From Anaerolineae bacterium (GTDB lineage Bacteria; Chloroflexota; Anaerolineae; B4-G1; SLSP01): a stretch of DNA of 64,000 bases. Positions within the stretch are counted from its first letter, which is position 1. Each line of letters starts with the position of its first letter. This document shows positions 1 through 64,000 of the stretch, piece after piece. The DNA lies in assembly GCA_049975205.1 (NCBI GenBank), contig JBNGDL010000007.1, positions 36,952 through 100,951 on the forward strand, given 5' to 3'. The notes under the pieces were generated by a model. It saw nothing but the letters and a program-made list of their open reading frames with translations. It was not told the origin of the DNA and made no database searches. Both the position numbers and the translations under genes were made by a program.

Positions 1-2
1 AG

Positions 3-194
3 TTGGCTCGGCTCGAGGCGTTCCTAGGTCTTGAGCTGGCGCGGATTCCGGTCAAGTCGGAGGCCGTGGGCCGCTGGCGGTCCGACACGGGTACGACGTA
101 CTACGATTTCCTGGCGCCCGCCATGGCGCAGTATGGGTACGAGATACCCAGCGACGCCCAGGCGGAGGAAGAAGAGTTGCTGAAGCGAGCATGA
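3..194 (+). CDS. 3' end of a gene truncated by the window edge; weak resemblance to sulfotransferase-family C-termini
   Basis: Open frame runs in from the window edge, with the stop at 192-194. The tail LEAFLGLE...KSEAVGRWR resembles the conserved C-terminal block of bacterial sulfotransferases. Only 63 aa are visible. Confidence 0.3.
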   Translation: MARLEAFLGLELARIPVKSEAVGRWRSDTGTTYYDFLAPAMAQYGYEIPSDAQAEEEELLKRA

Positions 195-207
195 GTGGAG
201 GTTCACG

Positions 208-1200
208 ATGTTGAGAGTCGGTGTGATTGGGATGGGCCCGATTGGTAATCGACACGCAATGATTCACCAAGAGGATGATCTGGTAGAGTTGGTTGGTGTC
301 TGTGACATCATCGAGGAGCGGGCGGATGCGGCGGCGGAGCGCTTTGGTGTCCCAGCGTTCTACGACGCGCAAGAGATGCTTGATGCGCTGTCGCCGGATT
401 TGGTCAGTATCACGACGGCGGGGTACGAGAACGGCAGCGATCACTACGAGCCCACGTTGCAGGCGTTTGAGGCTGGTTGCCACGTTCTTGGAGAGAAGCC
501 AATCTGCAATGAGATTACCAAGGCCGAGGAGATGGTGGCCAAGGGTCGGGAGAAGGGGCTTTGTTATGGCATCGATCTGAACCACCGGTTCACGAAGGCG
601 GCTCAGATCGCTAAGCAGTGGCAGAACGAGGGGCTGCTCGGAGACCTGCTCTTTGTGAATATGGCGATGTGGATTATGAACCCTAACGAGAGCTCGCCTC
701 ACTATATGATCAAGTCGCTCCATCCCCATACGGTGGATGTGATGCGCCATTTCTGTGGCGACGTCGAGGCGGTGCAGTGCTTCGCGACGAAGGCACCGGG
801 ACGCAGGATCTGGTCGACGGCTTCGTTTAATGTGAAGTTCAAGAATGGCGCTGTCGGGACGCTCAGTGGTTCCTATGACATCGAGCGTGGACATCCGATG
901 GAGCGGTGCGAGGTCGCCGGGACGAAAGGACGGTTCGTGTTGGAGGACATGTGGCGACAGGTCACGCTCTATCCCGCCGGCGACTTCATCAAGCAGCAGT
1001 ACACGAACCCGGTCTTTGGCGGGCATCGCGACTTCGAAGACACCTTCCGCAATCGCATTCATACCTTCCTGAAGCAGGTTAGTGAGGGCGTGGACCCAGA
1101 GGACATCGATGCCTCCGGCGCGGATGGTCTGGCAGCGCAGAAGGTGCTCCAGGCGGCGATCGATTCCCTTGAGACCGGCTCCGTGGTCACCCTGGAGTAA
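208..1200 (+). CDS. Gfo/Idh/MocA family NAD(P)-dependent oxidoreductase
   Basis: 330 aa. N-terminal Rossmann motif RVGVIGMGPIGNRH and the family EKP motif (CHVLGEKPICNE). Tightly packed with the next gene. Confidence 0.85.
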   Translation: MLRVGVIGMGPIGNRHAMIHQEDDLVELVGVCDIIEERADAAAERFGVPAFYDAQEMLDALSPDLVSITTAGYENGSDHYEPTLQAFEAGCHVLGEKPICNEITKAEEMVAKGREKGLCYGIDLNHRFTKAAQIAKQWQNEGLLGDLLFVNMAMWIMNPNESSPHYMIKSLHPHTVDVMRHFCGDVEAVQCFATKAPGRRIWSTASFNVKFKNGAVGTLSGSYDIERGHPMERCEVAGTKGRFVLEDMWRQVTLYPAGDFIKQQYTNPVFGGHRDFEDTFRNRIHTFLKQVSEGVDPEDIDASGADGLAAQKVLQAAIDSLETGSVVTLE

Positions 1201-1203
1201 GCT

Positions 1204-2265
1204 ATGACGACGAAAATCGGCATCGGTGTGATCAGCTTCGCTCACGGCCACGCCCAGGCCTACTGCCAGCGGATGCTCACCTACGACGATGTGAAGCTCG
1301 TCTCGTGCTGGGATGACAACGAGACCCGTGGGGCAGAGGCAGCGAGTGCCTATGACATGCGCTACACGCCGCATCTCGAGGATGTGCTAAATGATCCTGA
1401 AATCCAAGGTGTGATCGTTACGTGCGAAACGAACCGTCATCGTGAGATGGTCGTCGCTGCGGCGGAGGCGGGCAAGGACATACTCTGTCAGAAGCCGATG
1501 GCTCTGACGCTGGAAGACTGCGATCGGATGACGGAAGCTGCCGAGAAGGCCGGCGTCAAGTTCGTGATGGCCTATCAGATGCGCCACGACCCTTCCAATC
1601 AGAAGATCAAGGAGGTGGTGGAGAGCGGTGTCCTCGGTCAGATCAGTCTCTTGCGGCGTCGTCACTGCATCCCAGTGCTCTTCAGCGAGGCGTTCGTGAA
1701 CGGTCCGACGAAGTGGCACCTCGATCCTGAGAAGAACATGGGCATGTTCATGGACGATGCGTCTCATGCGACGGACTTCATTCACTGGATTATGGGACGC
1801 CCCATCAGCGTCATGGCCGAGATCGACAATACTGTCACGGACGTGGCGCCGGACGACACGGGCGTCGCTATTTATCGGTATGCCAGTGGCGCGATGGTAG
1901 TTCTGGTCAATTCGTCGGTCACGCTGGCAGGGGAGAACACAACCGAGGTCTACGGTGACCAGGGCGTGCTCCTGCAATATTACGATGACGCCGTCTCGAC
2001 GCATCTGGCGCCGCCGGACGCGGTCGCGCTAAAGCTGTACACGCGCGTGAATCCGCAGTGGCAGGGCCTAGGGATCCCGATACCATCCAGCCACGGCGAA
2101 CGCATCGCGGGAGTCCCGCGATCGTTCGTCGATTGCATCAAGGAAGACACTGAGCCACCGGTCACGGCCGAGGATGGTCGTGTCTCGGTGGAGATGGTCC
2201 TGGGGGCCTATCAGTCCGCCCGTGAAGGACGTCGTGTAACGTTTCCGTTGAAGCAATTAGCGTGA
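1204..2265 (+). CDS. Gfo/Idh/MocA family oxidoreductase
   Basis: 353 aa. Motifs IGIGVISFAHGHAQAY and ILCQKPMALT (an EKP-type motif). Starts 4 nt after the preceding stop. Confidence 0.85.
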   Translation: MTTKIGIGVISFAHGHAQAYCQRMLTYDDVKLVSCWDDNETRGAEAASAYDMRYTPHLEDVLNDPEIQGVIVTCETNRHREMVVAAAEAGKDILCQKPMALTLEDCDRMTEAAEKAGVKFVMAYQMRHDPSNQKIKEVVESGVLGQISLLRRRHCIPVLFSEAFVNGPTKWHLDPEKNMGMFMDDASHATDFIHWIMGRPISVMAEIDNTVTDVAPDDTGVAIYRYASGAMVVLVNSSVTLAGENTTEVYGDQGVLLQYYDDAVSTHLAPPDAVALKLYTRVNPQWQGLGIPIPSSHGERIAGVPRSFVDCIKEDTEPPVTAEDGRVSVEMVLGAYQSAREGRRVTFPLKQLA

Positions 2266-2275
2266 GGAGGTTATT

Positions 2276-3079
2276 GTGAAGCTTGGAGTCAATTCTGTGC
2301 TGTTTGGTGCTTTTGATATGGAGACTGCCTTCAAGTATACGGCGATGGCCGGCTACGACGGCATTGAGCTATCGGCCATCGACGGCATGAGCGAGCATAT
2401 GGTGCTCGATCGTTGGCAAGCGCTGGCGCCAGAGATCAAGCGACTCTCGAAGGATTATGGGCTGGAGCTTCTGGCCATGGAGCAGCCCTCTCAGGATCCG
2501 GTGCGGATGGAGACGGCGTTCCAGGCTGCGGCTGAGATTGGGATACCGGTGATCAACTGCGGTCCGGGCGGTAAGGCGGATGACGAGTCCAGCTTCCAGC
2601 AGATGGTCGACACACTGGGTAAGCTCTCTGAGATGGCCGAGCGGTATGGGGTGACGCTTTGCGTCAAGGCGCACGTGGGCGCGGCGATCTATAACACTCG
2701 CACCACGCTGCGCGCTATGGAGGCGATTAGCTCTCCGGCGTTTGGGATCGACATGGACCCGTCACACATTTGGAGATCTGGTGAGGATCCTGTTGAGGCG
2801 ATAGCCGCGGTGATCTCGCGTGTGAAGCACGTGCACATCCGAGACTGCAAAGGCCGTGGCCCGCGTCCTGGCGAGCCAGCGATGCAGGCCAACGGTCGGG
2901 GCGACATCAACTTGGTGGGGTATCTACGCGTACTTCACGAGCATGGCTACGACGGCCCTGTCGACCTTGAGATCATAGGAACGAAGGCGCAAGCCTACAC
3001 CTTGGAGCAGTGCTGCGTGATCGCAGCGGAGAGCCGCGGTCACATGCAGGCATCCTTGCAGGCCTGTGGTGCTCGCTAG
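2276..3079 (+). CDS. Sugar phosphate isomerase/epimerase (xylose isomerase-like TIM barrel)
   Basis: 267 aa. Motifs AGYDGIELSAIDG, VKHVHIRDCKG and YDGPVDLEI are typical of the AP_endonuc_2/xylose-isomerase-like TIM-barrel family. Confidence 0.8.
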   Translation: MKLGVNSVLFGAFDMETAFKYTAMAGYDGIELSAIDGMSEHMVLDRWQALAPEIKRLSKDYGLELLAMEQPSQDPVRMETAFQAAAEIGIPVINCGPGGKADDESSFQQMVDTLGKLSEMAERYGVTLCVKAHVGAAIYNTRTTLRAMEAISSPAFGIDMDPSHIWRSGEDPVEAIAAVISRVKHVHIRDCKGRGPRPGEPAMQANGRGDINLVGYLRVLHEHGYDGPVDLEIIGTKAQAYTLEQCCVIAAESRGHMQASLQACGAR

Positions 3080-3259
3080 GCGTCCCATCGGCGATCCTGC
3101 AGCACTCCGTGGTCGTTGTCTGGGGAGAAGGCTGTCCAGCCTCCTCCCCATTCTCTGCGGATCCTGCCCGAGGTTTCTCCGACCACGTCAGGAGAAAGGA
3201 CCGTTCTGTTGACGTCGAGCGTGAGGATTTGCAGTAGTGCGGGCACGCGCACGGTTCCC

Positions 3260-4966
3260 ATGGGCCGGACGGCTCACATCGACGTCGTGCTCGATGGCCT
3301 CCCGGAGACTGCGTTCGGCTACGTCCTGCTTCCCTTCGTGAACGGGCGGCGCTGGGGCGCCCACGAACTGGTGTCGACAGAGCGAACAATCGCACTGCAT
3401 CTACCGCTTCCCGACCCAGGCCCTGCGTTCGTGGAGGTTGTGCTTCTGGCCTCGGATACCGAACATTGGATGGGTCTCTCAGACCCCAGTCTGTTGATGG
3501 TGGGGCAGCGGATCCCGGCCTATGGCGTACACAGCAATGTCCTGCACGTTGAGGTTGTCTGGCGGGATTTCCCGGCCCGGAAACCATTGGAGACGCTCTT
3601 CTGTATGCAGTGGGAGCCCTGGTTCACGACGGGCATAGCCCATTGGCGTACGGCCCAGTCCGTGCCTATGGTCGGGTTCTACGACTCCTTCAACGCTGAC
3701 GTGACGCGGCAGCACATCCTGTGGTTCATGGACCTCGGTGTGGACTTCATCATGCCGGACTGGTCCAACCACATCTGGGGCTGCGATCACTGGGACGAGC
3801 GCAGCGGTGGTGTGAACAGGATCCTTCACGCGACCGAGTTGACACTGGAGGTGCTCGCTTCTATGCGAGACGAGGGGCTGCCGGTGCCGAAGGTTGCCCT
3901 TATGCCTGGCCTGAGCAACGGTCCGCCCGCGACGATGGGAGCGCTCAATGAGGAGCTTGCCTGGGTCTACCACACCTATCTGCGTAATCCGCGTTTCGCA
4001 GGCCTCTGGCAGGAGCTTGAGGGCAAGCCGCTCGTCGTCGTTCTCGATACGGGGGCCGTCGCGCATCCTGACGGCACAGCTGCGTCGGCGTTCGAGATTC
4101 CCTTCTTTCAACAGACACTGGGGATGAGCGATGACGAGCTCGATGCCTTCCGTGCCGAGCAGCCCCCGGTTGATGATGCACACTTCACCGTCCGGTGGAT
4201 GTCGTCACAGAATCAGACGACGCGCCACCACGAACTGGGCTACTGGTCGTGGATGGACGGCGTTGCAGATCCGCCGGTGACCTACAGGGACGGTGAGGCC
4301 GAGGCTGTGACGGTGACGCCGTCGTTCTTCAATGCGCAGGGGTGGACGGGTCCGCTGGCGCGAGGCCGCCGTGGCGGCGCGACGTATCTGGAGACGTTCC
4401 GGCAGGCCCTTGCGCACCGCCCTAAGGTCGTCCTCCTGCACCAGTTCAATGAGTTCACAGGACAGCAAGAGGGCCAGGGCTATGGGCCGAACAATTCGAT
4501 CTACGTCGATACCTATAGCGTGGAACTCAGCGATGACCTAGAACCTGTTTCCCTCACCGCGCCGGGCTATCGGGGCGATGGCGGATGGGGCTTCACTTAT
4601 CTGAACCTCACACAGGCCCTGATGGCTCTTTATCGGGATGGCGCGGAGGCAGTCGGAACCCTGCTCGCCGTGAGCCAGCCATTGCGGGGCGCGACGGTGC
4701 GTGGCCTGAGCTTGGCTGTGGTTTGGTCTGTTCTTGGGAAACCTGTAGAAGCTTTCATAGTCTCCTTAGATGGGCAGGTCGTTGGGGAGCACGTGCAGGG
4801 CACGGTGTTCGAGCACTCGCTCTCGGATGTGGCCTCAGGCCCTCATGTGGTAACCGTCACGGCAAAGGGGGCGATGACGCGGTATCCGCTGTCTCAGACG
4901 GAGCTGGATGAGCCGCTGTCGGCGCCGATCCCGGTAAGGGTCACTGTGCCTTTCCGGGTGGATTAG
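3260..4966 (+). CDS. Uncharacterised protein, putative GH99/WbsX-like TIM-barrel glycoside hydrolase-like domain plus C-terminal Ig-like region
   Basis: Long ORF 3116-4966. ATG at 3260 (MGRTAHIDVV...). An alternative TTG at 3209 is preceded by GGAGAAAGGA. The block LWFMDLGVDFIMPDWSN ... GKPLVVVLD ... LLHQFNEFTGQQEG resembles the NEW-x-EG signature of GH99-like enzymes. No signal peptide. Confidence 0.45.
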   Translation: MGRTAHIDVVLDGLPETAFGYVLLPFVNGRRWGAHELVSTERTIALHLPLPDPGPAFVEVVLLASDTEHWMGLSDPSLLMVGQRIPAYGVHSNVLHVEVVWRDFPARKPLETLFCMQWEPWFTTGIAHWRTAQSVPMVGFYDSFNADVTRQHILWFMDLGVDFIMPDWSNHIWGCDHWDERSGGVNRILHATELTLEVLASMRDEGLPVPKVALMPGLSNGPPATMGALNEELAWVYHTYLRNPRFAGLWQELEGKPLVVVLDTGAVAHPDGTAASAFEIPFFQQTLGMSDDELDAFRAEQPPVDDAHFTVRWMSSQNQTTRHHELGYWSWMDGVADPPVTYRDGEAEAVTVTPSFFNAQGWTGPLARGRRGGATYLETFRQALAHRPKVVLLHQFNEFTGQQEGQGYGPNNSIYVDTYSVELSDDLEPVSLTAPGYRGDGGWGFTYLNLTQALMALYRDGAEAVGTLLAVSQPLRGATVRGLSLAVVWSVLGKPVEAFIVSLDGQVVGEHVQGTVFEHSLSDVASGPHVVTVTAKGAMTRYPLSQTELDEPLSAPIPVRVTVPFRVD

Positions 4967-5082
4967 GCGCCTTGACAGAATGAACGCGGCTGTTGACCTG
5001 GAGGGTGGGCCGCAAAGTTGGATGTGACGATTTGCCCGTGGGCTGAGAATCAGGGATGGGGCGACGACAGGGAGAATCGAGA

Positions 5083-7116
5083 ATGCCAGTCTACCGAAAT
5101 GCTAGCTATGGTGGTGAGTCCATTGTCTTGAAGAATGCACACCTGCGCCTGGAGCTGCACAAGCGCCTAACCGGATGGGGATGGGGCGAGATCTTCGACG
5201 GGGAGGGCAGATGTGTCGCCATCTTGGACCACCTCGGAGAGGTGCTGCTCCGCGATCAGGAGATACCAATGCGGCTCGAGGCTCAGGAGGTCCGACAGGC
5301 GTCCGACGCTGAGGGCGACACGCTCGTTTTTGAGGTCGCCTCGCTGATCGTGCAGGACAAGCTGAAGGGGACCTCCTTTGAACCGTGGATCACCTATCCA
5401 CTCGACATGCGTATTGTAGAGGGTGAGGTCCGAATCACGTTGCTAAAGGACGAACCCGTAATCAGACTTGGCCAGCGGTTCGTCGTTAATGGCAACGTTT
5501 ATGCCCGCTATGTAAGGGGTCCGTGGCTCAAGGTTGGGCAGGACACTTTCGGCACGGCGAAAGATGACGCCATCTTCCCCGGGGTTGAATGGTTGGTGGA
5601 TGAGGAGTGGTCCAGTGGGAGCGACTGGTTTAAGGATCCCTGGGCCAGGAAATGGGTGCCGCATCCAAACAAGGTCGCGGCGCCGGTGATGGCGGTGAGC
5701 TATCAAAGTACCGGCATCGGGCTTGCGTGGGATCCTAATCAACGGGCCACCGGCTGGTTCAACTACCGCTACCAGTTTCCTCAGCCGGTCTTCGCGTCGC
5801 CGAATTTCGTCGATCGGTTCAATAACCACCTGATGGGATTGATGGTGCCAGACGTTGACGTTGAGGCGCATGAGAACCAGGTCTACGCCGACCCTCCGCT
5901 GGAACTCCACCCTGGGCAACGGATCGAGTTCGAGACGGAGATCTTCCTCTCCAAGGGGACTAGCCTGAACGTCGTGGTGGACTTCGTCAAGCGCCACGGA
6001 ATGCCTGAGCCGCCTGAGCCTCGATGGCCCCTGACGGAGGCCCTGGATCGTATCGCCCGGGCCTATACGACCCACCTCTGGCATCCGGGTCGCGGCTTTG
6101 GGATGCCCCAGCGAGACGCCATCGGGCCGCGCGTGCCGCGCTTCGTGGAGCGGTATCTTGAGACTCATGGTGAAGGCGACCTGGCAAAGGCACTTTCCGA
6201 GAAGGTAGCCTGGTGTGAGGCGCATGGGGGGCATCACGCCGATCGTTGGGAGCTGGTCAAGGGGGAGGGCCGCGAGGAGTGGCTCGCGCGGGGCGAAGAG
6301 CTACTCGGTTACCAACGGCCCGATGGGTCTTTCCCCTTTGACCCTGATGGGTTGCACTACCAGAAAGATGACTTCGTTGTGGCGCGGGAGTTCCTCGAAC
6401 CGATGGGGCTCGCCGGCGATACTGCATTGGATATCACGATCCTGCCGGCGATGGAGCTCCTGAAGTTGGGCGAGGTCACGGGTCGGAGCGAGTTCACCGA
6501 GGGTGCACGGAAGGCGCTGGACTTCTGCATGTCAATGGAGCGCCCCGAGGGCGGCGACTTCTGGGAGACGCCACTCCACGCCCCGAATCTCTTGGCGGCG
6601 GGGCACGCTGCCAATGCGTACGTCGTGGGCTACCGGACGTTCGGTGACAAGCGCTACCTCGAGAAGGCAGTCCACTGGATCCGGTCGCTGCTTCCCTTCA
6701 CGCATCTCTGGCAGCCCAAGGGCATGCCGATGATGTACAATACTAAGCCCTGTCTCTGTTCTAGCGATTGGTACTTCGCCAATTGGGTTCGCGATCACGT
6801 GCAGTGGGAGGTGCTGGAGACCTTTGCACAGTCCGAGAGCCTGGGTATCGACTGGGCAGAGATCGACCGTGAGCTCGACTGGCATACCTATCAGAAGGGT
6901 ATCACGATCGCAGCCCTTCGTTGGATGGTCGACCACGAGGAAGAGCACTGGCTGCCCCACAACCTTCCCTCGACTTACGCCGACTATGAACGGGGTGTTT
7001 TCGACGACTGCTTCGCCGATACGCATAACAGCACGACGGGCAACTATGGAGGGATGGTGATCATGCCCGACGTGATCGCGGTGAACCTGATGGCGGTGAT
7101 GGAACGGGAAGGGTAG
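5083..7116 (+). CDS. Uncharacterised large cytoplasmic protein (N-terminal beta-rich region plus probable alpha/alpha-toroid C-terminal half)
   Basis: ORF 5056-7116. ATG at 5083 has GGAGA 7 nt upstream; the ATG at 5056 is also possible. The C-terminal half has toroid-like repeats (LGYQRPDGSFPFDPDG; ERPEGGDFWETPLHAPNLLAAGHAANAY). No family recognised with confidence. Confidence 0.4.
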   Translation: MPVYRNASYGGESIVLKNAHLRLELHKRLTGWGWGEIFDGEGRCVAILDHLGEVLLRDQEIPMRLEAQEVRQASDAEGDTLVFEVASLIVQDKLKGTSFEPWITYPLDMRIVEGEVRITLLKDEPVIRLGQRFVVNGNVYARYVRGPWLKVGQDTFGTAKDDAIFPGVEWLVDEEWSSGSDWFKDPWARKWVPHPNKVAAPVMAVSYQSTGIGLAWDPNQRATGWFNYRYQFPQPVFASPNFVDRFNNHLMGLMVPDVDVEAHENQVYADPPLELHPGQRIEFETEIFLSKGTSLNVVVDFVKRHGMPEPPEPRWPLTEALDRIARAYTTHLWHPGRGFGMPQRDAIGPRVPRFVERYLETHGEGDLAKALSEKVAWCEAHGGHHADRWELVKGEGREEWLARGEELLGYQRPDGSFPFDPDGLHYQKDDFVVAREFLEPMGLAGDTALDITILPAMELLKLGEVTGRSEFTEGARKALDFCMSMERPEGGDFWETPLHAPNLLAAGHAANAYVVGYRTFGDKRYLEKAVHWIRSLLPFTHLWQPKGMPMMYNTKPCLCSSDWYFANWVRDHVQWEVLETFAQSESLGIDWAEIDRELDWHTYQKGITIAALRWMVDHEEEHWLPHNLPSTYADYERGVFDDCFADTHNSTTGNYGGMVIMPDVIAVNLMAVMEREG

Positions 7117-7213
7117 GAAGCAGAGGGGTAGGGGAGAAGTGATAGGCGACAAGAGATTGAGGATTGAGGCTTTGTGGGTATGAGGGAATTCCGTATACTC
7201 GGGGAGAGATAGG

Positions 7214-8974
7214 ATGGCAAGACACGATTTGTTCAGTGATACGTGGGTCGCGACGGACGCGCTGGGACGAGAATTGCCCGGATTTAGCGTGTGTGGGGCG
7301 CCGCGAGAGAACCGGTTTGTCGGTATCTTCTACTTCATCGCCCGAGGCTACACAGGGCCGGAGCCGCCACGCGATGTCACCAAGCTCCTGGCAGAGAATC
7401 CGGAGCGCCCGCAGTTCTGGCCTGGCTTCTCGCATCACTGGGGCGAGCCTGAATACGGGTATTATCGGTCGACCGATCGCTGGGTCATCCGCAAGCATGC
7501 CTATGCGCTCGCGGACGCCGGGGTCGATACGCTGATCTTTGATGTGACGAACGATCGAACCTTCCCCGAGTGCTATGAGGCCGTCTGCGAGGTCTTCCGC
7601 GATGTCCGGGGAGAAGGGGAGCCGACGCCAGACATCTGCTTCCTGGCGAGTGAGCGATCCGCCTATGAGCTCTGGGAGAGCCTCTACAGCAAGGGGCGCT
7701 ACGCCGATCTCTGGTTCCAGTGGAAGGGCAAGCCCCTGCTCCTTTTTGGGCAGCATGGTGAAGTCCGCGGCGACATGAACGACGTCATATTCGCCCCCCA
7801 CATTCAGGAGTTTTTCACGCTCCGCCGGAGCTGGGCTTGGGATTCGCTCTCTTGGTATGGTGATGAAGGTCACCATCGTTGGCCTTGGGTGGCACACTAT
7901 CCTCAATGCATCGGATGGGATGAGCAAGGGGTGCCGGAGCAAGTCCCGGTTGCCATCGGGCAACATCCACTCTCCGGCATCGGTCGGAGTTTTCACAATG
8001 GTCACCAGCCCGAGACGGACAAGTTCGACGTCACGCCCTACACTGCCGACGGGCTGCACTTCGAGGAGCAGTGGGAGCGGGCATTGGAGGTCGATCCTGA
8101 GTTTGTCTTCATCACAGGCTGGAACGAGTGGACGGCAGGGGCGATGGTGTGCGACGATCCGTCGTATGAGGCGCTGCAAGCCAAGTGGAGCTTCTTCCCT
8201 GGCGCGGAGCTAGGGCGGGCTGGCAAGCCGTTGAAGGTCGGCGATATCTACTTCATCGACCAGTACAATCAGGAGTTCAGCCGAGACGCCGAGCCGATGC
8301 GCGGCGGGCATACTGACAATTACTACTATCAGATGATAGCGAATATCCGCCGCTACAAAGGGGTCAGACCGCTGCCACAAGTACCTGGGCCGCAGAGCAT
8401 CGACCTGGATGGCTCCTTTGACCAGTGGACGGAGGTGGAGCCTGCGTACCGAGAGCATCTCTACGATACGCTACACCGGCACGAACCAGGGTGGGGCAGC
8501 GCCGGGCCTTACGTCGATACTACGGGGCGCAACGAGTTCGCTCTGCTCAAGGTGGCGCACGACGCTGACATGGTCACTTTCTACGCGCGGACCCGTGGCC
8601 CGATATCGCCCTATACCGATCCGTATTGGATGCTCCTCTTCGTGAATGGCAACCAAGACAAGGCAACGGGCTGGGAGGGCTACGACTTTGTCGTGAATCT
8701 TGACGTGCTCGACGGCAGCCGGACCACGGTGAAGGCGAGCGACGGCGGCTGGGACTGGCACACGGTCGGGGAGGCGCAGTACAGAGTGGAGGGCAACCAG
8801 CTTATGGTGGCGGTTCCGCGAAGGTTGCTCGGTCTAGAGAAAGACCCGATGGCCTTCGATTTCCATTGGGCGGACAATATCCGCGGCAGTGGCGATATCG
8901 CAGATTTCTTCGTGGGTGGTGATAGCGCCCCGCCGCGGCGTTTTGATTACCGGTACCAGGTCTCAGGGAGCTAG
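7214..8974 (+). CDS. Uncharacterised GH99/WbsX-like glycoside hydrolase-like protein
   Basis: 586 aa. N-terminal FVGIFYFIARGY, then ADAGVDTLIFDVTND, WKGKPLLLFG and FVFITGWNEWTAGAMV (NEW motif). Distant paralog of the 3260-4966 product. Confidence 0.45.
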   Translation: MARHDLFSDTWVATDALGRELPGFSVCGAPRENRFVGIFYFIARGYTGPEPPRDVTKLLAENPERPQFWPGFSHHWGEPEYGYYRSTDRWVIRKHAYALADAGVDTLIFDVTNDRTFPECYEAVCEVFRDVRGEGEPTPDICFLASERSAYELWESLYSKGRYADLWFQWKGKPLLLFGQHGEVRGDMNDVIFAPHIQEFFTLRRSWAWDSLSWYGDEGHHRWPWVAHYPQCIGWDEQGVPEQVPVAIGQHPLSGIGRSFHNGHQPETDKFDVTPYTADGLHFEEQWERALEVDPEFVFITGWNEWTAGAMVCDDPSYEALQAKWSFFPGAELGRAGKPLKVGDIYFIDQYNQEFSRDAEPMRGGHTDNYYYQMIANIRRYKGVRPLPQVPGPQSIDLDGSFDQWTEVEPAYREHLYDTLHRHEPGWGSAGPYVDTTGRNEFALLKVAHDADMVTFYARTRGPISPYTDPYWMLLFVNGNQDKATGWEGYDFVVNLDVLDGSRTTVKASDGGWDWHTVGEAQYRVEGNQLMVAVPRRLLGLEKDPMAFDFHWADNIRGSGDIADFFVGGDSAPPRRFDYRYQVSGS

Positions 8975-9117
8975 GGTATCGGGCACATCTATGGGAGCGA
9001 TCGCCAGAGCCGCGGAGCCCCCGTAGTCTCCCCCTGAGGGGGCAAATCGCGTAGCTAAGACGCCGCCGCTTGCACTGCGGCTGCCACTAACCTGTCGTAC
9101 CATCAAGGAGAAGTCAA

Positions 9118-10200
9118 GTGTCTCGAAAACTCGGTATTGGTCTGATTGGCCTGGGCGAGATCGCCTACGCATCAACGGGTGGTGTGCTGAAGAGGACACC
9201 TAACGTGGAGATGGTAGTGGGTATGGATCCGTTGCCCGAGATCGCTGCCTCTTACGAAGAGCGCTTCGGGATCCCGTGCTCCACATCCTTGGAGGATGTC
9301 CTGGGAAATCCGAAGGTCGACGCCGTGGTCATTTCGACGCCCCACGATACGCACGTCCCCCTTGGCGTGCAAGCTGCGCAGGCTGGCAAGCACGTGGTGG
9401 TCGAGAAGCCGATATCCACGACGCTGGAAAGCGCGAAGGCCCTGATTGCTACCTGTCGGGAAGCGGGCGTCATGCTCTCCTCGAAGGAGGGGAGCGTGCG
9501 CTACCAGCCGGCAACGGCAAAGGCCAAGGCGCTTATCAGCGATGGCGTGATCGGCGAGGTGATGGCCACGCACGTCTTCGGCGCCGCCAACAAGCCAGAT
9601 AGCTATTGGACGGGTGGGTATACCGGGCGGGTGCAGACCACTTGGCGCAAGTCGAAGCGCGAGTCAGGTGGCGGCATCCTCATCATGAACTACATCTACG
9701 ACATCTACCGGCTGCGTTATCTTACCGGTCTTGAGGTCACGCGTGTCTTCGCAGAGTATGATACTTACCGGACGCCGGTCGAAGTTGAGGATTTCATTGC
9801 GGTCACGCTGCGCTATACCAACGGTGCGCTAGGTACGTTCATGGCCGGCTCTTGCGCGCCAGGGGCATCGAAGAGCGGCATACGGGGCACGCGGGCAGCC
9901 GGTAACCGCATATTCGGCACGGCTGGGCAGATCGTGTTTGAGGACAACGACCTGCTTATCTATACAGAGGTCGGCGGTGACGGCCTAGAGGCCGGGACGT
10001 GGACCCAATTATGTTTCGACCACGGCTTCGACGACGGGGCCTACGTGACCTACTTCCAGCGTTTCGCAGAAGCGGTATTCGAGGATCGCGAGCCAGACGT
10101 TCCCGGCGAGGAAGGTGTGCGGGACCTTGAGGTCTTTCTGGCTGCCTACCGCTCGGGCGAAACCCACCAGCCGATTCAGTTGCCTTTGGAGGATCGATGA
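9118..10200 (+). CDS. Gfo/Idh/MocA family oxidoreductase
   Basis: 360 aa. Motifs LGIGLIGLGEIAYAS and KHVVVEKPISTT. GTG start preceded by AAGGAGAAG. Confidence 0.8.
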   Translation: MSRKLGIGLIGLGEIAYASTGGVLKRTPNVEMVVGMDPLPEIAASYEERFGIPCSTSLEDVLGNPKVDAVVISTPHDTHVPLGVQAAQAGKHVVVEKPISTTLESAKALIATCREAGVMLSSKEGSVRYQPATAKAKALISDGVIGEVMATHVFGAANKPDSYWTGGYTGRVQTTWRKSKRESGGGILIMNYIYDIYRLRYLTGLEVTRVFAEYDTYRTPVEVEDFIAVTLRYTNGALGTFMAGSCAPGASKSGIRGTRAAGNRIFGTAGQIVFEDNDLLIYTEVGGDGLEAGTWTQLCFDHGFDDGAYVTYFQRFAEAVFEDREPDVPGEEGVRDLEVFLAAYRSGETHQPIQLPLEDR

Positions 10201-11417
10201 GCAACGCCTTGGCTGCGGATCCAGACCTGATCGCTCTGCGCTCTGAGCTGGGAGAAGAGGACGCCTTGATGCGTCGGGGCATTTTCACGGAGCCCGACAC
10301 GAAGCGAGACTACTTCACCGGCTATGCTTATCAGACGCTCTATGACTGGGACCAGTACTTTGAGAGCATCGTTCAGATCTATATGGGATGGCCGAGTACT
10401 TACATCAAGAACGGCGTGACGATCTTCCTGGATCATCAGCAGCCCACCGGCCTGATCTCGCGGTCCGTGCCCAGCAACGAGTACCATGACCCAGAGCACG
10501 TCAAACCCTTCCTGTCGCAGATCGCGGTGTTGGTTGTGAAGGCCTACGGCGAGACTGAATGGATTCTCAACGACCGCTACTTCCCGCGCCTCCGCAAGTA
10601 CCTCGACTATTGGCTGGAGGAGATGGATAGCACGGGGGACGGGCTCAGTGAGTGGATGAGTGCACCCCACACAGGGATGGACAACCAGCACGAGCGCTGC
10701 GGTTATTGGCTGGACCGATTCTCCGAGGGTGTGGATCTGAATGCCTATCTTGTTCGAGAGTGCAAGGCTTTCGCGAGCCTGGCCACGCAGGCCGGCGAGG
10801 AGGGGATCGCGACGGCATACCGGCAAAAGGCTGAGGCCCTGGCGGCGCGGATTCGCGCACAGCTATGGAGTGAGGAGGATGGCTTCTTCTACGACGGAAA
10901 CGCACGTTATGGTGAGACCACGAAGAGCCAGCACGCAGGGTGGGGGGCCATGAACCAGGTCAATGAGTCTCGGATTCGAGTAAAGTCGGTCGCTGCCTTC
11001 GCCGCCCTGTGGGCCCAGGTCGCCACGCCAGAGCAGGCCCGGCACATGGTCTTCGAGCATCTCTTCAACCCGCGTGAGTTCTGGACACCTTTTCCCGTCG
11101 CGGCGCTGGCGAAGACCGAGCGGTGGTACAGTCGCGACCACTATCCAGCGGATCTTGGGTGTAACTGGCGCGCGATGGTTTGGATTCCAACCAACTACAT
11201 GATCTATCAGGGGCTGCGGAGCTACGGCTATGGCCAACTTGCCTCGCTTGTCGCATACGTCACGCACGACTTGGTGAAGCGATCTGGAAATCGGGAGTAC
11301 TATGATGCTGAGACGGGAGAGGGACGGGGCCTCGATCCGTTCTGGGGATGGTCCCTTCTCGGACACTTCATGCCGTACGAAGAGAGCGCCGATGAGTTGA
11401 TCACAGCGCTGGAGTAG
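10197..11417 (+). CDS. (alpha/alpha)6-barrel glycoside hydrolase, GH63/MGH1/trehalase-like
   Basis: 406 aa. DYFTGYAYQTLYDWDQYFESIVQIY is typical of GH63-like and mannosylglycerate-hydrolase-like enzymes. ATGA 4-nt overlap with the upstream oxidoreductase. Confidence 0.6.
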   Translation: MSNALAADPDLIALRSELGEEDALMRRGIFTEPDTKRDYFTGYAYQTLYDWDQYFESIVQIYMGWPSTYIKNGVTIFLDHQQPTGLISRSVPSNEYHDPEHVKPFLSQIAVLVVKAYGETEWILNDRYFPRLRKYLDYWLEEMDSTGDGLSEWMSAPHTGMDNQHERCGYWLDRFSEGVDLNAYLVRECKAFASLATQAGEEGIATAYRQKAEALAARIRAQLWSEEDGFFYDGNARYGETTKSQHAGWGAMNQVNESRIRVKSVAAFAALWAQVATPEQARHMVFEHLFNPREFWTPFPVAALAKTERWYSRDHYPADLGCNWRAMVWIPTNYMIYQGLRSYGYGQLASLVAYVTHDLVKRSGNREYYDAETGEGRGLDPFWGWSLLGHFMPYEESADELITALE

Positions 11418-11491
11418 GTTGTCCTGAGTTGGGCACAAGGACATCAGAGGTACGAGGGTTGTGTAGTTAGTAGGCGAACAGGAGGATACGC

Positions 11492-12934
11492 GTGGAAAGA
11501 GACCGTAGGCCGAAGCCTCGGATTGGTTACTTCGGGAGTGGTCTAGCGGCCTATTGGCCCCAATTCCCTGATCTGAAGCCCGCCGTCCTCACGACGATGG
11601 ACCGGCACGTGGCGAAGTTGGAGGCGATGGGCTGCGAGGTCGTTCAGGGCGGGTTGGTCGATCGTCCTGAGCGCAGCATCGAGGTAGGAGAGCTGTTCGC
11701 CCGAGAACGGGTCGATCTCGTGATCGGCGAGATTATGACCTACACGGCCTCCCACATGCTTGTGCCGATCGCGCAGCGCAACATCGCGCCCTACCTGACC
11801 TTAGCCCTGCAGATGGTGCCCACCGTGGACTACGAGACGATGGGAACGGAGGACTTCACACTCATCGGGGCGGCGATGACGGCTCCTGAGGTGTCGTGCG
11901 CCTTCCAGCGGTGCGGACTGCCCTTCCACTGTGTCGTCGGGGGTGACTTCGAGGAGCGGGTCTGGGTCGAGGTCCAAGAATGGATTGAGGCTGCGGCGAC
12001 CAAGCGCGCGCTGATGAACAGCCGTCTTGGGTATCTAGGGCATTACTATCCGGGAATGCTCGACATGTACACCGATTTCACGATGCATCAGGGGCGTCTG
12101 GGAACGCATGTCGAGATCCTTGAGATGTGCGACCTGGCCGCGCGCGTCGAGGCGGTGACGGAGGATGAGATTGACGCCAAGGTGGCTGAGGCCGAGGCGA
12201 TGTTTCACATGCCGCCTCCGGGCTACGATGCCATTACTGAGCAGGTGAACCCGATGGATCTCCGATGGGCTGCGCAGGTAGCGTGCGCAGAGGATCGACT
12301 CGTTGCAGATTTCGACCTCGACGGGCTTGCCTATTACTATCGAGGCTGGGACAATAACCTCTACGAACGTATTGGTGCCTCGATGATCCTGGGCAACTCA
12401 ATATTGACCGCGCGCGGCATCCCCTGTGCGGGTGAGGCCGATCTGAAGACCTGTGTGGCGATGTTTATCCTGGAGCACTTCAACGCCGGGGGTTCCTTCT
12501 GTGAGCTCTATCTGCTGGACTTTGAGGGCGGTTTTGTGGTGGCCGGCCACGATGGGCCGGGCCACATTGGTATTGGGAACAAGAAACCGATTCTGCGCGG
12601 GATGAAGCTGTTCCACGGCAAAGCGGGCCACGGCGTCTCCGTTGAGTTCAACGTCAAGAACGGACCGGTCACCATGCTGGGGCTCACCCAGACCGGCGAT
12701 GGGCGCTTCAAGTTAGTGGCCGCGGAGGGTGAGTCGGTCCCTGGACCCATTCTCCAGATCGGGAACACAAACACGCGGGTGAAGTTCGGCGACATGAGCC
12801 CAGGTGAGTTTGGCCAGGCGTGGACGGAGACCGGCTCGACGCACCACTTCGCGCTGGGCGTGGGACACCAGCTGGGCGAGATTCGGAAGTTGGCCGAGTT
12901 ACTTGATATCGAGTTGGCAGTTGTAACCGGCTGA
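11492..12934 (+). CDS. L-arabinose isomerase-like / L-fucose isomerase superfamily sugar isomerase
   Basis: 480 aa. The N-terminal RIGYFGSGLAAYWPQFPDL and LGYLGHYYPGMLDMYTD blocks resemble the AraA family. The size matches AraA (about 500 aa). Confidence 0.6.
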   Translation: MERDRRPKPRIGYFGSGLAAYWPQFPDLKPAVLTTMDRHVAKLEAMGCEVVQGGLVDRPERSIEVGELFARERVDLVIGEIMTYTASHMLVPIAQRNIAPYLTLALQMVPTVDYETMGTEDFTLIGAAMTAPEVSCAFQRCGLPFHCVVGGDFEERVWVEVQEWIEAAATKRALMNSRLGYLGHYYPGMLDMYTDFTMHQGRLGTHVEILEMCDLAARVEAVTEDEIDAKVAEAEAMFHMPPPGYDAITEQVNPMDLRWAAQVACAEDRLVADFDLDGLAYYYRGWDNNLYERIGASMILGNSILTARGIPCAGEADLKTCVAMFILEHFNAGGSFCELYLLDFEGGFVVAGHDGPGHIGIGNKKPILRGMKLFHGKAGHGVSVEFNVKNGPVTMLGLTQTGDGRFKLVAAEGESVPGPILQIGNTNTRVKFGDMSPGEFGQAWTETGSTHHFALGVGHQLGEIRKLAELLDIELAVVTG

Positions 12935-13016
12935 ACGGATAGAGAGAATGTCGAAGATGTGGGCCGGCCACGCTGGCCCAAACAATGACTCTTCGGGAGA
13001 TGCAGAGGAGGAAACT

Positions 13017-14504
13017 ATGGCAAAGATCACGATCAACCCCAATGACATTGTCGCCACGATCAACCCCAACATCTACGGGCATTTCGCTGAGCACCTGGGT
13101 CGATGCATCTACGAGGGGATCTGGGTGGGGGAGGACTCTGCCATCCCGAACACCGGGGGCATCCGCAACGACGTTGTGGCGGCACTGAAAAAGCTTAGGC
13201 CGCCCGTCATCCGCTGGCCCGGCGGCTGCTTCGCCGACGACTATCACTGGGAGGATGGCGTAGGACCTCGCGAGGATCGCCCGCGCCGCGTCAATATTCA
13301 CTGGGGCGAGGTCGTCGAGCCCAACAGCTTCGGCACCCAGGAGTTCGTCCGCTTGTGCCGGATGGTGGGTGCGGAGCCCTACATCGTCGGCAACGTCGGG
13401 TCCGGCACGGCGCAGGAGCTGCGGGAGTGGGTGGAGTACTGCAACTTCGACCAGGAGAGCACGCTGGCGCAGCGAAGAGCGGCGGACGGCAGCCCCGAGC
13501 CCTTGGATGTCAGGTATTGGGGCGTGGGTAACGAGAACTGGGGCTGTGGCGGCAGTTTCTCGCCGGAGGACTACTGCACGGAGTTCAGGCGGTTCGCGAC
13601 GTTCGTGCGAGGCTTTGGCAATGAGCTGTTCGTGATCGCCTGTGGCCCCTCGGGCAACGACATCGAATGGACGGTGCGGTTCTTCCGCAAGCTGCGCAAA
13701 GACTACTGGGATTTCCGCAACATTCACGGGTTCGCGGCGCATTACTACTGCGGTACCGCCGGAACGGCCACGGCGTACACGGTGGATCAGTGGTACGAAC
13801 TCATCGCCAAAGGGCTGCAGATGGAACCACTCGTGGTCCAGCAGCGGGCAGCCATGGATGCCTACGATCCTGAGCGCAAGATCGGGCTCATCGTCGACGA
13901 GTGGGGAACGTGGCATCCGGTGGAGCCGGGCACGCATCCGCGTTTTCTCTATCAGCAGAACACACTGAGGGACGCTCTCGTGGCCGCAACGACGCTGGAT
14001 ATCTTCAACCGTCACGCAGACAAGGTCGCGATGGCCAACATCGCTCAGACGATCAATGTTCTCCAGGCGATGATTTTGACGCAGGAAGACAAGATGTTGG
14101 TAACGCCGACGGGACACATCTACGAGATGTATGCTCCTCACCAGGGTGGATCCTCGGTGCGTATGACCGTTGAGTCCGAGGCCGTGAGCTATCAGTCAGA
14201 CGATGGCGAAGGAGACCTACCTCTTGTCTCGGGCAGCGCGTCTCTGAAGGGGAACCAACTCTTTGTGACGCTCACGAACAGCCACGCTGAAGAAGAGGTC
14301 GAGGTCGCTGTGGAGCTGCTGGGCGGCGCGGTTGCTGATGGTGTGAAGGCACGCGTACTGACCGGGGAAATCCACGCGCATAACACATTTGACCGTCCAG
14401 AAGCTGTCCAGCCGACCTCGATGGCGCTAGCTGCGAATGGTGCAACCTTCACCATCCGGTTGCCGGCGGCTTCGGTGACGGCGGCGACGCTGGCGCTCAG
14501 CTAG
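13017..14504 (+). CDS. abfA: alpha-L-arabinofuranosidase, GH51
   Basis: NPNIYGHFAEHLGRCIYEGIWVGE, VRYWGVGNENWGCGG (acid/base Glu region) and GLIVDEWGTWH (nucleophile region). ATG at 13017 is preceded by GAGGAGG; the ORF extends up to 12948. Confidence 0.85.
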   Translation: MAKITINPNDIVATINPNIYGHFAEHLGRCIYEGIWVGEDSAIPNTGGIRNDVVAALKKLRPPVIRWPGGCFADDYHWEDGVGPREDRPRRVNIHWGEVVEPNSFGTQEFVRLCRMVGAEPYIVGNVGSGTAQELREWVEYCNFDQESTLAQRRAADGSPEPLDVRYWGVGNENWGCGGSFSPEDYCTEFRRFATFVRGFGNELFVIACGPSGNDIEWTVRFFRKLRKDYWDFRNIHGFAAHYYCGTAGTATAYTVDQWYELIAKGLQMEPLVVQQRAAMDAYDPERKIGLIVDEWGTWHPVEPGTHPRFLYQQNTLRDALVAATTLDIFNRHADKVAMANIAQTINVLQAMILTQEDKMLVTPTGHIYEMYAPHQGGSSVRMTVESEAVSYQSDDGEGDLPLVSGSASLKGNQLFVTLTNSHAEEEVEVAVELLGGAVADGVKARVLTGEIHAHNTFDRPEAVQPTSMALAANGATFTIRLPAASVTAATLALS

Positions 14505-14686
14505 ATATCGGAAGTCTCTGAGTCAAACGAAGCTGCCTCGATCTGAACGAGCAGCGCACGGCGCGGTTGTCCCAGGCCCCGGGGATCCGATCCCTGGTCG
14601 CTGGGGCTTGGGCAGCCGTGTGAAGCCGGGCGCTTACGCATCCGGTCACTAGAGGAGCTTGCGTCGTCAGTTGCTCGCCACCGAGG

Positions 14687-16261
14687 TCACGGCTCGTCGC
14701 CGGTCGGCGGTGCGACGTCGAGCAGCGTCTGCTGGCCGAAGGGTGTCCCTGGCGCAACCCCGGTCACCCTGACGAGGGTCCCGATGTCGGCCCAGTTGTA
14801 GAGGGTTTCGGCGTCCCCGATGTCCAGAATGATGCAGCCGTAGGAAGCCGGATATCCCAGAACCCCCTTTGAAAGCCGGAGTCCGTAGGACGTGATTGGC
14901 AGCTCGTGGATGCCGTTGTAGAAATCCTCGCGCTCCTCGTAGAAAGCCATGAAATACGGCATATCCAGACTCCAACGCTGGGCAAAGGCCATCTCCTCCT
15001 TGAAGAGGATTTGGAACTGCCCCGCGAGCGTCGGTGTTGTAGAGATGCCGCTGGAGACTCGGAACTCATAGACTAACGTCTCCTCTTCGTAGGCCCGTAG
15101 GGTCTGGGTGGGGAGATCGATCTCGATGCGTTTTCCTCGGACCAGTGGATGTGGGAAGAGGATGTCGATTGAGGGAACCGTGATCACTTGCCCCACATCG
15201 ATGAGGCCTGGGTCGACCTCCGGGTTGACCCGCTCTAGCTGCCATTGGGAGAACCCGTGGTTGTAGGCAATATCATAGAAGGTGTCGCCTAGCTGGACAA
15301 TGTAGGTCTTGGGCGGATGGCGCACCTCAGCGTAGACGGGGTTGTTTGCATTCGATCGTATAGCATCTGCCACCCGCGCGCTCGTCGCCTCCACGTCAAG
15401 AAGGCGTTCCTCGCCGAGTTGAGGGGCGATCGTCCCGACCCAAGTACGGATGGCATTGGTATCATATCTGAGGCGGAACCCGCCCTCATCCTGCACGACG
15501 CGCAGCCACTGGGCGATCTGATCTCGCTCAGCGGTGAACTCCGCGTAGTAACCTCCTTGCTCTGGATCCCCCGTCAGGGGATCCTGGACGACGAGCGTCA
15601 GAGACTCAGACAGCCTTGCCTCGATCTGGCTCTGTGTCGGCTCTGCCGTGGCTATGGCGGGCGGCACAACATCAAGCGTCAACTCGACACGCCCGGCGCC
15701 CTCACGTAACGCGGTCAGAGTCTGAGCGGTAGCTGCCTCGACGTCCAATTCCTGACCGTCATGTGCAGGCCCACTGCGCACCTGGCCTCCCAGGATGGTG
15801 AGACTAGCATTACGAGGCGCTATCTTGACAGCCGCCGCGATTTCCTCGATGTAGGCTTGGACGCGTGCCGGATCGGCTGGTGAGATGGGTACGGTGATCG
15901 AGACCTGCGATGGTCTGAGGACGAGGATTGCTCCTAACCACCACGGTCGGTCACGACCGATCTGGTAGGCGGCGTCGACCGCTGCATCGAGGTCGTAGCT
16001 CTGACCAGCCCTGGCCCACGTCAGGTCCCATACCTCCTCGCCGGCGACGATGGTCACCGCGAGATCCTTGGGCACGGGGAGTGCGGAGGCTAGGCGCGAA
16101 CGGGCCGCTGCGACGGTTAGGTCGCCAACGTCTATGCCCTGAATTGACACACCGGGGTAGATTCGATCCCGGTAGTGCGCGCCCACCGACACAGCTGCGC
16201 CCAGAGCGCCAAGTACGGCGAGGACCAATAAGCCTGCTGCGATCCTGCGAAGGGTCTGCAC
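14687..16261 (-). CDS. L,D-transpeptidase (YkuD domain) with LysM and N-terminal PG-binding-like region, membrane anchored
   Basis: 524 aa with a GTG start. N-terminal TM (IAAGLLVLAVLGALGAAVSV). LysM (YIVQLGDTFYDIAYNHGFSQWQLERVNP). YkuD catalytic region (NGIHELP ... ASYGCIILD). Confidence 0.8.
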   Translation of the reverse strand: MQTLRRIAAGLLVLAVLGALGAAVSVGAHYRDRIYPGVSIQGIDVGDLTVAAARSRLASALPVPKDLAVTIVAGEEVWDLTWARAGQSYDLDAAVDAAYQIGRDRPWWLGAILVLRPSQVSITVPISPADPARVQAYIEEIAAAVKIAPRNASLTILGGQVRSGPAHDGQELDVEAATAQTLTALREGAGRVELTLDVVPPAIATAEPTQSQIEARLSESLTLVVQDPLTGDPEQGGYYAEFTAERDQIAQWLRVVQDEGGFRLRYDTNAIRTWVGTIAPQLGEERLLDVEATSARVADAIRSNANNPVYAEVRHPPKTYIVQLGDTFYDIAYNHGFSQWQLERVNPEVDPGLIDVGQVITVPSIDILFPHPLVRGKRIEIDLPTQTLRAYEEETLVYEFRVSSGISTTPTLAGQFQILFKEEMAFAQRWSLDMPYFMAFYEEREDFYNGIHELPITSYGLRLSKGVLGYPASYGCIILDIGDAETLYNWADIGTLVRVTGVAPGTPFGQQTLLDVAPPTGDEP

Positions 16262-16315
16262 CTGTTTTCCTTTCGTCTTCTGGCGACCCTGGCTCTGCCG
16301 CCACGAGATGGGGTG

Positions 16316-16343
16316 ATTATACCGAATCGATGAGAGCGGACAA
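16316..16343 (-). promoter_or_regulatory. sigma70-type promoter for the L,D-transpeptidase gene
   Basis: On the minus strand: TTGTCC (16343-16338), 16-bp spacer, TATAAT (16321-16316). It lies about 55 nt upstream of the GTG start at 16261. Confidence 0.4.
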
Positions 16344-16482
16344 TCAGATCGCGGGTTTGTAGCCCTCGGACGTCATCATTGGTGACCTGGGAGGCCCCGC
16401 CCAGCACTAGGTGGCGTCGAAATGTGCCTCTATGCCACGGGGCCTAGTCGGAGCCGGGCGTGTCCGTCCGGCCTGGATGAAG

Positions 16483-16517
16483 TAGGCCTCCCGGAGATCC
16501 ACCCTCTGGGAGGCCTA
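16483..16517. terminator. Strong GC hairpin between the GH2 and L,D-transpeptidase genes
   Basis: TAGGCCTCCC(GGAG)...(CTCT)GGGAGGCCTA gives a stem of 10-14 bp. The T-rich run (ATTTAT) follows only on the plus strand, although both flanking genes are on the minus strand. Confidence 0.3.
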
Positions 16518-16554
16518 TTTATGAACTTGCCGCTGTCTGCGGCCTACCGGCGCC

Positions 16555-18885
16555 TCAGGCGACGACCTGAATCGTTGACTGAGCGGCCTCCAGGCCATCA
16601 GCCTGTGCGCGGAGGGTGATCTCGCCGGGCGTACCATTGGACTTGACGACGACGAGACAACGTCCCTCGTATGCGCTACGCTGATTGCCACGATAGCGTT
16701 CCTCGCTCAGAGGGTCGCCATTGCCTACAGCCGCGATGGTGCCCTCACCCTGCACTGTGAAGAAGATCTCGTGATCCGCCTTCGGATGGCGACGTCCCAA
16801 CTCGTCGACGACCTCGACGGTAACGAAGCTCAAGCTTCCCGGCTCGGCGGCGAGCTCCTCATGGTCAGGCGTCAGCCGGATACCCACGGCTTCGTCGACC
16901 GTGTGGACCTCCCACTTGGCGACGCGCTGATCCCCTTCGTAGGCAATGGCGGTCAGGGACCCCGGTTCGTAAGGGACGTCGAAGGTCGCGATGAAGCGTT
17001 TGTCACGCCCTGCCGGCTTCTTGCCCAGGGATCGATCGTTGAGATAGAGCTCTACCTGCTCGAAGGCGGAGTAGACGTCGACCTGGAAGGTCTCGCCCTC
17101 GTGCCCCGGCCAGGTCCAGTCGGCACTGACCAACGGCCATCCCCAATAGCTGATGACGGGCTCCTTGCCCTCAGGGTGCGGGGCATGGACCGCGATATAG
17201 AGCTGGTTTCCAGTCCCCCAGAGGATGTCGCGGTAGAAGGACTGAGGTCGCTTGAAGCCGCAGAGATCGAGGTCGCCGCAGTTGGCCTGATGCCACGGGT
17301 AGTCGCCGAGGAAGGTACGTCCTTCATCCTCATAGTAGACGCGCCCTATACCGGCCTCCCCCAGATAGTCGAGCGAGGTCCAGACGAAGTCGCCGATGAC
17401 GTAAGGCAGCTCCTCGACGGCTTCCCAGTGCTCCAGGGCCTCGCCAGCTGTGGACTCAGAGCCGTACATAATGCGGTCCGGGTGGCGATCGTGGTCGGGC
17501 CGATACTGCTTCTCCTGATAGTTGTACCCGCCGACATCGAGGGCAGAGAAGATGGCGTCGGTATCTGACCAAGGCCAACGGTCGTGACCGCCGTTGACTG
17601 CAGCCGTGACCGGGCGTGTCGGGTCCACCTCACGGATGCGATTGGCGAGTTGTTGCGCAATTGTTGCGCCGTCAGAGCGACCATTGCGCTCGTGGACCTC
17701 GTTACCGATGCTCCACATGATGATGCTGGGGTGGTTGCGGTCGCGGAGAAGCATGCTGTCCAGGTCGCGTTGCCACCAGTCCGCGAAGGCGACGTGGTAG
17801 TCGTAGGGGTTCTTGCCTTCACGCCAGCAGTCGAAGGCCTCGTCAATGACGAGCATCCCTAGGCGATCGCAGGCGTCCAGGAAGGCGGGCGCTGGTGGGT
17901 TGTGCGCGCACCGGATGGCGTTGTAGCCATTGGCCTTAAGTCGCTCGACCTTCCGCTCCTCGGCACGATCGTAAGAGGTCGCACCCATCACCCCGTCGTC
18001 GTGATGGACGCAGCCACCGCGAAGCTTCATCTCCTGTCCGTTGAGCAAGAAGCCCTTCTTGGCATCGAAGGCGATCGATCGGATGCCGAAGGGGGTCGTC
18101 GTCGTGTCCACGACCTCGTCGTCGACTACGATCTCTGTTATGAGGCTGTAGAGGTGTGGCGCTGCTGGCGACCAGAGCCGCGGCATCGCGACCTCGAGCC
18201 GCTGGTGCACGACGCTCTGAGTACTGGCTTCGAGTCGGAGCACCGCTTCGTCGCTGGCGAGGATGGCACCCTCGGGCGCCACCACGTGGGAGCGCGCGAG
18301 CACGGGCTTTTCGGTGTCCCCCTCGTTGACGAGCGTGGTCCCGACGGAGACGTCCGCGACGTCCTCCGAGACGGAGGGCGTCGTCACGTAGACGCCCCAA
18401 TGGCCTACGTGCACTGGATTGGCGACGTAGACCCAGACATGCCGGTAGATGCCCGACCCCGAGTACCAGCGGCTGTTGAGTTGGCAGTCGTTGTCGACCT
18501 TAACGGTCAGAACGTTCTCCTCTCCGATCTTGAGATAGGGCGTAAGGTCATAGTGAAAGCTGGTGTAACCGTATGGATGTCGACCGAGGAGATTGTGGTT
18601 GAGCCAAACTTCGGCGTTCATATAGACGCCCTCAAACTCAATCGTGACCTTCTTGCCCTGCCACTCAGCCGGGGCATTGAAGGTCTTGCGATACCAGCCG
18701 CGACCCATCTGGAAGTAGCCGCCCGAGGCCTTGCTAGGGGCGAGCGGCGTTCGGTCCAGCTCTACGCTCCAGTCGTGGGGTAGATCGACGACGCGCCAGG
18801 TCGAGTAGTCCGGTTCGCGCCATCGAGCGCCTTCCGGTTCGCCAAGATGGAATCGCCACCTGCTGTCGAAACTGAGTTGCTGCAT
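16555..18885 (-). CDS. Glycoside hydrolase family 2 (beta-galactosidase/beta-glucuronidase-like)
   Basis: 776 aa. NAIRCAHNPPAPAFLDACDRLGMLVIDEAF and HPSIIMWSIGNEV (acid/base Glu). The N-terminal sugar-binding and Ig-like arrangement is typical of GH2. Confidence 0.85.
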   Translation of the reverse strand: MQQLSFDSRWRFHLGEPEGARWREPDYSTWRVVDLPHDWSVELDRTPLAPSKASGGYFQMGRGWYRKTFNAPAEWQGKKVTIEFEGVYMNAEVWLNHNLLGRHPYGYTSFHYDLTPYLKIGEENVLTVKVDNDCQLNSRWYSGSGIYRHVWVYVANPVHVGHWGVYVTTPSVSEDVADVSVGTTLVNEGDTEKPVLARSHVVAPEGAILASDEAVLRLEASTQSVVHQRLEVAMPRLWSPAAPHLYSLITEIVVDDEVVDTTTTPFGIRSIAFDAKKGFLLNGQEMKLRGGCVHHDDGVMGATSYDRAEERKVERLKANGYNAIRCAHNPPAPAFLDACDRLGMLVIDEAFDCWREGKNPYDYHVAFADWWQRDLDSMLLRDRNHPSIIMWSIGNEVHERNGRSDGATIAQQLANRIREVDPTRPVTAAVNGGHDRWPWSDTDAIFSALDVGGYNYQEKQYRPDHDRHPDRIMYGSESTAGEALEHWEAVEELPYVIGDFVWTSLDYLGEAGIGRVYYEDEGRTFLGDYPWHQANCGDLDLCGFKRPQSFYRDILWGTGNQLYIAVHAPHPEGKEPVISYWGWPLVSADWTWPGHEGETFQVDVYSAFEQVELYLNDRSLGKKPAGRDKRFIATFDVPYEPGSLTAIAYEGDQRVAKWEVHTVDEAVGIRLTPDHEELAAEPGSLSFVTVEVVDELGRRHPKADHEIFFTVQGEGTIAAVGNGDPLSEERYRGNQRSAYEGRCLVVVKSNGTPGEITLRAQADGLEAAQSTIQVVA

Positions 18886-18906
18886 TCGTTTTGCCTCCGA
18901 TTTTGC

Positions 18907-20001
18907 CTATAGAGAGATGTCTTCCTGTGCGAGTACCTGTAGAAAAGCCCGTGCGCGCTCTGGATCCCGGAAAGTGCCCCTAGCTTGCTGGATGACAAGC
19001 ATGAACCCTTGCCCACCCAGATTCCGCACAATGGTTCTGGCCCCTTCTGGGGATACGAAGACTTGGCAGAGCTTGCCCCCGTCGCGGATGCGCTTGAGGA
19101 GGGGTAGCCATTTGTGGGGCGGCGGCTGGCCATCACCGGGGATCCATTGGATGCCCCGGAGCCGCTCGATCGAGAGGAGCAGGTCAAGGTGGGGAATCTC
19201 GCCCTTGCCGTCGAGATGGTAGAAGCCGTGGTCGAGGTACTCACAGCAAGCGACCAGGTCCGGCATCACGAAGCGTTCGAACATCGCCGGCGAGATCATA
19301 TAGGAGAAGTCGCATTGAAGCATGTAGGTCTTGCCTGGCGACCAGATCGGCGTCCAGCAAGATGTGCCGCGGCAGCGAGGCTGGATCAGGTGATGTTGCT
19401 CGTCATAGTAGCGGAGCCACAGCTCCGTGATCCGGGCAACCAGGCGGTCGACTTCGTCTGGGTGATCGATGAGGTCGAAGAGCAAACCCTCTGTTCCGCG
19501 GAAGGATGCGAGGATGTCGAGGTTGCCGCCGAGATCAGTATGGCCGACTTGGACCAGACCCTCCCACCGCTCCGCGATGGCGCGGGTCAGCGCTTGCACG
19601 CGCTGCCACCAGGTGTTGTTGGCGTCATAGTGAAAGTCGAGGGCCTCCACGGGTTGTGGCTCGGACGTGCTGAACCAGACAGTCTCGGAGGGCTCGCTCA
19701 CACTATGCACCTCAGCGCCGAGGAAGCCCGCCATGATGCCGGGGCCGAAGTTCAGCCACCACTGCGGAAATGCATCGGCGTAGTAGCGCGTCGCCGCCAG
19801 CGCCGGAGCGTGGCGGTCCACGATCTCGTCCGGCTTCATCTCTAGGGGATAGTTGCTAAGGAATTCATATTGGAGCGTAGGCGGAACCGGATCCGTTTCC
19901 GCCAGGTAGACCAGGGGTCGCTCCAGCTCCCCGGCCCACCAGGCGAGCGTGTCCCGCTCGACGCGCTCCCAATCTTCGTGCGTGAAATGTAGATCTGACA
20001 T
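18907..20001 (-). CDS. Uncharacterised protein; possibly uroporphyrinogen-decarboxylase-like (URO-D/MtaA-like) fold
   Basis: ORF extends to 20094, but the ATG at 20001 (MSDLHFTHEDW) has GAGGAG upstream, and a promoter-like TTGACA-16-TACACT lies inside the longer extension. The family call rests on weak recollection of similar proteins annotated as URO-D-like. Confidence 0.3.
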   Translation of the reverse strand: MSDLHFTHEDWERVERDTLAWWAGELERPLVYLAETDPVPPTLQYEFLSNYPLEMKPDEIVDRHAPALAATRYYADAFPQWWLNFGPGIMAGFLGAEVHSVSEPSETVWFSTSEPQPVEALDFHYDANNTWWQRVQALTRAIAERWEGLVQVGHTDLGGNLDILASFRGTEGLLFDLIDHPDEVDRLVARITELWLRYYDEQHHLIQPRCRGTSCWTPIWSPGKTYMLQCDFSYMISPAMFERFVMPDLVACCEYLDHGFYHLDGKGEIPHLDLLLSIERLRGIQWIPGDGQPPPHKWLPLLKRIRDGGKLCQVFVSPEGARTIVRNLGGQGFMLVIQQARGTFRDPERARAFLQVLAQEDISL

Positions 20002-20066
20002 ACGCTCCTCTTCCAATGTCGAGGCGCTGAACGGACCAGCGCCTCGTTCGCCGTCCACACGGCTAG

Positions 20067-20094
20067 AGTGTATGGTTAGCTGGAAAGGTGTCAA
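20067..20094 (-). promoter_or_regulatory. sigma70-type promoter for the 18907-20001 gene
   Basis: Minus strand: TTGACA (20094-20089), 16 bp, TACACT (20072-20067). About 60 nt upstream of the ATG at 20001. Confidence 0.45.
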
Positions 20095-20112
20095 CTTGTC
20101 AGCTTACGAGCG

Positions 20113-20141
20113 TTGACAATGCCCTCTTGCCGACGTAAGAT
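20113..20141 (+). promoter_or_regulatory. sigma70-type promoter for the GH29 fucosidase operon
   Basis: TTGACA (20113-20118), 17-bp spacer, TAAGAT (20136-20141). Implies a leader of about 120 nt before the ATG at 20269. Confidence 0.55.
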
Positions 20142-20268
20142 GACGTCGACTCCGGGTACAACCCGGGAGCAAGGCCATCGTTCCGCGTCGTAGCGGTCTC
20201 GGCAAGCGCTGGCGCTGCGACGAGACAGCAGACTGGGAGAACCACCACGCGATCGGGAGGACGCGACT

Positions 20269-21660
20269 ATGAGAGCCTACGAAGCAGACTGGGAGTCCCT
20301 TCTACGCTACACGGTCCCTGACTGGTTCAAGGATGCCAAACTCGGCATCTTCATCCACTGGGGCGTCTACGCGGTGCCAGCATACCAGAATGAGTGGTAT
20401 CCCCGCAATATGTACATCGAGAGCAGCCCCGAATACATCCACCATCGTGAAACGTGGGGCCCGCAGGACGCGTTTGGCTATAAGGACTTTATTCCGATGT
20501 TCAAGGCCGAGAGTTGGGACCCACAGGCCTGGGTGGACCTGTTTCAGGCTGCGGGTGCTAAGTATGTGGTGCCGGTGGCAGAGCACCACGACGGATTTCC
20601 GATGTATGATAGCGCCTTCACGAACTACAACGCGGCTAGGATGGGGCCCTGTCGCGATATCGTTACCGAGTTGGCGGGCGCGGTGCGTCAAGCCGGTCTG
20701 AAGTTCGGGGTCTCCTCGCATCGTGCCTTCAATGCACGCTACTACACGTTCTCCGAGGCGTTCGACACAAACAACCCCGATCATCACAAGCTCTATGGGA
20801 TTCCGCGGAAGGCCGAGGAGCCGGTGAGCTATCCGTTCATTCTGGACTGGTACGCGCGGACCCGGGAGCTGGTGGACAGGTTCTCACCGGACGTCCTTTG
20901 GTTCGACTTCGGTTGGCACCGCGATGAGTTCGAGCCATGGCGTCCGCGAGTCGTGGCCTATTACTATAACCACGCCCTCGCGCACGGATATGAGCCGGTG
21001 CTGCAGTACAAGGACAAGATACCTGCCGGTGTCGCAGTTCTGGATATCGAGCGCGGGAAGCTTGACTCAATCCGCGAGGATACCTGGCAGACCGACACCT
21101 CGGTCAGTTATAGGTCGTGGTGCTATATCAAGGAGGACGTGTTCAAGAGCGCGACCGTCGTGATCCACGACTTGGTGGACATCGTCAGCAAGAACGGCAA
21201 TCTCTTGCTCAACGTCGGTCCCAAGCCGGACGGTACGTTCCCTCAGGAGGTCGAGGATCTCCTGCAGCGTGTTGGGGCTTGGCTGAGGATCAACGGCGAG
21301 GCGATCTATGGGACCCGACCCTGGATCACATTCGGCGAAGGGCCTACCGGCGTGCCTGAGGCGTTCCGAGAAGACGACCAGGAGCCATTCTCGGCCCAAG
21401 ACGTGCGCTACACACGGAAGGGCGACATGCTCTTTGCGATCCTGATGGGCTGGCCTGGTCAGAAGATTACGCTGAAATCTCTGCAACAGGCGGACGCGTT
21501 AGGACAGCGTGGGATAGCCAAGATCACGATGCTGGGTGCCGACGGCGAGCTTCCTTGGGCCTGGGATGGGGGCGGCCTGACGGTCAAGTTGCCGGAAGTG
21601 CCGCCTTGTGAGCACGCCTACGTGCTGAAGATCGTGCCGAGACAGACGGGGGATTTATGA
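20269..21660 (+). CDS. alpha-L-fucosidase, GH29
   Basis: 463 aa. DWFKDAKLGIFIHWGVYAVPAY and YVVPVAEHHDGFPMYDS are hallmark GH29 blocks. No signal peptide. Confidence 0.85.
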   Translation: MRAYEADWESLLRYTVPDWFKDAKLGIFIHWGVYAVPAYQNEWYPRNMYIESSPEYIHHRETWGPQDAFGYKDFIPMFKAESWDPQAWVDLFQAAGAKYVVPVAEHHDGFPMYDSAFTNYNAARMGPCRDIVTELAGAVRQAGLKFGVSSHRAFNARYYTFSEAFDTNNPDHHKLYGIPRKAEEPVSYPFILDWYARTRELVDRFSPDVLWFDFGWHRDEFEPWRPRVVAYYYNHALAHGYEPVLQYKDKIPAGVAVLDIERGKLDSIREDTWQTDTSVSYRSWCYIKEDVFKSATVVIHDLVDIVSKNGNLLLNVGPKPDGTFPQEVEDLLQRVGAWLRINGEAIYGTRPWITFGEGPTGVPEAFREDDQEPFSAQDVRYTRKGDMLFAILMGWPGQKITLKSLQQADALGQRGIAKITMLGADGELPWAWDGGGLTVKLPEVPPCEHAYVLKIVPRQTGDL

Positions 21661-22478
21661 AACGTGTAGCCGTAGCGGGGAGCTTCGACGATCTACGATC
21701 CTCGCATGTCCGCTTCCTCCACGAAGCGTCGCGCCATGGAGAGCTCTGGGTCTGGCTATGGTCGGACGCTGTCGCTGCGGCGGTCGATGGGAGGCCTCCG
21801 AAGTTCCCAGAGCCTGAGCGACGGTACATGCTCGAAGCTATCCGCTATGTTGATCGGCTCGTGCCGGTCGTTCAGCAGGCCGACCCCGATGCCTTGCCAC
21901 AGGTAGACACCTGGGAGCCTGATATATGGATGGTACCTCACGCTGAGGATAGCGTCGCGAAGCGAGCCTTCTGTGCCAGTGCGGGGATTGAGTATGTCGT
22001 TGTTCCAGACGACCGGCTGGTGGGCTTCCCTGTGCCCGCTGTCAAGCGGTGGGAGCGGCCTACACCGCGGAAAAAGGTGATCGTGACGGGCTGTTATGAC
22101 TGGCTTCACTCTGGTCATGTTCGGTTCTTCGAGGAGGCGGCGGAGCTAGGTGACGTATACGTCGCCGTTGGTAACGATGAGAGCGTCCGCCATCTGAAAG
22201 AGGAAGGACATCCGCTGCTCGGAGAAGCTGAGCGCCTCTACATGGTGCAGTCCATCCGCTATGTCACCCAGGCAGTCCTCACTAAAGGGATTGGCTGGAT
22301 GGATGCAGCGCCGAATGTCGCCGAGATCCGCCCGGATATCTATGTCGTCAATGAGGACGGCGACAAGCCGGAAAAGCGCGCCTTCTGTGCCGAACGCGGC
22401 CTCGAGTACGTCGTGCTGAAGCGGAAACCCAAGGAAGGGCTGTCCCCCAGGTCGAGCACCCGGTTGCGGGGCTTCTGA
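21657..22478 (+). CDS. Tandem cytidylyltransferase-like (CTP_transf_like) two-domain nucleotidyltransferase
   Basis: 273 aa. Domain 1 reads VAVAGSFDDLRSSHVRFLHEA (HxGH degenerated to RSSH). Domain 2 reads VIVTGCYDWLHSGHVRFFEEAAELG (intact HSGH). ATGA overlap with the fucosidase stop. Confidence 0.7.
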   Translation: MKRVAVAGSFDDLRSSHVRFLHEASRHGELWVWLWSDAVAAAVDGRPPKFPEPERRYMLEAIRYVDRLVPVVQQADPDALPQVDTWEPDIWMVPHAEDSVAKRAFCASAGIEYVVVPDDRLVGFPVPAVKRWERPTPRKKVIVTGCYDWLHSGHVRFFEEAAELGDVYVAVGNDESVRHLKEEGHPLLGEAERLYMVQSIRYVTQAVLTKGIGWMDAAPNVAEIRPDIYVVNEDGDKPEKRAFCAERGLEYVVLKRKPKEGLSPRSSTRLRGF

Positions 22479-22491
22479 AGTCGTATATCAT
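22464..22491 (+). promoter_or_regulatory. Candidate promoter at the head of the STK/FHA/PP2C cluster
   Basis: TTGCGG (22464-22469), 16 bp, TATCAT (22486-22491). Overlaps the 3' end of the upstream gene. Weak -35. Confidence 0.25.
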
Positions 22492-22644
22492 AGGGTACCG
22501 TCTTCCCGGAGTTCCTTCGCCCCGACGACCCGCGGCTCACGTCGGCTCCGCTGTGACACTCAGGGAGATCGGTGATCGCGTGGCCGAAACAGGGTGCTCA
22601 GAGGCACATCAAGGCACCGCAACTCGAAAGCAAGGTGCGAGATC

Positions 22645-24243
22645 GTGGCGACGGAACGACCTGCGTCTCGTCTGCATCCGCTGTCTGCCGGCACCCTCCA
22701 TGAGCATTATCAGATACTGGAGGGATGGGAGCTGGCGGAATCGGCCTACTATGATGCGGTAGACCTCATCTGCACGCAATCTGAGTGCGGAACGCGTCAT
22801 GGCTCCGTACCAGGAGATGGGCTTTGCCTTCGCTGCCGGACACCCCTTGAGACGGTGCTGATCCACGAACGGGGTCCTATTCCGGGAGATCCGCTTTCCG
22901 CTGAGAAAATCGACCTGCTGTTGCGGCTGGGACAGGCGGGCCACCCGCATGTGCTTACCCAACGTGAAATTCTCTCGTCGCCGCGAGCTACTTGGGCTGT
23001 TGGGGTGCACCCGGGTCACTGGGGTGTCCTGGTTCGCGGGCGTCGTCCCCGGAGCTCGGAGGACGCTGTGGGCATCGTGGCCCAGGTGGCTAAGGCCATG
23101 ACCTATTTGCACCAGCAAGGCCTGGCCTTGGCGGGGCCAGAGCCCTCAGATTGGGAGGCGACGGTAGAGAAGGTGATCACGCTTGGGGGCGCGGGTGCTG
23201 TGAAGCTGGCTGACCTGAGTGGATGCACCGTGCTGCGCGGGGCGTCGCGATCACAGCAGATCGCCGGTGACGTAGCTTTCCTGGGCCGCCTGTTGTTGTA
23301 CCTGACATCAGATGTGGAAGGCATACCCTCACATCCCTCGCTGGCAGCCCCTGCGCTGTGCCCCTACGTCGCGCAGGCTCTGCAGGGGGCGTATGCTACC
23401 CCAATGGCCCTTTTGAACGATCTCACCTCGACGCCGGCACCGGCTTTGACGGCGCGACCGCTGACCCCGAACCACGGTCAGGCCTCAGATCCGGGCCGGA
23501 AGCACAGCCACAACGAGGATGCTGTCGTCACCTTTACCTACAACAAGGAGCTTCAGGGGCGCTCCGTGCCCATCGGCTTCTACTTGGTGGCGGACGGCAT
23601 GGGAGGCCATGCGGCCGGCGACGTTGCGAGCCGGACGGTCAACGAGATTGTGACAGAGTGGGTCCTGAGGACGAAGGTCTTGCCAGACCTTGCGGGCAGG
23701 ACACGCCTGCTGGGCAGCGACGGTCCGGCGGAGGAGCTGCTGACACAAGCGGTCAAGGCCGCAAACGCGGCCCTGGTTCGACAGGCCAAGGCTTCAGGGA
23801 GCGATCTGGGATCGACGGTGACCGCCGCGTTGATCCTCGGCAACTGCGCTACGATCGTGAATGTGGGTGACAGCCGCACCTACCTACTGCGCGATGGGGT
23901 TCTGAAGCAGATTACCGAGGACCATTCTCTCGTTGCCAGGCTGGTCGATGCGCAGATCATAGAGCCCGATCAAGTGCGCAGCCATCCCCAGCGCAACCAG
24001 ATCTATCGAAGCCTAGGCCATCACGAGGAAGTCGCGGTTGACACCTTCGACCTTGTCCTCCGGCGCCACGATCGCCTGATTCTCTGTTCTGACGGATTGT
24101 GGGAGATGGTCCCGGACGCGCGGATTCAGCAGATCGTTGAGGAGTCCCGAAGCCCACAGCAGGCCTGCTATGCCCTCGTCGCGACAGCCAATGAGGCCGG
24201 TGGCGATGACAACATCTCGGTGGTTATTGTGGCTATGGAGTAG
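22645..24243 (+). CDS. Zinc-ribbon pseudokinase fused to PP2C-family Ser/Thr phosphatase
   Basis: ORF opens at 22594 (GTG). The GTG at 22645 has AAGGTG 7 nt upstream. The N-terminal kinase-like fold lacks a G-loop and has a CxxxC...CxxC insert (CTQSEC...CLRC). The catalytic loop is replaced by LALAGPEPSDW. The C-terminal PP2C is intact: GRKHSHNEDAVV, ADGMGGHAAGDVAS, VGDSRTYLL, CSDGLWEMV, GGDDNISVVIV. Confidence 0.75.
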   Translation: MATERPASRLHPLSAGTLHEHYQILEGWELAESAYYDAVDLICTQSECGTRHGSVPGDGLCLRCRTPLETVLIHERGPIPGDPLSAEKIDLLLRLGQAGHPHVLTQREILSSPRATWAVGVHPGHWGVLVRGRRPRSSEDAVGIVAQVAKAMTYLHQQGLALAGPEPSDWEATVEKVITLGGAGAVKLADLSGCTVLRGASRSQQIAGDVAFLGRLLLYLTSDVEGIPSHPSLAAPALCPYVAQALQGAYATPMALLNDLTSTPAPALTARPLTPNHGQASDPGRKHSHNEDAVVTFTYNKELQGRSVPIGFYLVADGMGGHAAGDVASRTVNEIVTEWVLRTKVLPDLAGRTRLLGSDGPAEELLTQAVKAANAALVRQAKASGSDLGSTVTAALILGNCATIVNVGDSRTYLLRDGVLKQITEDHSLVARLVDAQIIEPDQVRSHPQRNQIYRSLGHHEEVAVDTFDLVLRRHDRLILCSDGLWEMVPDARIQQIVEESRSPQQACYALVATANEAGGDDNISVVIVAME

Positions 24244-24330
24244 GGGCGGAGGTTGCGCACCGCGGCGTAAGGCGATGCGGCGCCCATGGAAGATCGTGAC
24301 CAGGTAGTCTAGGGGGAGGAGGGGCGGCCC

Positions 24331-26208
24331 ATGCTGCAACCTAATACGCAACTTCAAAACCGGTATCTCATCCGCCGTCGCATTGGGGGAGGCGGGATGG
24401 GGACTGTGTACATCGCCGAAGACATGCGGCTACAGGGACGTCAGTGTGCCGTGAAGGAGATGTCACCTAGCGCCCTTGCGCCACAGGATCGAGAGTGGTC
24501 CATCGAGGCCTTCCGGCAGGAGGCTCAGATGCTCGCCCAGCTTCGCCATCCCGGCTTGACCGCCGTGACCGACTTCTTTGGGGAGGGTGGCAACTGGTAC
24601 CTCGTCATGGATTACGTCGAGGGCAAGACGCTGGCCACGAAGCTCTCGGAGGCACCAGAGGGGCGTTTCCCGGTCCAGGAGGCTCTGCGCATCGTTCGAC
24701 AGCTCTGTGACGTCCTCGAGTATCTTCACAACCAGCCATCACAGGTCATATTCCGCGATCTGAAGCCTGGGAATGTCATGGTCACCGCTGAGGGCCAGGT
24801 GAAGCTGATCGACTTCGGCATCGCGCGCTTCTTTAAGCCGGGCAAACAAGCCGACACCGCGCTACTCGGAACGCCGGGATATGCTGCGCCGGAGCAATAT
24901 GGTGGTCTGGGTCAGAGTGGGCCACAGACGGATATCTACAGCCTCGGCGTGCTCCTGTGTCACATGGTGACAGGCTTTGATCCCGTCAGTGCCATGAGTC
25001 CGTTCCCTATCCCTGACCCGACCTCGTTGATGCCGGGTATACCCCCGCGCATTGCCGCCACTATCGTTCGAGCGACCCAGTTGCGCCCGGAGCTCCGGTA
25101 TCGTAGTATCGCCGAGATGCGCGACGACCTCTTCCCACCCTCGTTCGTTCCCTATAAACCGCCTACGGAACGCCAGAGGACGCAGGTCATGCAGCCTTCC
25201 GCGCCGAGTGAGGCCGGTTCTGATCGGAAGCGGTTGCGGATGGCGCTGCTAGCGGGAGGGGCAGGTATCGCGTTGCTCGGCATCTGTGTTGGCCTTGGGG
25301 TGTTCGTCGTCTGGCCTTATCTCAGGCCCGACGCGACGGTCACGCCGACCGTGACGCCGACCCAAGCCGCTGCCACAGCCACATTCGAGGCCACGGCCAC
25401 GGTGGGTGCCACCGCCTCAGAGGAGTCGGTAACGCCAACAGAAACGCCGGCTGAGGTCGACACGGATACACCGCCGCCTCCCGTGGTAAAGGTTGATCAG
25501 GATAGCCTTGGGCTCTCGGTTCAGGGGAGGGCGCTGGCCGTCACCACGATCGGCTACGAGGACGGCGCCGACATTGTCGTGGTCGGGAGCATTCAGGGGG
25601 ATCAAGCTGGCACGCGAGACTTGGTCCAGGCACTGATCGACCACTACCGCTCGAATGAGGGCGACATACCGATGGGTGTAATGTACCACTTCGTGCCTTC
25701 CATCAACCCTGATGGCCTTACCTTGAACTCCCGCTACAACGCGCGCGACGTAGACCTCAACCGCAATTGGGGCTCTAGTGATTGGCTGCGCGACGCCGCC
25801 GTGCCGGGATACCCTGAGGGGAAGCCCGACGCGGGAGGCGCGGCACCCTTCTCGGAGCCCGAGACCCAGGCGCTGAGGGACTATCTGCTCTCTCTAAGGT
25901 CGTCTTCCGATAGGCTGCGCGTGATGATCCTACACTCCTCAGTGCGTCGTGACAAAGGTGAGGTCTATCCGGGCGGAGCCACGGCGCTGGACGCAGCACA
26001 GTCCTACGCCAACGTGACCGGCTATGACGTCGAGTATGCCTGGGCGGAGTATGTGACCTCCGGCGAGGCTGTGACCTGGTGTGAGGAGCAGTCTATCGTG
26101 TCCATTGATGTCGTCATTCCCGGATCGCAGACGCCGAGCACGAAGGTCATTGGAGATCGGACGCTGCTGCAGATCACGCTTGATGCCGTCAGGACCCTCG
26201 GTCAGTAA
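24331..26208 (+). CDS. Ser/Thr protein kinase - TM - extracellular M14 carboxypeptidase-like domain (zinc ligands substituted)
   Basis: 625 aa. Kinase motifs GGGGMGTVYIAED, CAVKEM, FRDLKPGNVMV, IDFGIARFF, GTPGYAAPEQ. One TM (LLAGGAGIALLGICVGLGVFVVW), then a T/P-rich linker. M14 blocks are VVVGSIQGDQAGT (in place of HxxE), SINPDGL, DVDLNRNWG and FSEPETQAL. Confidence 0.8.
   Translation: MLQPNTQLQNRYLIRRRIGGGGMGTVYIAEDMRLQGRQCAVKEMSPSALAPQDREWSIEAFRQEAQMLAQLRHPGLTAVTDFFGEGGNWYLVMDYVEGKTLATKLSEAPEGRFPVQEALRIVRQLCDVLEYLHNQPSQVIFRDLKPGNVMVTAEGQVKLIDFGIARFFKPGKQADTALLGTPGYAAPEQYGGLGQSGPQTDIYSLGVLLCHMVTGFDPVSAMSPFPIPDPTSLMPGIPPRIAATIVRATQLRPELRYRSIAEMRDDLFPPSFVPYKPPTERQRTQVMQPSAPSEAGSDRKRLRMALLAGGAGIALLGICVGLGVFVVWPYLRPDATVTPTVTPTQAAATATFEATATVGATASEESVTPTETPAEVDTDTPPPPVVKVDQDSLGLSVQGRALAVTTIGYEDGADIVVVGSIQGDQAGTRDLVQALIDHYRSNEGDIPMGVMYHFVPSINPDGLTLNSRYNARDVDLNRNWGSSDWLRDAAVPGYPEGKPDAGGAAPFSEPETQALRDYLLSLRSSSDRLRVMILHSSVRRDKGEVYPGGATALDAAQSYANVTGYDVEYAWAEYVTSGEAVTWCEEQSIVSIDVVIPGSQTPSTKVIGDRTLLQITLDAVRTLGQ
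25330..25482 (+). repeat. Low-complexity Thr/Pro/Ala-rich extracellular linker-coding tract (kinase)
   Basis: Encodes DATVTPTVTPTQAAATATFEATATVGATASEESVTPTETPAEVDTDTPPPP, between the TM helix and the M14-like domain. Confidence 0.6.
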
Positions 26209-26219
26209 GGAGCGAGTCT

Positions 26220-27092
26220 ATGCGATGCCCTAACTGCGGCCAAGAGAACCGCGTGGGAGCGAGGTTCTGCGGGCGGTGCGGTCAGCCCCTATCGACTAAG
26301 CCGCCTCTGGAACTCACGGAGGCTGCTTCTCGTTGCCCAGTCTGCAACAGCATCCTCAAACCGGATGCGCGCTTCTGCCCGCAGTGCGGCACCGCTATCT
26401 CCGCTCCTCGAGATGGGGTTCCAGCGCCGACGCCGCCGGCCCACACCGTGAGGGCCGGTGAGAGAGCTCTGCCGACGGTCACGCCCGCACCAGCGATCGT
26501 GAGCCCTCAAGCTGCGCCCGAGGCCAGTCGGGTGGAGGAACAGTCACGAGCTCGCGTGCGGCGCCGCCCTGCCTGGCTCGTCGGGGTCGTGATGGCGCTG
26601 CTCTCAGGGGCTGTGTTTTTCTGCCTCGTGATGGGGCTCGCTCTTCTGCCAGCCTTTGGGAGGTCGGTGCCGCCGTCGCCGGAGGTCGATCCCTCGCAAG
26701 CCGATTTGACGATCCTGGTGAGGGAGGCGTACATCAGCGATATGCTCGCCCAGGCGCTGCCGGAGGGGGTACAGGGGGATGCTGTTGTGGATGTGCAGCC
26801 CGGAAACAAGCTCGTCACGACGATCGGCTTCGATCTCCTGTTCATCGACCTTGAGGTGATTGTCCACGCCGGGATCGGGGTTGAGGGTGGTGAGATCCAG
26901 GTCTGGGTGGACCGCGTGGAGACCGGCGGACACGACATCCTTGAACTGCTCAACGTTAATCAGGTCGATCTCGGGCAGAACATCACAGGCGCGATCCAAC
27001 AGGGACTCGAAGATGAACTGGGCCCAGGTTCGCGGTTGCTGACGATTGTCACAGACGACACCAACGTGATCCTGACGGCGCGATGGGAGTAG
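26220..27092 (+). CDS. Double zinc-ribbon - TM - extracytoplasmic domain protein
   Basis: 290 aa, AAGGAG RBS. MRCPNCGQENRVGARFCGRCG and CPVCNSILKPDARFCPQCG. Pro-rich linker, TM (WLVGVVMALLSGAVFFCLVMGLALL) and an ecto-domain of about 150 aa, possibly DUF2993/LmeA-like (weak). Confidence 0.6.
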   Translation: MRCPNCGQENRVGARFCGRCGQPLSTKPPLELTEAASRCPVCNSILKPDARFCPQCGTAISAPRDGVPAPTPPAHTVRAGERALPTVTPAPAIVSPQAAPEASRVEEQSRARVRRRPAWLVGVVMALLSGAVFFCLVMGLALLPAFGRSVPPSPEVDPSQADLTILVREAYISDMLAQALPEGVQGDAVVDVQPGNKLVTTIGFDLLFIDLEVIVHAGIGVEGGEIQVWVDRVETGGHDILELLNVNQVDLGQNITGAIQQGLEDELGPGSRLLTIVTDDTNVILTARWE

Positions 27093-27098
27093 ACGGCG

Positions 27099-27680
27099 AT
27101 GACGCAGATTAGGGGTGGAGGACTGCTTCGGAATCGGTGGTTTGTGGCGTTGGTTGGGGCGGTCCTGGGGTTCTTCGTCGGCGTCGCCCTGGCGGCTGGT
27201 GTTCTGCTGCTGCTGCATGGCGACCCAGAGTCCTTACCAGGCACGTCGCCCGCAGCGGTCTACGATATTCAGGCCGTGGTTGAGGAGCGCTATATCAACC
27301 GCATCATGGTTCAGAGCGCCAACGAGATGGCGGGCCCAGTTTCCCTCTCGGCGGGCAAGATGGACATTCGACCGGGCGGGGTAGCTGACTTCGTCGTGCG
27401 CATTGATGTTGGTCCGCTTCAGCCAGTCTTCGAGGGTAGGGTAGGGTTTAGGGCCACGGAAGACGGTAGCAGCATCGAGGTAGTGCTGCTGGATGCCCGA
27501 TTCGGGAGGCTGCAGCTGAACCGGCTCGTGCCCGATGGCGTGTTGGACGACATCAACGCAGACATCAAGCGGCTCTTGGTCGACAAGATTGGGTCGCAGG
27601 GTCTCTACGTCCTGGACGTGCAGAGTGATGAGACAACGCTCATTCTCCATCTGGGCAGGGAGCCACAGGCTATCCCTTGA
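27099..27680 (+). CDS. Single-pass membrane protein, ecto-domain distantly paralogous to that of the preceding gene
   Basis: 193 aa. N-terminal TM (WFVALVGAVLGFFVGVALAAGVLLLL). The following domain repeats the pattern of the upstream ecto-domain (EERYINRIM... vs REAYISDML...; C-terminal ...TTLILHLG vs ...TNVILTARW). Confidence 0.5.
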   Translation: MTQIRGGGLLRNRWFVALVGAVLGFFVGVALAAGVLLLLHGDPESLPGTSPAAVYDIQAVVEERYINRIMVQSANEMAGPVSLSAGKMDIRPGGVADFVVRIDVGPLQPVFEGRVGFRATEDGSSIEVVLLDARFGRLQLNRLVPDGVLDDINADIKRLLVDKIGSQGLYVLDVQSDETTLILHLGREPQAIP

Positions 27681-27717
27681 CGGGACAAGGTTTTGACAGG
27701 AATGAGGAACGACCGTC

Positions 27718-30528
27718 ATGATTCGCTGTGAGCAGTGCGGCGCACTGAATCGCTCCGAGGCGCATTACTGCACGAAGTGCGGATCAGCGCTGGGGGCTGT
27801 GGCACCGGCTGATCCGCCCTCACTGTGTCCTCACTGCGGGGTCCCGCTGCGCCCAGAATCGCGTTTCTGCCCTGCCTGCGGTCGAACCGTCGCAGGCGTG
27901 ACGGTGGCCCAGGATGGGAGTATCCACGAGCAGAAGATCGTTGTTCGTTGGCCTGGCGGCGAGTCCGAGGAGCACGCTCTCGACAAGTCGGTGGTACACA
28001 TCGGGCGGGCACCGGACAACGACATCGTCCTCAACTTCCCCACGGTCTCGGGACACCATCTCGCACTTGACGTCACGCCAAGTGACGTGAGGGTCACGGA
28101 CCTCAACAGCACGAACGGGACGATGCTGAAAGGACGCTTGATCACACCCCGTTCTCCGCATCCTTGGAGAGAGGGCGAGACCCTGCGTGTGGGCGATGTC
28201 TGGGGTAACTCCATCAGCATTGTGCTGAAGGGCGCGGCGGCCCCGGCTCTCCATACCTATCCGCTGGGTATGCACCGCCTCGCGCAGCACGCCCGCATCC
28301 TGATTGGGCGCGATCCGGCGAGCCAGATCACGCTTGATCATCCCACGGTCTCGCGCCGCCACGCCGAGATCGTGCGACAGGAGGGCGGGCACGCCATCCG
28401 CGATCTGGGCAGCGTCAATGGCACCTTTGTGAACGGGCAGCGGGTCCTAGATGTCGTCCGGCTGCAGGAGGGCGACGTCATCCAGTTGGGACCGTACAAG
28501 ATGGTCTACGACGGGGACGCTGACCGGCTCTCGACCTCGGTGAGCCAGGGCCACCGATTGGATGCGATCGGGCTCGGCGTAGAGGTCGGTGGTGGTCGCA
28601 TGATCCTGCAGGACGTCTCGCTCTCCGTACAGGGAGGCGAGTTCGCGGCGCTGGTCGGCGGCAGCGGTGCGGGCAAGAGCACGCTCCTCAAGGCGATGAA
28701 CGGCTTCCGACCCGCGACCCACGGTCGGATGCTGATCGATGGGGAGCTGCTTTATCCAAATCTGGCGGCCTATCGGACCTTGATGGGCTATGTGCCACAG
28801 GATGACATCATCCACAAGACGCTGCCGGTGCGGAGCGCGCTGTGGTACTCGGCGCGGCTACGTCTGCCTGATGCGACGTCGGCCGAGATCGAGGAGCGGA
28901 TCGACCGTGTCCTCGAGTTGGTGGAGCTGACAGCGCACCAGCACAAGCCGGTTCGGGTGCTGAGCGGCGGGCAACGCAAGCGCGTCAGCATCGCGGTGGA
29001 GCTCCTGGCAGATCCCGATCTCCTCTTCCTGGACGAGCCGACCTCCGGATTGGATCCCGGGCTCGAGAAGAAGATGATGTACGATCTCAACCGGCTGGCC
29101 GATCAAGGACGGACGGTGGTGCTGGTCACGCACGCCACCGCGAACATCGAGCAATGCGATCACGTCGGCTTCTTGGAGCGAGGGAACCTCGCCTACTACG
29201 GCCCTCCCAATGAGGCTATCGCCTTCTTCAAGGCAAGAGACTTTGCTGATATCTACCTGAAGCTGTCAGAACCGGTCGACGGTTTCAGAGGAGCTCTTCC
29301 CTCGGAACTGAGGCCCTATTGGGACGCGATTCAGGCGCGACTACCCGAGGAGGCAAGAGGTCAATCGCCTGGGGTCTGTACTGCAGGGCTTCTCTGGGCG
29401 CAACACTACCGCGCAAGCGACCTTCACCAACGTTACGTCGTGAACAGGCAGGCGCGCTTGGACGCAGCTCGGCCTGGGATGGAAGCGGCGCCTGCGCGCC
29501 GCAAGCGGACTCGAGACTCGGTTCTGCGTCAGCTTGTTGTGCTTGTCCGGCGCCAGTTCGATCTGATCCGTCACGACCTGCGCACGCTGTTCATCCTGCT
29601 TTTGATGATGCCGCTCATTGCCGTTTTGTTTATGCTGGTAAGTGACAAGACGGCGTTCGTCGGGGGCGCGGCGACGGAGGCAAGTCTCAAACAGGAGCTT
29701 CTGCAGGCCCTCAATGTGACTCGGGAGGATGATCTGTCCTCCGTGGTGCTCGACGGGGAGGATCTGGAGCGATCTGCCGACTACATGCCCTACGCCGATG
29801 CGAAGACGCTGGTCACCATGCTCGGGCTTGCCTTGACGCAGGCGGGCACCTTCGGGGCCGCCTATGAGATAGTAAAAGAACGCCCGATCTTCCGTCGCGA
29901 ACGGTCCGTCAACCTCCGGGTGGGGGCGTACGTATTGTCCAAGGCTTTGGTGCTCGGCGTCTTTGCGGTCATCCAGGTAGCCAGCGTGCTCGGTGTGCTG
30001 GCGCTGAAGCTGGATCTGGGCATCGATCCTATTCTGGATATCTTTGCCTTCGGCGCCGCGGAGCTCTTCGTGACACTGCTTATCGCGGTTGTCGCCAGCA
30101 TTATGTTCGGCTTGTTCATCTCGGCCGTTGTGCCTAGCCAGGACGTGGTGCTCTACATCATCCTGATCCAGCTCTTTACCCAGATTATCCTCTCGGGCAC
30201 ACTCTTCCCACTGGGGGACAATCCGGCGTCCAAGCTCGTGCCGTCTTACTGGACGATGGATGCGATGGGTGCTACCGTGGACCTGCGGAAGTTGAACGAC
30301 GAGGGCCGGGTCTGCAAGATATGGGAACAGAAGGATGTTCCCACGGCGGAGGGCACGCGGATGACGCAACGGGGGATCGTGTGCGAGACGGCGGCGATCA
30401 AGAACCTAGACCTGCCCTGGAAGCACGACGCGGAGCATCTCTTGACAGCGTGGGGCGCCCTCGGTGCACAGGCCCTGGTTTGGATGGCTGCTACCATGGT
30501 GGTGCAATCGAGAGTCAAAGGCGACTAG
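27718..30528 (+). CDS. ZnR-ZnR-FHA-FHA-ABC ATPase-ABC2 permease fusion (Rv1747-like FHA-regulated ABC exporter)
   Basis: 936 aa. Zn ribbons CEQCGALNRSEAHYCTKCG and CPHCGVPLRPESRFCPACG. FHA1 is VVHIGRAPDNDIVLNFPTVSGHHLAL...NSTNGT. FHA2 is ILIGRDPASQITLDHPTVSRRHAEI...GSVNGT. Walker A GGSGAGKST, signature LSGGQRKR, Walker B LLFLDEPTSGLD. Multi-TM ABC-2-type C-terminal half. Confidence 0.85.
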   Translation: MIRCEQCGALNRSEAHYCTKCGSALGAVAPADPPSLCPHCGVPLRPESRFCPACGRTVAGVTVAQDGSIHEQKIVVRWPGGESEEHALDKSVVHIGRAPDNDIVLNFPTVSGHHLALDVTPSDVRVTDLNSTNGTMLKGRLITPRSPHPWREGETLRVGDVWGNSISIVLKGAAAPALHTYPLGMHRLAQHARILIGRDPASQITLDHPTVSRRHAEIVRQEGGHAIRDLGSVNGTFVNGQRVLDVVRLQEGDVIQLGPYKMVYDGDADRLSTSVSQGHRLDAIGLGVEVGGGRMILQDVSLSVQGGEFAALVGGSGAGKSTLLKAMNGFRPATHGRMLIDGELLYPNLAAYRTLMGYVPQDDIIHKTLPVRSALWYSARLRLPDATSAEIEERIDRVLELVELTAHQHKPVRVLSGGQRKRVSIAVELLADPDLLFLDEPTSGLDPGLEKKMMYDLNRLADQGRTVVLVTHATANIEQCDHVGFLERGNLAYYGPPNEAIAFFKARDFADIYLKLSEPVDGFRGALPSELRPYWDAIQARLPEEARGQSPGVCTAGLLWAQHYRASDLHQRYVVNRQARLDAARPGMEAAPARRKRTRDSVLRQLVVLVRRQFDLIRHDLRTLFILLLMMPLIAVLFMLVSDKTAFVGGAATEASLKQELLQALNVTREDDLSSVVLDGEDLERSADYMPYADAKTLVTMLGLALTQAGTFGAAYEIVKERPIFRRERSVNLRVGAYVLSKALVLGVFAVIQVASVLGVLALKLDLGIDPILDIFAFGAAELFVTLLIAVVASIMFGLFISAVVPSQDVVLYIILIQLFTQIILSGTLFPLGDNPASKLVPSYWTMDAMGATVDLRKLNDEGRVCKIWEQKDVPTAEGTRMTQRGIVCETAAIKNLDLPWKHDAEHLLTAWGALGAQALVWMAATMVVQSRVKGD

Positions 30529-30553
30529 GGACAGACGCAACGGGAGAAATCGG

Positions 30554-31189
30554 ATGATGCGACGTCGATGGGCGTGGAGTGTCGCACTGATCAGTGTGCT
30601 GTTGTCCACGGGGTGCGAGGCCGAACCTGTGACCCCCGCGACGCCCCGTCCCACGCTAACGGCAACGCCAACGGCGACAGAAAGGGCAACGGTCACCCCG
30701 ACACCTTCGCCGACAGCGGTGCCTACAGTGACGCCTGCGCCCCGGGCGACCTCGACGGCAAAGCCGACATCCACTGCCACGGCGACGTCAACGCCCCGAC
30801 CGAGGGCGCCCTCGCCGGAGTCCTTGGCCACGCAGTATCCTCAGCTTGCCCCAATCTTGAACAATACAGAGGTGAGCACGGTCTACAAGGAGCTCGCTGT
30901 GGCCTGGGAGGCGCAAGGACAGCAAGGCGTGCTCGCCGTGGCGCGGGACCGGGGCCTCTTGACGCCTGAGGGGGACATTCGTGCGACGCTTGTACTGGAC
31001 ACGGAGGATTCAACAGCTACGGTTGCGCGGTTGCAGTCATTGGGGATAGAGGTGCTGGGGACCCAGGGCGAGCGGGTCCAGATCGCCATACCCCAGGGCC
31101 TCCTGATGGCGGGTGCGAATGACCCCGGTAGCGCCCTGAATCAGCTGAGCGGCCTGGAGCACGTCGTAGGTGTCGAACCGCCGGGCTGA
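30554..31189 (+). CDS. Lipoprotein with Thr/Pro-rich linker and a domain paralogous to the pro-like N-domain of the downstream S8 protease
   Basis: ATG at 30554 (MMRRRWAWSVALISVLLSTGC, lipobox-like STGC); the ORF extends to 30464 but that would overlap the ABC gene. The C-terminal 120 aa align with residues of about 60-185 of the 31615-33969 product (YPQLA, TVYKE, RGLLTP.G, TLVLDT, G.EV, QL..L.HV). Confidence 0.65.
   Translation: MMRRRWAWSVALISVLLSTGCEAEPVTPATPRPTLTATPTATERATVTPTPSPTAVPTVTPAPRATSTAKPTSTATATSTPRPRAPSPESLATQYPQLAPILNNTEVSTVYKELAVAWEAQGQQGVLAVARDRGLLTPEGDIRATLVLDTEDSTATVARLQSLGIEVLGTQGERVQIAIPQGLLMAGANDPGSALNQLSGLEHVVGVEPPG
30629..30815 (+). repeat. Low-complexity Thr/Pro/Ala-rich linker-coding tract (lipoprotein)
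   Basis: Encodes TPATPRPTLTATPTATERATVTPTPSPTAVPTVTPAPRATSTAKPTSTATATSTPRPRAPSP. The ACG/CCG/GCG-rich nucleotide repeats also generate a spurious G/V/A-rich antisense ORF. Confidence 0.6.
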
Positions 31190-31209
31190 GCTGTGCTGAG
31201 GAGGAGGCG

Positions 31210-31305
31210 ATGACGCTGGCACCGGGAACGCTCCTGCAGCAACGCTACCGCATCATGTCGTTGTTGGGGGTGATCCCGAGTTCTCTTGTCCCGATATCGC
31301 TCTGA
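31210..31305 (+). pseudogene. 31-codon stub of a Ser/Thr kinase N-terminus (truncated before the glycine-rich loop)
   Basis: Strong RBS GAGGAGG at 31201-31207, then ATG. MTLAPGTLLQQRYRIMSLLG matches the start of the intact kinase (MLQPNTQLQNRYLIRRRIG). The frame then diverges (VIPSSLVPISL) and stops at 31303-31305. No kinase core follows in any frame. Confidence 0.5.
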
Positions 31306-31614
31306 GCCAGTCCCCCCCGACGCCGGTCAGCGGATTCGGGAAGATATGGTGCACAGAATCGAATTCCGTCAGGGCCTGGGGGACGCAACCGAGGTCGAAC
31401 ACGGCTTTGGGGCGACTCTCCAGATCTTTGAGCAAGGGGCCGTGTTTCGTACGGACACCGGCACGACCTACGTTCTTCGCGACAACGGTACCCGGATAAG
31501 TCGGCAATGTCAGGGCTCGGTCTGGACCAGGTTGCAGCGGTATTGGGCTTGGTGGGAAGTGGTTGTTCTTTTCATCTGAGTATTGAGGGTTGTGCATAGC
31601 CAGAGGCTGAAGAT

Positions 31615-33969
31615 ATGCGTGGACAACGACGACGGCTGATTAGGACATTGTTGGTCAGTGGCGGGATTCTATTGGTTCTTGGCATCCTTGTAGGGGTCGC
31701 GCTGCTCACGAATGCGTTTTCGTGGTCTTCCGAGCGGACGCGCCGGGAGCTTCTGGCCGATGGCCCTGGAATCGAGCTGACACCGCCGATAGCGATCGAC
31801 GACCTCGCGGAGGCTTATCCTCAACTGGCTTCCGTGCTGAGTGACCCGGAACTGGCGACGGTGTACAAGGAGTTCGTGGTGGCGTATCAGGAGGGCGGGG
31901 TCGAGGCTGCTTCCGAGCTGGCGAAGAGCCGGGGCTTACTCACCCCCGATGGGCAGCATCTGCGCGTGACGCTTGTCCTCGACACTGACGCGCCACAGCC
32001 GCTCGTTGATCAGTTGGAAGGTGTTGGTGTGGAGGTGGTCAGTGCATTTCGTGATCGTGTCAATATCGCCGTGCCGGTCGCCCTGATCGAGCAGGCGATG
32101 CAATCGGAGGATGTCGATAGCGTCTTCCAGCAACTCACCGAGCTTCAGCACGTGATCGCAGTGCGTTTGCCAGGTCAACGGCAGTCCGACCAGCAGACGG
32201 AGCAGGGCGAGGGGGTCCGCGCGGTTGGCGCGGAAGTTTGGCACCAGGCAGGTTTCACCGGTGCTGGGCTGCGGGTCGGCATACTCGATTTGGGTTTTGC
32301 AGGGTACCGACGCCTCCTGGGGCGTGAGCTTCCTGACAATGTCGAGGTGGAGACTTTCGGATGGATTGACGACAAGGAGGTCCACGGGACTGCCTGTGCC
32401 GAGATTGTGCACGAGCTCGCGCCCGATGCGACCCTATATCTCGCCTGGTATGATGGCAGTGATGCCGCAATGGGGGAGGCTGTCGCATGGCTGCGAGGTC
32501 ATGAAGTCGACATCATCAGCCATTCAGCCGGGAGCGTGCTCAGCCCGCGAGATGGCACGGGTTGGGACGCAGAGTTGGTTGATGAAACTGCCGCGACGGG
32601 TGTGCTTTGGGTAAACTCTGCGGGCAATGAAGCAGATGTCCATCACCGGGCGACCTTCATCGATCAGGACGGTGATGGCTATCATGATTTTGAACTCGAC
32701 ACGTCGCTCCTTCCAATCTACAACGAGGGGGATCTGCGCGTCTTTCTTGTCTGGCACGAAGATTGGGAACGGCCCACCGAGGATCTTGAGCTGTTTGTTT
32801 TCGATGCCGACGGCAACGTGCTGGCCTCCTCTGAAGATCTGCAGGATGGGGGCTTGGGACAGCAACCCGCCGAATGGGTGGTTATGCAGTCCTCGGCGTC
32901 GGTGGTCTATGCTGCCGTCTACGCCTATGATGTCGATCGCGCGATGGGCTTTGATCTTTTTGCGATCGGTCCCGGGGTCGAGATCAAGGACCCGGTCCCG
33001 GCCTATAGCGTAAACTCCCCTGGTGACGCCGTTGGGGCTTTGACCGTCGGGGCAGTGGACTGGGAGGATGACCGCCTCGCCCGCTACAGCTCTCAGGGGC
33101 CGACTACTGACGAGCGCCTGAAGCCCGAGATCTCGGGTCCGACGAGGATTTCGGGCATTACCTATGGGGCCCACGGCTTTGATGGAACGTCGGCGTCGGC
33201 GCCGCACGTGGCCGGTGTGGCTGCACTGGTGTGGCAAGCTTACCCGAGCTACACGCGACAGGAGCTGACCGATCTGCTTCTGACGTCGGCCAAGGATCTG
33301 GGACCGGCCGGGCCTGACACCGGTTACGGGTTTGGACGCCTGCAGCTGCCCCCGCCGCCCAATGCTGCGGCGGTCATCGCCAGCCCCGAAGCGCCCGCCG
33401 ACGAAGCCACTGAGACGCCGACCACAGACGTCACGCCAACGCCGGTCGCCTTTGCATTACCTGCTCCTGAGAATGACACGGATGACCGGCGGCAGAGGCC
33501 TCTCGTCTTAGTGGGGCTTCTCGTGGGAGGCCTGAGCATTGGGGGCACGGGGCTCCTTGCCATCGGCGGCTACCTTCTTCTGAGCGAACTAAGGACCCGG
33601 TCGACGCCATCATCAGAGCCGCCGAGGCCTGCTCCGCCTTTGGCAGTGGCGCCGGCGCGGCCGATGCGGCCTTCAGAGAGGCCCGCCGAGGGGCCCTCGC
33701 TGCCATCCACAGAGCGATGGGAGACAGACCAGGGCGACTTGAGGACGCCGGATGCTCATTCTGCCAAGCGGCCGACATCCAAGTCAGAATCTGAGACACA
33801 CTGTCCTTCCTGCGGGGCTCCGTTGCGATCGGGGGCTCGGTTCTGCCCCGGGTGTGGCACGCGTCTGGCGATCGCTTCGAATCCGGCTTTCTGCCGTCAC
33901 TGTGGTGCCGCGTTGCGAGAGGACAGCCGGTTCTGCCCGAAGTGCGGCCTGCCGGTCGATCGGCGCTGA
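31615..33969 (+). CDS. Membrane-anchored subtilisin-like (S8) serine protease with N-terminal pro-like domain, second TM and cytoplasmic double zinc-ribbon tail
   Basis: 784 aa. N-terminal TM (LLVSGGILLVLGILVGVALL). Catalytic triad contexts VGILDLGF (Asp), HGTACAEIV (His), GTSASAPHVAG (Ser), with oxyanion NSAGNE. TM2 is LVLVGLLVGGLSIGGTGLLAIGGYLLL. Tail motifs CPSCGAPLRSGARFCPGCG and CRHCGAALREDSRFCPKCG. Confidence 0.85.
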   Translation: MRGQRRRLIRTLLVSGGILLVLGILVGVALLTNAFSWSSERTRRELLADGPGIELTPPIAIDDLAEAYPQLASVLSDPELATVYKEFVVAYQEGGVEAASELAKSRGLLTPDGQHLRVTLVLDTDAPQPLVDQLEGVGVEVVSAFRDRVNIAVPVALIEQAMQSEDVDSVFQQLTELQHVIAVRLPGQRQSDQQTEQGEGVRAVGAEVWHQAGFTGAGLRVGILDLGFAGYRRLLGRELPDNVEVETFGWIDDKEVHGTACAEIVHELAPDATLYLAWYDGSDAAMGEAVAWLRGHEVDIISHSAGSVLSPRDGTGWDAELVDETAATGVLWVNSAGNEADVHHRATFIDQDGDGYHDFELDTSLLPIYNEGDLRVFLVWHEDWERPTEDLELFVFDADGNVLASSEDLQDGGLGQQPAEWVVMQSSASVVYAAVYAYDVDRAMGFDLFAIGPGVEIKDPVPAYSVNSPGDAVGALTVGAVDWEDDRLARYSSQGPTTDERLKPEISGPTRISGITYGAHGFDGTSASAPHVAGVAALVWQAYPSYTRQELTDLLLTSAKDLGPAGPDTGYGFGRLQLPPPPNAAAVIASPEAPADEATETPTTDVTPTPVAFALPAPENDTDDRRQRPLVLVGLLVGGLSIGGTGLLAIGGYLLLSELRTRSTPSSEPPRPAPPLAVAPARPMRPSERPAEGPSLPSTERWETDQGDLRTPDAHSAKRPTSKSESETHCPSCGAPLRSGARFCPGCGTRLAIASNPAFCRHCGAALREDSRFCPKCGLPVDRR

Positions 33970-34011
33970 TGTGATCCTCAGGGAGTCTTCGGGACGGTAA
34001 GCCTGAAGGAT

Positions 34012-34040
34012 TTGTGCTTTGCTGAGATCGATACTATCGT
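34012..34040 (+). promoter_or_regulatory. Candidate internal promoter upstream of the second pseudokinase-PP2C gene
   Basis: TTGTGC (34012-34017), 17 bp, TATCGT (34035-34040), in a locally GC-poorer 170-bp gap. Confidence 0.25.
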
Positions 34041-34138
34041 AGGTGGGTAACATGGTCTGCAAGGGGGATCCTTGGAACAGGTAACGGGCAACGGGTTCTT
34101 CGTTTCGCTTTCTCAGCGCAACCTTACATATCCCTTTT

Positions 34139-35887
34139 TTGGTGCTCTTGGGGCTCTTGTTTGTCTTGACCACCGTCGTCTTGGCAAGGCGACTTCGCAG
34201 ACGACGTGTCTCTTCGAAGACGACGCCGGAGGCAACCTCTGCAGCCGCGACACGCCAGGGTGGGGGGACCAAGCAGCTAGCGGGGACGCCTGAAGCGTCG
34301 CATCCCGATCTAAGCGGCGGCTTTTCAGCACTGGCTGAAGGTACTGTGCTTAACAACCGCTACGTGATACGTGAGGTCCGTGGATCAAGCGGCAGCCACG
34401 CGGTCTACCTGGCTGAGGATCTCTACCCGGTCAAGATGTGTCCGGCATGCCGTGGCGTGGCATCAGACGCGGATGAGATTCGGTGCACATATTGTGGGGC
34501 CGATCTGTCCGAGATCTCCCCAGCTCAGCTCAGGTATCTCGTGCAGGAGCGGGACGATCCTGCGGCGTTCAGCTCTGAAGGCCAGTTACTCCAGCTTGAC
34601 CTGAGGCATCCGGGCCTGTTGCTGCCGGTTGCGGTCTTCGTGGAAGCTCCTCACGGTCCCAAGCGGGCTTATCGTGTTATGCCCGAGTTCTCCCCGCCGC
34701 TTGTGAAGACCGTGCCCGGTCCACGTGACTTGGCCCAGACGCTCTCGTGGGGTGTCTCGTTGGCGAAGGCTCTCGCTTATCTGCATCAGCACGATGTTGC
34801 CCTTGGTTCTGTGGATATCGACCACGTCTCGGTTGATGGCGACAGAGCATGGTGGTCGGGGCTGACCCGCGTCACGATCTTGTCCGCTGAGGAGCGTGCC
34901 TCTATCCGTGAGGCGCACGCCGTCGATGTGCAGAAGCTGGCGACCTTGTTGGTACAGCTGGGGACAGGAAGGGCTAACGCGGCTCTGCCCGAGAGCTGGC
35001 CTGATGCTCTGAACCAGTTGATCACCAAGGCACACCGTGAGCCTGCGAAGGTGAGCGCTGCGGAGTTTGCTGTTATGCTGGAGCACCTGTTGGAACAAGT
35101 GCGGGAGCCTAAGCGCGTGACGCTGGTGGTCGGGCAGTGCACGGATGTGGGTTCCATTCGCTCTGTCAATGAGGATACTCTTCTCTCGGTCGACCTCGGG
35201 GCGATCCATCGCCTGCGAGATCAGGCGGCGGGGCTTTTTCTCGTCGCCGATGGTATGGGTGGGCACGACGCAGGGGATGTGGCCAGCCAGTTGACGGCTC
35301 GGACAATTGGGGAGCTGACAACAGAGGAAGGGACCCGCCCCATTTCCTCCCGTCAGCTGTTCTCCGACCCGGCAGGGTGGCTGTTGACTGCGGTCCGGCA
35401 GGCCAACCAGGCGGTATATGAGGAGCGGATGGCTGCGAAATCTGACATGGGCACGACGCTCGTCGCGGCGCTCGTGATGGGTGCGCGGGCGACAATTGCT
35501 AACGTGGGAGACAGCCGCTGTTATCTGCTCAGCAACCGTGGCATCACCCAGGTCACGGTGGACCACTCGCTGGTGGAGCGGCTGGTGGCGACTGGTCAGA
35601 TCACGCGTGAGGAGGCGGCTGTGCATCCTCAGCGTCACGTCATCTACCGCGTGATCGGCGATAGGCCGGAGGTGGAGATCGATCTCTTCGAGCAACCGAT
35701 GCAGGTCGACGAAGCGTTGTTGCTCTGCTCCGACGGGTTGAGCGGCATGGTGTCTGACGAGACGATCTGGCGGATCTGGATGGCTGCAGCCTCTCCCCAA
35801 GATGCTTGCATCCGCTTGGTCGCGGCTGCGAATAGGGCCGGCGGCGAGGATAACATCACCGCCGTGATCGTTCAAGTGCGGACCTGA
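34139..35887 (+). CDS. Zinc-ribbon pseudokinase fused to PP2C phosphatase (paralog of 22645-24243), possible N-terminal membrane anchor
   Basis: 582 aa from a TTG at 34139; alternative starts are GTG 34142 and GTG 34346. Kinase-like LNNRYVIREV..AVYLAED, insert MCPACRG...RCTYCG, alphaC-like EGQLLQLDLRHPGL. The catalytic loop is replaced by ALGSVDIDHV and there is no DFG. The PP2C is intact: SIRSVNEDTLL, ADGMGGHDAGDVAS, VGDSRCYLL, CSDGLSGMV, GGEDNITAVIV. Confidence 0.75.
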   Translation: MVLLGLLFVLTTVVLARRLRRRRVSSKTTPEATSAAATRQGGGTKQLAGTPEASHPDLSGGFSALAEGTVLNNRYVIREVRGSSGSHAVYLAEDLYPVKMCPACRGVASDADEIRCTYCGADLSEISPAQLRYLVQERDDPAAFSSEGQLLQLDLRHPGLLLPVAVFVEAPHGPKRAYRVMPEFSPPLVKTVPGPRDLAQTLSWGVSLAKALAYLHQHDVALGSVDIDHVSVDGDRAWWSGLTRVTILSAEERASIREAHAVDVQKLATLLVQLGTGRANAALPESWPDALNQLITKAHREPAKVSAAEFAVMLEHLLEQVREPKRVTLVVGQCTDVGSIRSVNEDTLLSVDLGAIHRLRDQAAGLFLVADGMGGHDAGDVASQLTARTIGELTTEEGTRPISSRQLFSDPAGWLLTAVRQANQAVYEERMAAKSDMGTTLVAALVMGARATIANVGDSRCYLLSNRGITQVTVDHSLVERLVATGQITREEAAVHPQRHVIYRVIGDRPEVEIDLFEQPMQVDEALLLCSDGLSGMVSDETIWRIWMAAASPQDACIRLVAAANRAGGEDNITAVIVQVRT

Positions 35888-35930
35888 CCGCCGGTGCTGA
35901 ATCAAGACAGAAGACATGGAGGCAGTTGAG

Positions 35931-37913
35931 ATGCGCATACGGCGTGTGCTGTCGACCTTCATCTGTCTCGCATCCCTGCTGTCGGCGATGCCGACGGCAG
36001 CACAGGAGGGCGTGCCCGAGCCTCCGGTCGTGGACATCCTTGGGACGCCGGATACCCGCTCCCAGCCCCCAAACGCTCATCTCTATGTGTCCGTCGTAGA
36101 CCGGCTCACAGGCCGTGCGTTTCTCGATCTGGAGCCAGCGAATTTCGCGGCCCAGGTCTCTGAGGTAGACGTTGAGACCGCAGTCGAGATAGACACGACC
36201 GGACTGGCTGTGGTCATGGTGATCGACCGTGGCGGGATAGCCCAGCGGGGTGATCCCAGGATCGGTCGGAGCGTTGACCTTGCATCCGCGTTGCTCGAGA
36301 TGCTGACGGTGGACGGGACTGCCACGGCGGATATGGTGGCGCTCATCGGCATCCGCGGCGAGGAACAAGGCGGACTCACGCCAGTCATCAACTTCACAGA
36401 CTACGATCCGAACGTAATCAGCAACGCCTTTGATGGGCTGCGTACAGAGGTTGTGAACGAAACGACGCCCCTTTATGACGGGCTCGACAGAGCGATAGCG
36501 TGGATCACCGATAACCCCGATCCTCAGATACGCGAGAAACTGGTACATCGACGGCGGATCATCCTGGTCTTCTCCGACGGGATAGATCGGGACTTCAGTG
36601 ACGAGTCCCACGAGACTCTGATCGTCAATCAAGCTGCGGAGAACGATATCCTCATCTATGCTGTCCAAATGAGTGACCGGGGTCGGACGGGTGATTCCAT
36701 AAGCCTAAGTGCCATGGCCACACAGACTCAGGGAGCGCTGTTCGTGCACAGTCCGGAGAGTCACGAGGAGGTCCTCGCCCGTCTGCAGGATATCACGACC
36801 CAACGGGAGGCCTACCGCCTGACCTTTCCTCTGATCCGGCCTCAAGGCCTGTACCAGGTGGAGATTCAGGTGCTTGATACGCCAGGTGGGTCAGCTTCGG
36901 ATGCTGAGAGCATCACGTCTCACCTGGAGAGGCCAGGTATCGCGTGGGTCGCACCTCCGGAGCTTCAGATTGTCGTGCCCTATTCCGAGACAGCGCTGGG
37001 GTTCCTGCCCACATCGATCCCGTTGAGCGTCCAGATGAGTTTCAAGGATGGCGCTTCGCGAGAGCCGGAGCAGGTCTCGTACTTCGCGAACGAGCAGCGC
37101 ATTGGTCTTACAAGTGCCGGTCCGGACTACGCTTTTGAATGGGACGTCGCGGATCTCGAGACGCCGGCGACCGAGCCGGTCACGCGAACCTTCACCCTGA
37201 TTGCTCGCGCGACCGATCCCTATCTCGAGGAGCCTATTGCGACGGAGCCGCTGGACATCCAGATTACGTGGGAGCAGAAAGAGGAGACGCTGAAGACGGT
37301 CACAGAGGATGTCGCCAGCAGCGTGGCGCTGAACTGGTGGGTCCTCCCACTCTTCGGCGTGCTGGCAGTGGGTATTGTCGTGCTCGCCGTGCTGCTGATT
37401 CGGACCCGAGGTCAGGTGGCGAAGCAGGTCGTGAAGGGTACCACGGCTGTCGTGAGAGGGGTCACACAACGGTTAGGCGCTGGCGGTGGGTTGCCCGCTG
37501 CACGGGGGAAGCTTGTCGTGACGCGAGGACCTCGCACGGGGACTGAGTTCCGTCTGGCAACGAGCTTGGTGCGGGTCGGGCGAGATCCTGAGTACAGCGA
37601 CTTCGCACTGCACGACCAATACGTGTCCAACCCTCACTTCTCCGTGATCGAGGAGGGAGGGCAGTTCTATATCCGGGATGAGGAGAGTACCAACCAGACC
37701 CGTCTTAATGGCGCAGTCGTCCCTGCGAATCAGCGGATCGTTCTGCCCCCGGATGCCGTCATCGATGCAGGCCAGACGCGTCTCCAGTTTCGTCGGTTGG
37801 GTGGCGAGACGCGGCTCATCAGCGCTCGCGCACAGAAGACGGAGCGAGGCAGCTCGGGGCAAGACGAGGCCAATGCGCCAACGCAGCGAGCAGGCCCAGG
37901 TTTCCGCCCGTAG
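35931..37913 (+). CDS. Secreted vWA-like domain - TM - cytoplasmic FHA domain protein
   Basis: ATG at 35931 has GGAGG 8 nt upstream; the ORF opens at 35916. Signal peptide MRIRRVLSTFICLASLLSAMPTAAQ. vWA-like strands VVMVIDRGGIA (MIDAS DxSxS not conserved) and IILVFSDGIDRDF. TM is WWVLPLFGVLAVGIVVLAVLLI. FHA is LVRVGRDPEYSDFALHDQYVSNPHFSV...ESTNQTRLNG. Confidence 0.75.
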   Translation: MRIRRVLSTFICLASLLSAMPTAAQEGVPEPPVVDILGTPDTRSQPPNAHLYVSVVDRLTGRAFLDLEPANFAAQVSEVDVETAVEIDTTGLAVVMVIDRGGIAQRGDPRIGRSVDLASALLEMLTVDGTATADMVALIGIRGEEQGGLTPVINFTDYDPNVISNAFDGLRTEVVNETTPLYDGLDRAIAWITDNPDPQIREKLVHRRRIILVFSDGIDRDFSDESHETLIVNQAAENDILIYAVQMSDRGRTGDSISLSAMATQTQGALFVHSPESHEEVLARLQDITTQREAYRLTFPLIRPQGLYQVEIQVLDTPGGSASDAESITSHLERPGIAWVAPPELQIVVPYSETALGFLPTSIPLSVQMSFKDGASREPEQVSYFANEQRIGLTSAGPDYAFEWDVADLETPATEPVTRTFTLIARATDPYLEEPIATEPLDIQITWEQKEETLKTVTEDVASSVALNWWVLPLFGVLAVGIVVLAVLLIRTRGQVAKQVVKGTTAVVRGVTQRLGAGGGLPAARGKLVVTRGPRTGTEFRLATSLVRVGRDPEYSDFALHDQYVSNPHFSVIEEGGQFYIRDEESTNQTRLNGAVVPANQRIVLPPDAVIDAGQTRLQFRRLGGETRLISARAQKTERGSSGQDEANAPTQRAGPGFRP

Positions 37914-38006
37914 TAGCGAGGATGCCGTAGCCCTGTCGGCGTTGACAAGGATCGCGCCATTTAGGTGTGAAAGGGATCTGCGGTTGAATTCAGAGGAGTT
38001 GATTCT

Positions 38007-38939
38007 ATGCCAATCTGTCCGAATTGTGGAGCACAACAGCCGGAGGGAGCTACCTTCTGCGACGAGTGTGGCGCGGCTTTAAGACGCCCCGCGGTCTCCT
38101 ATCCTGCGCCCTCGTCCAAAGACCAGGGTCGAACCGTTGTAGGCTCCAGCATGGCCGCAGGGCCGCGCCTCTGCCCGGTCTGTGGTGCGCGTAACGCTTC
38201 ACAAGACCCTTTCTGCACGAACTGCGGGGCCTCGCTCAGCGAGGAGCCCGCTCCCGCCCAGCGCGGACCCTGTGCGATGGATGGGGTGACGGTCATAGCA
38301 CCCGCTGGGGCAGGGGGGCGACCGGAGAAGCTCGGTCCTACTCCCGGTGCGGGTTCTGTTCAGGGTGGTTTGGTCTGTGGTCAGTGCGGTGCGTTGCTGG
38401 AGCCCGACAGTGCCTTCTGTGATATGTGTGGGGCGCCGGTGAGTCGTGTGTCGCCGCCCTCCGGTGACGAGACCGCGCTGTCGTCCCCTCCCGCCTCGGA
38501 TCAGGCTCCAGTCTACGAACCGACCGTCGCATCACAGGAGCGGGGATGGCAGGCGTCGGCGGGAGGAGCGCTGCAAGCGCCAACGCCCTCCGACGACGCG
38601 CTACGCCCGAAGCCTCAGGGTGCGCTGGTGGTGCGCGGGAGCAACGTCACGCTCGATCTTGTGTCAGGGACGCTGGTATGGGTGATCGGTCGCGAGGATC
38701 CACTGAGTGGTATCTTCCCGGACATCGATCTTACAGACCACGGGGGGGACGAGGGTGGTGTCTCCCGCAAGCACGCACGGATTCAGGTACAGGGCCAGCG
38801 GTTCTACGTCGAGGACCTGAATAGCACGAACCATACTTACCTGAACCGCGAACTGCTGACGCCGGGATACACCTATCCGCTCCGGGATGGCGATGAGTTG
38901 TGCTTTGGACGCGTGAAAGTGATCTTCAGGTCTTCCTAG
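38007..38939 (+). CDS. Triple zinc-ribbon - FHA domain protein
   Basis: 310 aa, GAGGAG RBS. CPNCGAQQPEGATFCDECG, CPVCGARNASQDPFCTNCG and CGQCGALLEPDSAFCDMCG. C-terminal FHA is VWVIGRED...GGVSRKHARIQV...DLNSTNHTYLN. Confidence 0.8.
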   Translation: MPICPNCGAQQPEGATFCDECGAALRRPAVSYPAPSSKDQGRTVVGSSMAAGPRLCPVCGARNASQDPFCTNCGASLSEEPAPAQRGPCAMDGVTVIAPAGAGGRPEKLGPTPGAGSVQGGLVCGQCGALLEPDSAFCDMCGAPVSRVSPPSGDETALSSPPASDQAPVYEPTVASQERGWQASAGGALQAPTPSDDALRPKPQGALVVRGSNVTLDLVSGTLVWVIGREDPLSGIFPDIDLTDHGGDEGGVSRKHARIQVQGQRFYVEDLNSTNHTYLNRELLTPGYTYPLRDGDELCFGRVKVIFRSS

Positions 38940-40028
38940 ATGTTCAGACTCAGGTCGATGGAGAGCTACGTAGCACACGTCTCCCGTGAGATGGATGACG
39001 CCCTTCGCCGGGCGCGGTCCGGCGGCGCAGGGGGCGCGAGAGCCCGCTTTGACATAGCCACAGACCGGATGATCATCTTCGGAGACCTTCATCGTGGCGC
39101 CCGGAATGCAGCGGATGACTTCCGCCAGAATGAACGTGCGTACTGCGCTGCCCTTGCGTACTACTTCAGAATGGGACATCGCCTCGTCGTGCTAGGTGAT
39201 GCTGAGGAGCTGTGGGAGGAGTCGCCTGCGACCATTCTCAGCGAGTACCGGCACACGCTGGAGCTAGAAGCTCAGTTCCACCGCGACGGCCGTTACTGCC
39301 GCGTGTGGGGCAACCACGACGATGAATGGCAGTATGAGCCACGCGTCCGTCTGCTGCTCGATCCAATCTATGGCGGTCGGCCACTGAATATCTACGAGGC
39401 GCTGTTCGTAGATGTCGAGGACGACGGCAACCGGTTAGGCTCCCTGTTTCTGGTCCACGGACACCAGGGCGATACGAAGAGCAGCCAGTGGTCCTGGCTC
39501 TCGCGGCGCGTCATCCGGTATCTTTGGCGCCCCTTCCAGCGCTTCACTGGCGCCTCCGTGAACACGCCAGCAACGAGCTGGGATCTCCGGGATAGGCTGA
39601 ACCAAGCGATGTATGCCTGGTCTGTGAAGGAGAAGAGTTTACTGCTGGTTGCTTCCCATACGCACGAGCCAGTTTTCAAGTCCCGTTCGCACGAGGCACA
39701 GATCAAAGAGCACCTTGCGGCGCTTGAGGCTGAGGCTGGAAAGGTTCCAAGTCGTGAACAGCGAGAGGAGATGGCCCGCCTGCAGGCCCGGCTAGAGTGG
39801 GTCAGGATGAAGACACAGGAGTCCGGGGGGCAAAGAAACGGCATCCACTTCCAGCTGCCGTGCTACTTCAACCCGGGTTGTTGCTGCTATGACGATGGCG
39901 ATATCACGGGGATCGAACTCGCAGAGGGTCAGATTCGCCTGATCCGTTGGCCCGATGAAGACAATGAGCCCTGTCCTCATATCCTCGCTGCGGATTCCCT
40001 GAGGGAGGTCTTTAGGGACTGCTCCTGA
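38940..40028 (+). CDS. Calcineurin-like metallophosphoesterase (possible PPP-type protein phosphatase)
   Basis: 362 aa. Motifs IIFGDLHRG, VVLGDAEELWE, WGNHDDEW, LVHGHQGD, ASHTHEP. The ATG directly abuts the TAG of the upstream FHA gene (TAGATG). Confidence 0.7.
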   Translation: MFRLRSMESYVAHVSREMDDALRRARSGGAGGARARFDIATDRMIIFGDLHRGARNAADDFRQNERAYCAALAYYFRMGHRLVVLGDAEELWEESPATILSEYRHTLELEAQFHRDGRYCRVWGNHDDEWQYEPRVRLLLDPIYGGRPLNIYEALFVDVEDDGNRLGSLFLVHGHQGDTKSSQWSWLSRRVIRYLWRPFQRFTGASVNTPATSWDLRDRLNQAMYAWSVKEKSLLLVASHTHEPVFKSRSHEAQIKEHLAALEAEAGKVPSREQREEMARLQARLEWVRMKTQESGGQRNGIHFQLPCYFNPGCCCYDDGDITGIELAEGQIRLIRWPDEDNEPCPHILAADSLREVFRDCS

Positions 40029-40109
40029 TGACGATCAGACACCTTGGGTCCCCCGTCTGGTGATCGCATCCGTTTTAGGGTAGCTGATTGATTGGCAGAG
40101 GTAGCAGAA

Positions 40110-40130
40110 AGCCCGGCGAGAAGCCGGGCT
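40110..40130 (-). terminator. Rho-independent terminator downstream of tRNA-Glu; may also stop the plus-strand cluster
   Basis: 8-bp stem AGCCCGGC/GCCGGGCT with a 5-nt loop. On the minus strand it is followed by TTTCTGC. It lies 7 nt beyond the tRNA 3' end. Confidence 0.5.
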
Positions 40131-40137
40131 TGATCGT

Positions 40138-40215
40138 TGGTGCCCCCAACGGGATTCGAACCCATGTACCAGGCTTGAAAGGCCTGTGTCCTAGACCAGG
40201 CTAGACGATGGGGGC
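40138..40215 (-). tRNA. tRNA-Glu (anticodon UUC), CCA encoded
   Basis: Reverse complement GCCCCCATCGTCTAGCCTGGTCTAGGACACAGGCCTTTCAAGCCTGGTACATGGGTTCGAATCCCGTTGGGGGCACCA. It folds with a 7-bp acceptor stem, a D-arm typical of tRNA-Glu, anticodon loop CUUUCAA (UUC), T-loop TTCGAAT and a 3' CCA. Confidence 0.9.
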
Positions 40216-40229
40216 CAGTCACTGTGGCT

Positions 40230-40257
40230 ATCGTAACACAAAGCACGCCCCTGTCAA
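40230..40257 (-). promoter_or_regulatory. sigma70-type promoter for tRNA-Glu
   Basis: Minus strand: TTGACA (40257-40252), 16 bp, TACGAT (40235-40230). The -10 ends about 14 nt before the mature tRNA 5' end. Confidence 0.55.
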
Positions 40258-40280
40258 GCAGCCTTGAGTTGCGGATTTGG

Positions 40281-40308
40281 TTGACACGCGATTCGAGTAT
40301 GTTACCAT
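40281..40308 (+). promoter_or_regulatory. sigma70-type promoter for RNase J
   Basis: TTGACA (40281-40286), 16 bp, TACCAT (40303-40308). Back to back with the tRNA promoter. Leader of about 180 nt before the ATG at 40498. Confidence 0.5.
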
Positions 40309-40497
40309 GCCGTGGTACTCGTTGAGGTGTGCATTTTTAATTGAATGTGGATTACTCCGCGGCCCGGGTGGTGTGAAGACCGGGCTGAGCGCTCTCAAGG
40401 ACTCTGTATCTCCCCGCCTGTATGGTCAGGTGCGGTTGTCCTGGTAAGAATCAACAGGGGCGCGGCGGACACTACGGTCATTATTGAAGGTGAGTCT

Positions 40498-42147
40498 ATG
40501 GAACGTTTGCAGATCGTTCCCCTGGGTGGACTAGGGGAAGTCGGTAAGAATATGATGGCCTTGGAATATGGGCGCAACATCCTCATCATCGACGTGGGTA
40601 TGATGTTTCCGGAGTCCGATATGCCCGGTGTGGACTACATCATCCCGGACTATCGGTATCTTCGGGGGAAGGCGGACCGGATTCGAGGTGTCGTGATCAC
40701 CCACGGTCATGAGGATCACATCGGAGCGCTGCCGCATTTTCTTCAGGAGTTCAATGCGCCCGTCTACGCGACCAAGCTGACCCGAGGCTTGATCGAGGTG
40801 AAGCTCCGCCGGGATCTCCAAAAACAGGTCAAGCTGCAGACGATGCAGCCTGGTGATGTGCTGCACATAGGGCCCTTTCGAGTCGAGCCTTACCACGTTT
40901 GCCACAGCATCCCGGATACTGTCGGACTGGGCATCACGACGCCGGTGGGCTTGGTTGTCCACAGCGGAGACTTCAAGTTCGACAATACGCCGGTCGACGG
41001 CTGGCCGACGGACATCGCCAAGCTGGCGGAGTTCAGCCAGCGCGGGGTGCTTGTGCTTCTGGCAGACAGCACCAACGCCGACCATCCAGGTCGGACGCTG
41101 TCGGAGCAGTCACTGAACACGACCTTGGCCGATGTGTTCCGCCCCGCCAAAGGACGCGTGATTGTTGCGACGTTTGCCTCACTGATCTCGCGCATTCAGC
41201 AGGTCATGGAGGTTGCCCAGAGCTTTGGTCGGAAGGTGGCGGTTGCAGGCACCAGCATGGCCAAGAATGTGCGAATGGCCAAACAGCTGGGCTATCTGGA
41301 TGTGCCGGACGATCTGATCCTCCCGCTTCAGGAGATCAACCGCCTTCCGCCTCATCAGGTGACCATCATCGCCACAGGTGCTCAGGGCGAGCCGCGCTCG
41401 ATCATGGGCCGCTTAGCCACGGGACGTCACTCATCACTCCGCATTATCCCTGGCGACACGGTGGTGCTGTCATCGCACACGATTCCGGGCAATGAAGAGA
41501 CCGTTCATCGCGTGATCAACCGGCTCTTCCAGAAGGGTGCGCACGTGGTCTACCATCCTGTTGCCCCGGTTCACGTCTCGGGGCATGCAAGCCAGGAGGA
41601 GCAGAAGTTTCTGATCAGCGTCCTGCGTCCGAAGTTCTTCGTTCCGATTCACGGAGAGCTGCGACATCTCAATCTCCACGCCTCGTTGGCTCGAGAGGTA
41701 GGTGTGCCGAAGGAGAACATCGCCGTCGTCGAAAATGGCTACATTCTACGCTTCTCCGAAGACGAGATGGAGATTGGGGAACGGGTGCCCGGGGGTTATG
41801 TCTTCGTCGATGGCACGTGGGTAGGCGACGCGATCAGCCAAGATCTGATCCGTCGTCGTGAAGAGCTGGCGGAGACAGGTGTCTGCTCGGTGGCCTTTGT
41901 CTACGACGAGGCGACCGGTCGGATCGTGGGCGAACCGACGATAACCGGTCGGGCGATTGCGAGCAATGATGTTATGGAGAGGCTGATTCCGGATCTCGTT
42001 GAAGTGCTGGATTCGGCGATGCGCGGGATCAGCCAGAACACGCCTGCATCAACGGTCGAGCAGATGGTTGAGAGAGCCATCTCGGACTTTTTCTACCGCC
42101 ATGCGAGAAACCGCCCTGAGGTGATCGTTCAGGCTATCGCGGTGTAA
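40498..42147 (+). CDS. rnj: Ribonuclease J (metallo-beta-lactamase / beta-CASP)
   Basis: ATG at 40498 (MERLQIVPLGGLGEVGKNMMALEYG) after GAAGGTGAG. VITHGHEDHIGALPH motif. The length and C-terminal domain fit RNase J. The ORF extension back to 40345 is non-homologous. Confidence 0.9.
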   Translation: MERLQIVPLGGLGEVGKNMMALEYGRNILIIDVGMMFPESDMPGVDYIIPDYRYLRGKADRIRGVVITHGHEDHIGALPHFLQEFNAPVYATKLTRGLIEVKLRRDLQKQVKLQTMQPGDVLHIGPFRVEPYHVCHSIPDTVGLGITTPVGLVVHSGDFKFDNTPVDGWPTDIAKLAEFSQRGVLVLLADSTNADHPGRTLSEQSLNTTLADVFRPAKGRVIVATFASLISRIQQVMEVAQSFGRKVAVAGTSMAKNVRMAKQLGYLDVPDDLILPLQEINRLPPHQVTIIATGAQGEPRSIMGRLATGRHSSLRIIPGDTVVLSSHTIPGNEETVHRVINRLFQKGAHVVYHPVAPVHVSGHASQEEQKFLISVLRPKFFVPIHGELRHLNLHASLAREVGVPKENIAVVENGYILRFSEDEMEIGERVPGGYVFVDGTWVGDAISQDLIRRREELAETGVCSVAFVYDEATGRIVGEPTITGRAIASNDVMERLIPDLVEVLDSAMRGISQNTPASTVEQMVERAISDFFYRHARNRPEVIVQAIAV

Positions 42148-42221
42148 TGGCATCTTGCATCAGGCAGCTGGGCATCGGGTTCCAGGGTCGAGCTGACCGT
42201 GTACCACCACAATAATACACA

Positions 42222-43397
42222 ATGGTTCACATCCTCGTTGCCTACAAGCAGTTTCCCGCCTCCTCCGTAGGCCACGCTGGGGGCGAGTCGCTCTACGCTC
42301 TGATGCGCGAACTCCGCGCCCGCGGACATCAGCTGTCCCTGGTGGCCCGGATCGCGGATGATGAGCTCGACCACCTCGATGAGGTTTGTGCCCTTTGCGA
42401 GCACGTTTACACGGTTCCCCATCATAGGACGCAACCAGGTCCCCGCCTACTGGCATTTGTGCGGAGCTATCTTGCCCTGCGGGGCGCGATCCGGCGCGCG
42501 ATACGGGAGACGAAGCCGGACTTTCTCCACGTTGAGACGACGCAGACGGCGATTGCAGCGCTCGGGCTGAGACGCCCTCCCGCCTCCTACCGCACCCAAG
42601 ATGTGAACTGGCATCTGTTGGAGCAGCGCGCCGCCCGTCTCTCCGGTCTGCGGCGCCTGATCGTCCAGGGGATGGGCCGTATCCTGAGGCGGTTGGAGCC
42701 CTGGATCTGCCGTCAGTACGATCTGATGTTGGCGATTTCCGAGGGAGATCGGCGCTTGCTTGCGCCGGCGTGCGGGGGTCATCGGATACTGATCGTGCCT
42801 CTGGCCCCCGCAGTCACTTCTGACTCCTCTGGCTCTCCGGCTGTCGATGGGGAGGCCAACGTCCTTTTTGTGGGCGCTATGTCGCGGGACCACAACGTGG
42901 ACGGCGTCACGTGGTTTCTGGATCGTGTCTGGGATCGCATCTCTGAAACAGTGCCCAATGCCCGCTTCTACGTCGTGGGTGGGAGCCCGCCGGACTCGCT
43001 GGTTGCCCGCGCTGACGGGAAACGCGTGGTCGTGACAGGGTACGTGGACGATCTCAGCTCGTGGTACCGTGCGGCAGCCGTCTTCGTGTCGCCGCTGTTG
43101 GTCGCGGGTGGGCTGCTGCAGAAGGTGTTGGATGCAATGGCCCTGGGGGTTCCGGTTGTGGCAACACCCGTCTCAAATCACGGGGCCTCGGCGGTGCCTG
43201 ACGAGCATCTGCTACTTGCGGATGAGCCGGCGGCCTTCGCTGATGCGGTGGTGCGTCTGCTGAGGGACCCCGCGCTAAGGGCCCGTCTTGGTGCTGCGGC
43301 ACGTCAGTTCGTGTCCCGGCACTACGACCTCGGGCCAGCGATGGACCGGTGGGAGACCGAAGTCCACGCCTTGGTCGGGGGCGGTCGCGCCGACTGA
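42222..43397 (+). CDS. Glycosyltransferase family 4 (GT-B, GT1 superfamily)
   Basis: 391 aa. C-terminal GGLLQKVLDAMALGVPVVATP block and overall GT-B organisation. Confidence 0.75.
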   Translation: MVHILVAYKQFPASSVGHAGGESLYALMRELRARGHQLSLVARIADDELDHLDEVCALCEHVYTVPHHRTQPGPRLLAFVRSYLALRGAIRRAIRETKPDFLHVETTQTAIAALGLRRPPASYRTQDVNWHLLEQRAARLSGLRRLIVQGMGRILRRLEPWICRQYDLMLAISEGDRRLLAPACGGHRILIVPLAPAVTSDSSGSPAVDGEANVLFVGAMSRDHNVDGVTWFLDRVWDRISETVPNARFYVVGGSPPDSLVARADGKRVVVTGYVDDLSSWYRAAAVFVSPLLVAGGLLQKVLDAMALGVPVVATPVSNHGASAVPDEHLLLADEPAAFADAVVRLLRDPALRARLGAAARQFVSRHYDLGPAMDRWETEVHALVGGGRAD

Positions 43398-43488
43398 GGC
43401 GCGCCGGTAAGTCGCGTGCCTCGCAGCGCCGAGGTTCAAGGCCCGGACGCCGGCGAAGGGGTGCGGGTCTGTCTGGTTTGAGTCTGCG

Positions 43489-43497
43489 TGGTATAAT
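43489..43497 (+). promoter_or_regulatory. Extended -10 element upstream of the first LCP gene
   Basis: TGGTATAAT (TGn plus a perfect TATAAT at 43492-43497), 38 nt upstream of the ATG at 43536. No clear -35. Confidence 0.35.
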
Positions 43498-43535
43498 GAC
43501 GCCCGAGTTGGTATCCTGAGTCTCGTTATTGAACT

Positions 43536-44924
43536 ATGGAAGGTATGGTGAGAGGATCTAGATCAGCAGGGCGAAAGCAAGGTGCGCCAGTTATCGTAAC
43601 GGCGATTCTACTGACGTTGCTTATCGCTATCGGCATTGCGGTTGTGCTGTTTGTTGTCTCTTGGGTCAGGGCGAGCTTCGCGACGCCCGGTATCACGCCC
43701 AGTCTACCGGAGAATACGCAGCCCAGCGAGAATGTCAGTTACAGCTTCGGGCAGCTTCTGCCCACCTGGAGCGGCAAGGATCGTGTCACGGTGCTACTCT
43801 TGGGCGTGGACGAGCGCTCGCAAGAGACCGGACCCTGGCGAACCGATACGATGATGCTGTTGACGATTGACCCACCGACCAAACAGGCCGGGATCCTGTC
43901 GATTCCTCGAGACTTGTGGGTTCCGATCCCGGGCCACAAGGACGGGCGGATCAACACGGCGCACTTTCTGGGCGATCTTTATGGGTATCCCGGAGGGGGG
44001 CCAGCGCTTGCCGTGGAGACCGTGGAGTACAACTTCGGCATCCCGGTCAACTACTACGTGCGTGTCAACTTCGAGGCGTTCGTGACGCTGGTTAACCGGA
44101 TCGGCGGCATCGATGTCTACGTCGAGGAGACCATCAACGACCCTCTCTATCCGGACCACAACTACGGCTACGATCCCCTGTACATTGAGGAGGGATGGCA
44201 TCACTTCGACGGGGAGATGGCGTTGAAGTATGCGCGGACACGGCACGCCAGCAATGACTTCGATCGAGCCCGGCGACAACAGCAGGTGATGATGGCCATC
44301 CTGGATCGCGTTACGACCTACGAGCTCCTACCCGACCTCGCTCGGAACGCCTCTGGCATCTACCGGACGCTTGAGTCCTCTGTTGCTACCGATATCGCGC
44401 TCGATCAGATGCTTGCGCTGGCGAACCTGGCTGTGGACGTCAAGAAAGAAGAAGTCCGTTCTGCCGTGATTGATCAGACGTGCACGGAGCCCTATGTCAC
44501 GCCTGACGGTGCCCAGGTTCTGATACCCATGCGAGACTGCATGCGTGAGATACGCGATTATGTCTTTGTTGCCACGCCGCGGACTGAGGCTGGTCAAGAT
44601 GCGACGGCCGTTCCACTGTCGACACCGACGCCAGAGATAGCGTCCATCGCGGTGCTGAACGGGACGACGCAAGCTGGGTTGGCGGGATCGACGGCTGACT
44701 ATCTGAGAACGCATGGGCTCACGATAGATCGGGTGGCCAACGCGGACCGGCAGGACTATGCAAGCACGCTCATCGTCCTCAATCACGATAAACCCCAGAC
44801 GGTCGCTAAGCTGCTCAAGGCGCTCGAGCTGCCGGGGACGGCTACGGTGCAGGGAGACGATCCGGCGTCGCCGTACGACATCGTCGTAGTGCTCGGGATT
44901 GATTTCGAGGTGCCAGAGCCTTGA
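43536..44924 (+). CDS. LytR-CpsA-Psr (LCP) family glycopolymer phosphotransferase
   Basis: 462 aa. N-terminal TM. VTVLLLGVDERSQETGPWRTDTMMLLTID, ILSIPRDLWVPIPG, ALKYARTRH. C-terminal LytR_C-like region. Confidence 0.85.
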   Translation: MEGMVRGSRSAGRKQGAPVIVTAILLTLLIAIGIAVVLFVVSWVRASFATPGITPSLPENTQPSENVSYSFGQLLPTWSGKDRVTVLLLGVDERSQETGPWRTDTMMLLTIDPPTKQAGILSIPRDLWVPIPGHKDGRINTAHFLGDLYGYPGGGPALAVETVEYNFGIPVNYYVRVNFEAFVTLVNRIGGIDVYVEETINDPLYPDHNYGYDPLYIEEGWHHFDGEMALKYARTRHASNDFDRARRQQQVMMAILDRVTTYELLPDLARNASGIYRTLESSVATDIALDQMLALANLAVDVKKEEVRSAVIDQTCTEPYVTPDGAQVLIPMRDCMREIRDYVFVATPRTEAGQDATAVPLSTPTPEIASIAVLNGTTQAGLAGSTADYLRTHGLTIDRVANADRQDYASTLIVLNHDKPQTVAKLLKALELPGTATVQGDDPASPYDIVVVLGIDFEVPEP

Positions 44925-44993
44925 ACTCCGTAACGCTCATGGTATCCACCGCAGGATCTAGGTCCATACCGATGGGAGCTTGCGAGGGAGCCG

Positions 44994-46397
44994 ATGGCTG
45001 AAGCTGCGAAAGATAGGGTCACAGAAGCTCGGCTGCCCTATAAGCCTCTGATCCGACTGGGGTTGGTGCTGATCTACCTGATCGGTACAGCAGTCTCAGC
45101 CTATATAGTTTTCGTGCGGGTCCGGGACGAGATAGCCGGCTCTGATCTTCTGCCGGACTTCACGATTGGGAAACCGACGGATCAGGAGAGCCCCAATGTC
45201 GAGCGTGTGGAGGGCGAGGCGCTTCCCATCTGGACCGGGACCGACCGCGTTACGGTGCTGATTTTGGGCATCGATGAGCGGCAACAGACCGAGGACTTCT
45301 GGCGCACCGATACGATCATCTTGGCCACGCTGGACCCGGTGACGATGCAGGCTGGGGTGCTGTCCATACCTCGTGACCTCTGGGTTCCCATTCCGGGCTA
45401 TACGGAGAACCGGATCAACACGGCTCACTTCATTGGCGACTCTCAGGACCATCCCGGTGGCGGGCCGGCTTTGGCTGTGGAGACAGTGGAGTACAACCTC
45501 GGTGTCGAGATTGATTACTACGTCCGCGTGAACTTCCAGGCCTTCATCGAAATCGTGGATCGCATCGGCGGCATCGAGATCGACGTGCCCGAACCGATTG
45601 ACGATGACTGTTATCCTACGGCGGACTACGGCTGTGAGCGGCTACATATTGACGCCGGGAAGCAGCATTTTTATGGTGAGATGGCGTTGAAGTATGCGCG
45701 GGTTCGGAATCTGTCGAGTAGCGACTTCGATCGTGCGAGACGCCAGCAGCAGGTCATCCGAGCCATTCTGGAGCGTGTCAGCGATAGGAAGATGCTGCCG
45801 CAGCTTGCGAGCCAGGCGCCAGAGATGTGGCGCGTCATGGAGGATTCGGTCAAGGTGGACCCCGATCTCCAGCTTGACGAGATCATAGCTTTGGCCAACC
45901 TCGTCATGACTAAGATGGATATGGACGATATCCGTTTTCGTGTGATCGATGAGAGCTGCACGCTCTTTGCTGAGACACCCGATGAGATGCAGGTCCTTGT
46001 CCCGCTGCGCGACGAGATCCGAGAGGTCCGCGATGAGGTCTTTGGCCTGAAGGCAGGGACTGATCAGCGTGAGACGGTGGAGGACGAGGACGCGACCGTT
46101 GCAGTGCTTAACGGGACGCTGACGCCAGGTCTAGCCTATGCTACGACGCAGTTTATTGAGGCCAACGGCATCAGTGTGGCGGACTACAGCAATGCCGATC
46201 GGCAGGACTACGATTCGTCGCTGATCATCCTAAATAGGGATAAGCCGATGACGGCTCAGAAACTGGTATCGATGCTGGAGCTGCCGCAGTCTGCAGTGGT
46301 CAACGGTGCGAATCCGTCTGCCGTCTACGATGTTGTCGTGATCCTGGGCTCGGACTACGTGGGGCACCAGGAGCTCGAGGAAGGGGATGCGCCGTAG
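44994..46397 (+). CDS. LCP family protein (tandem paralog)
   Basis: 467 aa. VTVLILGIDERQQTEDFWRTDTIILATLD, VLSIPRDLWVPIPG. The core is highly similar to the upstream LCP gene. Confidence 0.85.
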   Translation: MAEAAKDRVTEARLPYKPLIRLGLVLIYLIGTAVSAYIVFVRVRDEIAGSDLLPDFTIGKPTDQESPNVERVEGEALPIWTGTDRVTVLILGIDERQQTEDFWRTDTIILATLDPVTMQAGVLSIPRDLWVPIPGYTENRINTAHFIGDSQDHPGGGPALAVETVEYNLGVEIDYYVRVNFQAFIEIVDRIGGIEIDVPEPIDDDCYPTADYGCERLHIDAGKQHFYGEMALKYARVRNLSSSDFDRARRQQQVIRAILERVSDRKMLPQLASQAPEMWRVMEDSVKVDPDLQLDEIIALANLVMTKMDMDDIRFRVIDESCTLFAETPDEMQVLVPLRDEIREVRDEVFGLKAGTDQRETVEDEDATVAVLNGTLTPGLAYATTQFIEANGISVADYSNADRQDYDSSLIILNRDKPMTAQKLVSMLELPQSAVVNGANPSAVYDVVVILGSDYVGHQELEEGDAP

Positions 46398-46457
46398 GCA
46401 TTCCATTGGCGTAGACCACATAAGAAGGACAAGACCCCTGCCTGCGCGGGGGTCGTT

Positions 46458-48299
46458 TCATTCCTCTGGGGCCACAGCCGTGCCCAACGGCTTCATCACG
46501 ATGTAGTGGAACCCGTTCATAGGCACGTGTTCCACGAGCCCATAGTGCTCGCCGATCGCGGCTAAGACCGGTGGCGGATAGAACTGAGCGCGCATGATGA
46601 CCAAGCCGAAGGCCTTCTCACGAATCATGCTCTCCAGGGCTGTGGTATCTAGGAGGCCGTTGTTGTAGAGATTGAGCAGCTGGGTGGGGTTTGTGATCAC
46701 GGGCTTCCCCGCCAGCATCGTGAAGGCAGCCTCCTCACTGAGCACCGGGAGGTCGGTTGACCTGACGTGCTCCATGATTCTGGCACCGCCTTCGTAGTCG
46801 CGGGGCAACATCAGGTGGCCAACTTGCGTGTACCCCACCGCGTCGTAATAGGCATAGTCTGCGTAGGCTGACTGTCCAGCCACACCGAGAGCGCGGGCGA
46901 TAGGCCCCCAGATCGGCCCTGCGGTCGGCAGATGGAGCATGCGCGTGGTCTGAACCAGGATTAGCAGGGGCACGAGAACAAAGACTGCTCCGTGCCACCG
47001 AGGGCGAGTCGTAACGACCCAAGCGCTCAGCTTGCCAAGAGCAAAGCCTGAGAGGATGATCGCTGCGGCAACGGAGGTCACCCAGTATGCCTCTCCCGCA
47101 CCCCATTTGCCGGACATCGCTCCGGTCCCCAGCGCGGCGAGGAACCAGAGGGTGTAGATGGAGATCTGGCCAACATAGACCTCGTAGATGACCACCGCTG
47201 CGGCTAGCAGGACGAACACGGTGTGAATCTTCAGCCACGATCGCGTGAGTCCGATTAGTTGAGGATAAAAATAGGTATTTACGTTGGCAGAGATCGTATT
47301 GATCCACCAGTACCCGTCGGTAAGCTCGTTGATCAAGAGAAAGACTGTGGCGAATGCCAAGCCAAAGGCTGCGACCGTGACAACCGCTCGGCGTGGCTTC
47401 AGCAAGAATAGGTAGGCGAAGACGGCAGCTGCCGTGAAGACTGCAAGCTGCTTGGAATACCCTGCTAAGAAGAGACAAGACAGACCGAGGAGCAGGTATC
47501 CTTTTCTTTGAGGTGTGCTACTTTGCGCGCGCCCGACAGCGCCGGCGATGAAATAGACGCAGAGGACCTCGAAGAAGACCATGGTCAGGTGCTGGCGACA
47601 CAGGGGGCCAACGTGGTAGACGAAGTTGGAGGCCAGGTAGGAAAGACCGGAGGCGACAGGAATGAAGATGCCCCCGGTCCTGCGTCGCACCGTCATGCCA
47701 ATCATCACAGCTGTAAGGAGCGTGATGGTGAAGGCAAGCACCCGACCTGAGAGCAGCGTCTCTCCAAAGATCGGGAAGACCGCGATGTTCATCAAGTGGA
47801 AGACCGGGGGATAGTTGGAAGCGTAGAAGGGATAGGTGTCTGGATCTTGGTAGGGCCATCTCCCCTGACTGTGCAGGACTGCGTCGTACAGCTCAAAGCT
47901 CTCGCCCTGATCGTAGTCGTAGGGCCATCGGAACAGATCCACGGCGTAGGTTACGTAGACGAGGAGATATGCCAGGAGTGCCAGGATCGCCAGTCCTCGG
48001 AGTAGCCAGCCCGACCAGCGATAGGGTGAGGGCACAGGATTCACCGCCTCGAGCAGGTCAGGGTCGATGCGGTCATTTGGCTCCCCTTCGATAGCGGCAG
48101 GCCGGTCGCCCAGGCGCAACAGAGGAATGCCGGCGGCTGCGATGACCACTCCAACAAGCAGCAGTGCCAGCTCCAGAGGTCCGATGCCGCTCCATGCGCC
48201 GAGGCCGAGTCGACCGACCAGCAGCAGCGCGGCAACCGCGCCGACGCCCAGAGCAATGAGGAGCCAACCTAGCTGTCGCTTTGTGATCATCGCGGGCAT
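46458..48299 (-). CDS. Polytopic membrane protein, GT-C-type (ArnT/PMT-like) glycosyltransferase candidate
   Basis: 613 aa. At least 10 hydrophobic spans, an acidic first loop (WPYDYDQGESFELYD) and a C-terminal soluble domain. The family is assigned by architecture only. Confidence 0.5.
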   Translation of the reverse strand: MPAMITKRQLGWLLIALGVGAVAALLLVGRLGLGAWSGIGPLELALLLVGVVIAAAGIPLLRLGDRPAAIEGEPNDRIDPDLLEAVNPVPSPYRWSGWLLRGLAILALLAYLLVYVTYAVDLFRWPYDYDQGESFELYDAVLHSQGRWPYQDPDTYPFYASNYPPVFHLMNIAVFPIFGETLLSGRVLAFTITLLTAVMIGMTVRRRTGGIFIPVASGLSYLASNFVYHVGPLCRQHLTMVFFEVLCVYFIAGAVGRAQSSTPQRKGYLLLGLSCLFLAGYSKQLAVFTAAAVFAYLFLLKPRRAVVTVAAFGLAFATVFLLINELTDGYWWINTISANVNTYFYPQLIGLTRSWLKIHTVFVLLAAAVVIYEVYVGQISIYTLWFLAALGTGAMSGKWGAGEAYWVTSVAAAIILSGFALGKLSAWVVTTRPRWHGAVFVLVPLLILVQTTRMLHLPTAGPIWGPIARALGVAGQSAYADYAYYDAVGYTQVGHLMLPRDYEGGARIMEHVRSTDLPVLSEEAAFTMLAGKPVITNPTQLLNLYNNGLLDTTALESMIREKAFGLVIMRAQFYPPPVLAAIGEHYGLVEHVPMNGFHYIVMKPLGTAVAPEE

Positions 48300-48356
48300 T
48301 ATAGCCGGTCATCTCAGACCCGCAAGGCGCCGATCAGACTAGTCAAGAATCTCAGT

Positions 48357-48373
48357 ATTGACAATCGGTCAAT
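48357..48373. promoter_or_regulatory. Perfect inverted repeat ATTGAC-N5-GTCAAT overlapping the -35 (candidate PadR operator)
   Basis: ATTGACAATCGGTCAAT at 48357-48373. A third ATTGAC lies at 48398-48403 and a GACTAGTC palindrome at 48337-48344. Confidence 0.35.
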
Positions 48374-48386
48374 AGTACGATATGAT
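48358..48386 (+). promoter_or_regulatory. sigma70-type promoter of the padR / NifX-like / MinD-ferredoxin operon
   Basis: TTGACA (48358-48363), 17 bp, TATGAT (48381-48386). Very short leader to the RBS GAGGAGG (48391-48397). Confidence 0.55.
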
Positions 48387-48404
48387 TATAGAGGAGGATT
48401 GACT

Positions 48405-48815
48405 ATGCCGTGGGGAGGGAAACGCAGAGGTCGAGGCTACGGCCCCAAGCGCCGTTGGGGGAGGCGGATCCGTATCGTTGAGCCAATGATGCTGTTATTG
48501 CTGGCTGAGGAGCCGACGCATGGTTATCGCCTTGTCGAGCGGCTGGCGGAGCGGTACGGTATCGAGAATCTTCCCCCCCAGACCGTCTATCGCATTCTGC
48601 AGGAGATGGAAGAACGGGGCTGGGTGTCTTCAGACTGGGATCTCGAGGGGGCTCAGGGCCCTCCGAAGAAGGTATATCGGCTCGAGCCTGCGGGCAGGGC
48701 CGCGCTAGATGCATGGTCTGGTGAGATTGAGGAGTTGCGTAGCATGCTGGGGAGTTTCCTCAGCGATCACGCGCATATTAGACTGAACACAACAGAGGAG
48801 GCGGAGACGAGATGA
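48405..48815 (+). CDS. PadR family transcriptional regulator
   Basis: ATG at 48405 lies 7 nt after GAGGAGG; the track ORF opens at TTG 48399. LLLLAEEPTHGYRLVERL, TVYRILQEMEERGWVSS, KKVYRLEPAGR. Confidence 0.85.
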   Translation: MPWGGKRRGRGYGPKRRWGRRIRIVEPMMLLLLAEEPTHGYRLVERLAERYGIENLPPQTVYRILQEMEERGWVSSDWDLEGAQGPPKKVYRLEPAGRAALDAWSGEIEELRSMLGSFLSDHAHIRLNTTEEAETR

Positions 48816-49189
48816 AGATAGCAATTGGTGCATACGGTCCGGGCGAGCAGGCGATGATCGACCCCCGATTTGGACGTTGTGCGTATTTTGTGTTCGTGGA
48901 CACTGATAGCGGCGCTGTGGACTCACAGCCGAACGACGGTCTGGCAAGCGCCCACGGGGCGGGCGTCCAAGCGGCCCAGGTCGTTATCCAGTCGGGCGCT
49001 GATGCTGTGATTGCCGCGCGGGTCGGGCCTAATGCGTTTCAGGTGTTGCGCTCAGCGGGTGTGAGAGTCTACCAGGCGCAAAGCATGTCGGTTGAGGAAG
49101 CGGTGGCGGCGCTGAAGGCGAACCGGCTTGTTGAGGTCGGTCAACCAAGCGGACCCGGACACTTTGGGGGAGGAGGGAGGCGACGCTAG
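48812..49189 (+). CDS. NifB/NifX-family (MTH1175/orange-protein-like) domain protein
   Basis: 125 aa. MKIAIGAYG...DPRFGRCAYFVFVD is typical of the dinitrogenase FeMo-cofactor-binding-like domain (PF02579-type). ATGA overlap with padR. Confidence 0.75.
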   Translation: MKIAIGAYGPGEQAMIDPRFGRCAYFVFVDTDSGAVDSQPNDGLASAHGAGVQAAQVVIQSGADAVIAARVGPNAFQVLRSAGVRVYQAQSMSVEEAVAALKANRLVEVGQPSGPGHFGGGGRRR

Positions 49190-49191
49190 GA

Positions 49192-49554
49192 ATGCCACTG
49201 ACAGATGGACAGGAAGAAACTTCCAGGGCAGAGAGGCGCTCGACGGAGATTGTTGAGGTTAGAGGAGCTCCAATCGTGCCACTGGATGAACGGGAGGCCA
49301 CTCTGGTTAGAGAACAGCACACCCGAGCAGCTGATATCGCTCGCCAGGTGCTGGGTTTCCTATCCAACGTCGCCCAGCTAGCGCTGAAGATCGTGGAGGA
49401 TCGATCCGTGACTCCGGTGGAATCTCCGCAACAGTCGGCAGCCGTCCAGCCCGAGCGTACCCCCGAGCGCCCACTCGGTGTGCGATGTGGAGGCCCAGGG
49501 CAAGGGGGGCGGCAACAGCGACGTCGAAGGCGTGGAGCTAAGCAAGATCAATAG
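49192..49554 (+). CDS. Hypothetical protein with Arg/Gly-rich C-terminal tail (coding status uncertain)
   Basis: 120-aa ORF filling the gap between two NifX-like genes and starting 3 nt after the previous stop. No recognised motif. DUF5320-type proteins occupy this position in similar loci, but the sequence does not clearly match. Confidence 0.35.
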   Translation: MPLTDGQEETSRAERRSTEIVEVRGAPIVPLDEREATLVREQHTRAADIARQVLGFLSNVAQLALKIVEDRSVTPVESPQQSAAVQPERTPERPLGVRCGGPGQGGRQQRRRRRGAKQDQ

Positions 49555-49574
49555 CAGTCAAAGGAGAAAGCTTG

Positions 49575-49967
49575 ATGCGAATCGCAGTCTCTTCAGAAGA
49601 TAATCGCGGCCTTGAGGCTCAGGTCGCCCAGCATTTTGGTCGATGTCCTTACTTCACCTTTGTGGATGTGGAGGATGGCGCCATTCAAGAGGTGCGTGTC
49701 CTGGACAATCCTCATTACCACGATCATCGTCCGGGTGCGGTCCCGGATTTCGTGAAGGCGTACGATGCCACGATGATCATTGCGGGCGGTATGGGACGGC
49801 GAGCTGTGGCGCTGTTTCAGCAGGCCGGCATAGAGGCTTATACCGGTGCTGACAGCACCGTGCGGCGCTCCTTAGAGTCGGCCATGGGCGGCGAGCTAGA
49901 GGACGCCACACCTTGTCCCGGCCGAGGGGGCGACGCGTGTGATGAGCACGGGAGCCACAGTCACTGA
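49575..49967 (+). CDS. NifB/NifX-family (orange-protein-like) domain protein
   Basis: ATG at 49575 lies 8 nt after AAGGAG. MRIAVSSEDNRGLEAQVAQHFGRCPYFTFVD ... IIAGGMGRRAVALFQQAGIEAY. Confidence 0.8.
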   Translation: MRIAVSSEDNRGLEAQVAQHFGRCPYFTFVDVEDGAIQEVRVLDNPHYHDHRPGAVPDFVKAYDATMIIAGGMGRRAVALFQQAGIEAYTGADSTVRRSLESAMGGELEDATPCPGRGGDACDEHGSHSH

Positions 49968-50091
49968 TGATGCAAACTACGAGGGCTGTCAAGGGGCCTA
50001 TTGTCCTGGCCCTAAATCGCGCTTCTACCCGGCTCAGGGGACGGGTTGCGGGTGACTGCCTATGCGGCGGTGGGTGCAGGGAGGCAGCGGC

Positions 50092-50985
50092 ATGCGCATA
50101 GCTATTGCGAGTGGCAAGGGTGGCACCGGCAAGACGACGATTGCGGTGAGCCTCTTTCTCACCCTGGCGGAGCAAACGGTGCACGGCTCGGATGCAGTGT
50201 GCCAGCTGTTGGACTGTGACGTCGAGGAACCAAACGCGGCGATCTTCGCGAAGCCCGTCATTGAGGGCTCTGAGGAGGTCGGGATACGCCTGCCGGAGGT
50301 GGATTTCGACCTCTGTACCTACTGCGGGCGCTGCGCTGAGGTCTGCGCTTACCACGCCATCGCGGTCTTCGGCGATCAGCTCTTGATCTTCCCGCAGCTA
50401 TGTCACGGGTGCGGCAGCTGCACGCACAACTGCCCCGAGGGCGCCATTCACGAGGTCTTGAGTCCGACAGGGACGCTCTCGTGGGGGACGATTCGGGAGC
50501 AGCCGGCACTTCGCTTCGGACAGGGCGAGATGATAGTCGGGGAGGCAATGGCAACACCCATTATTCGACAACTCAAGCGCAAGATGCGGAGCGTTTCCCG
50601 CGAGTCGGTCACCATCCTTGACGCTCCTCCTGGCAACGCCTGCCCGGTGGTTGAGACGATGCGTGGTGCGGATTTCGCGCTGCTTGTTACAGAACCTACG
50701 CCTTTTGGGCTTCATGATCTGCGCATCGCCGTTGACGTGGCGAGCGAGGAGTTGGGTGTCCCCGTGGGCGTGGTCATCAACCGGGATGGAGTGGGGGACG
50801 GCAGCGTTGACGAGTTTTGCGCAGAACGTGGGGTTCCAATCCTACTTCGCATTCCTCTCGATCGCCGCATAGCTGAGACCTATGCGGATGGTATCCCTCT
50901 GGTGGAAGCCCTTCCTGAGTATCGATCAGAGTTTGCCGATCTCTATGCAAGCGTGGTTGCGTTGATCGAGGGGAGGGACCGATGA
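50092..50985 (+). CDS. MinD/ParA-superfamily P-loop ATPase with inserted 2x[4Fe-4S] ferredoxin domain (COG1149-type)
   Basis: ATG at 50092 after AGGGAGG. Deviant Walker A IAIASGKGGTGKTT. Cluster motifs CTYCGRCAEVCAYHAI and CHGCGSCTHNCPEGAI. Confidence 0.85.
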   Translation: MRIAIASGKGGTGKTTIAVSLFLTLAEQTVHGSDAVCQLLDCDVEEPNAAIFAKPVIEGSEEVGIRLPEVDFDLCTYCGRCAEVCAYHAIAVFGDQLLIFPQLCHGCGSCTHNCPEGAIHEVLSPTGTLSWGTIREQPALRFGQGEMIVGEAMATPIIRQLKRKMRSVSRESVTILDAPPGNACPVVETMRGADFALLVTEPTPFGLHDLRIAVDVASEELGVPVGVVINRDGVGDGSVDEFCAERGVPILLRIPLDRRIAETYADGIPLVEALPEYRSEFADLYASVVALIEGRDR

Positions 50986-51884
50986 CGGACACGATGAGAC
51001 AACTCGTGATCTTAAGCGGAAAAGGGGGGACGGGAAAGACGACGATTGCTGCGGCGCTTGCGCACCTGGCGTCCCAGGAGATCTCGTTGAGCCTCGCCGA
51101 TGCCGACGTTGATGCCGCAAATCTGGAGCTTCTCCTGGCGGCGGAGCGTCTTGCGTCTCACGACTTCATGGGAGGAGACATCGCTGAAATCAATGCCGAT
51201 CTATGTATTGGCTGCGGCGCTTGTTTTGATGCCTGTCGATTTGATGCGATCAGCTTCGTGGAAGATGAGGGCGTCTACGCCGTTGATGACACCGCTTGTG
51301 AGGGGTGTGCTGCGTGCTTCTATCGATGTCCTGTATCAGCGATCACGATGACCACTGAACTGGGTGGGTACTGGTACGAGTCGGAGACTCCATATGGACC
51401 GCTGTATCATGCACATCTGCTCGCTGGGGCAGAGAACTCGGGTAAGCTGGTCACTATGGTAAAGCAGCAAGCGAGGCTCCGAGCACTGGATGACAGCCGC
51501 CGTCTCGTTCTCGTCGATGGACCGCCTGGCATTGGCTGCCCGGTCATCTCCGCGCTCTCCGGTGCGGATGTGGCACTGATGGTCGTTGAGCCGACGCTCT
51601 CCGGCGTTCATGATCTGAGCCGAGTCGTGGGAGTGGCTGACCACTTTGACGTGCCCTCGTTTGTGGCACTCAACAAGGTAGATCTGAGCCCAAGACGCGC
51701 TGAAGAGATCGAGGCGTACTGTGAAGACCAGGGTGTCCCCATCGTAGCCCGCATTCCATACGACACGGTGATGACCGAGTCTATGGTTCAAGGGGTGCCG
51801 GTGACCGCGTATACGGATGGGCCGGTTTCGCAGGCCTTGGCACAAGGCTGGTCCATCATTCGAGACAAGTTGGGGCTGGTCTAG
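50982..51884 (+). CDS. Second MinD/ParA-type ATPase with inserted ferredoxin domain (COG1149-type)
   Basis: 300 aa. VILSGKGGTGKTT, CIGCGACFDACRFDAI, CEGCAACFYRCPVSAI. ATGA overlap with the upstream paralog. Confidence 0.85.
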   Translation: MTDTMRQLVILSGKGGTGKTTIAAALAHLASQEISLSLADADVDAANLELLLAAERLASHDFMGGDIAEINADLCIGCGACFDACRFDAISFVEDEGVYAVDDTACEGCAACFYRCPVSAITMTTELGGYWYESETPYGPLYHAHLLAGAENSGKLVTMVKQQARLRALDDSRRLVLVDGPPGIGCPVISALSGADVALMVVEPTLSGVHDLSRVVGVADHFDVPSFVALNKVDLSPRRAEEIEAYCEDQGVPIVARIPYDTVMTESMVQGVPVTAYTDGPVSQALAQGWSIIRDKLGLV

Positions 51885-51968
51885 GCAGCGCTTCGTGGTG
51901 ATTCGGCACTGTGTCGACTGATCGGGGCTGATCGCGGCTGGTCGCTAGGACGGATGCATCATGTGGTG

Positions 51969-51996
51969 GTGACAGGAAGCCAGACTTTGGTATAAT
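51969..51996 (+). promoter_or_regulatory. Promoter for the DUF59 / FmdB gene pair
   Basis: GTGACA (51969-51974), 16 bp, TGG-TATAAT (extended -10, TATAAT at 51991-51996). RBS GGAGGT and the ATG at 52012 follow closely. Confidence 0.5.
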
Positions 51997-52011
51997 ACCG
52001 GTGGAGGTCAT

Positions 52012-52317
52012 ATGGACACCGATACGACCATACGAGAGCGGATATTGATGCGGTTGGTCGACGTTATCGACCCTGAGACTGGTGTCGATGTGCTGCGGAT
52101 GCGGTTGGTCGAGGATCTTTCGGTTGACGAGAAGGGGGGCGTCGTCACCTACCGTTTTCGACCGTCCTCGCCGCTGTGTCCGTTGGCGCACAGCCTTGCT
52201 TTGGACATCAAGCGGGCTATAGCCTCGGTCGAGGGTGTGAAGGAGCAGCAGATAGAGGTTGCTGGCTATGTGAGAGCCGAGGAGCTCACCGAGATGATCA
52301 ATCGTGTGAGCGTCTAG
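52012..52317 (+). CDS. DUF59/MIP18-family Fe-S assembly protein (SufT/PaaD-like)
   Basis: 101 aa. VDVIDPETGVDVLRMRLVEDL and a conserved Cys (SSPLCPLA). Has its own promoter-like element upstream. Confidence 0.75.
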   Translation: MDTDTTIRERILMRLVDVIDPETGVDVLRMRLVEDLSVDEKGGVVTYRFRPSSPLCPLAHSLALDIKRAIASVEGVKEQQIEVAGYVRAEELTEMINRVSV

Positions 52318-52365
52318 CGGACTTATCACAGTCTACGTGTAGGCGACGTCTTCGGAGAGTGCTAG

Positions 52366-52605
52366 ATGGCGATTTACGAATACCAGTGTGAGGATTGTGG
52401 GGTGCAGTTCGAGGCGCGAAGAGCTATGAAGGATGCTGACGCGCCGATTGCCTGCCCTGAATGCGGTGGCTATCACGCGAAGCGTGGTCTGTCGCTGTTT
52501 TTCTCCGCACGGGGCGGTGGCGGCAACGGTGGACTGTCAGAGAGCGCCAGCAGCGGCTGTGCTTCCTGCAGCAGTCATTCGTGCTCAACCTGTGGAGGCC
52601 ACTGA
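52366..52605 (+). CDS. FmdB-family zinc-ribbon protein with Cys-rich C-terminal tail
   Basis: 79 aa. MAIYEYQCEDCGVQFE...IACPECGG is the canonical FmdB/CxxC_CxxC_SSSS ribbon. The tail is GCASCSSHSCSTCGGH. Confidence 0.8.
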   Translation: MAIYEYQCEDCGVQFEARRAMKDADAPIACPECGGYHAKRGLSLFFSARGGGGNGGLSESASSGCASCSSHSCSTCGGH

Positions 52606-52687
52606 ATCCAGCACCTATTTTCCCCGAAAAATGACATCGCCCTCACTTTATGTGAGGGCGGTGTGCTGTGACCGGTGAGTTCCTTAG

Positions 52688-53455
52688 TCAACTGAGGTTC
52701 AGGAACCGGCGGATCAAGCGGACAGTCTCATCTTTCCCCTGGTATCCGCTGCTATAGAAGCCGGTCAGGGGAATCAGTTCGCCTTGACGCGTCATCAGCT
52801 CCACACGATAGGTGTCACTATCGTCGTCGCTGCTCACACCCACGTGCGCCTCTACGATATCGTCCAGTAGATAGGTGCGCGTCTTTGCCCCCGTCAGCGT
52901 GGCTCGAGAGCGAGTCAGCGTGCCTTCGGCCAAACTGAAGGTCCAGCTTGTCTTGGTCGCGCGGACACCACCGATGGTCAACCCTAGGCCGACGAGGCCA
53001 ATGACCCCGCTTACGATCAGACCGGTGATGCCTCTGTCGCTGATCCTCAGGCTTGGCTGCGCCGCGTCGGCCAGAAAGGCGTTGATCTCCTCCGCCACTG
53101 AGGCGCGGTGCCGGTAGTTGGAGCCAGAGTGACTCGTCAGGGGAATGCGGCCCGAGGCGGTCTCTAGGACGACTTGGTAGAGGGCGTCGCCGTCGCTGTC
53201 TTCGTGCTCGTCTACGACAGCGGTCGTGAGCTCCGGAAGCGGCTGCCAGTTCATCCTGGCCCCAAGGAGGGATCGCTCTATGGCGCACCGGGGCGAGCCC
53301 GACGGCGTGCGCTCGCACACGAGGTCAGCGCTGCGTCCAAGGAAGTAGATCCAGAGAGGGGTGGACAGGATCAGGAGGATGCCCAGTATCAAGAGTAGGG
53401 GGCCACTCCGCGCGCGCAGCTTCAGGGTCTGATCGTCAAACTGCAGGATCTTCAT
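52688..53455 (-). CDS. Membrane protein with internally duplicated TM-plus-soluble module
   Basis: 255 aa. Two hydrophobic spans (LLLILGILLILSTPLWIYFL; GLIVSGVIGLVGLGLTIGGV). Each is followed by a module of about 90 aa ending ...YQVVLETASGRIPLT... / ...YRVELMTRQGELIPLT... Confidence 0.55.
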   Translation of the reverse strand: MKILQFDDQTLKLRARSGPLLLILGILLILSTPLWIYFLGRSADLVCERTPSGSPRCAIERSLLGARMNWQPLPELTTAVVDEHEDSDGDALYQVVLETASGRIPLTSHSGSNYRHRASVAEEINAFLADAAQPSLRISDRGITGLIVSGVIGLVGLGLTIGGVRATKTSWTFSLAEGTLTRSRATLTGAKTRTYLLDDIVEAHVGVSSDDDSDTYRVELMTRQGELIPLTGFYSSGYQGKDETVRLIRRFLNLS

Positions 53456-53646
53456 CGCCGCCCCACTTTCGGTTTGTGCTTGGTTTTGTCTGCGGGCGCA
53501 CCTTCAGTATACGCCAGGAAGGGCCCACCTGCAAGACCCAGTTGTGCAGATAACGGCGCGAAGCTAGTCGTCTGTGTGTTTTGCAGTAAACTGAGGCCGC
53601 ATATGGCAATCAGAGCGTGCTCAAATGACCTCGTGGAGGACTAGTG

Positions 53647-54618
53647 ATGACCTCATCCTACTTCATTGCCGTTGATCTGGGTGGGACTCAAATACGAACG
53701 GCTCGCTTCACTGAAGACGGCCAGATGGAGGAGCGCTATGCCACTGCGACCAAAGCAATGGAGGGGTTTGATCCGGTATTCGAGCGCGTGATCTCCGCGA
53801 TACGGCAGGTATGGCCATCAGAGGGCGTGGTTGTCGCCGTGGGGCTGGGGGCCCCGGGTCCACTCAACTTCAAACGCGGAGTGTTGCGTTTTGCTCCCAA
53901 TCTCCCCGGGTGGGTGAACGTGCCCCTGCGCGATCTGTTGCTTGAGGAGCTGGGCTTGCCCTCGTTTGTGGGCAATGATGCCGATGTTGCGGCGCTGGCC
54001 GAGCACCGCTTTGGCGCTGGCAAGGGCGTCGCTGACATGATTTACATGACAATCAGCACCGGGATCGGTGGCGGTATGATCTTCAACAACCGGCTCTTTA
54101 CGGGCGGCAATGGGTTGGGGGGCGAGGTTGGGCATATGGCCATCGATCCAAGTGGTCCAAAGTGCAGTTGCGGCAATGTCGGATGCCTTGAGGTGCTGGC
54201 GTCGGGGACGGCCATCGGCAGGCGAGCCAGGCAGCGAATTGCGGCGGGTGAGGCTTCGGTGCTCTTGGATTGGGTAGACGGCGATCTCTCACGGATCACA
54301 GCGAAACAGGTGAGTCGGGCTGGTCAAGAGGGCGATGCACTGGCCGTCTCTGTCTTCCGCGAGGCGGGTCTCTATATTGGCTCTGCGCTCGTTAGCCTTA
54401 TGTATATGCTGAACCCCTCTCTCTTTGTCCTGGGGGGCAGCGTTACGCTGGCGGGCGACCTCCTCTTTGGCCCTATCTGTCAAACGGTAAACGCGCGTGC
54501 GCCCTTGGCCTATCGGGAGCAGACACGCATCGTTCGGGCGGAACTGGGCGGTGACGTTGGTCTCTGGGGTGCCTTCGCACTCTGCCTGATGGAACTGGAC
54601 CTTGCTACGCCGCCATAA
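53647..54618 (+). CDS. ROK family sugar kinase (glucokinase-like)
   Basis: FIAVDLGGTQIRTA (ATP-binding), GIGGG, and the ROK zinc motif CSCGNVGCLEVLASG. ATG at 53647 lies 6 nt after GGAGGA; GTG at 53644 is also possible. Confidence 0.85.
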   Translation: MTSSYFIAVDLGGTQIRTARFTEDGQMEERYATATKAMEGFDPVFERVISAIRQVWPSEGVVVAVGLGAPGPLNFKRGVLRFAPNLPGWVNVPLRDLLLEELGLPSFVGNDADVAALAEHRFGAGKGVADMIYMTISTGIGGGMIFNNRLFTGGNGLGGEVGHMAIDPSGPKCSCGNVGCLEVLASGTAIGRRARQRIAAGEASVLLDWVDGDLSRITAKQVSRAGQEGDALAVSVFREAGLYIGSALVSLMYMLNPSLFVLGGSVTLAGDLLFGPICQTVNARAPLAYREQTRIVRAELGGDVGLWGAFALCLMELDLATPP

Positions 54619-54668
54619 TGTGGCATCCTCCAGGTCGATGTACAGGTAACCTCAGATAATAGCGTGGG

Positions 54669-56483
54669 GTGACTATCATGTCGCGTTTGCTGATCGTGTT
54701 AAGTGTGGTTGAGTTGATCGCGGTTGTGGCCTTGGGATGGCTCCTCGGCCCGGGGCTGGAATCGCGCTTTGTTCCCGGTGTCTGGGTCTGGGATCTCTCG
54801 TTGGGACGGATGACACCGGATCAAGCCTCTAGCTATCTCGAGACAACCCTCCCTTTGCGCCAGCCAAGCATCGTCCTCCTGGGCCCCGAGGGACAGCGGT
54901 GGTCCTATTCACCGGCTGACTTGGGTATCTCTGTCAACACGGAAGCCACGCTCAGCCGAGCCTACGAGGCGGGACATACGGCGGAGGGGCGTCACGTCTT
55001 CTCAGAGCGGCTCTCTGTGATGCTGGATGGGACTCGGCTATCGCCTGTGCTAGCGTGGGACCCCCAGGTTGCGCGACAGGCAGTGGAAGCGGTGGCTGCG
55101 GAGCTCTCGCGTCCTGCGGAGGATGCTGCCGTCCGGCTCGAGGGGTCTGACGTCCGCCTGGAGCCTGGGGGTCTTGGACGCCGCGTCGAGGTCTCACGGA
55201 CACTCGAGCTGCTCGTTCCACACCTCTATGCGCTGGAACCCGCCGAGATTGTGCTGCCGGTCACGGAACTTGCGCCCGCGATTAGCGATGATCAAGCGCA
55301 GCAGGCGTTGAGTATGGCGGAAGAGATTCTGGAGAGCCCTCTGACGTTGCTGGTCCCAGATCCAGAGGAGGGTGATCCCGGACCGTGGACCGTGGATCCC
55401 GATGTGCTGGCCGACATGCTGATTATCCACATCGAAGAGGGCAACGTGCAGGTGGGGCTGCAGGGGGCTGCTCTAGCGCAGTACCTCGGTCCGCTAGCGA
55501 CGGCGCTCTACCGAGATCCCGTCGATGCTACGTTCGAGTTCGATAGCAATAGCATTGAGCTGAGGGTCACCAACCCCAGCAAGATGGGCCGCGAAGTTGA
55601 CGTCGCAGCCTCGGTCAACCGCATCAATGAGATGCTTCAGGCGGGTGAGCATTGGGTGCCGCTGGTGATCAACGAGATTCCGCCAGAGACACCGGACACG
55701 GTCACAGCGGCGGACCTGGGTATCACTGAGTTAGTCGCCGTGGGCGAGTCCTACTTCACGGGGTCATCGTCGGCCCGCGACCGCAACATTCGGCTCGGCG
55801 CGTCAAAGTTCGACGGCATTCTTGTCAAGCCCGGCCAGCTCTTTTCGTTCAATGAGTATCTCGGAGAGGTCACGTCTGAGGCCGGCTACGACGAGTCCTA
55901 CGTGATCATCGGCAATGAAACGGTTCTAGGCGTTGGGGGCGGTATCTGTCAGGTGGCGACAACGGCGTTCCGAGCTGCCTACTTCGGTGGGTATCCGATC
56001 ATCGAGCGCTGGCCCCACGCGTACCGTGTGGGCTACTACGAGCTGGGGGGCTTTGGGCCGGGGTTTGACGCCACAGTCTATTCCCCGCTGGTCGACCTGA
56101 GATTCGAGAATGACACGCCCTATCACATCCTGATTCGGACGGAAGTGGATGCGGCAAACGCTCGGTTGCGGTTTCTGTTTTACAGCACCTCTGATGGGCG
56201 GACCGTCGAGCAAATCGGTCCAGAGTCCGGGGATCCCGTACCAGCAGGCCCTCCTGTCTATGAGTACGATCCCTCGATGCCAGCCGGTGCGGCGACCCAG
56301 ATTGAGCAGTCCCACAGCGGTCTGACAGCCATTCTCGGACGGGTGGTGCGAGATGCGGAGGGGAACGTGATGTACGAGGATGAGTTCGTGAGTGAGTTTG
56401 TGCCGTGGTCTGCGCGCTTCAAGTTTGGGCCTGGCTATACACCGCCTGCGACCGCCGAGGTCATCGGTACTCCAGAACCGTAG
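54669..56483 (+). CDS. VanW-domain protein with N-terminal TM and PG-binding-like region
   Basis: 604 aa. TM is LLIVLSVVELIAVVALGWLL. The C-terminal VanW block is GGGICQVATTAFRAAYFGGYPIIERWPH. Alternative ATG at 54678. Confidence 0.75.
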   Translation: MTIMSRLLIVLSVVELIAVVALGWLLGPGLESRFVPGVWVWDLSLGRMTPDQASSYLETTLPLRQPSIVLLGPEGQRWSYSPADLGISVNTEATLSRAYEAGHTAEGRHVFSERLSVMLDGTRLSPVLAWDPQVARQAVEAVAAELSRPAEDAAVRLEGSDVRLEPGGLGRRVEVSRTLELLVPHLYALEPAEIVLPVTELAPAISDDQAQQALSMAEEILESPLTLLVPDPEEGDPGPWTVDPDVLADMLIIHIEEGNVQVGLQGAALAQYLGPLATALYRDPVDATFEFDSNSIELRVTNPSKMGREVDVAASVNRINEMLQAGEHWVPLVINEIPPETPDTVTAADLGITELVAVGESYFTGSSSARDRNIRLGASKFDGILVKPGQLFSFNEYLGEVTSEAGYDESYVIIGNETVLGVGGGICQVATTAFRAAYFGGYPIIERWPHAYRVGYYELGGFGPGFDATVYSPLVDLRFENDTPYHILIRTEVDAANARLRFLFYSTSDGRTVEQIGPESGDPVPAGPPVYEYDPSMPAGAATQIEQSHSGLTAILGRVVRDAEGNVMYEDEFVSEFVPWSARFKFGPGYTPPATAEVIGTPEP

Positions 56484-56552
56484 GGGCGTGCTGGGAAAGA
56501 GAAGACTCCCACCCGCTCGGGTGGGAGTCTGTGCTAGAGCGTTTGGGGTGGT

Positions 56553-57686
56553 CTAGACGCCCGGTACCTGATCAGCCTGCTTTACCCATGCCTGGATCTC
56601 GAAGTTGACCTTCTGGACGAAGCTATTAGGAGGGAGATTCGCACCTTGCGCGTATTCCAGCTCCTTGATGCGTGCCTTGACCCGAATCGCGGTCGTCTCA
56701 AGGATGATCTCTTGACCCGGGCGCATCTGGACGACCTCACCTTTGGGTTCTAGCTTGGCCATAAGATCCGAATCGTTGTAAGCGTACTCGCTAGCCAGGA
56801 CCTTCGTCACGGTCCGGATGTCGCTCTTGTCGAAAAGCCAGGCCTCGAAGGCAGTGACCTTCTTGGGATCGCCAGCACCGAGGGTCTCCGAAATGCCAAT
56901 GCCGCACTCACCCAGGAAGTCAGATCCAATCTCAATGCTGAAGGACGGGTCGAAATAATCGTCGCCCAAGACGTAGGGGGTGTTAAATGACTTGACAGGC
57001 TCTTCCTCTGTGCCTGTCACTTCCGCCGCACCCATGGGCACCGTTCTGCGGTCCGCGACTGCAGATTCCTTCTGCGGCGCGCCTTCGCGTTGTCGACCGA
57101 CAAACATGTACCAGCCCACCCCCGCTGCACCCACGACAAGCAGCACGAGAGCTAGAATGCCCACGATCCGCAATATTCTGGCGAGCGGCGTAACGCTCGT
57201 GGTGTCCTCCTCCGCGGCGGGCGCTTCCTCCGGAACCAGTCCTTGTTCTTGCGCCGCCATCTGCTGCAAGCGACTGAGCGGTGACACGTAGCTGCCAAGC
57301 TCGTATTGTGCCGCGTTGTCAAGCGAGTCCTGGATATCCTCTGTGAGGAGGTCCTCTTCTGCTAACCAGGGGACGTTGTTGACCCGAACGCCCTCGTAGT
57401 TCGCCAGGTCGAGTCCCAGGCGTGATTGGAGCAATTCTAGGTCGTTGGTCCGGAAATACTCCTCGGAGGCGTAGGCGAGATAGGCTGACTTGTAGCGCTC
57501 GTGGAGGTGACCCGGCGTCGCATTGCTCCATTCGACGGGGAAGATCCACCAACCAAGCACAAACCACCCTATGAGGACACCAACGATCAAACCAATGAGG
57601 GCCTTATACCTGTCCCATACGGGCTGGATCTTGACCATCGTCTGGGCGAAGACCGAGAAGCCCGTGGCGAGAAGTTTGTCAAACAT
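56553..57686 (-). CDS. Hypothetical bitopic membrane protein
   Basis: 377 aa. Two TM segments (LIGLIVGVLIGWFVLGWWIF; IVGILALVLLVVGAAGVGWYMFV) and a conserved-looking C-terminal soluble domain. No family recognised. Confidence 0.5.
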   Translation of the reverse strand: MFDKLLATGFSVFAQTMVKIQPVWDRYKALIGLIVGVLIGWFVLGWWIFPVEWSNATPGHLHERYKSAYLAYASEEYFRTNDLELLQSRLGLDLANYEGVRVNNVPWLAEEDLLTEDIQDSLDNAAQYELGSYVSPLSRLQQMAAQEQGLVPEEAPAAEEDTTSVTPLARILRIVGILALVLLVVGAAGVGWYMFVGRQREGAPQKESAVADRRTVPMGAAEVTGTEEEPVKSFNTPYVLGDDYFDPSFSIEIGSDFLGECGIGISETLGAGDPKKVTAFEAWLFDKSDIRTVTKVLASEYAYNDSDLMAKLEPKGEVVQMRPGQEIILETTAIRVKARIKELEYAQGANLPPNSFVQKVNFEIQAWVKQADQVPGV

Positions 57687-57843
57687 AAGCTAGCCTCCAG
57701 GTATGAGTGGCGTGGATTTCTTTAACCTTGCTACAAGATTACCATACATCTTGTGTAATTGCAAGTAGTTACGATTATCTGCAATGTGGTTTTTTCTGCA
57801 ACTCTGCAAGCCATCATCCCTCTATGAACTGACGACCGATTCC

Positions 57844-57871
57844 TTGACCGACCTTTGGCTGGCGGTATAAT
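57844..57871 (+). promoter_or_regulatory. Promoter for the O-antigen-ligase-like gene; nearly leaderless
   Basis: TTGACC (57844-57849), 16 bp, TATAAT (57866-57871). The ATG at 57883 is only 11 nt past the -10 and there is no RBS. Confidence 0.5.
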
Positions 57872-57882
57872 CGCTTCACATT

Positions 57883-59406
57883 ATGATGATCGCTTGGCGT
57901 ACGCTGCTTCAGAACCTCATAGAGGGTAGTCCTCTTCGCTGGCTGGTGTTTAGCCGTCATCGCTGGATACTGGTTGCGGTCGCGGTGCTGTTGCTTGCCC
58001 TGGTCAGCGTGGGAGGAGGCTGGCTCATCGCGGAGCTCGGGGCGATCCCCGTAGCCGTGCTGGTTGCCGGTTTTGTGTACGTCATCTGGGTGCTTTACGA
58101 TCTGGAAGTGGCCTATCTCGGCGTGATTGCCGTGGTCGCCTTACTCCCGTTTGCCTCTCTGCCGTTCAGTATCGGGTTCACGCCGACGTTTCTCGATCTC
58201 ACGCTCCTATCTCTGTTTGGCGCATGGCTCCTGGCTTTCCTCTTGAGTGATGAACAGCGACTGGTCGCCACACCCGTTGGCGGGAGCGTCCTGGCCTTTG
58301 CCTTATTTGCGGTTGTTGCCTTTGTGGCCGGGCTCTCCCACGGGTCCCTCACGACCTATCTCATCCGTCATTTTGCGGAGACGCTGATGAGCATCGGGAT
58401 CTTCTTCCTGGTGGTCAATACGGTGCAGGATGTGGGTCGGCTTGGACGCCTGGTCCGCTGGCTGATTCTGGGAACGTCGGCTGCTGCAGCGCTGGGAATT
58501 GTGCTCTATCTCATCCCTGAGGAGCTGGCCATTCGTGCGCTGTCGGCGCTTGGGCGCTTTGGGTATCCGACCGGGCCCGGCGTCATCTGGTACATTCGCG
58601 ATGATCCCAGTTTGATGAAACGCGCGACATCGACTTCGATCCACCCCAACGTGTTGGGCAGCCTGGTCAACTTTGGGATTGCCCTTTCTATCCCGCAGTT
58701 GTTCGCCAAGCGCCCCGTGATCCCGAAGGTCCCGCTCCTAGGGCTTCTTGGGATTCTGGGGGGAGCGCTTGTCTTGACGGTGTCACGAAGCGCTATGCTG
58801 GGGGTAGCGTGCGCGGTCCTCGCTATCAGTGTGATGCGCTATCGCACACTCCTGCCCTTGATGGCGGTGGCGGTGATACTTTTCTTGCTGCTGCCCTATA
58901 CTCAAGGGTTGGTTGTCCATTTCATGGAGGGATTTCAGCGGCAAGATCTCTCCACGCAGATGCGTATGGGGGAGTACAAGGATGCCTTGATCCTGATCCG
59001 GCGCTATCCTGTGTTCGGGGTTGGCTTTTCCGGTGCGCCTGATTTGGACATTTATGTGGCGGTGGCCAGCCTTTATCTGATCATCGCTGCGCAGATGGGG
59101 TTAGTGGGTCTGTTGGCCTTTCTGGTTGTCCTGGGGATGGTGTTGTGGCGCTTCTGGAGCCGGCGAACCCAGATTGAGGCCCATCCAGACTTGGAGCCCC
59201 TATGGTTCGGGGTCCACGCCGCGATTATTGGCGGTGTCGTAAGCGGGATCTTTGACCACTACTTCTTCAGCTTGGATTTTCACAATTCAGTGACGCTCTT
59301 CTGGCTCCTCGTTGGGCTGGCGACAGCTGCCACGGAGCTGGTTGACGCTGGTGTCCGGGCTAGGGAACAGGCGCATGGACGAGCTGTCGGCGCTGACGGC
59401 GGCTGA
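57883..59406 (+). CDS. O-antigen ligase/polymerase-like (Wzy_C domain) polytopic membrane protein
   Basis: 507 aa, at least 10 TM spans. The LVLTVSRSAMLGVA block is typical of the Wzy_C/O-antigen ligase family. Confidence 0.7.
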   Translation: MMIAWRTLLQNLIEGSPLRWLVFSRHRWILVAVAVLLLALVSVGGGWLIAELGAIPVAVLVAGFVYVIWVLYDLEVAYLGVIAVVALLPFASLPFSIGFTPTFLDLTLLSLFGAWLLAFLLSDEQRLVATPVGGSVLAFALFAVVAFVAGLSHGSLTTYLIRHFAETLMSIGIFFLVVNTVQDVGRLGRLVRWLILGTSAAAALGIVLYLIPEELAIRALSALGRFGYPTGPGVIWYIRDDPSLMKRATSTSIHPNVLGSLVNFGIALSIPQLFAKRPVIPKVPLLGLLGILGGALVLTVSRSAMLGVACAVLAISVMRYRTLLPLMAVAVILFLLLPYTQGLVVHFMEGFQRQDLSTQMRMGEYKDALILIRRYPVFGVGFSGAPDLDIYVAVASLYLIIAAQMGLVGLLAFLVVLGMVLWRFWSRRTQIEAHPDLEPLWFGVHAAIIGGVVSGIFDHYFFSLDFHNSVTLFWLLVGLATAATELVDAGVRAREQAHGRAVGADGG

Positions 59407-59491
59407 TCTCAACTCTTGTGCTTTGATTGGCCTTAGAGTATACTTGGTGCAGTTGGTCTAATCTAAACACTGTCTTATCAGGAGGCCCTCG

Positions 59492-60610
59492 ATGAAACTC
59501 TCTTGCCTTCAGGAAAACCTCGCTAAGGGATTGAGCATTGCCGGTCGGGCCGTGCCGTCTCGCACGACGATGCCGATACTGGGGAACGTGCTCTTGGCCA
59601 CCGACCATGGTCAACTGAGGCTGGCTGCTACAAACATGGAGCTCAGCATTGTGCATTGGGTCGGTGCGCGGGTCGAGACTGAGGGCGAGATCACCGTACC
59701 AGCCCGGAATTTCATCGACTTGACGAATTCTCTGCCGCCCGATCAGGTGAACCTGACGCTGGATGAATCGACGCTGACCATGAAGCTGCAATGTGGCTCG
59801 GTCAACGCTAGTTTCCGGGGCATCTCGGCCGACGAGTTTCCATTGGTTCCGGAGGCCGATGATGATAACGGCGTCCACGTGGAGGCGGGTGATCTGAACA
59901 CGGGCTTGGTGCAGGTTACCTTTGCTGCCTCCACGGACGAAAGCCATCCGGTCTTGACCGGTGTCTTGGCGGAGTTCGAGGGCAACGCCTTGACGTTGGC
60001 GGCAGCCGACGGCTTCCGGCTGTCGATGCGCCAGATACCGTTGATCGAACCCGTGCCCGCGCCCTTAAGCGTCATCATCCCAGCTCGGGCGTTGGGTGAG
60101 CTGATGCGGATCATTGGTGGGCTGGAGGAGCCGATCAAGATCTCGACCACCCGGCCTCACAACCAGATCCTGTTCCAGATGCCCAGCACGGTGCTGAACT
60201 CGCAATTGATTGACGGGAGCTTCCCAGATGTACGCAGGATCATCCCTTCTTCCCACCGGACTCGCGTCGTCGTAGGGCGGGAGGAGATCCTTCAGGCCTG
60301 CAAGCGTGCTGCGATCTTTGCGCGCGACGTGGCCAACATCGTGACTCTGAGCATAGGCGATGACACGCTGACGGTTGCGGCGGACTCTTCTGAGTCGGGG
60401 CAGGGCTCGACGCGGTTGATGGCGGACATCGAAGGGGACAAGCTGGACATCGCGTTCAACGTGCGTTTCCTTATTGACGTCTTCTCGGCACTGGACACAC
60501 CGCAGGTCTCTCTAGAGCTGAACTCCCCGACAAATCCCGGCCTGATCCGGGCGGTGGGGGACGACGCCTTTACACACGTGGTGATGCCGATGCACCTTGG
60601 GCGACGCTAG
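59492..60610 (+). CDS. dnaN: DNA polymerase III beta sliding clamp
   Basis: 372 aa. MKLSCLQENLAKGLSIAGRAVPSRTTMPILGNVLL, with three-domain length and C-terminal ...VMPMHLGRR. RBS AGGAGG. Confidence 0.9.
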   Translation: MKLSCLQENLAKGLSIAGRAVPSRTTMPILGNVLLATDHGQLRLAATNMELSIVHWVGARVETEGEITVPARNFIDLTNSLPPDQVNLTLDESTLTMKLQCGSVNASFRGISADEFPLVPEADDDNGVHVEAGDLNTGLVQVTFAASTDESHPVLTGVLAEFEGNALTLAAADGFRLSMRQIPLIEPVPAPLSVIIPARALGELMRIIGGLEEPIKISTTRPHNQILFQMPSTVLNSQLIDGSFPDVRRIIPSSHRTRVVVGREEILQACKRAAIFARDVANIVTLSIGDDTLTVAADSSESGQGSTRLMADIEGDKLDIAFNVRFLIDVFSALDTPQVSLELNSPTNPGLIRAVGDDAFTHVVMPMHLGRR

Positions 60611-60650
60611 GCGGTCCAAGATGTAAGTTGTTTGGGTTCTGGATTCGTCT

Positions 60651-60693
60651 GGAGGCAGGATGCCGAGGTGAGTGTATCCTGTCTCCGTTTTTT
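60651..60693 (+). terminator. Rho-independent terminator after dnaN
   Basis: 11-bp stem GGAGGCAGGAT / ATCCTGTCTCC (one G-U pair), 14-nt loop, then GTTTTTTC (T-run at 60688-60693). Confidence 0.6.
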
Positions 60694-60734
60694 CTTATGG
60701 GGTTGGCCACGCGCCAAAGACGGTTTCTTAGTCT

Positions 60735-63146
60735 ATGAGAAGAGAAGTATATCTGACCAGAATCGAGGCGCTGTCCCCCGATCGATTGCGTCGGGAGTGT
60801 GATCCCTCGATATTCACGTTCGACTCGACGGATGACCTGCCTTACGAACCCGGCATCATCGGCCAGGATCGGGCCGTGGAGGCGGTTCGGTTTGGCCTTG
60901 ATATCAGCAGTCCGGGCTTCAACATCTTCGTGATGGGTCCGACGAGTTCGGGTCGCCGCTCGATCATCAAGCGGATGGTTGAGGAGAAGGCTGCACAAGA
61001 GCCGGTTCCGGATGACTGGCTCTACGTGACGCGTTTCGCGGAGCCGGGATCGCCTCGTGCTTTGCAGGTGCCCCCAGGTAGGGGGCGGAAGCTCCGTGCG
61101 GCTATGGAGCGGTTTAGCGCGACGTTGCCGGAGCGACTGCAGCAGGCTTTTGACACCGACCGCTACGCGGGGGCGCGGGAGGAGTTAGAGCAGCAGTACC
61201 GGGCATTGGAGCGAGAGGCCCTGGCCTCGGTAGACGCCGCTTGTCGCGAGCGCGATTGCGTGCTCGTTCGATCGCCCTCCGGCTTGTATATCGCTCCCGT
61301 GCGGGATGGCGACCTCCTGTCACCTGAGGCGATCAGCCAACTTGGTGTGGGAGAGCAGTCGAAGGTTCAGGAGAACCTTGAGTACCTAGACGATCTTCTG
61401 GACGACGCTATGCGGCACTTGCGAGATCACGAGCGGCAGATTCAGGGGGACATTGATCGCCTCGATCGAGAGGTCGCTGACCACACGATCCGTCCTCTCC
61501 TAGAAGAGCTTCGCGCAGCCTATGCCGACCAACCCGGAGTCCTCTCCTTCTTGGAGGAAGTGCGGGAGGATATCCTTGCGAATGTCTCGTTCTTTCGCTC
61601 CGGTGATACGGTCAGAACAGATACCGAGGGTGGCTCGCTTCTCGATGTCCCCATCAGCAAACGCTACCGGGTCAACCTGCTCGTGGACAACAGCGAACTG
61701 CAGGGTGCGCCGGTGGTCTTGGTCGAGAGACCGTCTGTACAGCGATTCTTGGGAGCCGTCGAATATGACATGCGGTACGGCATGAGCGTGACTGACCATA
61801 CGCTGATCCGGGCCGGCGCTCTGCACAAGGCAAACGGTGGTTATCTGATCGTGGATGCGACAGGCCTTGTTGAGGATTTTGACGCCTGGACTGGGCTCAA
61901 GCAGGCACTCTCCAAACAGTCCGTGCGGGTTGAGTCGCCCGATGGTCAGCGGCTGATCCGGACGGTGACACCCGTTCCGGAGCCGATACCGCTCGAGGTG
62001 AAGGTCATCCTTGTGGGGTTGCCTGAGGCCTTCTACCGGCTTTACAGATTCGACGAGGACTTCGCCAAGTTCTTCAAAGTCCAGGTGGAGTTCCATACCG
62101 AGGTGGACCGCACTCTAGAGACCGAACGGGCTTACGGGCGTTTCATTCGCATGCTCTGCCATCGCGAGGACCTGCTTCCGTTCACGCCAGAGGCCACGGC
62201 GCGGATCGTGGAGTTTGGCTCGCGGTGGGTCGAGCATCAGGATCGTCTCAGCTCGCAGTTCGGACACATCGCCGACCTCGTGCGGGAGGCAGACTACTGG
62301 GCTCGCCAAGGTGGTGAGCAAGCCGTGCACCGCGCCGATGTGCAGAGGGCGCTCAAGCAACAGCGGCGACGTGTCGGCCTGCTGGAAGAGCTTTCTCTGC
62401 GAGCGATCCTGGAAGACCGTCTTGTCCTCATGACCCAGGGCGGTGCCGTTGGGCAGGTCAACGCGCTGACCGTGGTCAGTTACGGGAGCAGTAGCTACGG
62501 TGTACCTAGCCGCATCACGGCCCAGGCCTACGTCGGTCGCGGCAACGTCGTGGACATCCATCGCGAGATCGACCTCGGTGGCCCGATTCACACGAAAGGT
62601 GTCTTGACGCTGACGGGCTATTTCGGCGGTCAATACGGCGTCTCCCGTCCCTTGTCCATGGAGGCGAGCCTGAGCTTCGAGCAAGTGTACGAGGATCTCG
62701 AGGGGGACAGCGCCTCGTGCGCCGAGCTGTACGCTCTGATCTCGGCGGTTTCGGAGCTGCCCCTCCGTCAGGATTTGGCGGTGACGGGCGCCGTTGATCA
62801 GTACGGCCACGTGATGGCGATCGGTGGCGTGAACGAGAAGATAGAGGGATTCTTTGAAGTCTGCCGCGCACGTGGGCTGACGGGAACCCAAGGCGTCATT
62901 ATCCCGACGTCCAACGTGAAGAATCTCATGTTGGAGGAGGATGTGATCGAGGCCGTGCGGAAGGGCGAATTCCATATCTATCCTGTCGACACGGTGGATG
63001 AGGGATTGACGCTGTTGACGGGGAAGCTCGCAGGCGTACCAAATGCGTCAGGCGAGTTTCCCCCAGATACCGTACACGGGCGCGTCGCTCGCCGGCTTGA
63101 AGCCTTTGCCAAGTCCGACGACGGCGACCGAGGACCGAACAGCTAG
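60735..63146 (+). CDS. LonC-like protease: degenerate AAA-like domain with Lon-insertion coiled coil plus Lon S16 protease domain
   Basis: 803 aa. The P-loop reads VMGPTSSGRRSII (no Lys). A long coiled-coil insertion spans about residues 140-260. Protease Ser-Lys dyad contexts are LEGDSASCAELYALISAVS and IGGVNEKIEGF. Confidence 0.75.
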   Translation: MRREVYLTRIEALSPDRLRRECDPSIFTFDSTDDLPYEPGIIGQDRAVEAVRFGLDISSPGFNIFVMGPTSSGRRSIIKRMVEEKAAQEPVPDDWLYVTRFAEPGSPRALQVPPGRGRKLRAAMERFSATLPERLQQAFDTDRYAGAREELEQQYRALEREALASVDAACRERDCVLVRSPSGLYIAPVRDGDLLSPEAISQLGVGEQSKVQENLEYLDDLLDDAMRHLRDHERQIQGDIDRLDREVADHTIRPLLEELRAAYADQPGVLSFLEEVREDILANVSFFRSGDTVRTDTEGGSLLDVPISKRYRVNLLVDNSELQGAPVVLVERPSVQRFLGAVEYDMRYGMSVTDHTLIRAGALHKANGGYLIVDATGLVEDFDAWTGLKQALSKQSVRVESPDGQRLIRTVTPVPEPIPLEVKVILVGLPEAFYRLYRFDEDFAKFFKVQVEFHTEVDRTLETERAYGRFIRMLCHREDLLPFTPEATARIVEFGSRWVEHQDRLSSQFGHIADLVREADYWARQGGEQAVHRADVQRALKQQRRRVGLLEELSLRAILEDRLVLMTQGGAVGQVNALTVVSYGSSSYGVPSRITAQAYVGRGNVVDIHREIDLGGPIHTKGVLTLTGYFGGQYGVSRPLSMEASLSFEQVYEDLEGDSASCAELYALISAVSELPLRQDLAVTGAVDQYGHVMAIGGVNEKIEGFFEVCRARGLTGTQGVIIPTSNVKNLMLEEDVIEAVRKGEFHIYPVDTVDEGLTLLTGKLAGVPNASGEFPPDTVHGRVARRLEAFAKSDDGDRGPNS

Positions 63147-63199
63147 GTAGGTAGGCCCATTGGGCTTAGCGAGGACTCCCGAAGTAGAAGGAGCAGGAC

Positions 63200-64000
63200 A
63201 TGACGAATCTTCTGAGGAACCCGGGCTTTGAGGAGGGCTGGTGGCGGAAGACGGATGTTGGCCAATCCTATGCTGAGATCTTCGTGCCAGAGCATTGGGT
63301 GGCCTACTGGAAGGAAGGAATGCCCGTTCCGCACGATCCGAGCAACCAGTCCGGGTATGCCCGACCGGAGATGCACGTCATCAATCGGGAGGCCCCTTTC
63401 TTGGATCCGCTGCGTGTGAGAAGCGGCTCTCGGGCGACGAAGCTGTTCACCTTTTTCCGTGTCCACGATGCGGGGCTCTATCAGCAGGTCTCTGGGATTG
63501 AGCCCGGTGCCCGCCTGCGGGGCACGGGCTGGGCGCACGCTTGGTCAAGCACGGACGATGATCCAAGGACCAGTGACGGGGCCGGAAGCCAGCCTTATTT
63601 CATCCGGGCCTCGGAGTACGATCCAGGCGAGCACGGGCAAGAGGGTGGCCTGCGCAATGCAAGTTTCCGGGTGGGAATCGATCCTGCTGGGGGTACAGAC
63701 CCGTGGGCGGACAGCGTCGTCTGGGGCGAGGCAGCGCACATCTACAACATCTTTGCTCAGATCCCCCCGTTGGAGGTCACAGCTGAAGCCGACACGGTCA
63801 CGCTCTTCGTCAGGAGCTCAGTTCTGTGGCCCTTCAAGCACTGCGATGCCTATTTCGACGATATGAGAATGGACATCACGACGGACCCTGCCTCGCCGTT
63901 GCACGTCTCGATCAGGCCGGAGCGAGTTGTCGTTGGGGAGCCCTTCGAAGTCTCCGCTACGGGCGGCCTGGGAGCGGAGACGATCACGGTGAGCTTCACA
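63200..64000 (+). CDS. 5' part of a gene continuing past the window; CBM4/9-like carbohydrate-binding-type N-terminus
   Basis: Not in the supplied track because there is no stop in the window. Hand translation from the ATG at 63200 (AAGGAG at 63188-63193) is open to 64000. It begins MTNLLRNPGFEEGWW..., and the NPGFE start is typical of CBM_4_9-like beta-sandwich modules. Confidence 0.55.
   Translation, partial: MTNLLRNPGFEEGWWRKTDVGQSYAEIFVPEHWVAYWKEGMPVPHDPSNQSGYARPEMHVINREAPFLDPLRVRSGSRATKLFTFFRVHDAGLYQQVSGIEPGARLRGTGWAHAWSSTDDDPRTSDGAGSQPYFIRASEYDPGEHGQEGGLRNASFRVGIDPAGGTDPWADSVVWGEAAHIYNIFAQIPPLEVTAEADTVTLFVRSSVLWPFKHCDAYFDDMRMDITTDPASPLHVSIRPERVVVGEPFEVSATGGLGAETITVSFT

Follow-up and report, generated by a model that had tools for sequence, protein, structure and literature searches.

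The 64-kb stretch of DNA analysed here (the window) encodes a 625-amino-acid protein (24331..26208, + strand) which, judged by its sequence, predicted structure and gene context, is on balance probably a receptor Hanks kinase with a pseudo-carboxypeptidase sensor that reads peptidoglycan stem peptides. Its relatives form a large undescribed Chloroflexota family, most likely sensing cell-wall peptides, sampled here as 79 kinase–M14 clusters at 90% identity from Anaerolineae/Chloroflexota MAGs (at least 79 in total), all uncharacterised and with public annotation as 'protein kinase' or 'DUF2817' only. Cell-wall monitoring by bacterial receptor Ser/Thr kinases is mainly carried out through PASTA domains and, to our knowledge, the inputs of such kinases outside Firmicutes and Actinobacteria are largely unknown; the kinase–M14 family would represent a second, independently evolved solution to wall sensing, in which catalysis was lost, substrate recognition kept and the remaining domain wired to a kinase.

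The sequence-only reading of this gene knew of no characterised sensor that joins a kinase to an M14 pseudopeptidase, and neither the STK atlas preprint nor the 2024 pseudopeptidase review, nor full-text searches, yielded an earlier account of one. An STK atlas entry, 'Peptidase_M14', was considered as a precedent and rejected, as it is really a C-terminal transthyretin-like domain (M14NE-CP-C) and not the catalytic fold. Within the literature searched, the ectodomain described here would have no bacterial predecessor among M14 pseudopeptidases.

Domain layout of the receptor kinase

The gene at 24331..26208 is defined by its open reading frame, by Pfam matches and by 78 full-length homologue clusters; an exact-match look-up with the window protein returned no identical entry. 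It is the only Hanks kinase gene in the window, where several FHA proteins and two PP2Cs are also encoded. The cytoplasmic kinase domain (amino acids 7–293; 24349..25209, + strand) matches the NCBIfam PknB-type model with an E-value of 1.5e-66 and Pfam Pkinase at amino acids 14–220 (E 7e-44). It has the motifs of a Hanks-type kinase, namely a GGGGMG G-loop, the CAVK lysine, FRDLKPGN, DFG and APE; and [F/H]RDLKPxN, DFG and [A/S]PE are intact in 78/78 homologues; the window kinase has all the catalytic motifs first read from its sequence. On the cytoplasmic side, basic residues (RKRLR) lead into a single transmembrane helix (approximately amino acids 306–331; 25246..25323, + strand; Kyte–Doolittle peak of 2.3 in 19-residue windows starting at amino acids 306–313). 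The extracytoplasmic stalk that follows (amino acids 332–384; 25324..25482, + strand) is rich in T, A and P (T15, A10 and P9 among 54 residues), which agrees with the one helix and T/P-rich stalk previously proposed.

The remainder of the protein (amino acids 385–625, 241 residues; 25483..26205, + strand) is an M14-fold ectodomain that is catalytically dead by sequence. The sequence-only reading had recognised M14 blocks here (SINPDGL, DVDLNRNWG, FSEPETQAL and a late LHS, within ILHSS), all of which are present, and had called for a profile alignment to PF00246 and an AlphaFold model. The profile alignment was significant, with Peptidase_M14 (PF00246) matching amino acids 391–528 at an E-value of 1.4e-15 (58.1 bits against a cutoff of 21.6); and the AF2 model was a confident M14 fold, with a mean pLDDT of 97.5 and a pTM of 0.94. 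Top Foldseek matches of the model were all M14 structures, with carboxypeptidase T (CPT) and MpaA at approximately 1e-14; the match to MpaA structure 5hxd had an E-value of 5e-14 and TM scores of 0.70/0.71. MpaA provided the sole peptidoglycan-specific M14 structures found, and the ectodomain resembles these no more than it resembles CPT. Since the window protein scores only 39.4 bits against the MpaA equivalog model (NCBIfam NF007897, cutoff 157), 'MpaA-like' is to be taken as a lead only.

Active-site residues and their conservation

Two of the three zinc ligands of an active M14 carboxypeptidase are replaced in the window ectodomain. I-Q-G-D-Q (amino acids 421–425; 25591..25605, + strand) stands where the I-H-x-x-E zinc motif would be, with Gln422 at the position of His69 and Gln425 at that of Glu72. 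This assignment was the same in three independent alignments: phmmer against carboxypeptidase B (CPB, 7eqx); a joint MAFFT alignment with at least 80 canonical relatives (I-H-G-(G)-x-E); and a profile of Q..Q sequences only against carboxypeptidase M (CPM, 'MHGDE') and CPN ('MHGNE'). The His-to-Gln and Glu-to-Gln substitutions originally proposed were confirmed, at exactly the nucleotides given. His535 (25933..25935, + strand), equivalent to His196 and aligned to 'FHE' of MpaA and 'FHT' of CPT, is kept as the third ligand. The general base is also lost, as MpaA 'ITVELP' pairs without gaps with 'SIDVVIP' of the window protein; this places Val595 of D593-V594-V595 (26107..26115, + strand) at Glu270, with Asp593 two residues earlier. 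Canonical relatives read V-E-L in this region and the Q..Q clade D-V-V. Asp593 was considered as the Glu270 equivalent (an E270-to-D change) and rejected, since Val595 is the residue that falls under the Glu both in the ungapped pairing with MpaA and in the V-E-L column of canonical relatives.

The anchor for the C-terminal carboxylate of the substrate is retained. R468, N477 and R478 correspond to R127, N144 and R145 and lie in R468…N477-R478-N479-W480 (25732..25770, + strand), which aligns with 'R.N...DLNRNF' of CPM and CPN; and Tyr574 (26050..26052, + strand) corresponds to Tyr248 in a Y-x-x-S-G…W motif that aligns with 'nYitdG' of CPT and 'dYetpG' of MpaA. The dead-peptidase pattern suggested by the sequence-only reading is therefore borne out by sequence, and is extended by the loss of Glu270, which that reading had not flagged.

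A survey of homologues, also proposed at the outset, found the substitutions to be family-wide. In the 79 kinase-fused clusters, position 69 is Q in 68 and E in 11 (with Asp in several representatives at 50% identity), position 72 is Gln in all 79, and the His196 equivalent is likewise kept in 79/79; position 270 is V or I in 77/77 family members, by comparison with Glu in canonical relatives. NRNW (N144/R145) is found in 79/79 clusters, R468 in 78/79 and Tyr574 in 77/77, so that the carboxylate-binding set is 97–100% conserved, consistent with the earlier claim that the substrate-binding residues of the NPDG and NRN blocks are retained. Nearly all of the 37 positions conserved at 95% or above fall in the M14 active-site segments, and the window copy matches the family consensus at 49/50 highly conserved positions. 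Given that 79/79 clusters have Gln in place of Glu72 and that position 69 is restricted to Q or E, the substitutions are not chance decay.

We infer from these replacements that the window ectodomain would have neither catalysis nor metal. A residual or altered metal site is nonetheless conceivable, because His196 and Asp593 are strictly retained and some members have Glu or Asp at position 69; and it could be argued that the domain is still an enzyme, in which a remodelled Gln/Glu422-Gln425-His535-Asp593 site uses a different metal or chemistry for a hydrolytic or transfer activity. Gln425, His535 and Asp593 are indeed invariant, and the Glu found at position 69 in 11/79 clusters, like the Asp of the 50% representatives, can bind metal. 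We nevertheless consider continued enzymatic activity highly improbable, as Gln coordinates zinc poorly, every member compared (77/77) has a hydrophobic residue at position 270, Asp593 is not specific to the clade, being often Asp in canonical relatives too, and His69, Glu72 and Glu270, which are regarded as essential for M14 catalysis (PMC11266112), are all replaced.

A full-length search with the window protein returned 78 kinase–M14 fusion clusters. These overturned an impression that the fusion is rare, which came from an ectodomain-only word-index search that listed just short or non-kinase proteins. In a neighbour-joining tree, calculated without bootstrap values, the Q..Q clade is monophyletic and its sister is a kinase-fused M14 clade with intact H-E-H-E, from which it follows that the kinase–M14 fusion is probably older than catalytic death. 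Members with an active M14 domain, R-x-x-Q intermediates and Q-x-x-Q proteins with Val270 would form a series recording an enzyme becoming a sensor. Among the matches listed by pattern-based genome and metagenome scans, most of which were distant relatives, were two further clades of degenerate M14 domains joined to kinases.

Gene context and the candidate ligand

Outside the window, a canonical M14(–LysM) gene lies directly downstream of the Q..Q-type M14 gene in 12/12 related loci. Where genes were called, the two lie just 4–129 bp apart, suggesting that they share an operon, and all 10 of the partner enzymes checked have the full H/E/H/E set. The partner is present whichever cytoplasmic head the Q..Q protein carries (kinase, zinc ribbon or DEYGxI peptide). 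It is followed by a YkuD gene in loci L163, L167 and L169, with a LysM-M23 gene in L167; and one family member, P0152, is a kinase-TM-LysM-Q..Q M14 protein, with LysM on the kinase's own ectodomain. The sequence-only reading had guessed at a peptidoglycan ligand without evidence, and the gene context now supports that guess. In the 64-kb window itself there is no M14(–LysM) partner, tblastn recovering only the kinase's own M14 domain, and the peptidoglycan link therefore rests here on the orthologues and on a PG_binding_4-LysM-YkuD L,D-transpeptidase gene (14687..16261, − strand; Pfam) that lies 8 kb upstream and is syntenic with gene 2265-3872 of L165.

Kinases whose kinase domains are 55–68% identical to that of the window protein carry CBM9, a PD40 propeller or an FGE-sulfatase domain at the ectodomain slot; as these are recognised binding modules at the same position, they argue for a sensor role of the M14 domain as well. 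Such variety also suggests that members of the family respond to many kinds of external cue, and the M14 clamp could hold amino acids, peptides from the environment or further carboxylates, with the kinase coupling nutrient availability to export or uptake. A fucosidase, a GH2 enzyme and an arabinofuranosidase encoded upstream in the window could point to nutrient sensing, as could the absence there of the M14-LysM partner. However, the glycoside hydrolase genes are not conserved as neighbours across L161–L170, the genes associated with the family as a whole are cell-wall ones (LysM, YkuD and M23), and LysM is fused directly to the ectodomain of one member; we therefore regard a sensor of non-peptidoglycan ligands as unlikely.

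The genes next to the kinase in the window provide candidates for the output of the system. Upstream is a PP2C Ser/Thr phosphatase gene (22594..24243, + strand; Pfam PP2C) whose product has a 290-amino-acid N-terminal extension and scores 225.4 bits against the Stp1/IreP model (NCBIfam NF033484, cutoff 230). L161 has a PP2C gene at this position too, L163 and L166 have one close by, and the window enzyme is presumed to be the reset enzyme for the kinase. Downstream are genes for a 290-amino-acid single-pass membrane protein with a double zinc ribbon (26220..27092, + strand; Pfam DZR/Zn_Ribbon; orthologous position in L161 and L165) and for a small membrane protein of 193 amino acids (27099..27680, + strand), with genes of 184–186 amino acids at the same position in L161 and L165. 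The latter product matched no Pfam or NCBIfam family over cutoff (best Pfam E 0.064; none in NCBIfam), and no paralogy between the two proteins was detectable (E 0.26). The next gene (27718..30528, + strand) encodes a 936-amino-acid protein with a zinc ribbon, two FHA domains, an ABC ATPase and an ABC-2 permease (Pfam FHA x2, ABC_tran, ABC2_membrane). Its FHA region matches Rv1747 FHA structures 6cah and 6ccd, an FHA-FHA-ABC gene is also linked to the kinase in L161 and L165, and by its architecture the product is likely to be a phospho-threonine-regulated exporter of the Rv1747 type.

We propose that the former M14 active site would bind peptidoglycan stem peptides without hydrolysing them. 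Such peptides would be either substrate or product of the canonical M14-LysM carboxypeptidase, a membrane-anchored enzyme that is usually co-encoded. Occupancy of the pocket would alter kinase activity across the single transmembrane helix, probably by dimerisation as in other bacterial receptor kinases; FHA domains, chiefly the two on the FHA-FHA-ABC exporter of the same operon, would read the resulting phospho-threonines; and the neighbouring PP2C would return the system to its starting state. Because the family is constantly accompanied by an active M14-LysM enzyme, and often by YkuD, it offers a directly testable model for how 3-3 cross-linking substrates might be sensed.

A protein–protein role would account equally well for this strict association with an active paralogue. 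The dead M14 ectodomain may bind no free ligand and instead dock on the co-encoded active carboxypeptidase, either regulating it allosterically or reporting its engagement to the kinase; and pseudopeptidases do often regulate active relatives (PMC11266112). The 12/12 co-occurrence whatever the head is consistent with docking, as is locus L171 of the sister-clade kinases, where the kinase gene is also accompanied by a second M14 gene with a 4-bp overlap. Against this, the partner M14 is only about 30% identical to the Q..Q M14 and is not its closest paralogue; the strongest conservation is in the substrate-carboxylate pocket, with no obvious surface patch; and the window protein keeps 49/50 conserved positions with no partner in the 64-kb window. 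Docking without a free ligand appears rather doubtful on this evidence. A tentative but somewhat better prospect is that a complex of the Q..Q ectodomain with the active M14-LysM enzyme couples stem-peptide trimming, which supplies YkuD, to intracellular Ser/Thr phosphorylation. If a pseudoenzyme–enzyme complex of this kind did exist, it would constitute a previously unknown cell-wall homeostasis circuit that could replace PASTA kinases in Chloroflexota, and the two other degenerate kinase-fused M14 clades would have arrived at the same idea independently.

Comparison with known systems

The stem-peptide receptor that we favour would resemble the PASTA kinases (PknB/PrkC/Stk1) in having a Hanks kinase, a single transmembrane helix, an adjacent PP2C and a presumed input of peptidoglycan fragments, and in carrying, outside the membrane, a module that descends from a family of cell-wall enzymes. 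It differs in that the window sensor has an M14 metallopeptidase fold, with no PASTA hit in Pfam or NCBIfam. The whole protein scores 225.6 bits against the Stk1/PknB model (NCBIfam NF033483, cutoff 450), with the match confined to amino acids 7–293; by analogy, it would be a kinase that works like the Stk1/PknB family and not a member of it. Zinc-hydrolase folds without metal ligands also act as regulators or receptor domains elsewhere, as in the degenerate LytM factors EnvC and NlpD, which regulate amidases, and in the carbonic-anhydrase-like ectodomain of RPTP gamma/zeta; these have other folds and partners, and we know of none fused to a Ser/Thr kinase.

On the output side, M. tuberculosis PknF phosphorylation positively regulates the Rv1747 transporter (PMC3138270). 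The window operon is similar at the gene level, in that it encodes both a Hanks kinase and an ABC exporter bearing two N-terminal FHA domains. However, PknF has no comparable ectodomain, the window exporter adds an N-terminal double zinc ribbon, and the window operon has two small membrane proteins between these genes and a PP2C.

M14 enzymes that act on stem peptides are established (PMC3310789). The window ectodomain shares the compact bacterial M14 fold with MpaA and other peptidoglycan-trimming enzymes (Pgp1/Csd4), and has the NPDG, DLNRN, SEPET and 'Y.t.G..tWC' motifs in common with MpaA, which unlike it is a soluble active zinc enzyme.

Eukaryotic M14 pseudopeptidases include CPXM1, CPXM2, AEBP1/ACLP, CPD domain III and fungal Ecm14, whereas the 2024 review of pseudopeptidases makes no mention of a bacterial or peptidoglycan-linked example (PMC11266112). 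The kinase–M14 family shares with these proteins an M14 fold with replaced catalytic residues and a presumed role in binding or scaffolding (PMC11266112), and differs in being bacterial, membrane-anchored and kinase-fused. The eukaryotic proteins all keep His69 and mostly lose R145 and/or E270 (PMC11266112, table); in the kinase–M14 family the pattern is reversed, with H69, E72 and E270 lost and the R127 equivalent, N144, R145 and Y248 kept, and this opposite pattern of loss and retention suggests that the ectodomain may be a natural 'substrate trap'.

Architecture and active site of the kinase-linked M14 domain

Translation of the forward-strand ORF 24331..26208 gives a protein of 625 amino acids with an N-terminal protein kinase domain (amino acids 14–220, Pfam, E 7e-44; amino acids 7–293 with a PknB-type NCBIfam model, E 1.5e-66), a single hydrophobic helix (amino acids ~306–331) with RKRLR just before it, a T/A/P-rich stalk (amino acids 332–384) and a C-terminal M14-like domain (amino acids 391–528; Pfam Peptidase_M14, E 1.4e-15, far over the gathering score). 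The catalytic signatures of the kinase are complete (GGGGMG, CAVK, FRDLKPGN, DFG and APE) and, as the kinase is cytoplasmic and followed by one transmembrane helix, the M14-like domain is placed outside the membrane. Amino acids 385–625 were modelled with AlphaFold2 from a 77-sequence alignment, with very high confidence (mean pLDDT 97.5, pTM 0.94); the model's top matches among solved structures were M14 carboxypeptidases without exception, including CPA and CPB, with carboxypeptidase T (CPT) at E about 1e-14 (TM 0.75) and MpaA at E 5e-14 (TM 0.70/0.71). The domain order and M14 fold assigned by the sequence-only reading are therefore borne out by profiles, motifs and model. The ectodomain belongs structurally to M14 and fails the residue tests for an active enzyme.

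In the table of a 2024 review of pseudopeptidases, the residues that define M14 enzymes are H69, E72 and H196 for metal binding, R127 and R145 for substrate and E270 for catalysis (PMC11266112). That reading had also proposed His-to-Gln and Glu-to-Gln substitutions at the first two zinc ligands, and three independent alignments agree on this mapping: phmmer set I-Q-G-D-Q of the window protein under I-H-A-R-E of carboxypeptidase B (7eqx); when some 80 canonical relatives were aligned together with it, Q422 and Q425 fell at the H and the E of 'G-G-I-H-G-(G)-x-E-x-N-T'; and a profile of Q..Q domains only (Gln at both positions) paired 'vGsiqGdQsnT' with 'VANMHGDETVG' of carboxypeptidase M and 'VGNMHGNEALG' of CPN. 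His535 lines up with the third zinc ligand in MpaA and in CPT. As '…TWC…SIDVVIP' of the window protein aligns without gaps to '…TWC…ITVELP' of MpaA, Val595 occupies the position of the general base Glu270, a third catalytic loss that had gone unnoticed. Asp593, two residues before it, was ruled out as the Glu270 equivalent by the same alignment. The residues that hold the free C-terminal carboxylate of a substrate are kept, as had been claimed for those of the NPDG/NRN blocks: R468 (R127-equivalent), N477 and R478 (N144/R145) and Y574 (Y248). By the published residue table the domain thus lacks three of four catalytic residues with its substrate set intact (PMC11266112), and it would be inactive and metal-free; that the site has been remodelled and is catalytic still, we consider very improbable.

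Conservation and origin of the Q..Q family

Searching with the full-length protein added 78 clusters at 90% identity that share the kinase–TM–M14 architecture (496–733 amino acids; 38–63% identical to the window protein, most nearly end to end), all from Anaerolineae/Chloroflexota MAGs and labelled solely 'protein kinase' or 'DUF2817 domain-containing protein'. Over the 79 proteins (CPA numbering), position 69 is Q in 68 and E in 11, whereas positions 72 and 196 are invariably Q and H (79/79); position 270 is V or I in 77/77. N144/R145 are kept in 79/79, the R127-equivalent in 78/79 and Y248 in 77/77. At least 95% identity was reached at 37 positions, nearly all inside classical M14 active-site segments, the kinase motifs are unbroken in 78/78, and the window copy has the consensus residue at 49 of 50 highly conserved positions. 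The Q..Q residue pattern, upheld across these homologues, is a family trait rather than decay.

When 1.84 billion representatives were scanned exhaustively with HMMER, 2,767 relatives reached E <= 1e-3 and 56 reached E <= 1e-30. Besides kinases, a double zinc ribbon or a short repeat of 'DEYGxI' can form the cytoplasmic head in front of the Q..Q ectodomain; the non-kinase members P0002–P0005, P0010 and P0012 (e.g. locus L169, 6001–7164) have short heads with repeated 'DEYG[EQD]I', which might be docking motifs. One Q..Q-type gene (P0034; locus L044, 6001–6462) matches query residues 93–241 only and its product starts with unrelated sequence; it may be a pseudogene, either frameshifted or truncated at its 5' end. 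Kinases with 55–68% identical catalytic domains bear CBM9, PD40-propeller or FGE-sulfatase ectodomains, which makes the ectodomain slot a swappable sensor position.

The Q..Q clade was monophyletic (34 leaves) in a neighbour-joining tree of the top 150 representatives, built without bootstrap values. Most M14 domains in its sister clade are fused to kinases and retain the full H-E-H-E set ('G-x-H-G-[DN]-E … D-V-E-L'), and from this unbootstrapped topology kinase fusion was probably older than catalytic loss. This sister clade includes kinase-fused R-x-x-[T/N/Q]…E forms (P0271, P0279, P0286 and P0304: Arg at 69, Thr/Asn/Gln at 72, Glu270 present), which, judged by these residues, may be intermediates toward the Q..Q state.

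A second degenerate clade, independent of Q..Q, has the motif 'GGLHAGFAP … VFWEA … VLL' (His69 kept, Glu72 to Ala, His196 to Glu, Glu270 to Leu) and is joined to Hanks kinases or zinc ribbons, being kinase-fused in seven fetched loci (members: L006, L012, L013/L095, L086, L099, L101 and L103; P0118 and P0360). Its residue pattern resembles that of the inactive CPD domain III (H69, A72, D196, Y270; PMC11266112). In the L099 and L103 kinases, the segment that joins the TM helix to the degenerate domain contains Asp-rich 'DSDGDGLxDGDE' repeats resembling thrombospondin type 3 calcium-binding repeats. A third degenerate clade (P0092, P0094 and P0109) keeps His69 and has Glu72 to Ser, His196 to Phe/Tyr and Glu270 to Leu.

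Gene context and proposed sensing role

Thirteen related loci were inspected, and in all 12 with a Q..Q-type gene (L161, L163–L170, L044, L081 and L082; the partners in the last three located by tblastn) a gene for a membrane-anchored M14 protein lies directly downstream, at gaps of 4–129 bp where genes had been called (nine loci). Among the partners, the nine of L16x/L170 that were checked have the complete canonical set (IHGGYE … NRN … YHS … E-[IV]-E-[LF]), and most partners end in a LysM domain. The canonical partners of L161–L170 (L166 among them), L081 and L082 show H-x-x-x-E spacing rather than the classical HxxE, with Gln at the Tyr248 position, and some partners have two tandem M14 domains plus LysM. 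L163, L167 and L169 each have a YkuD L,D-transpeptidase gene further downstream, L167 also one for a LysM–M23 peptidase, and a PG_binding_4–LysM–YkuD gene lies upstream in L165. The orthologue P0152 carries LysM on the kinase itself, after the TM helix and before the Q..Q domain. In L171, with a sister-clade kinase and intact M14, a second, canonical M14 gene overlaps the kinase gene by 4 bp. The L169 trio of Q..Q M14, M14–LysM and YkuD genes (101–4238) adjoins the BREX defence genes PglZ and BrxL, probably by coincidence.

On balance we lean towards a pseudo-carboxypeptidase sensor that reads peptidoglycan stem peptides, with kinase output via an FHA/ABC exporter. The pocket would recognise a free peptide C-terminus without being able to hydrolyse it, and given the constant association of the family with active M14–LysM enzymes and L,D-transpeptidases, the ligand would most likely be a stem peptide that is substrate or product of the M14–LysM enzyme. 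That the pocket instead binds environmental peptides or carboxylates seems unlikely. Strict pairing would equally fit a dead M14 domain that attaches to the active partner enzyme and serves as its regulatory or reporting subunit, a possible but distinctly less probable reading, as conservation is concentrated in the pocket and the window copy is fully conserved though partner-less.

Of the 13 Q..Q-type loci, the window alone has no canonical M14(–LysM) gene right after the Q..Q gene: the gap between the stop codon of the kinase and the following gene is only 12 bp (26208–26220), which suggests that the partner was cleanly lost or relocated, and tblastn found no second M14 domain in the 64 kb. 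A PG_binding_4–LysM–YkuD gene (14687..16261) is syntenic with that of L165. The operon, also present in L161 and L165, comprises PP2C (22594..24243), a zinc-ribbon membrane protein (26220..27092), a small membrane protein (27099..27680) and a zinc-ribbon–FHA–FHA–ABC–ABC2 protein (27718..30528) whose FHA region matches Rv1747 FHA structures, among others. No other Hanks kinase is encoded in the 64 kb. Under the sensor reading, ligand binding would modulate kinase activity across the membrane, proteins with FHA domains, the ABC exporter foremost, would be drawn to the resulting phospho-threonines, and the signal would be undone by PP2C.

The PP2C has an N-terminal extension of ~290 amino acids (22594–23470) that matches no family and includes a Cys-rich stretch resembling a zinc ribbon; orthologues of this PP2C are of like length (582–660 amino acids). 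The signalling island extends downstream (31615–33969, 34139–35887, 35916–37913 and ~38760–38915) with an S8 subtilase that has a double zinc ribbon at its C terminus, another PP2C (sharing 47% identity with the first), a VWA–FHA protein and a further FHA-like hit. Upstream lies a glycoside-hydrolase cluster (12948–14504, 16555–18885 and 20269–21660; arabinofuranosidase, GH2 and alpha-L-fucosidase), and a 395-amino-acid ORF (18907–20094, reverse strand) had no Pfam match.

Comparison with known systems

No kinase with an M14 pseudopeptidase ectodomain is described in the pseudopeptidase review, a bacterial STK atlas preprint (which lists only the non-catalytic M14NE-CP-C among M14 domains) or full-text searches, in keeping with the earlier statement that no characterised case is known. 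The finding is well supported and goes beyond that reading in four respects: the loss of a third catalytic residue, the size and conservation of the family, the conserved active paralogue beside the gene, and a plausible route by which it evolved.

The known M14 pseudopeptidases (CPXM1, CPXM2, AEBP1, CPD-III and Ecm14) are eukaryotic, all keep His69 and have mostly lost R145 and/or E270 (PMC11266112), whereas the Q..Q family shows the inverse pattern of loss and retention. The window protein is no equivalog of MpaA (39 bits, cutoff 157). It is proposed to work like the PASTA kinases, although it has no PASTA domain and scores under the family cutoff. Kinase regulation of a co-operonic FHA–ABC exporter is established for PknF–Rv1747 (PMC3138270), and the window operon likewise pairs a Hanks kinase with an FHA–FHA–ABC gene. 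In E. faecium, Stk/StpA phosphorylation and a D,D-carboxypeptidase control the L,D-transpeptidation pathway (PMC4161250), which may serve as a loose functional parallel. The protein belongs to a kind already known, receptor Ser/Thr kinases whose sensors derive from cell-wall enzymes, and is not categorically new.

What the first reader, a model, noticed from the sequence alone, without database searches (positions are those of the whole stretch)
30554..33969. Free-standing lipoprotein copy of the S8 protease's pro-like domain (possible trans-acting chaperone or inhibitor)
The C-terminal 120 aa or so of the lipoprotein (30554-31189) align without large gaps to the region just after the N-terminal TM of the S8 protease. 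By eye this is roughly 40 percent identity, with shared blocks YPQLA, TVYKE, RGLLTP-G, TLVLDT, G-EV, IA-P, QL--L-HV and PG. In subtilases the segment preceding the catalytic domain is normally the I9-type propeptide, which acts as both folding chaperone and tight inhibitor. A separately encoded, membrane-tethered paralog next to the protease would be an unusual way to control an extracytoplasmic protease in trans.
Basis: seen in the sequence. Interest (0 to 1): 0.65.

Follow-up and report, generated by a model that had tools for sequence, protein, structure and literature searches.

The report
Stand-alone lipoprotein copy of protease prodomain
A small membrane-tethered lipoprotein of an uncultured Anaerolineae bacterium is an old, conserved duplicate of the prodomain of a nearby membrane-bound subtilisin-like protease. 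It lacks the tail that normally plugs the active site, so it probably docks on that protease as a regulator, though this has not been tested.

Summary
Lipoprotein aa 89-211 align to aa 62-187 of the S8 protease at 42% identity (E 8e-27).

The shared 125-aa module matches no Pfam or NCBIfam family. It folds confidently as a helical hairpin plus a beta-alpha-beta-beta-alpha-beta core. Its best-probability fold matches are subtilase prodomains (CspB, PC1/3, Tk-subtilisin). The whole S8 ectodomain models best onto Csp-type zymogens.

So the "free-standing prodomain paralog" idea is supported at fold level, but not as a sequence member of Inhibitor_I9.

- **Adjacency is secondary.** The 425-bp gap holds a decayed Ser/Thr kinase gene. 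In relatives the lipoprotein follows the FHA-ABC transporter or precedes a kinase, and the S8 lies 0.1-14 kb away.
- **The lipoprotein is limited to one clade.** It is monophyletic (87/100) and absent from several otherwise syntenic loci that keep the S8.
- **It has no tail.** All 14 copies stop 3 residues after the last strand, so they lack the P6-P1 tail that blocks the active site in classical inhibitors.

The most likely role is a trans-docking regulator or chaperone of the S8, not a tight inhibitor. This is a new variant of a known kind (stand-alone prodomain-like proteins). Function is untested.

The parts
30554..31189 (+). Lipoprotein gene (211 aa), the free-standing copy of the prodomain-like module
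   Evidence: ORF. Homologs P0001-P0007 and others are 202-260 aa. Conserved in 14 loci.
30554..30616 (+). Signal peptide and lipobox (MMRRRWAWSVALISVLLSTG-C21)
   Evidence: Sequence. All 14 free-standing copies have a signal peptide ending in [GAS]-C.
30617..30811 (+). Thr/Pro/Ala-rich flexible tether (aa 22-86), variable between homologs
   Evidence: This region has low complexity and is not conserved, whereas the module is 57-78% identical among the homologs of alignment A1 (98% to P0001).
30812..31186 (+). Prodomain-like module (aa 87-211): three N-terminal helices plus a beta-alpha-beta-beta-alpha-alpha-beta core. It ends 3 residues after the last strand (VGVEPPG-stop).
   Evidence: AF2 pLDDT 88.3, pTM 0.81. 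Foldseek matches to subtilase prodomains at probability 0.89-0.96. Conserved C-terminal stop position.
31210..31500 (+). Decayed Ser/Thr kinase gene. The first 20 codons (MTLAPGTLLQQRYRIMSLLG) are joined, in other frames, to about 75 codons of the kinase's C-terminal extracellular domain.
   Evidence: tblastx against the intact kinases that follow the lipoprotein or ABC gene in L001, L002, L013, L041 and L043.
31615..33969 (+). Membrane-anchored S8 (subtilisin-like) serine protease, 784 aa
   Evidence: Pfam PF00082, E 4.8e-32. PDB subtilisin hits. D225, H257, N338 and S526 are invariant in 40 homologs.
31639..31710 (+). N-terminal hydrophobic segment of the S8 (signal anchor or signal peptide)
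   Evidence: Sequence. Whether it is cleaved was not determined.
31792..32175 (+). The S8's own (cis) copy of the prodomain-like module (aa 60-187)
   Evidence: BLASTP. Profile match at aa 60-187. Same secondary structure in the S8 model.
32176..32208 (+). Linker between module and catalytic domain (aa 188-198, QRQSDQQTEQG), the inferred autoprocessing region
   Evidence: Low pLDDT at aa 191-197. Variable sequence of constant length across homologs. The length matches the distance from strand beta4 to the mature N-terminus in subtilisin BPN' (my own knowledge of that sequence). Cleavage itself is inferred, not shown.
32209..33354 (+). S8 catalytic domain with an inserted beta-sandwich (jellyroll-like) domain at about aa 339-451 (32629-32967)
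   Evidence: Secondary structure of the model. Full-length Foldseek matches to CspA, CspC and CspB, which carry such an insert (PMC3567191).
33502..33582 (+). C-terminal transmembrane helix of the S8
   Evidence: Sequence. The partial match to the mycosin model TIGR03921 covers S8 aa 442-640 and so only the first residues of this helix (aa 630-656); it is below the curated cut-off.
33799..33948 (+). Cytoplasmic double zinc ribbon at the C-terminus of the S8
   Evidence: Pfam DZR, Zn_Ribbon_1 and Zn_ribbon_3. 15 of 40 homologs carry a DZR and 10 of 40 carry an FHA domain.
27718..30528 (+). DZR-FHA-FHA-ABC(ATPase)-ABC2 membrane protein. It is the conserved upstream neighbour of the lipoprotein (context only).
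   Evidence: Pfam. It lies directly upstream of the free copy in 10 of the 12 related loci where the upstream sequence is visible, and in the window itself.

Best explanation
The lipoprotein is an ancient duplicate of the prodomain of the cluster's membrane-anchored, Csp-like S8 protease. It was duplicated once, is under purifying selection, and is inherited alongside the S8.

It is exported, lipid-anchored to the outer face of the cytoplasmic membrane, and held on a tether of about 65 residues. The S8 catalytic domain is anchored in the same membrane by its C-terminal helix.

The proposed action (inferred, not shown) is that the module docks in trans on the surface of the S8 catalytic domain that normally binds the cis prodomain. 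All copies stop three residues after the last beta-strand, so they lack the P6-P1 tail that fills the substrate cleft. I therefore expect it to act as a tethered docking regulator, chaperone or competitor of the cis prodomain, not as a classical tight, product-like inhibitor.

**Shown here:** paralogy, fold class, topology signals, conservation, co-occurrence, and absence of the tail. **Inferred:** binding to the S8 and the effect on its activity.
For: - 42% identity over 126 aa, E 8e-27.
- The module alone folds with pLDDT 88. Subtilase prodomains (CspB 4i0w_A, PC1/3 9fid, Tk-subtilisin 2z56_B with TMt 0.66 and rmsd 2.8 A, pro-SA-subtilisin 3vhq) are its highest-probability fold matches.
- The S8 ectodomain model (pLDDT 89.6, pTM 0.87) matches single-chain CspC/CspA zymogens over about 575 of 581 columns. 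TMq is higher (0.54-0.58) than against the prodomain-less CspB chain (0.48).
- The linker from module to catalytic domain has the same length as in subtilisin BPN'.
- Free copies form one clade (87/100 NJ bootstraps), and its branching roughly parallels that of the partner S8 modules.
- Identity of the free module between the window and L005 (69%) is similar to that of the S8 module (72%), the S8 catalytic domain (71%) and the ABC protein (67%). It is therefore under comparable constraint.
- 14 of 14 copies have a lipobox.
- In 10 of 14 genomes both proteins are found. The other 4 free copies are on contigs of 4-12.6 kb.
- The window's copy stays intact although the kinase gene next to it has decayed.
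- Precedents from papers: a CspB prodomain supplied in trans restores folding, and without its last 3-4 residues it leaves the active site accessible (PMC3567191). Stand-alone propeptide-like proteins regulate subtilases (PMC6993865). ORF2 is an external chaperone of the Aeromonas protease ASP (PMC5638518).
Against: - No interaction was tested.
- Foldseek E-values for the module alone are weak (0.02-0.4). Other ferredoxin-like domains (ACT domains, ABCA1 R-domain) are mixed in among the hits.
- No sequence-level I9 signal was found.
- The acidic helix-capping residues of classical propeptides are not conserved (PMC6993865).
- The gene's most constant neighbours are the FHA-ABC transporter and a kinase, not the S8.
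- Several syntenic loci keep the S8 without the lipoprotein.
- Positions conserved only in the S8 copies cluster in the long N-terminal helix. Positions conserved only in the free copies cluster in two loops. This suggests the two forms have diverged in function.
Confidence: 0.45

Rival explanations
1. The lipoprotein is a classical trans-acting tight inhibitor of the S8. It would bind like an I9 propeptide and block the active site until a signal removes it.
For: - The fold and paralogy evidence is the same as for the best explanation.
- Stand-alone propeptide-like inhibitors exist: POIA1, PBI2, AtSPI-1, TgMIC5 and SUB1-ProM (PMC6993865).
- For PfSUB1 the propeptide tail enhances inhibition but is not essential for it (PMC6993865).
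Against: - All 14 locus copies and about 10 further clusters end 0-2 residues after V-x-P-P-x. That is only 3 residues after strand beta4, against about 7 in BPN' and the P6-P1 segment in CspB.
- Truncating the last 3-4 residues of the CspB prodomain opens the active site (PMC3567191).
- The C-terminal regions of PBI2 and POIA1 are implicated in their inhibitory action (titles of refs 3-4 cited in PMC6993865), and the C-terminal region of ORF2 binds around the ASP catalytic site (PMC5638518).
- The capping acidic residues are not conserved.
Confidence: 0.15
2. The lipoprotein is an extracytoplasmic accessory of the Rv1747-like FHA-ABC exporter, or of the sensor kinase encoded after it. On this view the shared module is a general docking or ligand-binding domain, and its presence in the S8 serves localisation, not protease control.
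For: - The FHA-ABC gene lies directly upstream in the window (25-nt gap) and in L001, L002, L003, L005-L010, L013 and L028.
- A kinase gene lies directly downstream in 10 of 13 related loci, and as a remnant in the window.
- The ferredoxin-like fold is generic. ACT-like and ABC regulatory domains appear among the fold hits.
- The free copies have their own conserved loops.
Against: - L012 and L014 have the lipoprotein without an upstream ABC gene.
- Close relatives (L041, L043; ABC protein 57-63% identical) have ABC followed directly by the kinase, with no lipoprotein.
- In the window the neighbouring kinase is a pseudogene while the lipoprotein is intact.
- The only other proteins that carry the module are S8 proteases, always in the prodomain position.
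Confidence: 0.25
3. The lipoprotein is a substrate or decoy for the S8, or a drifting duplicate with no current function.
For: It has been lost from several related loci. There is no known family and no experimental data.
Against: - It is conserved in at least 14 genomes and about 20 sequence clusters.
- The module is 57-78% identical among the homologs of alignment A1, while the tether varies freely.
- Many columns are conserved at 80% or more in both the free and the S8 copies, for example Y10, P11, L17, Y26, K27, G38 and P141 (alignment columns).
- The stop-codon position is conserved.
Confidence: 0.08

Closest known systems
Stand-alone subtilisin propeptide-like proteins of MEROPS family I9 and relatives (POIA1, yeast PBI2, Arabidopsis SPI-1, Toxoplasma MIC5, Plasmodium SUB1-ProM; PMC6993865)
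   Same: They are separately encoded small proteins with the prodomain fold that act on a subtilase in trans. SUB1-ProM is also encoded in a syntenic locus next to subtilase genes.
   Different: - Those proteins are eukaryotic and soluble, and show no significant sequence similarity to their targets' propeptides. Their C-terminal tail contributes to inhibition.
- This one is bacterial (Anaerolineae) and lipid-anchored on a long tether.
- It is a clear sequence paralog (42%) of the target's own prodomain, has no tail, and gives no sequence match to PF05922.
ORF2, the external chaperone of the Aeromonas sobria serine protease ASP (PMC5638518; J Biol Chem 2015, 290:11130)
   Same: It is a bacterial, separately encoded extracytoplasmic partner that folds and temporarily inhibits a subtilase. 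ORF2 (2mk4) also appears among the fold matches, weakly (rank 18, probability 0.38).
   Different: - ASP has no propeptide of its own, and ORF2 replaces it. Here the S8 keeps an intact cis module.
- ORF2's C-terminal residues sit in the catalytic site. Here the C-terminus is too short to reach it.
- ORF2 is not known to me to be a lipoprotein.
Csp germination subtilases of Clostridia (CspB, CspA, CspC; PMC3567191, PMC12880746)
   Same: They are the best structural match for the whole S8 ectodomain: prodomain, subtilase domain and an inserted beta-sandwich domain. The CspB prodomain stays bound after cleavage, works in trans as a chaperone, and without its tail leaves the active site open.
   Different: - Csp proteins are soluble spore proteins, with only 15-18% identity to this S8.
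- They have no membrane anchors, no cytoplasmic zinc ribbon and no free-standing prodomain gene.
- The NCBIfam CspBA model is hit far below its cut-off.
Rv1747 / PknF module of Mycobacterium tuberculosis (PMC3138270)
   Same: The upstream neighbour has the same FHA-FHA-ABC-ABC2 architecture. In relatives it is followed by a Ser/Thr kinase gene.
   Different: This applies to the context only. I know of no lipoprotein or S8 that is part of the mycobacterial pair. The window protein adds an N-terminal double zinc ribbon.

Membership tests
Inhibitor_I9 (Pfam PF05922; MEROPS I9 subtilase propeptide/inhibitor) | Sequence match to the family profile | tested here: not met
   No PF05922 hit for the lipoprotein or the S8 at E <= 0.1. 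None for the 12 module sequences at E <= 10. None among the 25 most frequent families in 40 S8 homologs at E <= 10.
Inhibitor_I9 (Pfam PF05922; MEROPS I9 subtilase propeptide/inhibitor) | Open-sandwich beta-alpha-beta-beta-alpha-beta fold | tested here: met
   DSSP of the AF2 model: E56-62, H68-76, E80-85, E88-93, H95-99/H107-113, E118-122. Foldseek probability 0.89-0.96 to the CspB, PC1/3 and Tk-subtilisin prodomains, but with E-values of only 0.05-0.2.
Inhibitor_I9 (Pfam PF05922; MEROPS I9 subtilase propeptide/inhibitor) | Position directly N-terminal to an S8 catalytic domain (for the cis copy) | tested here: met
   The module lies at aa 60-187 and the catalytic domain starts at aa 198. The same arrangement is seen in more than 100 homologous S8 clusters.
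Inhibitor_I9 (Pfam PF05922; MEROPS I9 subtilase propeptide/inhibitor) | C-terminal tail that lies in the S4-S1 subsites | tested here: not met
   The free copies end 3 residues after strand beta4 in 14 of 14 loci. The cis copy has an 11-residue linker that could serve as the tail.
Inhibitor_I9 (Pfam PF05922; MEROPS I9 subtilase propeptide/inhibitor) | Docks on the two surface helices of the catalytic domain and inhibits or chaperones it | not testable with these tools
   No complex prediction and no model coordinates were available. Only indirect support exists, from the full-length match to Csp zymogens.
Bacterial lipoprotein | Signal peptide ending in a lipobox with an invariant Cys | tested here: met
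   LLSTG-C21 in the window. An equivalent motif is present in all 14 copies. Lipid modification itself was not tested.
Peptidase S8 (subtilase), active enzyme | Asp-His-Ser triad plus the oxyanion Asn | tested here: met
   PF00082, E 4.8e-32. D225, H257, N338 and S526 are invariant in 40 homologs.
Type VII secretion mycosin (TIGR03921) | Score above the curated cut-off | tested here: not met
   74 bits against a cut-off of 279. The match is partial and covers only the C-terminal half up to the start of the membrane anchor (S8 aa 442-640).
Csp germination protease family (NF040809) | Score above the curated cut-off | tested here: not met
   29 bits against a cut-off of 1250. The resemblance is structural only.

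The most novel reading that the evidence does not exclude
This would be a prodomain-exchange switch. After autoprocessing, the S8's own prodomain stays membrane-anchored and bound, with its tail plugging the active site. The tail-less lipoprotein paralog then displaces it and opens the active site. That would activate a transmembrane signalling protease whose cytoplasmic zinc-ribbon or FHA end is wired into the surrounding kinase / PP2C / FHA phospho-signalling cluster.
Probability: 0.12. Interest if true: 0.75.

Novelty: new variant of a known kind. Interest (0 to 1): 0.45.

Why it matters
Subtilase control by separately encoded prodomain-like proteins has been studied in fungi, plants and apicomplexan parasites. 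In bacteria the one case I found is the ORF2 external chaperone, which serves a protease that has no propeptide.

Here a bacterial protease keeps its own prodomain and also has a lipid-anchored, tail-less paralog of it. That paralog has been conserved across a clade of Anaerolineae.

If the two proteins interact, this would be a natural experiment on what a prodomain core does without its gatekeeper tail. It would also add an extracytoplasmic control layer to a membrane protease embedded in a Ser/Thr-kinase / FHA / PP2C signalling cluster.

The 125-aa module is not in Pfam or NCBIfam, although it is found in about 190 protein clusters, so it could be defined as a new domain family.

Tried and rejected
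- **Sequence-level links to I9.** Pfam at lenient thresholds on the window proteins, 12 modules and 40 S8 homologs found nothing. A module-profile search of PDB sequences gave only chance hits with E >= 0.3. hhalign against the BPN' propeptide gave nothing.
- **NCBIfam** has no model for the lipoprotein.
- **Word-indexed homolog searches** gave only 7 and 6 hits and missed the cross-match. The exhaustive profile search was needed.
- **Source of the window.** Looking up the S8 protein found nothing on record.
- **Regulatory signals.** The promoter/terminator scan of 30300-34300 was no better than shuffled sequence.
- **Recent duplication** was rejected. Identity is 42% and the free copies form their own old clade.
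- **An operon pairing of lipoprotein and S8 as the ancestral state** was rejected. A kinase remnant lies between them, and synteny differs in relatives.
- **A second paralog pair.** The two upstream small proteins (26220 and 27099) are not detectably similar by BLASTP (E 0.26).
- **First bootstrap script** timed out. It was re-run with a faster distance routine.


Full report
**1. The observation**

The window carries two genes on the + strand: a 211-aa ORF at 30554-31189 and a 784-aa ORF at 31615-33969. BLASTP aligns lipoprotein aa 89-211 to S8 aa 62-187 with 53/126 identities (42%), three gap positions and E = 8e-27.

The small protein starts MMRRRWAWSVALISVLLSTG-C, which is a signal peptide plus lipobox. 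A 65-residue Thr/Pro-rich tether follows.

The large protein is a subtilase (PF00082, E 4.8e-32). Its layout is:
- an N-terminal hydrophobic segment (aa 8-31);
- the shared module (aa 60-187);
- a catalytic domain starting at aa 198, with D225, H257, N338 and S526 invariant in 40 homologs;
- a second membrane helix (aa 630-656);
- a cytoplasmic double zinc ribbon.

**2. What the shared module is**

No Pfam or NCBIfam model matches it. A profile search of PDB sequences gives only chance hits.

An AlphaFold2 model built from 12 homologs is confident (pLDDT 88.3, pTM 0.81). It shows three N-terminal helices followed by beta-alpha-beta-beta-alpha-alpha-beta.

In Foldseek against the PDB, no match reaches E < 0.02, as expected for a small ferredoxin-like unit. 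The matches with the highest probability are subtilase prodomains:
- CspB prodomain 4i0w_A (0.96);
- PC1/3 prodomain 9fid (0.96);
- Tk-subtilisin propeptide 2z56_B (0.89, TMt 0.66, rmsd 2.8 A);
- pro-SA-subtilisin 3vhq.

ACT-like domains, ABCA R-domains and the ASP chaperone ORF2 (2mk4) are mixed in among the hits.

A model of the S8 ectodomain (aa 40-620, 40 homologs) is also confident (pLDDT 89.6, pTM 0.87). Only aa 191-197 of the module-to-catalytic-domain linker score low. Its best PDB matches are the clostridial Csp germination subtilases, which align over about 575 of 581 columns. TMq is 0.54-0.58 for single chains that include the prodomain (CspA, CspC) and 0.48 for the CspB chain that lacks it. 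Pro-Tk-SP and unprocessed pro-subtilisin E follow.

The model has an inserted beta-sandwich domain like the Csp jellyroll (PMC3567191). The distance from the last strand of the module (VIAVR, aa 180-184) to the start of the catalytic domain (GEGV, aligned to PYGV of BPN') equals that in subtilisin BPN'. That last point rests on my own knowledge of the BPN' precursor sequence.

I conclude that the module is the S8's prodomain at the level of fold and position. It is not a detectable sequence member of Inhibitor_I9. The acidic helix-capping residues described for classical propeptides (PMC6993865) are not conserved: R-L-P in the S8 copies, E/Q-P-P in the free copies.

**3. Distribution and history**

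An exhaustive profile search of 1.84 billion representatives finds 191 clusters at E <= 1e-3.
- Most are S8 proteins of 700-950 aa with the module at about aa 55-190.
- About 20 clusters are lipoproteins of 200-260 aa in which the module ends the protein.

A genome scan returned 44 loci, all from Chloroflexota MAGs and mostly Anaerolineae. With loci from protein look-ups and the window, there are 14 free-standing copies and 43 S8-attached copies.

The free copies are monophyletic in a neighbour-joining tree (87/100 bootstraps). They sit beside the S8 sub-clade that contains their partners, and their branching roughly parallels that of the partners.

This points to one old duplication followed by co-inheritance. 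Constraint is similar to that on neighbouring proteins. Between the window and L005, identity is 69% for the free module, 72% for the S8 module, 71% for the S8 catalytic domain and 67% for the ABC protein.

All 14 free copies have a lipobox. All 14 stop 0-1 residues after V-x-P-P-x.

**4. Genomic context**

The window's cluster runs on one strand:

| Start | Gene product |
|---|---|
| 22594 | PP2C phosphatase |
| 24331 | Ser/Thr kinase with an M14-like domain |
| 26220 | double-zinc-ribbon protein |
| 27099 | 193-aa protein |
| 27718 | DZR-FHA-FHA-ABC exporter (architecture of M. tuberculosis Rv1747, PMC3138270) |
| 30554 | lipoprotein |
| 31615 | S8 protease |
| 34139 | pseudokinase-PP2C |
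| 35916 | vWA-FHA protein |
| 38940 | metallophosphoesterase |

The 425-bp gap between lipoprotein and S8 is not empty. It holds the first 20 codons of a Ser/Thr kinase (MTLAPGTLLQQRYRIMSLLG). These are joined, in other frames, to about 75 codons of that kinase's C-terminal extracellular domain. The match is to the intact kinases that occupy this position in L001, L002, L013, L041 and L043.

Across relatives:
- The lipoprotein follows the FHA-ABC gene directly in 10 of the 12 related loci where the upstream sequence is visible, as it does in the window. The exceptions are L012 and L014.
- It is followed by a kinase gene in 10 of 13 related loci.
- The S8 is immediately downstream only in L006 and L009. 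It lies after one gene in L008, about 4.9 kb away in L003, L005 and L028, and 13.8 kb away on the contig shared by L012 and L017. In two MAGs it is on another contig (L007/L035, L013/L029).

Both proteins are found in 10 of 14 genomes. In the other four the free copy is on a contig of 4-12.6 kb, so S8 status is unknown. Conversely, seven loci (L016, L018, L021, L024, L026, L041, L043) show ABC followed directly by the kinase, with the S8 present and no lipoprotein. The lipoprotein is a clade-limited addition, not an obligatory partner of this S8 family.

**5. Mechanism**

What is shown:
- The two proteins are paralogous in a prodomain-fold module.
- Both face the outside of the cytoplasmic membrane and are tethered there.
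- They are inherited together.
- The free copy is constrained but lacks any tail beyond the last strand.

What is inferred: the free module docks in trans on the catalytic domain's prodomain-binding surface.

The absence of a tail matters.
- In CspB, the P6-P1 residues of the prodomain fill the cleft. A prodomain supplied in trans restores folding. Removing its last 3-4 residues leaves the active site open to a probe (PMC3567191).
- The C-terminal regions of PBI2 and POIA1 are implicated in their inhibitory action (reference titles cited in PMC6993865), and the C-terminal region of ORF2 binds around the ASP catalytic site (PMC5638518).
- Only for PfSUB1 is the tail reported as dispensable (PMC6993865).

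I therefore favour a tethered docking regulator, chaperone or competitor of the cis prodomain (confidence 0.45) over a classical tight inhibitor (0.15).

The conserved positions differ between the two forms. S8-only positions cluster in the long N-terminal helix. Free-only positions cluster in the TPEGD and A-x-x-PG loops. So the two copies are not interchangeable mimics.

The main rival is that the lipoprotein serves the ABC exporter or the adjacent kinase (0.25). Gene order supports this. Three findings weaken it:
- loci exist that lack the ABC neighbour (L012, L014);
- close relatives lack the lipoprotein between ABC and kinase (L041, L043);
- the lipoprotein survives intact beside a dead kinase gene in the window.

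**6. Comparison with known systems, and novelty**

Stand-alone prodomain-like regulators of subtilases are a known kind: POIA1, PBI2, AtSPI-1, TgMIC5, SUB1-ProM and, in bacteria, ASP/ORF2. This case differs in several ways:
- it is a recognisable sequence paralog of the target's own retained prodomain;
- it is lipid-anchored on a long tether;
- it lacks the tail;
- it sits in a kinase / FHA / PP2C signalling cluster of uncultured Anaerolineae.

The module family itself is unannotated.

I rate it a new variant of a known kind, of moderate interest (0.45). It is a clean, conserved and testable arrangement, but there is no functional evidence and several relatives do without it.

Noticed in passing
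window 31210-31500 (+): A Ser/Thr kinase pseudogene. The first 20 codons are fused out of frame to about 75 codons of the C-terminal extracellular domain of the kinase that follows the lipoprotein or ABC gene in relatives. About 1.4 kb has been lost.
   Followed up: yes
window 33799-33948 and homologs in alignment A2: The S8 family is a two-sided membrane protein. After the C-terminal membrane helix, 15 of 40 homologs carry a cytoplasmic double zinc ribbon and 10 of 40 carry an FHA domain; 13 carry a PPC domain. This suggests the protease is wired into phospho-Thr signalling.
   Followed up: partly
window 27718-30528 (+): The ABC exporter has the FHA-FHA-NBD-ABC2 architecture of M. tuberculosis Rv1747 plus an N-terminal double zinc ribbon. 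Double zinc ribbons recur on at least three proteins of the cluster (26220, 27718, 31615), as if they were a shared assembly tag.
   Followed up: partly
window 24331-26208 (+): A Ser/Thr kinase whose extracytoplasmic part matches the zinc carboxypeptidase family M14 (E 1.4e-15). This is an unusual sensor domain for a bacterial kinase.
   Followed up: no
protein P0018 (7147 aa): A giant protein with 40 repeats. Each repeat matches only profile positions 73-111 of the module (the strand-strand-helix part). Its origin and meaning are unknown.
   Followed up: no
proteins P0081, P0084-P0087, P0089, P0095, P0105 (about 940-1030 aa): A subgroup of S8 homologs in which the N-terminal helical part of the module (profile positions 1-52) occurs twice in tandem before the beta-alpha-beta core.
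   Followed up: no
L037 7685-9772 and 9998-11599; L038 9977-11542 and 12384-14594: Some Anaerolineales genomes carry two tandem S8 paralogs, each with its own module, and no free-standing lipoprotein in the fetched stretch.
   Followed up: no
L004 1543-2555 and L003 10001-12330: S8 genes are interrupted in two relatives. In L004 the gene is truncated after the His motif. In L003, a 1.8-Mb contig, it is split 277 + 506 aa, probably by an assembly frameshift.
   Followed up: partly
proteins P0101, P0109, P0117, P0120, P0122, P0125, P0129 and others: In more distant S8 homologs the protease itself begins with a lipobox-like motif in place of a membrane helix. In those lineages the whole zymogen may be a lipoprotein.
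   Followed up: no

Follow-up and report, generated by a model that had tools for sequence, protein, structure and literature searches.

The window analysed here, a 64,000-nucleotide stretch of an Anaerolineae bacterium contig, carries on its forward strand a gene for a 784-residue membrane protease of peptidase family S8, set among genes for Ser/Thr-kinase signalling proteins (Table 1). The protease begins with a basic segment and a first transmembrane segment (TM1), followed by a propeptide-like domain and an S8 domain that contains a jelly-roll insert. A Pro/Thr stalk then leads to a second, Gly-rich transmembrane segment (TM2), behind which come a disordered linker and a pair of Cys4 zinc ribbons. 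Conservation was followed in alignment A1, with 30 family members, and alignment A3, with the 14 closest members (the query subclade).

Table 1. Features of the protease gene and its neighbours in the window (residue numbers refer to the protease)
Feature	Positions	Strand	Basis
Ser/Thr kinase with C-terminal M14 carboxypeptidase-like domain; sole kinase gene of the cluster	24331..26208	+	Pfam
DZR-TM-extracytoplasmic domain protein, 290 aa	26220..27092	+	Pfam, translation; orthologs in L003, L121, L122, L123, L128
DZR-FHA-FHA-ABC exporter (ATPase + ABC-2 permease), two genes upstream of the protease	27718..30528	+	Pfam
Upstream lipoprotein-like gene, 211 aa from ATG 30554	30554..31189	+	42% identity to protease residues 62–187, E 8e-27
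Membrane S8 protease with double zinc-ribbon tail, whole gene, 784 aa	31615..33969	+	ORF list, Pfam
TM1, residues ~12–34; signal anchor or long signal peptide	31648..31716	+	hydropathy peak 2.73
Propeptide-like domain, residues ~60–186	31792..32172	+	model secondary structure, Foldseek span
S8 catalytic domain, residues ~198–580	32206..33354	+	PF00082, invariant A1 columns, Foldseek
All-beta insert, residues ~340–460, between oxyanion Asn and catalytic Ser	32632..32994	+	strands 342–451 in model
Pro/Thr/Ala-rich extracellular stalk, residues 581–628	33355..33498	+	alignment A1
TM2, residues 629–656, Gly-rich	33499..33582	+	hydropathy peak 2.09
Cytoplasmic disordered linker, residues 657–726, Pro/Ser/Arg-rich	33583..33792	+	pLDDT <50 at 662–725
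Short motif SLPSTERWE, residues 695–703, with T699; candidate phospho-Thr site or FHA ligand	33697..33723	+	alignment A3
Zinc ribbon 1, residues 727–751, CxxC...CxxC	33793..33867	+	Pfam Zn_ribbon_3 / Zn_Ribbon_1 / DZR
Zinc ribbon 2, residues 757–781, CxxC...CxxC	33883..33957	+	Pfam Zn_Ribbon_1 759–780
PP2C phosphatase with N-terminal kinase-like/CxxC region, directly downstream	34139..35887	+	Pfam PP2C; syntenic in L118–L121, L123, L128
Signal peptide-VWA-TM-FHA membrane protein	35916..37913	+	Pfam; alignment A2
Cytoplasmic adaptor, three zinc ribbons + FHA	38007..38939	+	Pfam; syntenic in L119, L120, L122, L123, L128

The catalytic domain has the Asp-His-Ser order, the oxyanion Asn, the profile score and the fold of a subtilase. 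It matches Pfam Peptidase_S8 (PF00082) with an E-value of 4.8e-32 (111.9 bits against a cut-off of 21.8), and its model matches subtilisins in Foldseek searches with E-values of 1e-10 to 1e-12 and TM(target) of 0.70–0.77. The active-site residues D225, H257, N334/N338 (N338 is the oxyanion Asn) and S526 are invariant among the 30 members of A1, in agreement with the first-pass annotation, which had described the catalytic triad as intact. Judged from its sequence, the encoded subtilase (S8A type) is predicted to be catalytically competent.

The all-beta insert is jelly-roll-like, as in the Csp proteases, and its top solved folds are CspA, CspC and CspB. The same three proteins also head the solved folds when the whole ectodomain is compared (Foldseek E 8e-17 to 5e-14, ~480–580 aligned columns), but at only 14–18% identity and TM(query) of 0.29–0.34. 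The query reaches 29 bits with the NCBIfam CspBA model, whose cut-off is 1250, and the clostridial Csp proteins are soluble spore proteins that lack TM helices and tails. The propeptide-like domain, for which Pfam gives no match, is modeled as a helical part followed by a beta-alpha-beta-beta-alpha-beta unit, and it is covered by the Foldseek alignments to the Csp proteases and to unprocessed pro-subtilisin E.

The lipoprotein-like protein encoded just upstream consists of a signal peptide with a Cys lipobox-like site, a Pro/Thr linker and a stand-alone propeptide-like domain, and the copy stops where the prodomain of the protease ends. The gene occupies the same position in five same-genus loci (51–69% identity), and the ~20 stand-alone relatives of the domain are all labelled 'hypothetical'. 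Pfam has no match to the domain, and a Foldseek search of its model against the PDB returned no match at E <= 0.001. VIA-align scored it at Z 7.4 to the Tk-SP N-propeptide and at Z 4.6–5.8 to the propeptides of PCSK9, Tk-subtilisin, CspB, PC1/3 and subtilisin, a range to be read against the Z of 5–6.4 reached by unrelated folds of the same topology. The order of strands and helices fits the I9-type subtilase propeptide fold. The prodomain of the protease and its lipoprotein copy are likely inhibitors or chaperones on the outside. We rejected the lipoprotein as a family-wide partner: the genome-contig matches fall on the protease's own prodomain, and the gene is kept only in the genus-level subclade of the query.

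Kyte-Doolittle values above 1.5 (19-residue windows) were found only at residues 7–39 and 629–652. Five Lys/Arg residues lie within residues 1–11, ahead of TM1, where the model has a helix spanning residues 2–48, and a TM1-like hydrophobic N-terminal segment is present in 117 of the 120 best relatives. The stalk that leads to TM2 is modeled with low confidence (pLDDT <50 at 584–629). Within TM2, G644 is invariant in A1, and G639, G644 and G646 are invariant in A3. Averaged over 117 family proteins, Lys and Arg number 3.25 in the 10 residues after TM2 versus 0.28 in the 12 residues before it; unlike the family average, TM2 of the query is preceded directly by three basic residues. The ribbon type of the tail also occurs at the signal-less N-termini of three cluster proteins (the ABC ATPase, the FHA adaptor and the DZR-TM protein), and the available text of PMC3355149 reads N-terminal ribbon pairs that precede a TM helix as intracellular. 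Because of the family-wide positive-inside bias, the signal-less ribbons of these cytoplasmic or N-in proteins and a sister clade that has FHA domains instead of ribbons (see below), the tail is very probably cytoplasmic and the catalytic domain outside. This supports the topology proposed in the first-pass annotation.

The tail had been put at about 120 residues; it does follow TM2, but its length is ~128 residues (657–784). It ends, as proposed, in a double ribbon: Pfam places Zn_Ribbon_1 at both 727–751 and 759–780 (58.7 bits against 25) and DZR at 730–778 (44.7 against 27.3). The module belongs to the PF12773/PF13240 double-ribbon type and is predicted to bind zinc. Its Cys columns and the flanking R-F are kept in at least 90% of the A1 sequences. 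The linker varies across the family from 21 to 122 residues and is hypervariable in sequence; over 117 family tails Pro accounts for 31.5% of its residues, Arg for 13.4%, Ser for 7.1% and Thr for 4.6%, and Thr is absent from 15 of the 117. In the query, linker residues 663–726 (64 residues) include 10 Ser and 5 Thr.

Relatives with the same architecture, TM1-S8-TM2 and at least one ribbon, make up 117 of the 120 best database matches, which assigns the query to a large, unnamed Chloroflexota family found mostly in Anaerolineae. In a sister clade, one or two FHA domains replace the ribbons. In one such protease (L010), TM2 is followed by a poly-Pro linker and an FHA domain (E 1.9e-22), and S8 and FHA occur together in 107 of its 120 best matches; another (G049) ends in two FHA domains by Pfam. 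In a tree of 93 ectodomains, one FHA clade (support 96) and one ribbon clade (support 100) are sisters, and deeper branches hold forms with ribbon tails or bare anchors. Among 61 related genomes, the same 30 match the ribbon and the FHA queries, at the same places, and the 27 loci examined in related genomes comprise 19 ribbon-tailed, 2 FHA-tailed and 6 cut off. The searched genomes carry either the ribbon form or the FHA form, one of the two. A search with the query found no FHA-tailed paralog in its own genome, where the only other notable S8 protein (contig C14, 885 aa) lacks TM2. Caldilineaceae orthologs have a bare TM2 anchor and a 5-residue basic tail, and TM2 is missing from the Ardenticatenaceae and L025 forms; the core of the protease can therefore do without the tail. 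The exchange of ribbons for FHA domains suggests, in turn, that the double ribbon is a docking module of phospho-signalling assemblies.

Signalling genes recur around the protease. Genes for kinases, FHA proteins, PP2C or FHA-ABC proteins flank the TM2-bearing ortholog in 8 of 13 genome-contig loci, and signalling neighbours are also present in 11 of 12 loci from relatives and in the FHA-tailed G049 locus. In the other five genome-contig loci no signalling neighbour was seen by tblastn only (L002, L011, L015) or with part of the ORFs Pfam-scanned (L010, L018, both FHA-tailed). The Pfam scan of neighbours covered 75 of 127 ORFs, with L002, L011, L015, L025 and the outer ORFs elsewhere searched by tblastn only. 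Orthologs of the ABC exporter adjoin the protease gene in L008, L012, L013, L025, L119, L120, L121, L124 and L127, and the VWA-TM-FHA gene is syntenic in six same-genus loci (58–62% identity). G003 has a protease gene interrupted by an internal stop, and the stretch examined there yielded none of the ABC, lipoprotein, PP2C and VWA-FHA genes. The first-pass annotation had linked the protease to phospho-signalling and described its cluster partners as sharing its ribbon; the conserved neighbourhood and the FHA swap support the link, and Pfam finds the ribbon type in the proteins encoded from 26220, 27718 and 38007. The ribbons of the protease and the ABC protein are 53% identical over residues 729–781. 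The genome as a whole has only 7 Pkinase matches in 3.6 Mb, and 9 of its ~14 ribbon-bearing ORFs lie away from any kinase or FHA gene; the ribbon is therefore not specific to the signalling network.

A short motif in the linker distinguishes the query subclade. In A3, T699 is present in 14/14 sequences, L696 in 13/14, P697 in 10/14, Q/E700 in 12/14 and W702 in 10/14, and a stricter form of the pattern occurs in 15 of 117 tails versus 1.4 expected from shuffles. This LPxT[QE]xW patch is limited to the query's genus-level subclade. It accompanies the downstream PP2C, VWA-FHA and DZR-FHA genes: all 7 loci with PP2C/VWA-FHA genes have the patch, against 0 of 4 complete loci without them, a correlation confounded by phylogeny (essentially one genus versus others). 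As a rule, FHA ligands and Hanks-kinase acceptor sites are conserved Thr residues of disordered cytoplasmic segments, followed by a hydrophobic residue at +3. T699 fits this rule (a conserved Thr with W702 at +3 and pLDDT <50) in the query subclade only, and is the likeliest candidate for a kinase target and FHA ligand in the query genus. The proposal of a Ser/Thr-rich phospho-acceptor tail is not supported for the family, with its Pro/Arg-rich, hypervariable linkers, but retains the invariant T699 in the query subclade. With the Thr motif restricted to one subclade and 15 of 117 tails devoid of Thr, phospho-acceptance cannot be the family-wide function. The tail element that is conserved family-wide is a folded module, ribbons or FHA, which indicates docking or reading rather than accepting.

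The architecture, its conservation, the tail swap and the gene linkage lead us to propose, as on balance probable, that the protease is a surface subtilase docked through a cytoplasmic adaptor tail into the surrounding Hanks-kinase/PP2C/FHA assembly. It would be made with the N-terminal membrane segment and the propeptide-like domain and would face outward from the cytoplasmic membrane of this uncultured bacterium; autoprocessing of the prodomain would then leave the mature enzyme tethered by the Gly-rich TM2 only. The linker and the two Cys4 ribbons would serve as the adaptor, with the FHA-FHA-ABC exporter and the VWA-TM-FHA protein as candidate partners, and Thr phosphorylation in the cytoplasm may set where, when or with which partners the protease works outside. 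In the sister lineages, the FHA domains at the ribbon position would read phospho-Thr directly. Of this outline, the docking, a phosphorylated T699 and the way in which the signal runs are inferences. Complex prediction for the cytoplasmic FHA region of the VWA-TM-FHA protein (A2 500–640) and the tail (A3 663–784) scored 0.00 in both runs, which were made without controls and carry weight neither way.

A stronger, inside-out version, which we regard as improbable, would make the ectoprotease itself phospho-switchable. The receptor kinase of the cluster would phosphorylate T699 (in sister lineages, the tail FHA would instead read phospho-Thr on a partner), and the Gly-rich TM2 would then assemble the protease with the VWA-TM-FHA protein and the FHA-FHA-ABC exporter. 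Formation of this trans-membrane complex might detach the prodomain, or the lipoprotein copy of it, from the catalytic domain, and the peptides released could bind the carboxypeptidase-like sensor of the kinase, closing a feedback loop.

The tail might instead be an anchor and nothing else, with TM2, the basic stretch and the compact ribbons fixing topology and holding the protease at the membrane, and the kinase and FHA neighbours being co-regulated envelope genes that have no physical coupling to the protease. The Caldilineaceae tail of TM2 and five basic residues fits this account, as do the hypervariable linker and the wide occurrence of ribbon-TM-ectodomain proteins outside kinase contexts, both in the query's own genome and in the available text of PMC3355149. 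A passive plug, however, hardly explains a swap to a dedicated phospho-Thr reader that was kept through a large radiation, nor the near-constant Cys columns with their flanking R-F, the invariant Thr motif of the query subclade and the recurring gene linkage, and we consider it unlikely. Within the docking model, a narrower variant makes the protease a maturation or processing partner of the FHA-FHA-ABC exporter, its tail docking on the exporter's ribbons or FHA domains. Subtilases do process exported peptides in lantibiotic systems, an ABC gene precedes the protease gene, directly or at a short distance, in the window and in the nine loci named above, and the two proteins have closely related ribbons. 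Rv1747/PknF is a precedent for FHA-regulated ABC exporters (PMC3138270, available text). Against this variant, the flanks of L003, L005, L007, L009 and L014 contain kinases without an ABC gene, no gene for a precursor peptide was seen, and the ABC-2 permease is not of the peptide-exporter type; we hold it to be rather unlikely.

Zinc ribbons often bind nucleic acid, so that information could also run from outside to inside in a one-component system: the ectodomain would sense a substrate or be consumed by it, and the ribbons, membrane-bound or released, would be a nucleic-acid-binding output. The YARHG paper, in its available text, opens such a hypothesis for ribbon-TM-ectodomain proteins (PMC3355149). 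The FHA swap points instead to protein-phosphoprotein contacts, the other proteins to which these ribbons are joined (an ABC ATPase, FHA adaptors, PP2C and kinases) do not resemble DNA-binding outputs, and no cleavage site or release mechanism is evident, which makes this reading very unlikely. Even further from the evidence, and extremely improbable, is a sortase-type sorting signal on an extracellular tail, suggested by the resemblance of the LPxT patch to LPXT and by the two sortase genes of the genome. Sortase signals run from LPXTG through a hydrophobic segment to a basic C-terminus; here the motif comes after TM2 and its basic stretch and is followed by folded Cys4 ribbons, and because of this order we rejected the signal. 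The Thr is moreover followed by Q or E rather than G, and the charge bias and FHA swap place the tail inside.

Known proteases with a comparable layout include the mycosins (MycP), the type VII secretion-associated subtilases of Actinobacteria. These are extracytoplasmic S8A proteases with a C-terminal TM helix that work within a membrane machine, and their short tail is not known to carry a ribbon or FHA domain. The mycosin model T7SS_mycosin (TIGR03921) is the best curated NCBIfam match, covering query residues 442–640 up to the start of TM2, but at 74.2 bits against an equivalog cut-off of 278.75. The query further differs in its jelly-roll insert and ribbon tail, and in its neighbours: kinase, PP2C, FHA, ABC and VWA genes, with no ESX components found by Pfam. 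The score and the missing ESX locus led us to reject a mycosin assignment. Furin, PC7 and SKI-1/S1P share the succession of prodomain, S8 domain, single TM helix and cytoplasmic tail, and the lipoprotein copy counts the prodomains of PCSK9 and PC1/3 among its fold matches. Phosphorylation of the furin tail governs where the enzyme acts. Furin-type enzymes are, however, eukaryotic S8B kexin-type proteases with a P domain, their tails have sorting motifs rather than folded ribbons or FHA domains, and the kinases belong to another class. A kexin/furin (S8B) assignment was also rejected: Pfam detects no P-domain family at E up to 0.01, and the beta domain of the query sits inside the catalytic domain.

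FHA-mediated Ser/Thr kinase signalling in bacteria controls cytoplasmic enzymes, transporters and secretion machines. In Mycobacterium tuberculosis, the FHA-FHA-ABC exporter Rv1747, partner of PknF, is regulated by Thr phosphorylation; control acts by way of its cytoplasmic FHA domains and of phospho-Thr within a disordered linker, as the available part of PMC3138270 describes. The gene two upstream of the protease has the same FHA-FHA-ABC layout, and the G049 protease has an FHA-FHA tail; here, however, the effector is an ectoprotease and not a transporter, the query has ribbons and not FHA domains, and the system is known from sequence alone. The literature searched, as far as its text was available, does not describe control of an extracellular protease through a transmembrane tail, the sole precedent found being an FHA-FHA-trypsin protein of Bacteroides thetaiotaomicron catalogued in a 2008 survey of prokaryotic serine proteases (PMC2605481). 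That protein likewise fuses phospho-Thr readers to a serine protease domain but is of family S1 rather than S8, has its FHA domains at the N-terminus and is a single uncharacterised example; the available text of the survey gives no FHA or ribbon partner for subtilisins. The DZR-TM-YARHG proteins (PMC3355149, available text) share the cytoplasmic ribbon pair (PF12773/PF13240/PF13248), the single TM segment and the extracellular domain, but their ribbons are N-terminal and their ectodomain is non-enzymatic, whereas the query has C-terminal ribbons, a protease domain and a second, N-terminal membrane segment. A paper on conflict systems (PMC7159879, eLife 2020), in its available part, names subtilisin, FHA and ribbon domains, but the architectures concerned are unrelated and have no bearing on this case.

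What we describe seems to be a so far undescribed family of proteases at the cell surface that are coupled to Ser/Thr kinase signalling, the new element being a sister clade with FHA domains at the ribbon position behind the same membrane-tethered subtilase. The two large sister families, one with ribbons and one with FHA domains, are a natural experiment on the role of the double-zinc-ribbon module, which is widespread and functionally blank. The window supplies a concrete case, made up of a single invariant Thr, a few FHA domains, a single kinase and a candidate trans-inhibitor, from which it could be learned how proteolysis outside a monoderm Chloroflexota cell is coupled to events within it.

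The kinase in the window has the juxtamembrane patches PPTE and TQVM, and its M14-type orthologs have TQVM (G021) and TLVM (G018); with three sequences, the motif is a lead only. Kinases beside other-clade proteases, and those inserted in L119 and L120, have nothing consistent at the juxtamembrane. Mycobacterial PknA and PknB reportedly prefer Thr-Gln sites, to which we give no weight. A comparison of two runs from a single study, one RNA-library and one DNA, gave short RNA-library contigs, 95–99% alike, at positions 30488–30819, 31648–31855, 31884–32091, 33318–33475 and 33801–33950, which are not counted as expression because DNA carry-over is possible.

The protease is encoded by ORF 31615–33969 (+) as a protein of 784 residues, in which Pfam recognises a subtilase (PF00082, E 4.8e-32) followed at the C-terminus by a pair of zinc ribbons (residues 727–751 and 759–780; double zinc ribbon, DZR, at 730–778). 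Only residues ~12–34 (TM1) and 629–656 (TM2) are hydrophobic enough to form membrane helices, and TM1 is preceded by a basic N-terminus (5 K/R in 11 residues). An AlphaFold2 model computed with 30 family members as input has a mean pLDDT of 70.1. By Foldseek, the solved structures closest to the ectodomain are those of the clostridial Csp proteases (E 8e-17 to 5e-14), with classical subtilisins next; the Csp proteases themselves consist of a prodomain, a subtilase domain and a jelly-roll insertion. Residues D225, H257, N334/N338 and S526 are invariant in an alignment of 30 family sequences, so the protease should be catalytically active. The first-pass annotation had described a subtilase anchored at both ends with a ribbon-bearing tail, a description borne out by the ORF, the Pfam domains, the hydropathy, the model and the invariant active-site residues.

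Segments of the protease model, genes of the same-strand run, and FHA-tailed relatives
Feature	Position	Strand	Basis or remark
Long N-terminal helix	protease start		AlphaFold2 model
Helical segment, then beta-alpha-beta-beta-alpha-beta unit	residues 115–184 (unit)		AlphaFold2 model
Subtilisin core with all-beta insert	residues ~340–460 (insert)		AlphaFold2 model
Stalk, low confidence	residues 584–629		AlphaFold2 model
Helix (TM2 region)	residues 629–662		AlphaFold2 model
Disordered stretch	residues 662–725		AlphaFold2 model
Ribbons, four short hairpins	C-terminus		AlphaFold2 model
PP2C	starts 22594	+	Pfam; first in run
Kinase with M14-like domain	24331–26208	+	Pfam
DZR-TM protein	26220–27092	+	Pfam
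DZR-FHA-FHA-ABC exporter	27718–30528	+	Pfam; N-terminal double zinc ribbon, two FHA, then ATPase
Small lipoprotein-like gene	30554–31189	+	just upstream of protease
Second PP2C	starts 34139	+	Pfam; after protease
VWA-TM-FHA protein (secreted VWA, cytoplasmic FHA)	35916–37913	+	Pfam
Three ribbons + FHA domain	38007–38939	+	Pfam
Metallophosphoesterase	starts 38940	+	Pfam; last in run
L010 FHA-tailed protease	9833–12163	+	FHA-tailed sister family
L141 FHA-tailed protease	8354–11167	-	FHA-tailed sister family

A search of 5.8 billion proteins (8000 candidates scored) gave 382 matches at E <= 0.001. Among the best 120 of these, 117 have both S8 and zinc-ribbon families and the remaining three look truncated; the protease thus belongs to a family and is not a one-off. 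The members come from Anaerolineae or Chloroflexi MAGs and are named at source only as "S8 family serine peptidase" or "zinc-ribbon domain-containing protein". Two ribbons are present in 101 of the 117, one in 11, three in 4 and four in 1, and the linker from TM2 to the first ribbon, measured by script, spans 21 to 122 residues (median 51). K+R average 3.25 in the 10 residues after TM2 versus 0.28 in the 12 before it, which reads as a clear positive-inside signal. Within the Gly-rich TM2, G644 is invariant in 30 sequences and G639/G644/G646 in the 14 closest, and we infer that TM2 may be built for packing against another helix in the membrane. Residues 634–652 contain several small-xxx-small (GxxxG-like) spacings.

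The main new fact is that an FHA domain takes the place of the ribbons in part of the family, as seen when more distant orthologs were compared together with their surrounding DNA. The ortholog at locus L010 keeps the order TM1, prodomain, S8 domain, stalk, TM2 and poly-Pro segment and ends in an FHA domain (residues 700–766, E 1.9e-22); that of L018 is apparently FHA-tailed in the same way, its sequence being broken by a masked run of N, and the protease of genome G049 ends in two FHA domains (762–839 and 865–928). FHA-tailed proteins make up a large separate family: of the 120 best matches to the L010 protein, 107 combine PF00082 with PF00498, many of them ~900 residues long, and some of these sister proteins (P0121–P0226) are labelled "FHA protein/subtilisin family serine protease" by JGI. 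Other tails also occur. Two Caldilineaceae orthologs end five basic residues past TM2, and TM2 is missing from one Ardenticatenaceae form and from two tandem lipoprotein-type copies at L025. The L025 copies, from an Anaerolineae MAG (6818–9343 and 9449–11983, +), have an extra C-terminal beta domain, with an FHA-FHA-ABC gene directly upstream.

We built a FastTree phylogeny of 93 ectodomains (every third ribbon- or FHA-tailed protein, all odd ones and the locus proteins). In this quick build, whose deep forks are partly unresolved, the FHA-tailed proteins group together in a single clade of 39 rows (SH-like support 96), whose sister is one clade of 44 ribbon-tailed rows (support 100), and the deeper branches hold ribbon-tailed Anaerolineaceae and Chloroflexia forms and bare-anchor Caldilineaceae forms. 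The simplest reading would be that the ribbons are ancestral, were replaced by FHA once and were lost at least once. Among 61 genomes related to that of the window, the same 30 match both protease queries, at identical places. The 27 loci examined comprise 19 with ribbon tails, two with FHA tails, both in one neighbouring family, and six left incomplete by contig ends or a stop; none of the genomes searched carried both forms together. FHA domains are cytoplasmic readers of phospho-Thr. Their occurrence at the ribbon position of this single-copy gene is, among the evidence assembled, the best support for a tail that is cytoplasmic and serves Ser/Thr phospho-signalling, and the cytoplasmic placement proposed earlier is thus supported by both the swap and the positive-inside bias.

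The genes around the protease, as identified by Pfam, form one same-strand run. The genome has just 7 Pkinase matches in 3.6 Mb, which gives ~4% as the chance of meeting one in a random 20-kb stretch. Of the 13 genome-contig loci whose ortholog has TM2 and whose flanks could be used, 8 (L003, L005, L007, L008, L009, L012, L013 and L014) hold kinase, FHA, PP2C or FHA-ABC genes, as do 11 of 12 loci taken from relatives; these counts overstate independence, as the loci compared are kin. Tblastn with the window proteins found no signalling neighbour at L002, L011 or L015, and no such gene was present among the Pfam-scanned ORFs of the FHA-tailed L010 and L018. The FHA-tailed locus of G049 has a two-FHA protein just after the protease and two kinase genes upstream, past one DUF362 gene, and linkage is seen across several families and with either kind of tail. 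The locus of G003 (L122, G003:C2:18500-38400), from the same genus, retains the DZR-TM, ribbon-FHA and metallophosphoesterase genes; its protease gene, at ~8837–11161 (-), is interrupted by an internal TAA stop, and no ABC, lipoprotein, PP2C or VWA-FHA gene turned up in the stretch retrieved, a pattern that looks like a functional unit decaying together.

At ortholog loci, kinases (L014, L017), a PP2C (L005) and a VWA protein (L014) also begin with ribbons. Ribbons are not exclusive to kinase/FHA contexts: the genome has ~14 ribbon-bearing ORFs, five of them near kinase or FHA genes, four of these in this cluster. For the ribbons of the 26220 and 38007 products NCBIfam gives weak matches, below cut-offs, to a kinase prefix ("4-Cys prefix domain") and to a model of a Ser/Thr phosphatase with ribbons at its N-terminus (PRK14559); curators thus already know of kinases and phosphatases prefixed by ribbons. 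The 27718 exporter has the FHA-FHA-ABC layout of M. tuberculosis Rv1747, and genes of its type are frequent protease neighbours in other genomes. In Sulfolobus, the zinc-finger-FHA protein ArnA is paired with the VWA protein ArnB, a pair that the 35916 VWA-FHA and 38007 ribbon-FHA products may recall.

The first-pass annotation proposed the Ser/Thr-rich tail as a candidate phospho-acceptor, an idea that fails family-wide, the linker being neither rich in Ser/Thr nor conserved at any residue: over 117 tails Pro makes up 31.5% of it, Arg 13.4%, Ala 12.5%, Ser 7.1% and Thr 4.6%, and Thr is absent from 15 of the 117. What survives is one site in the query subclade. Among the 14 closest proteins the sole strongly conserved linker patch is an LPxT[QE]xW motif around T699 (T699 in 14/14, L696 in 13/14, P697 in 10/14, Q/E700 in 12/14, W702 in 10/14). 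A stricter form of this pattern is present in 15 of the 117 tails, whereas shuffled tails would give 1.4 (at most 5 over 200 shuffles), an excess inflated by shared ancestry. The patch is present at all seven loci with downstream PP2C, VWA-TM-FHA and ribbon-FHA genes (window, L118-L121, L123, L128) and absent from all four complete loci without them; this contrast is roughly one genus versus others and may reflect a single event. FHA domains bind Thr with a hydrophobic +3 residue in disordered cytoplasmic segments, and T699 is a good candidate site for phosphorylation or FHA binding. The cytoplasmic juxtamembrane segment of kinase 24331 (residues ~275–288, KPPTERQRTQVMQ) has PPTE and TQVM patches; the second recurs as TQVM in the ortholog from G021 and as TLVM in that from G018, and this patch resembles the T[QE]xW patch of the protease tail. 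T699 appears to be a lineage-specific addition, the conserved tail element being the folded module; that it is an added phospho-acceptor in this genus is a tentative proposal, a little short of likely.

The swap and the neighbourhood support the other part of the original interpretation, a link of the cytoplasmic tail to phospho-signalling. Autoprocessing would leave the mature protease tethered through TM2 alone, and the tail would dock the active surface enzyme into a kinase/phosphatase/FHA assembly, with ribbons and FHA domains as alternative docking modules, such that phosphorylation inside could govern proteolysis outside. Such docking is the most likely mechanism and, in our judgement, a somewhat probable one. 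In mycosins and furin-type convertases the mature enzyme is held by a single TM helix, an arrangement that tethering through TM2 alone would resemble. The protease is not itself a mycosin: the curated model gives it 74 bits where the cut-off is 279, and it has no ESX genes nearby. In the literature searched, which lay mostly outside subscription journals, no subtilase was described whose cytoplasmic tail carries ribbons or FHA. The protease is a real and conserved variant of membrane-tethered subtilases, apparently undescribed. The nearest item in that literature is one FHA-FHA-trypsin protein listed by a 2008 survey (PMC2605481).

Residues 60–186 of the protease match no Pfam family and have, in the model, the position and apparent secondary structure of a subtilase propeptide. 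The 30554–31189 product starts with a signal peptide whose end is a Cys lipobox-like site and continues through a Pro/Thr linker to a copy of exactly these residues (42% identity, E 8e-27), which stops at the residue matching the prodomain end. It matches no Pfam or NCBIfam family, and its domain has ~20 stand-alone relatives, all unnamed. In 5 loci from the same genus the gene is conserved (51–69% identity) directly ahead of the protease gene. A model of the product (pLDDT 71.3) matches the Tk-SP N-propeptide with Z 7.4 and the PCSK9, Tk-subtilisin, CspB, PC1/3 and subtilisin propeptides with Z 4.6–5.8, although unrelated folds with this topology give similar scores. Free propeptides and I9-type inhibitors act on subtilisins, and by analogy the lipoprotein is a candidate membrane-tethered trans-inhibitor or folding helper (chaperone) of the protease. 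A 426-bp gap (31190–31614) separates the two genes in the window; at the same site G011 and G002 (L119, L120) have ~4.5 kb with a Ser/Thr kinase gene, to which L120 adds a ribbon-bearing gene.
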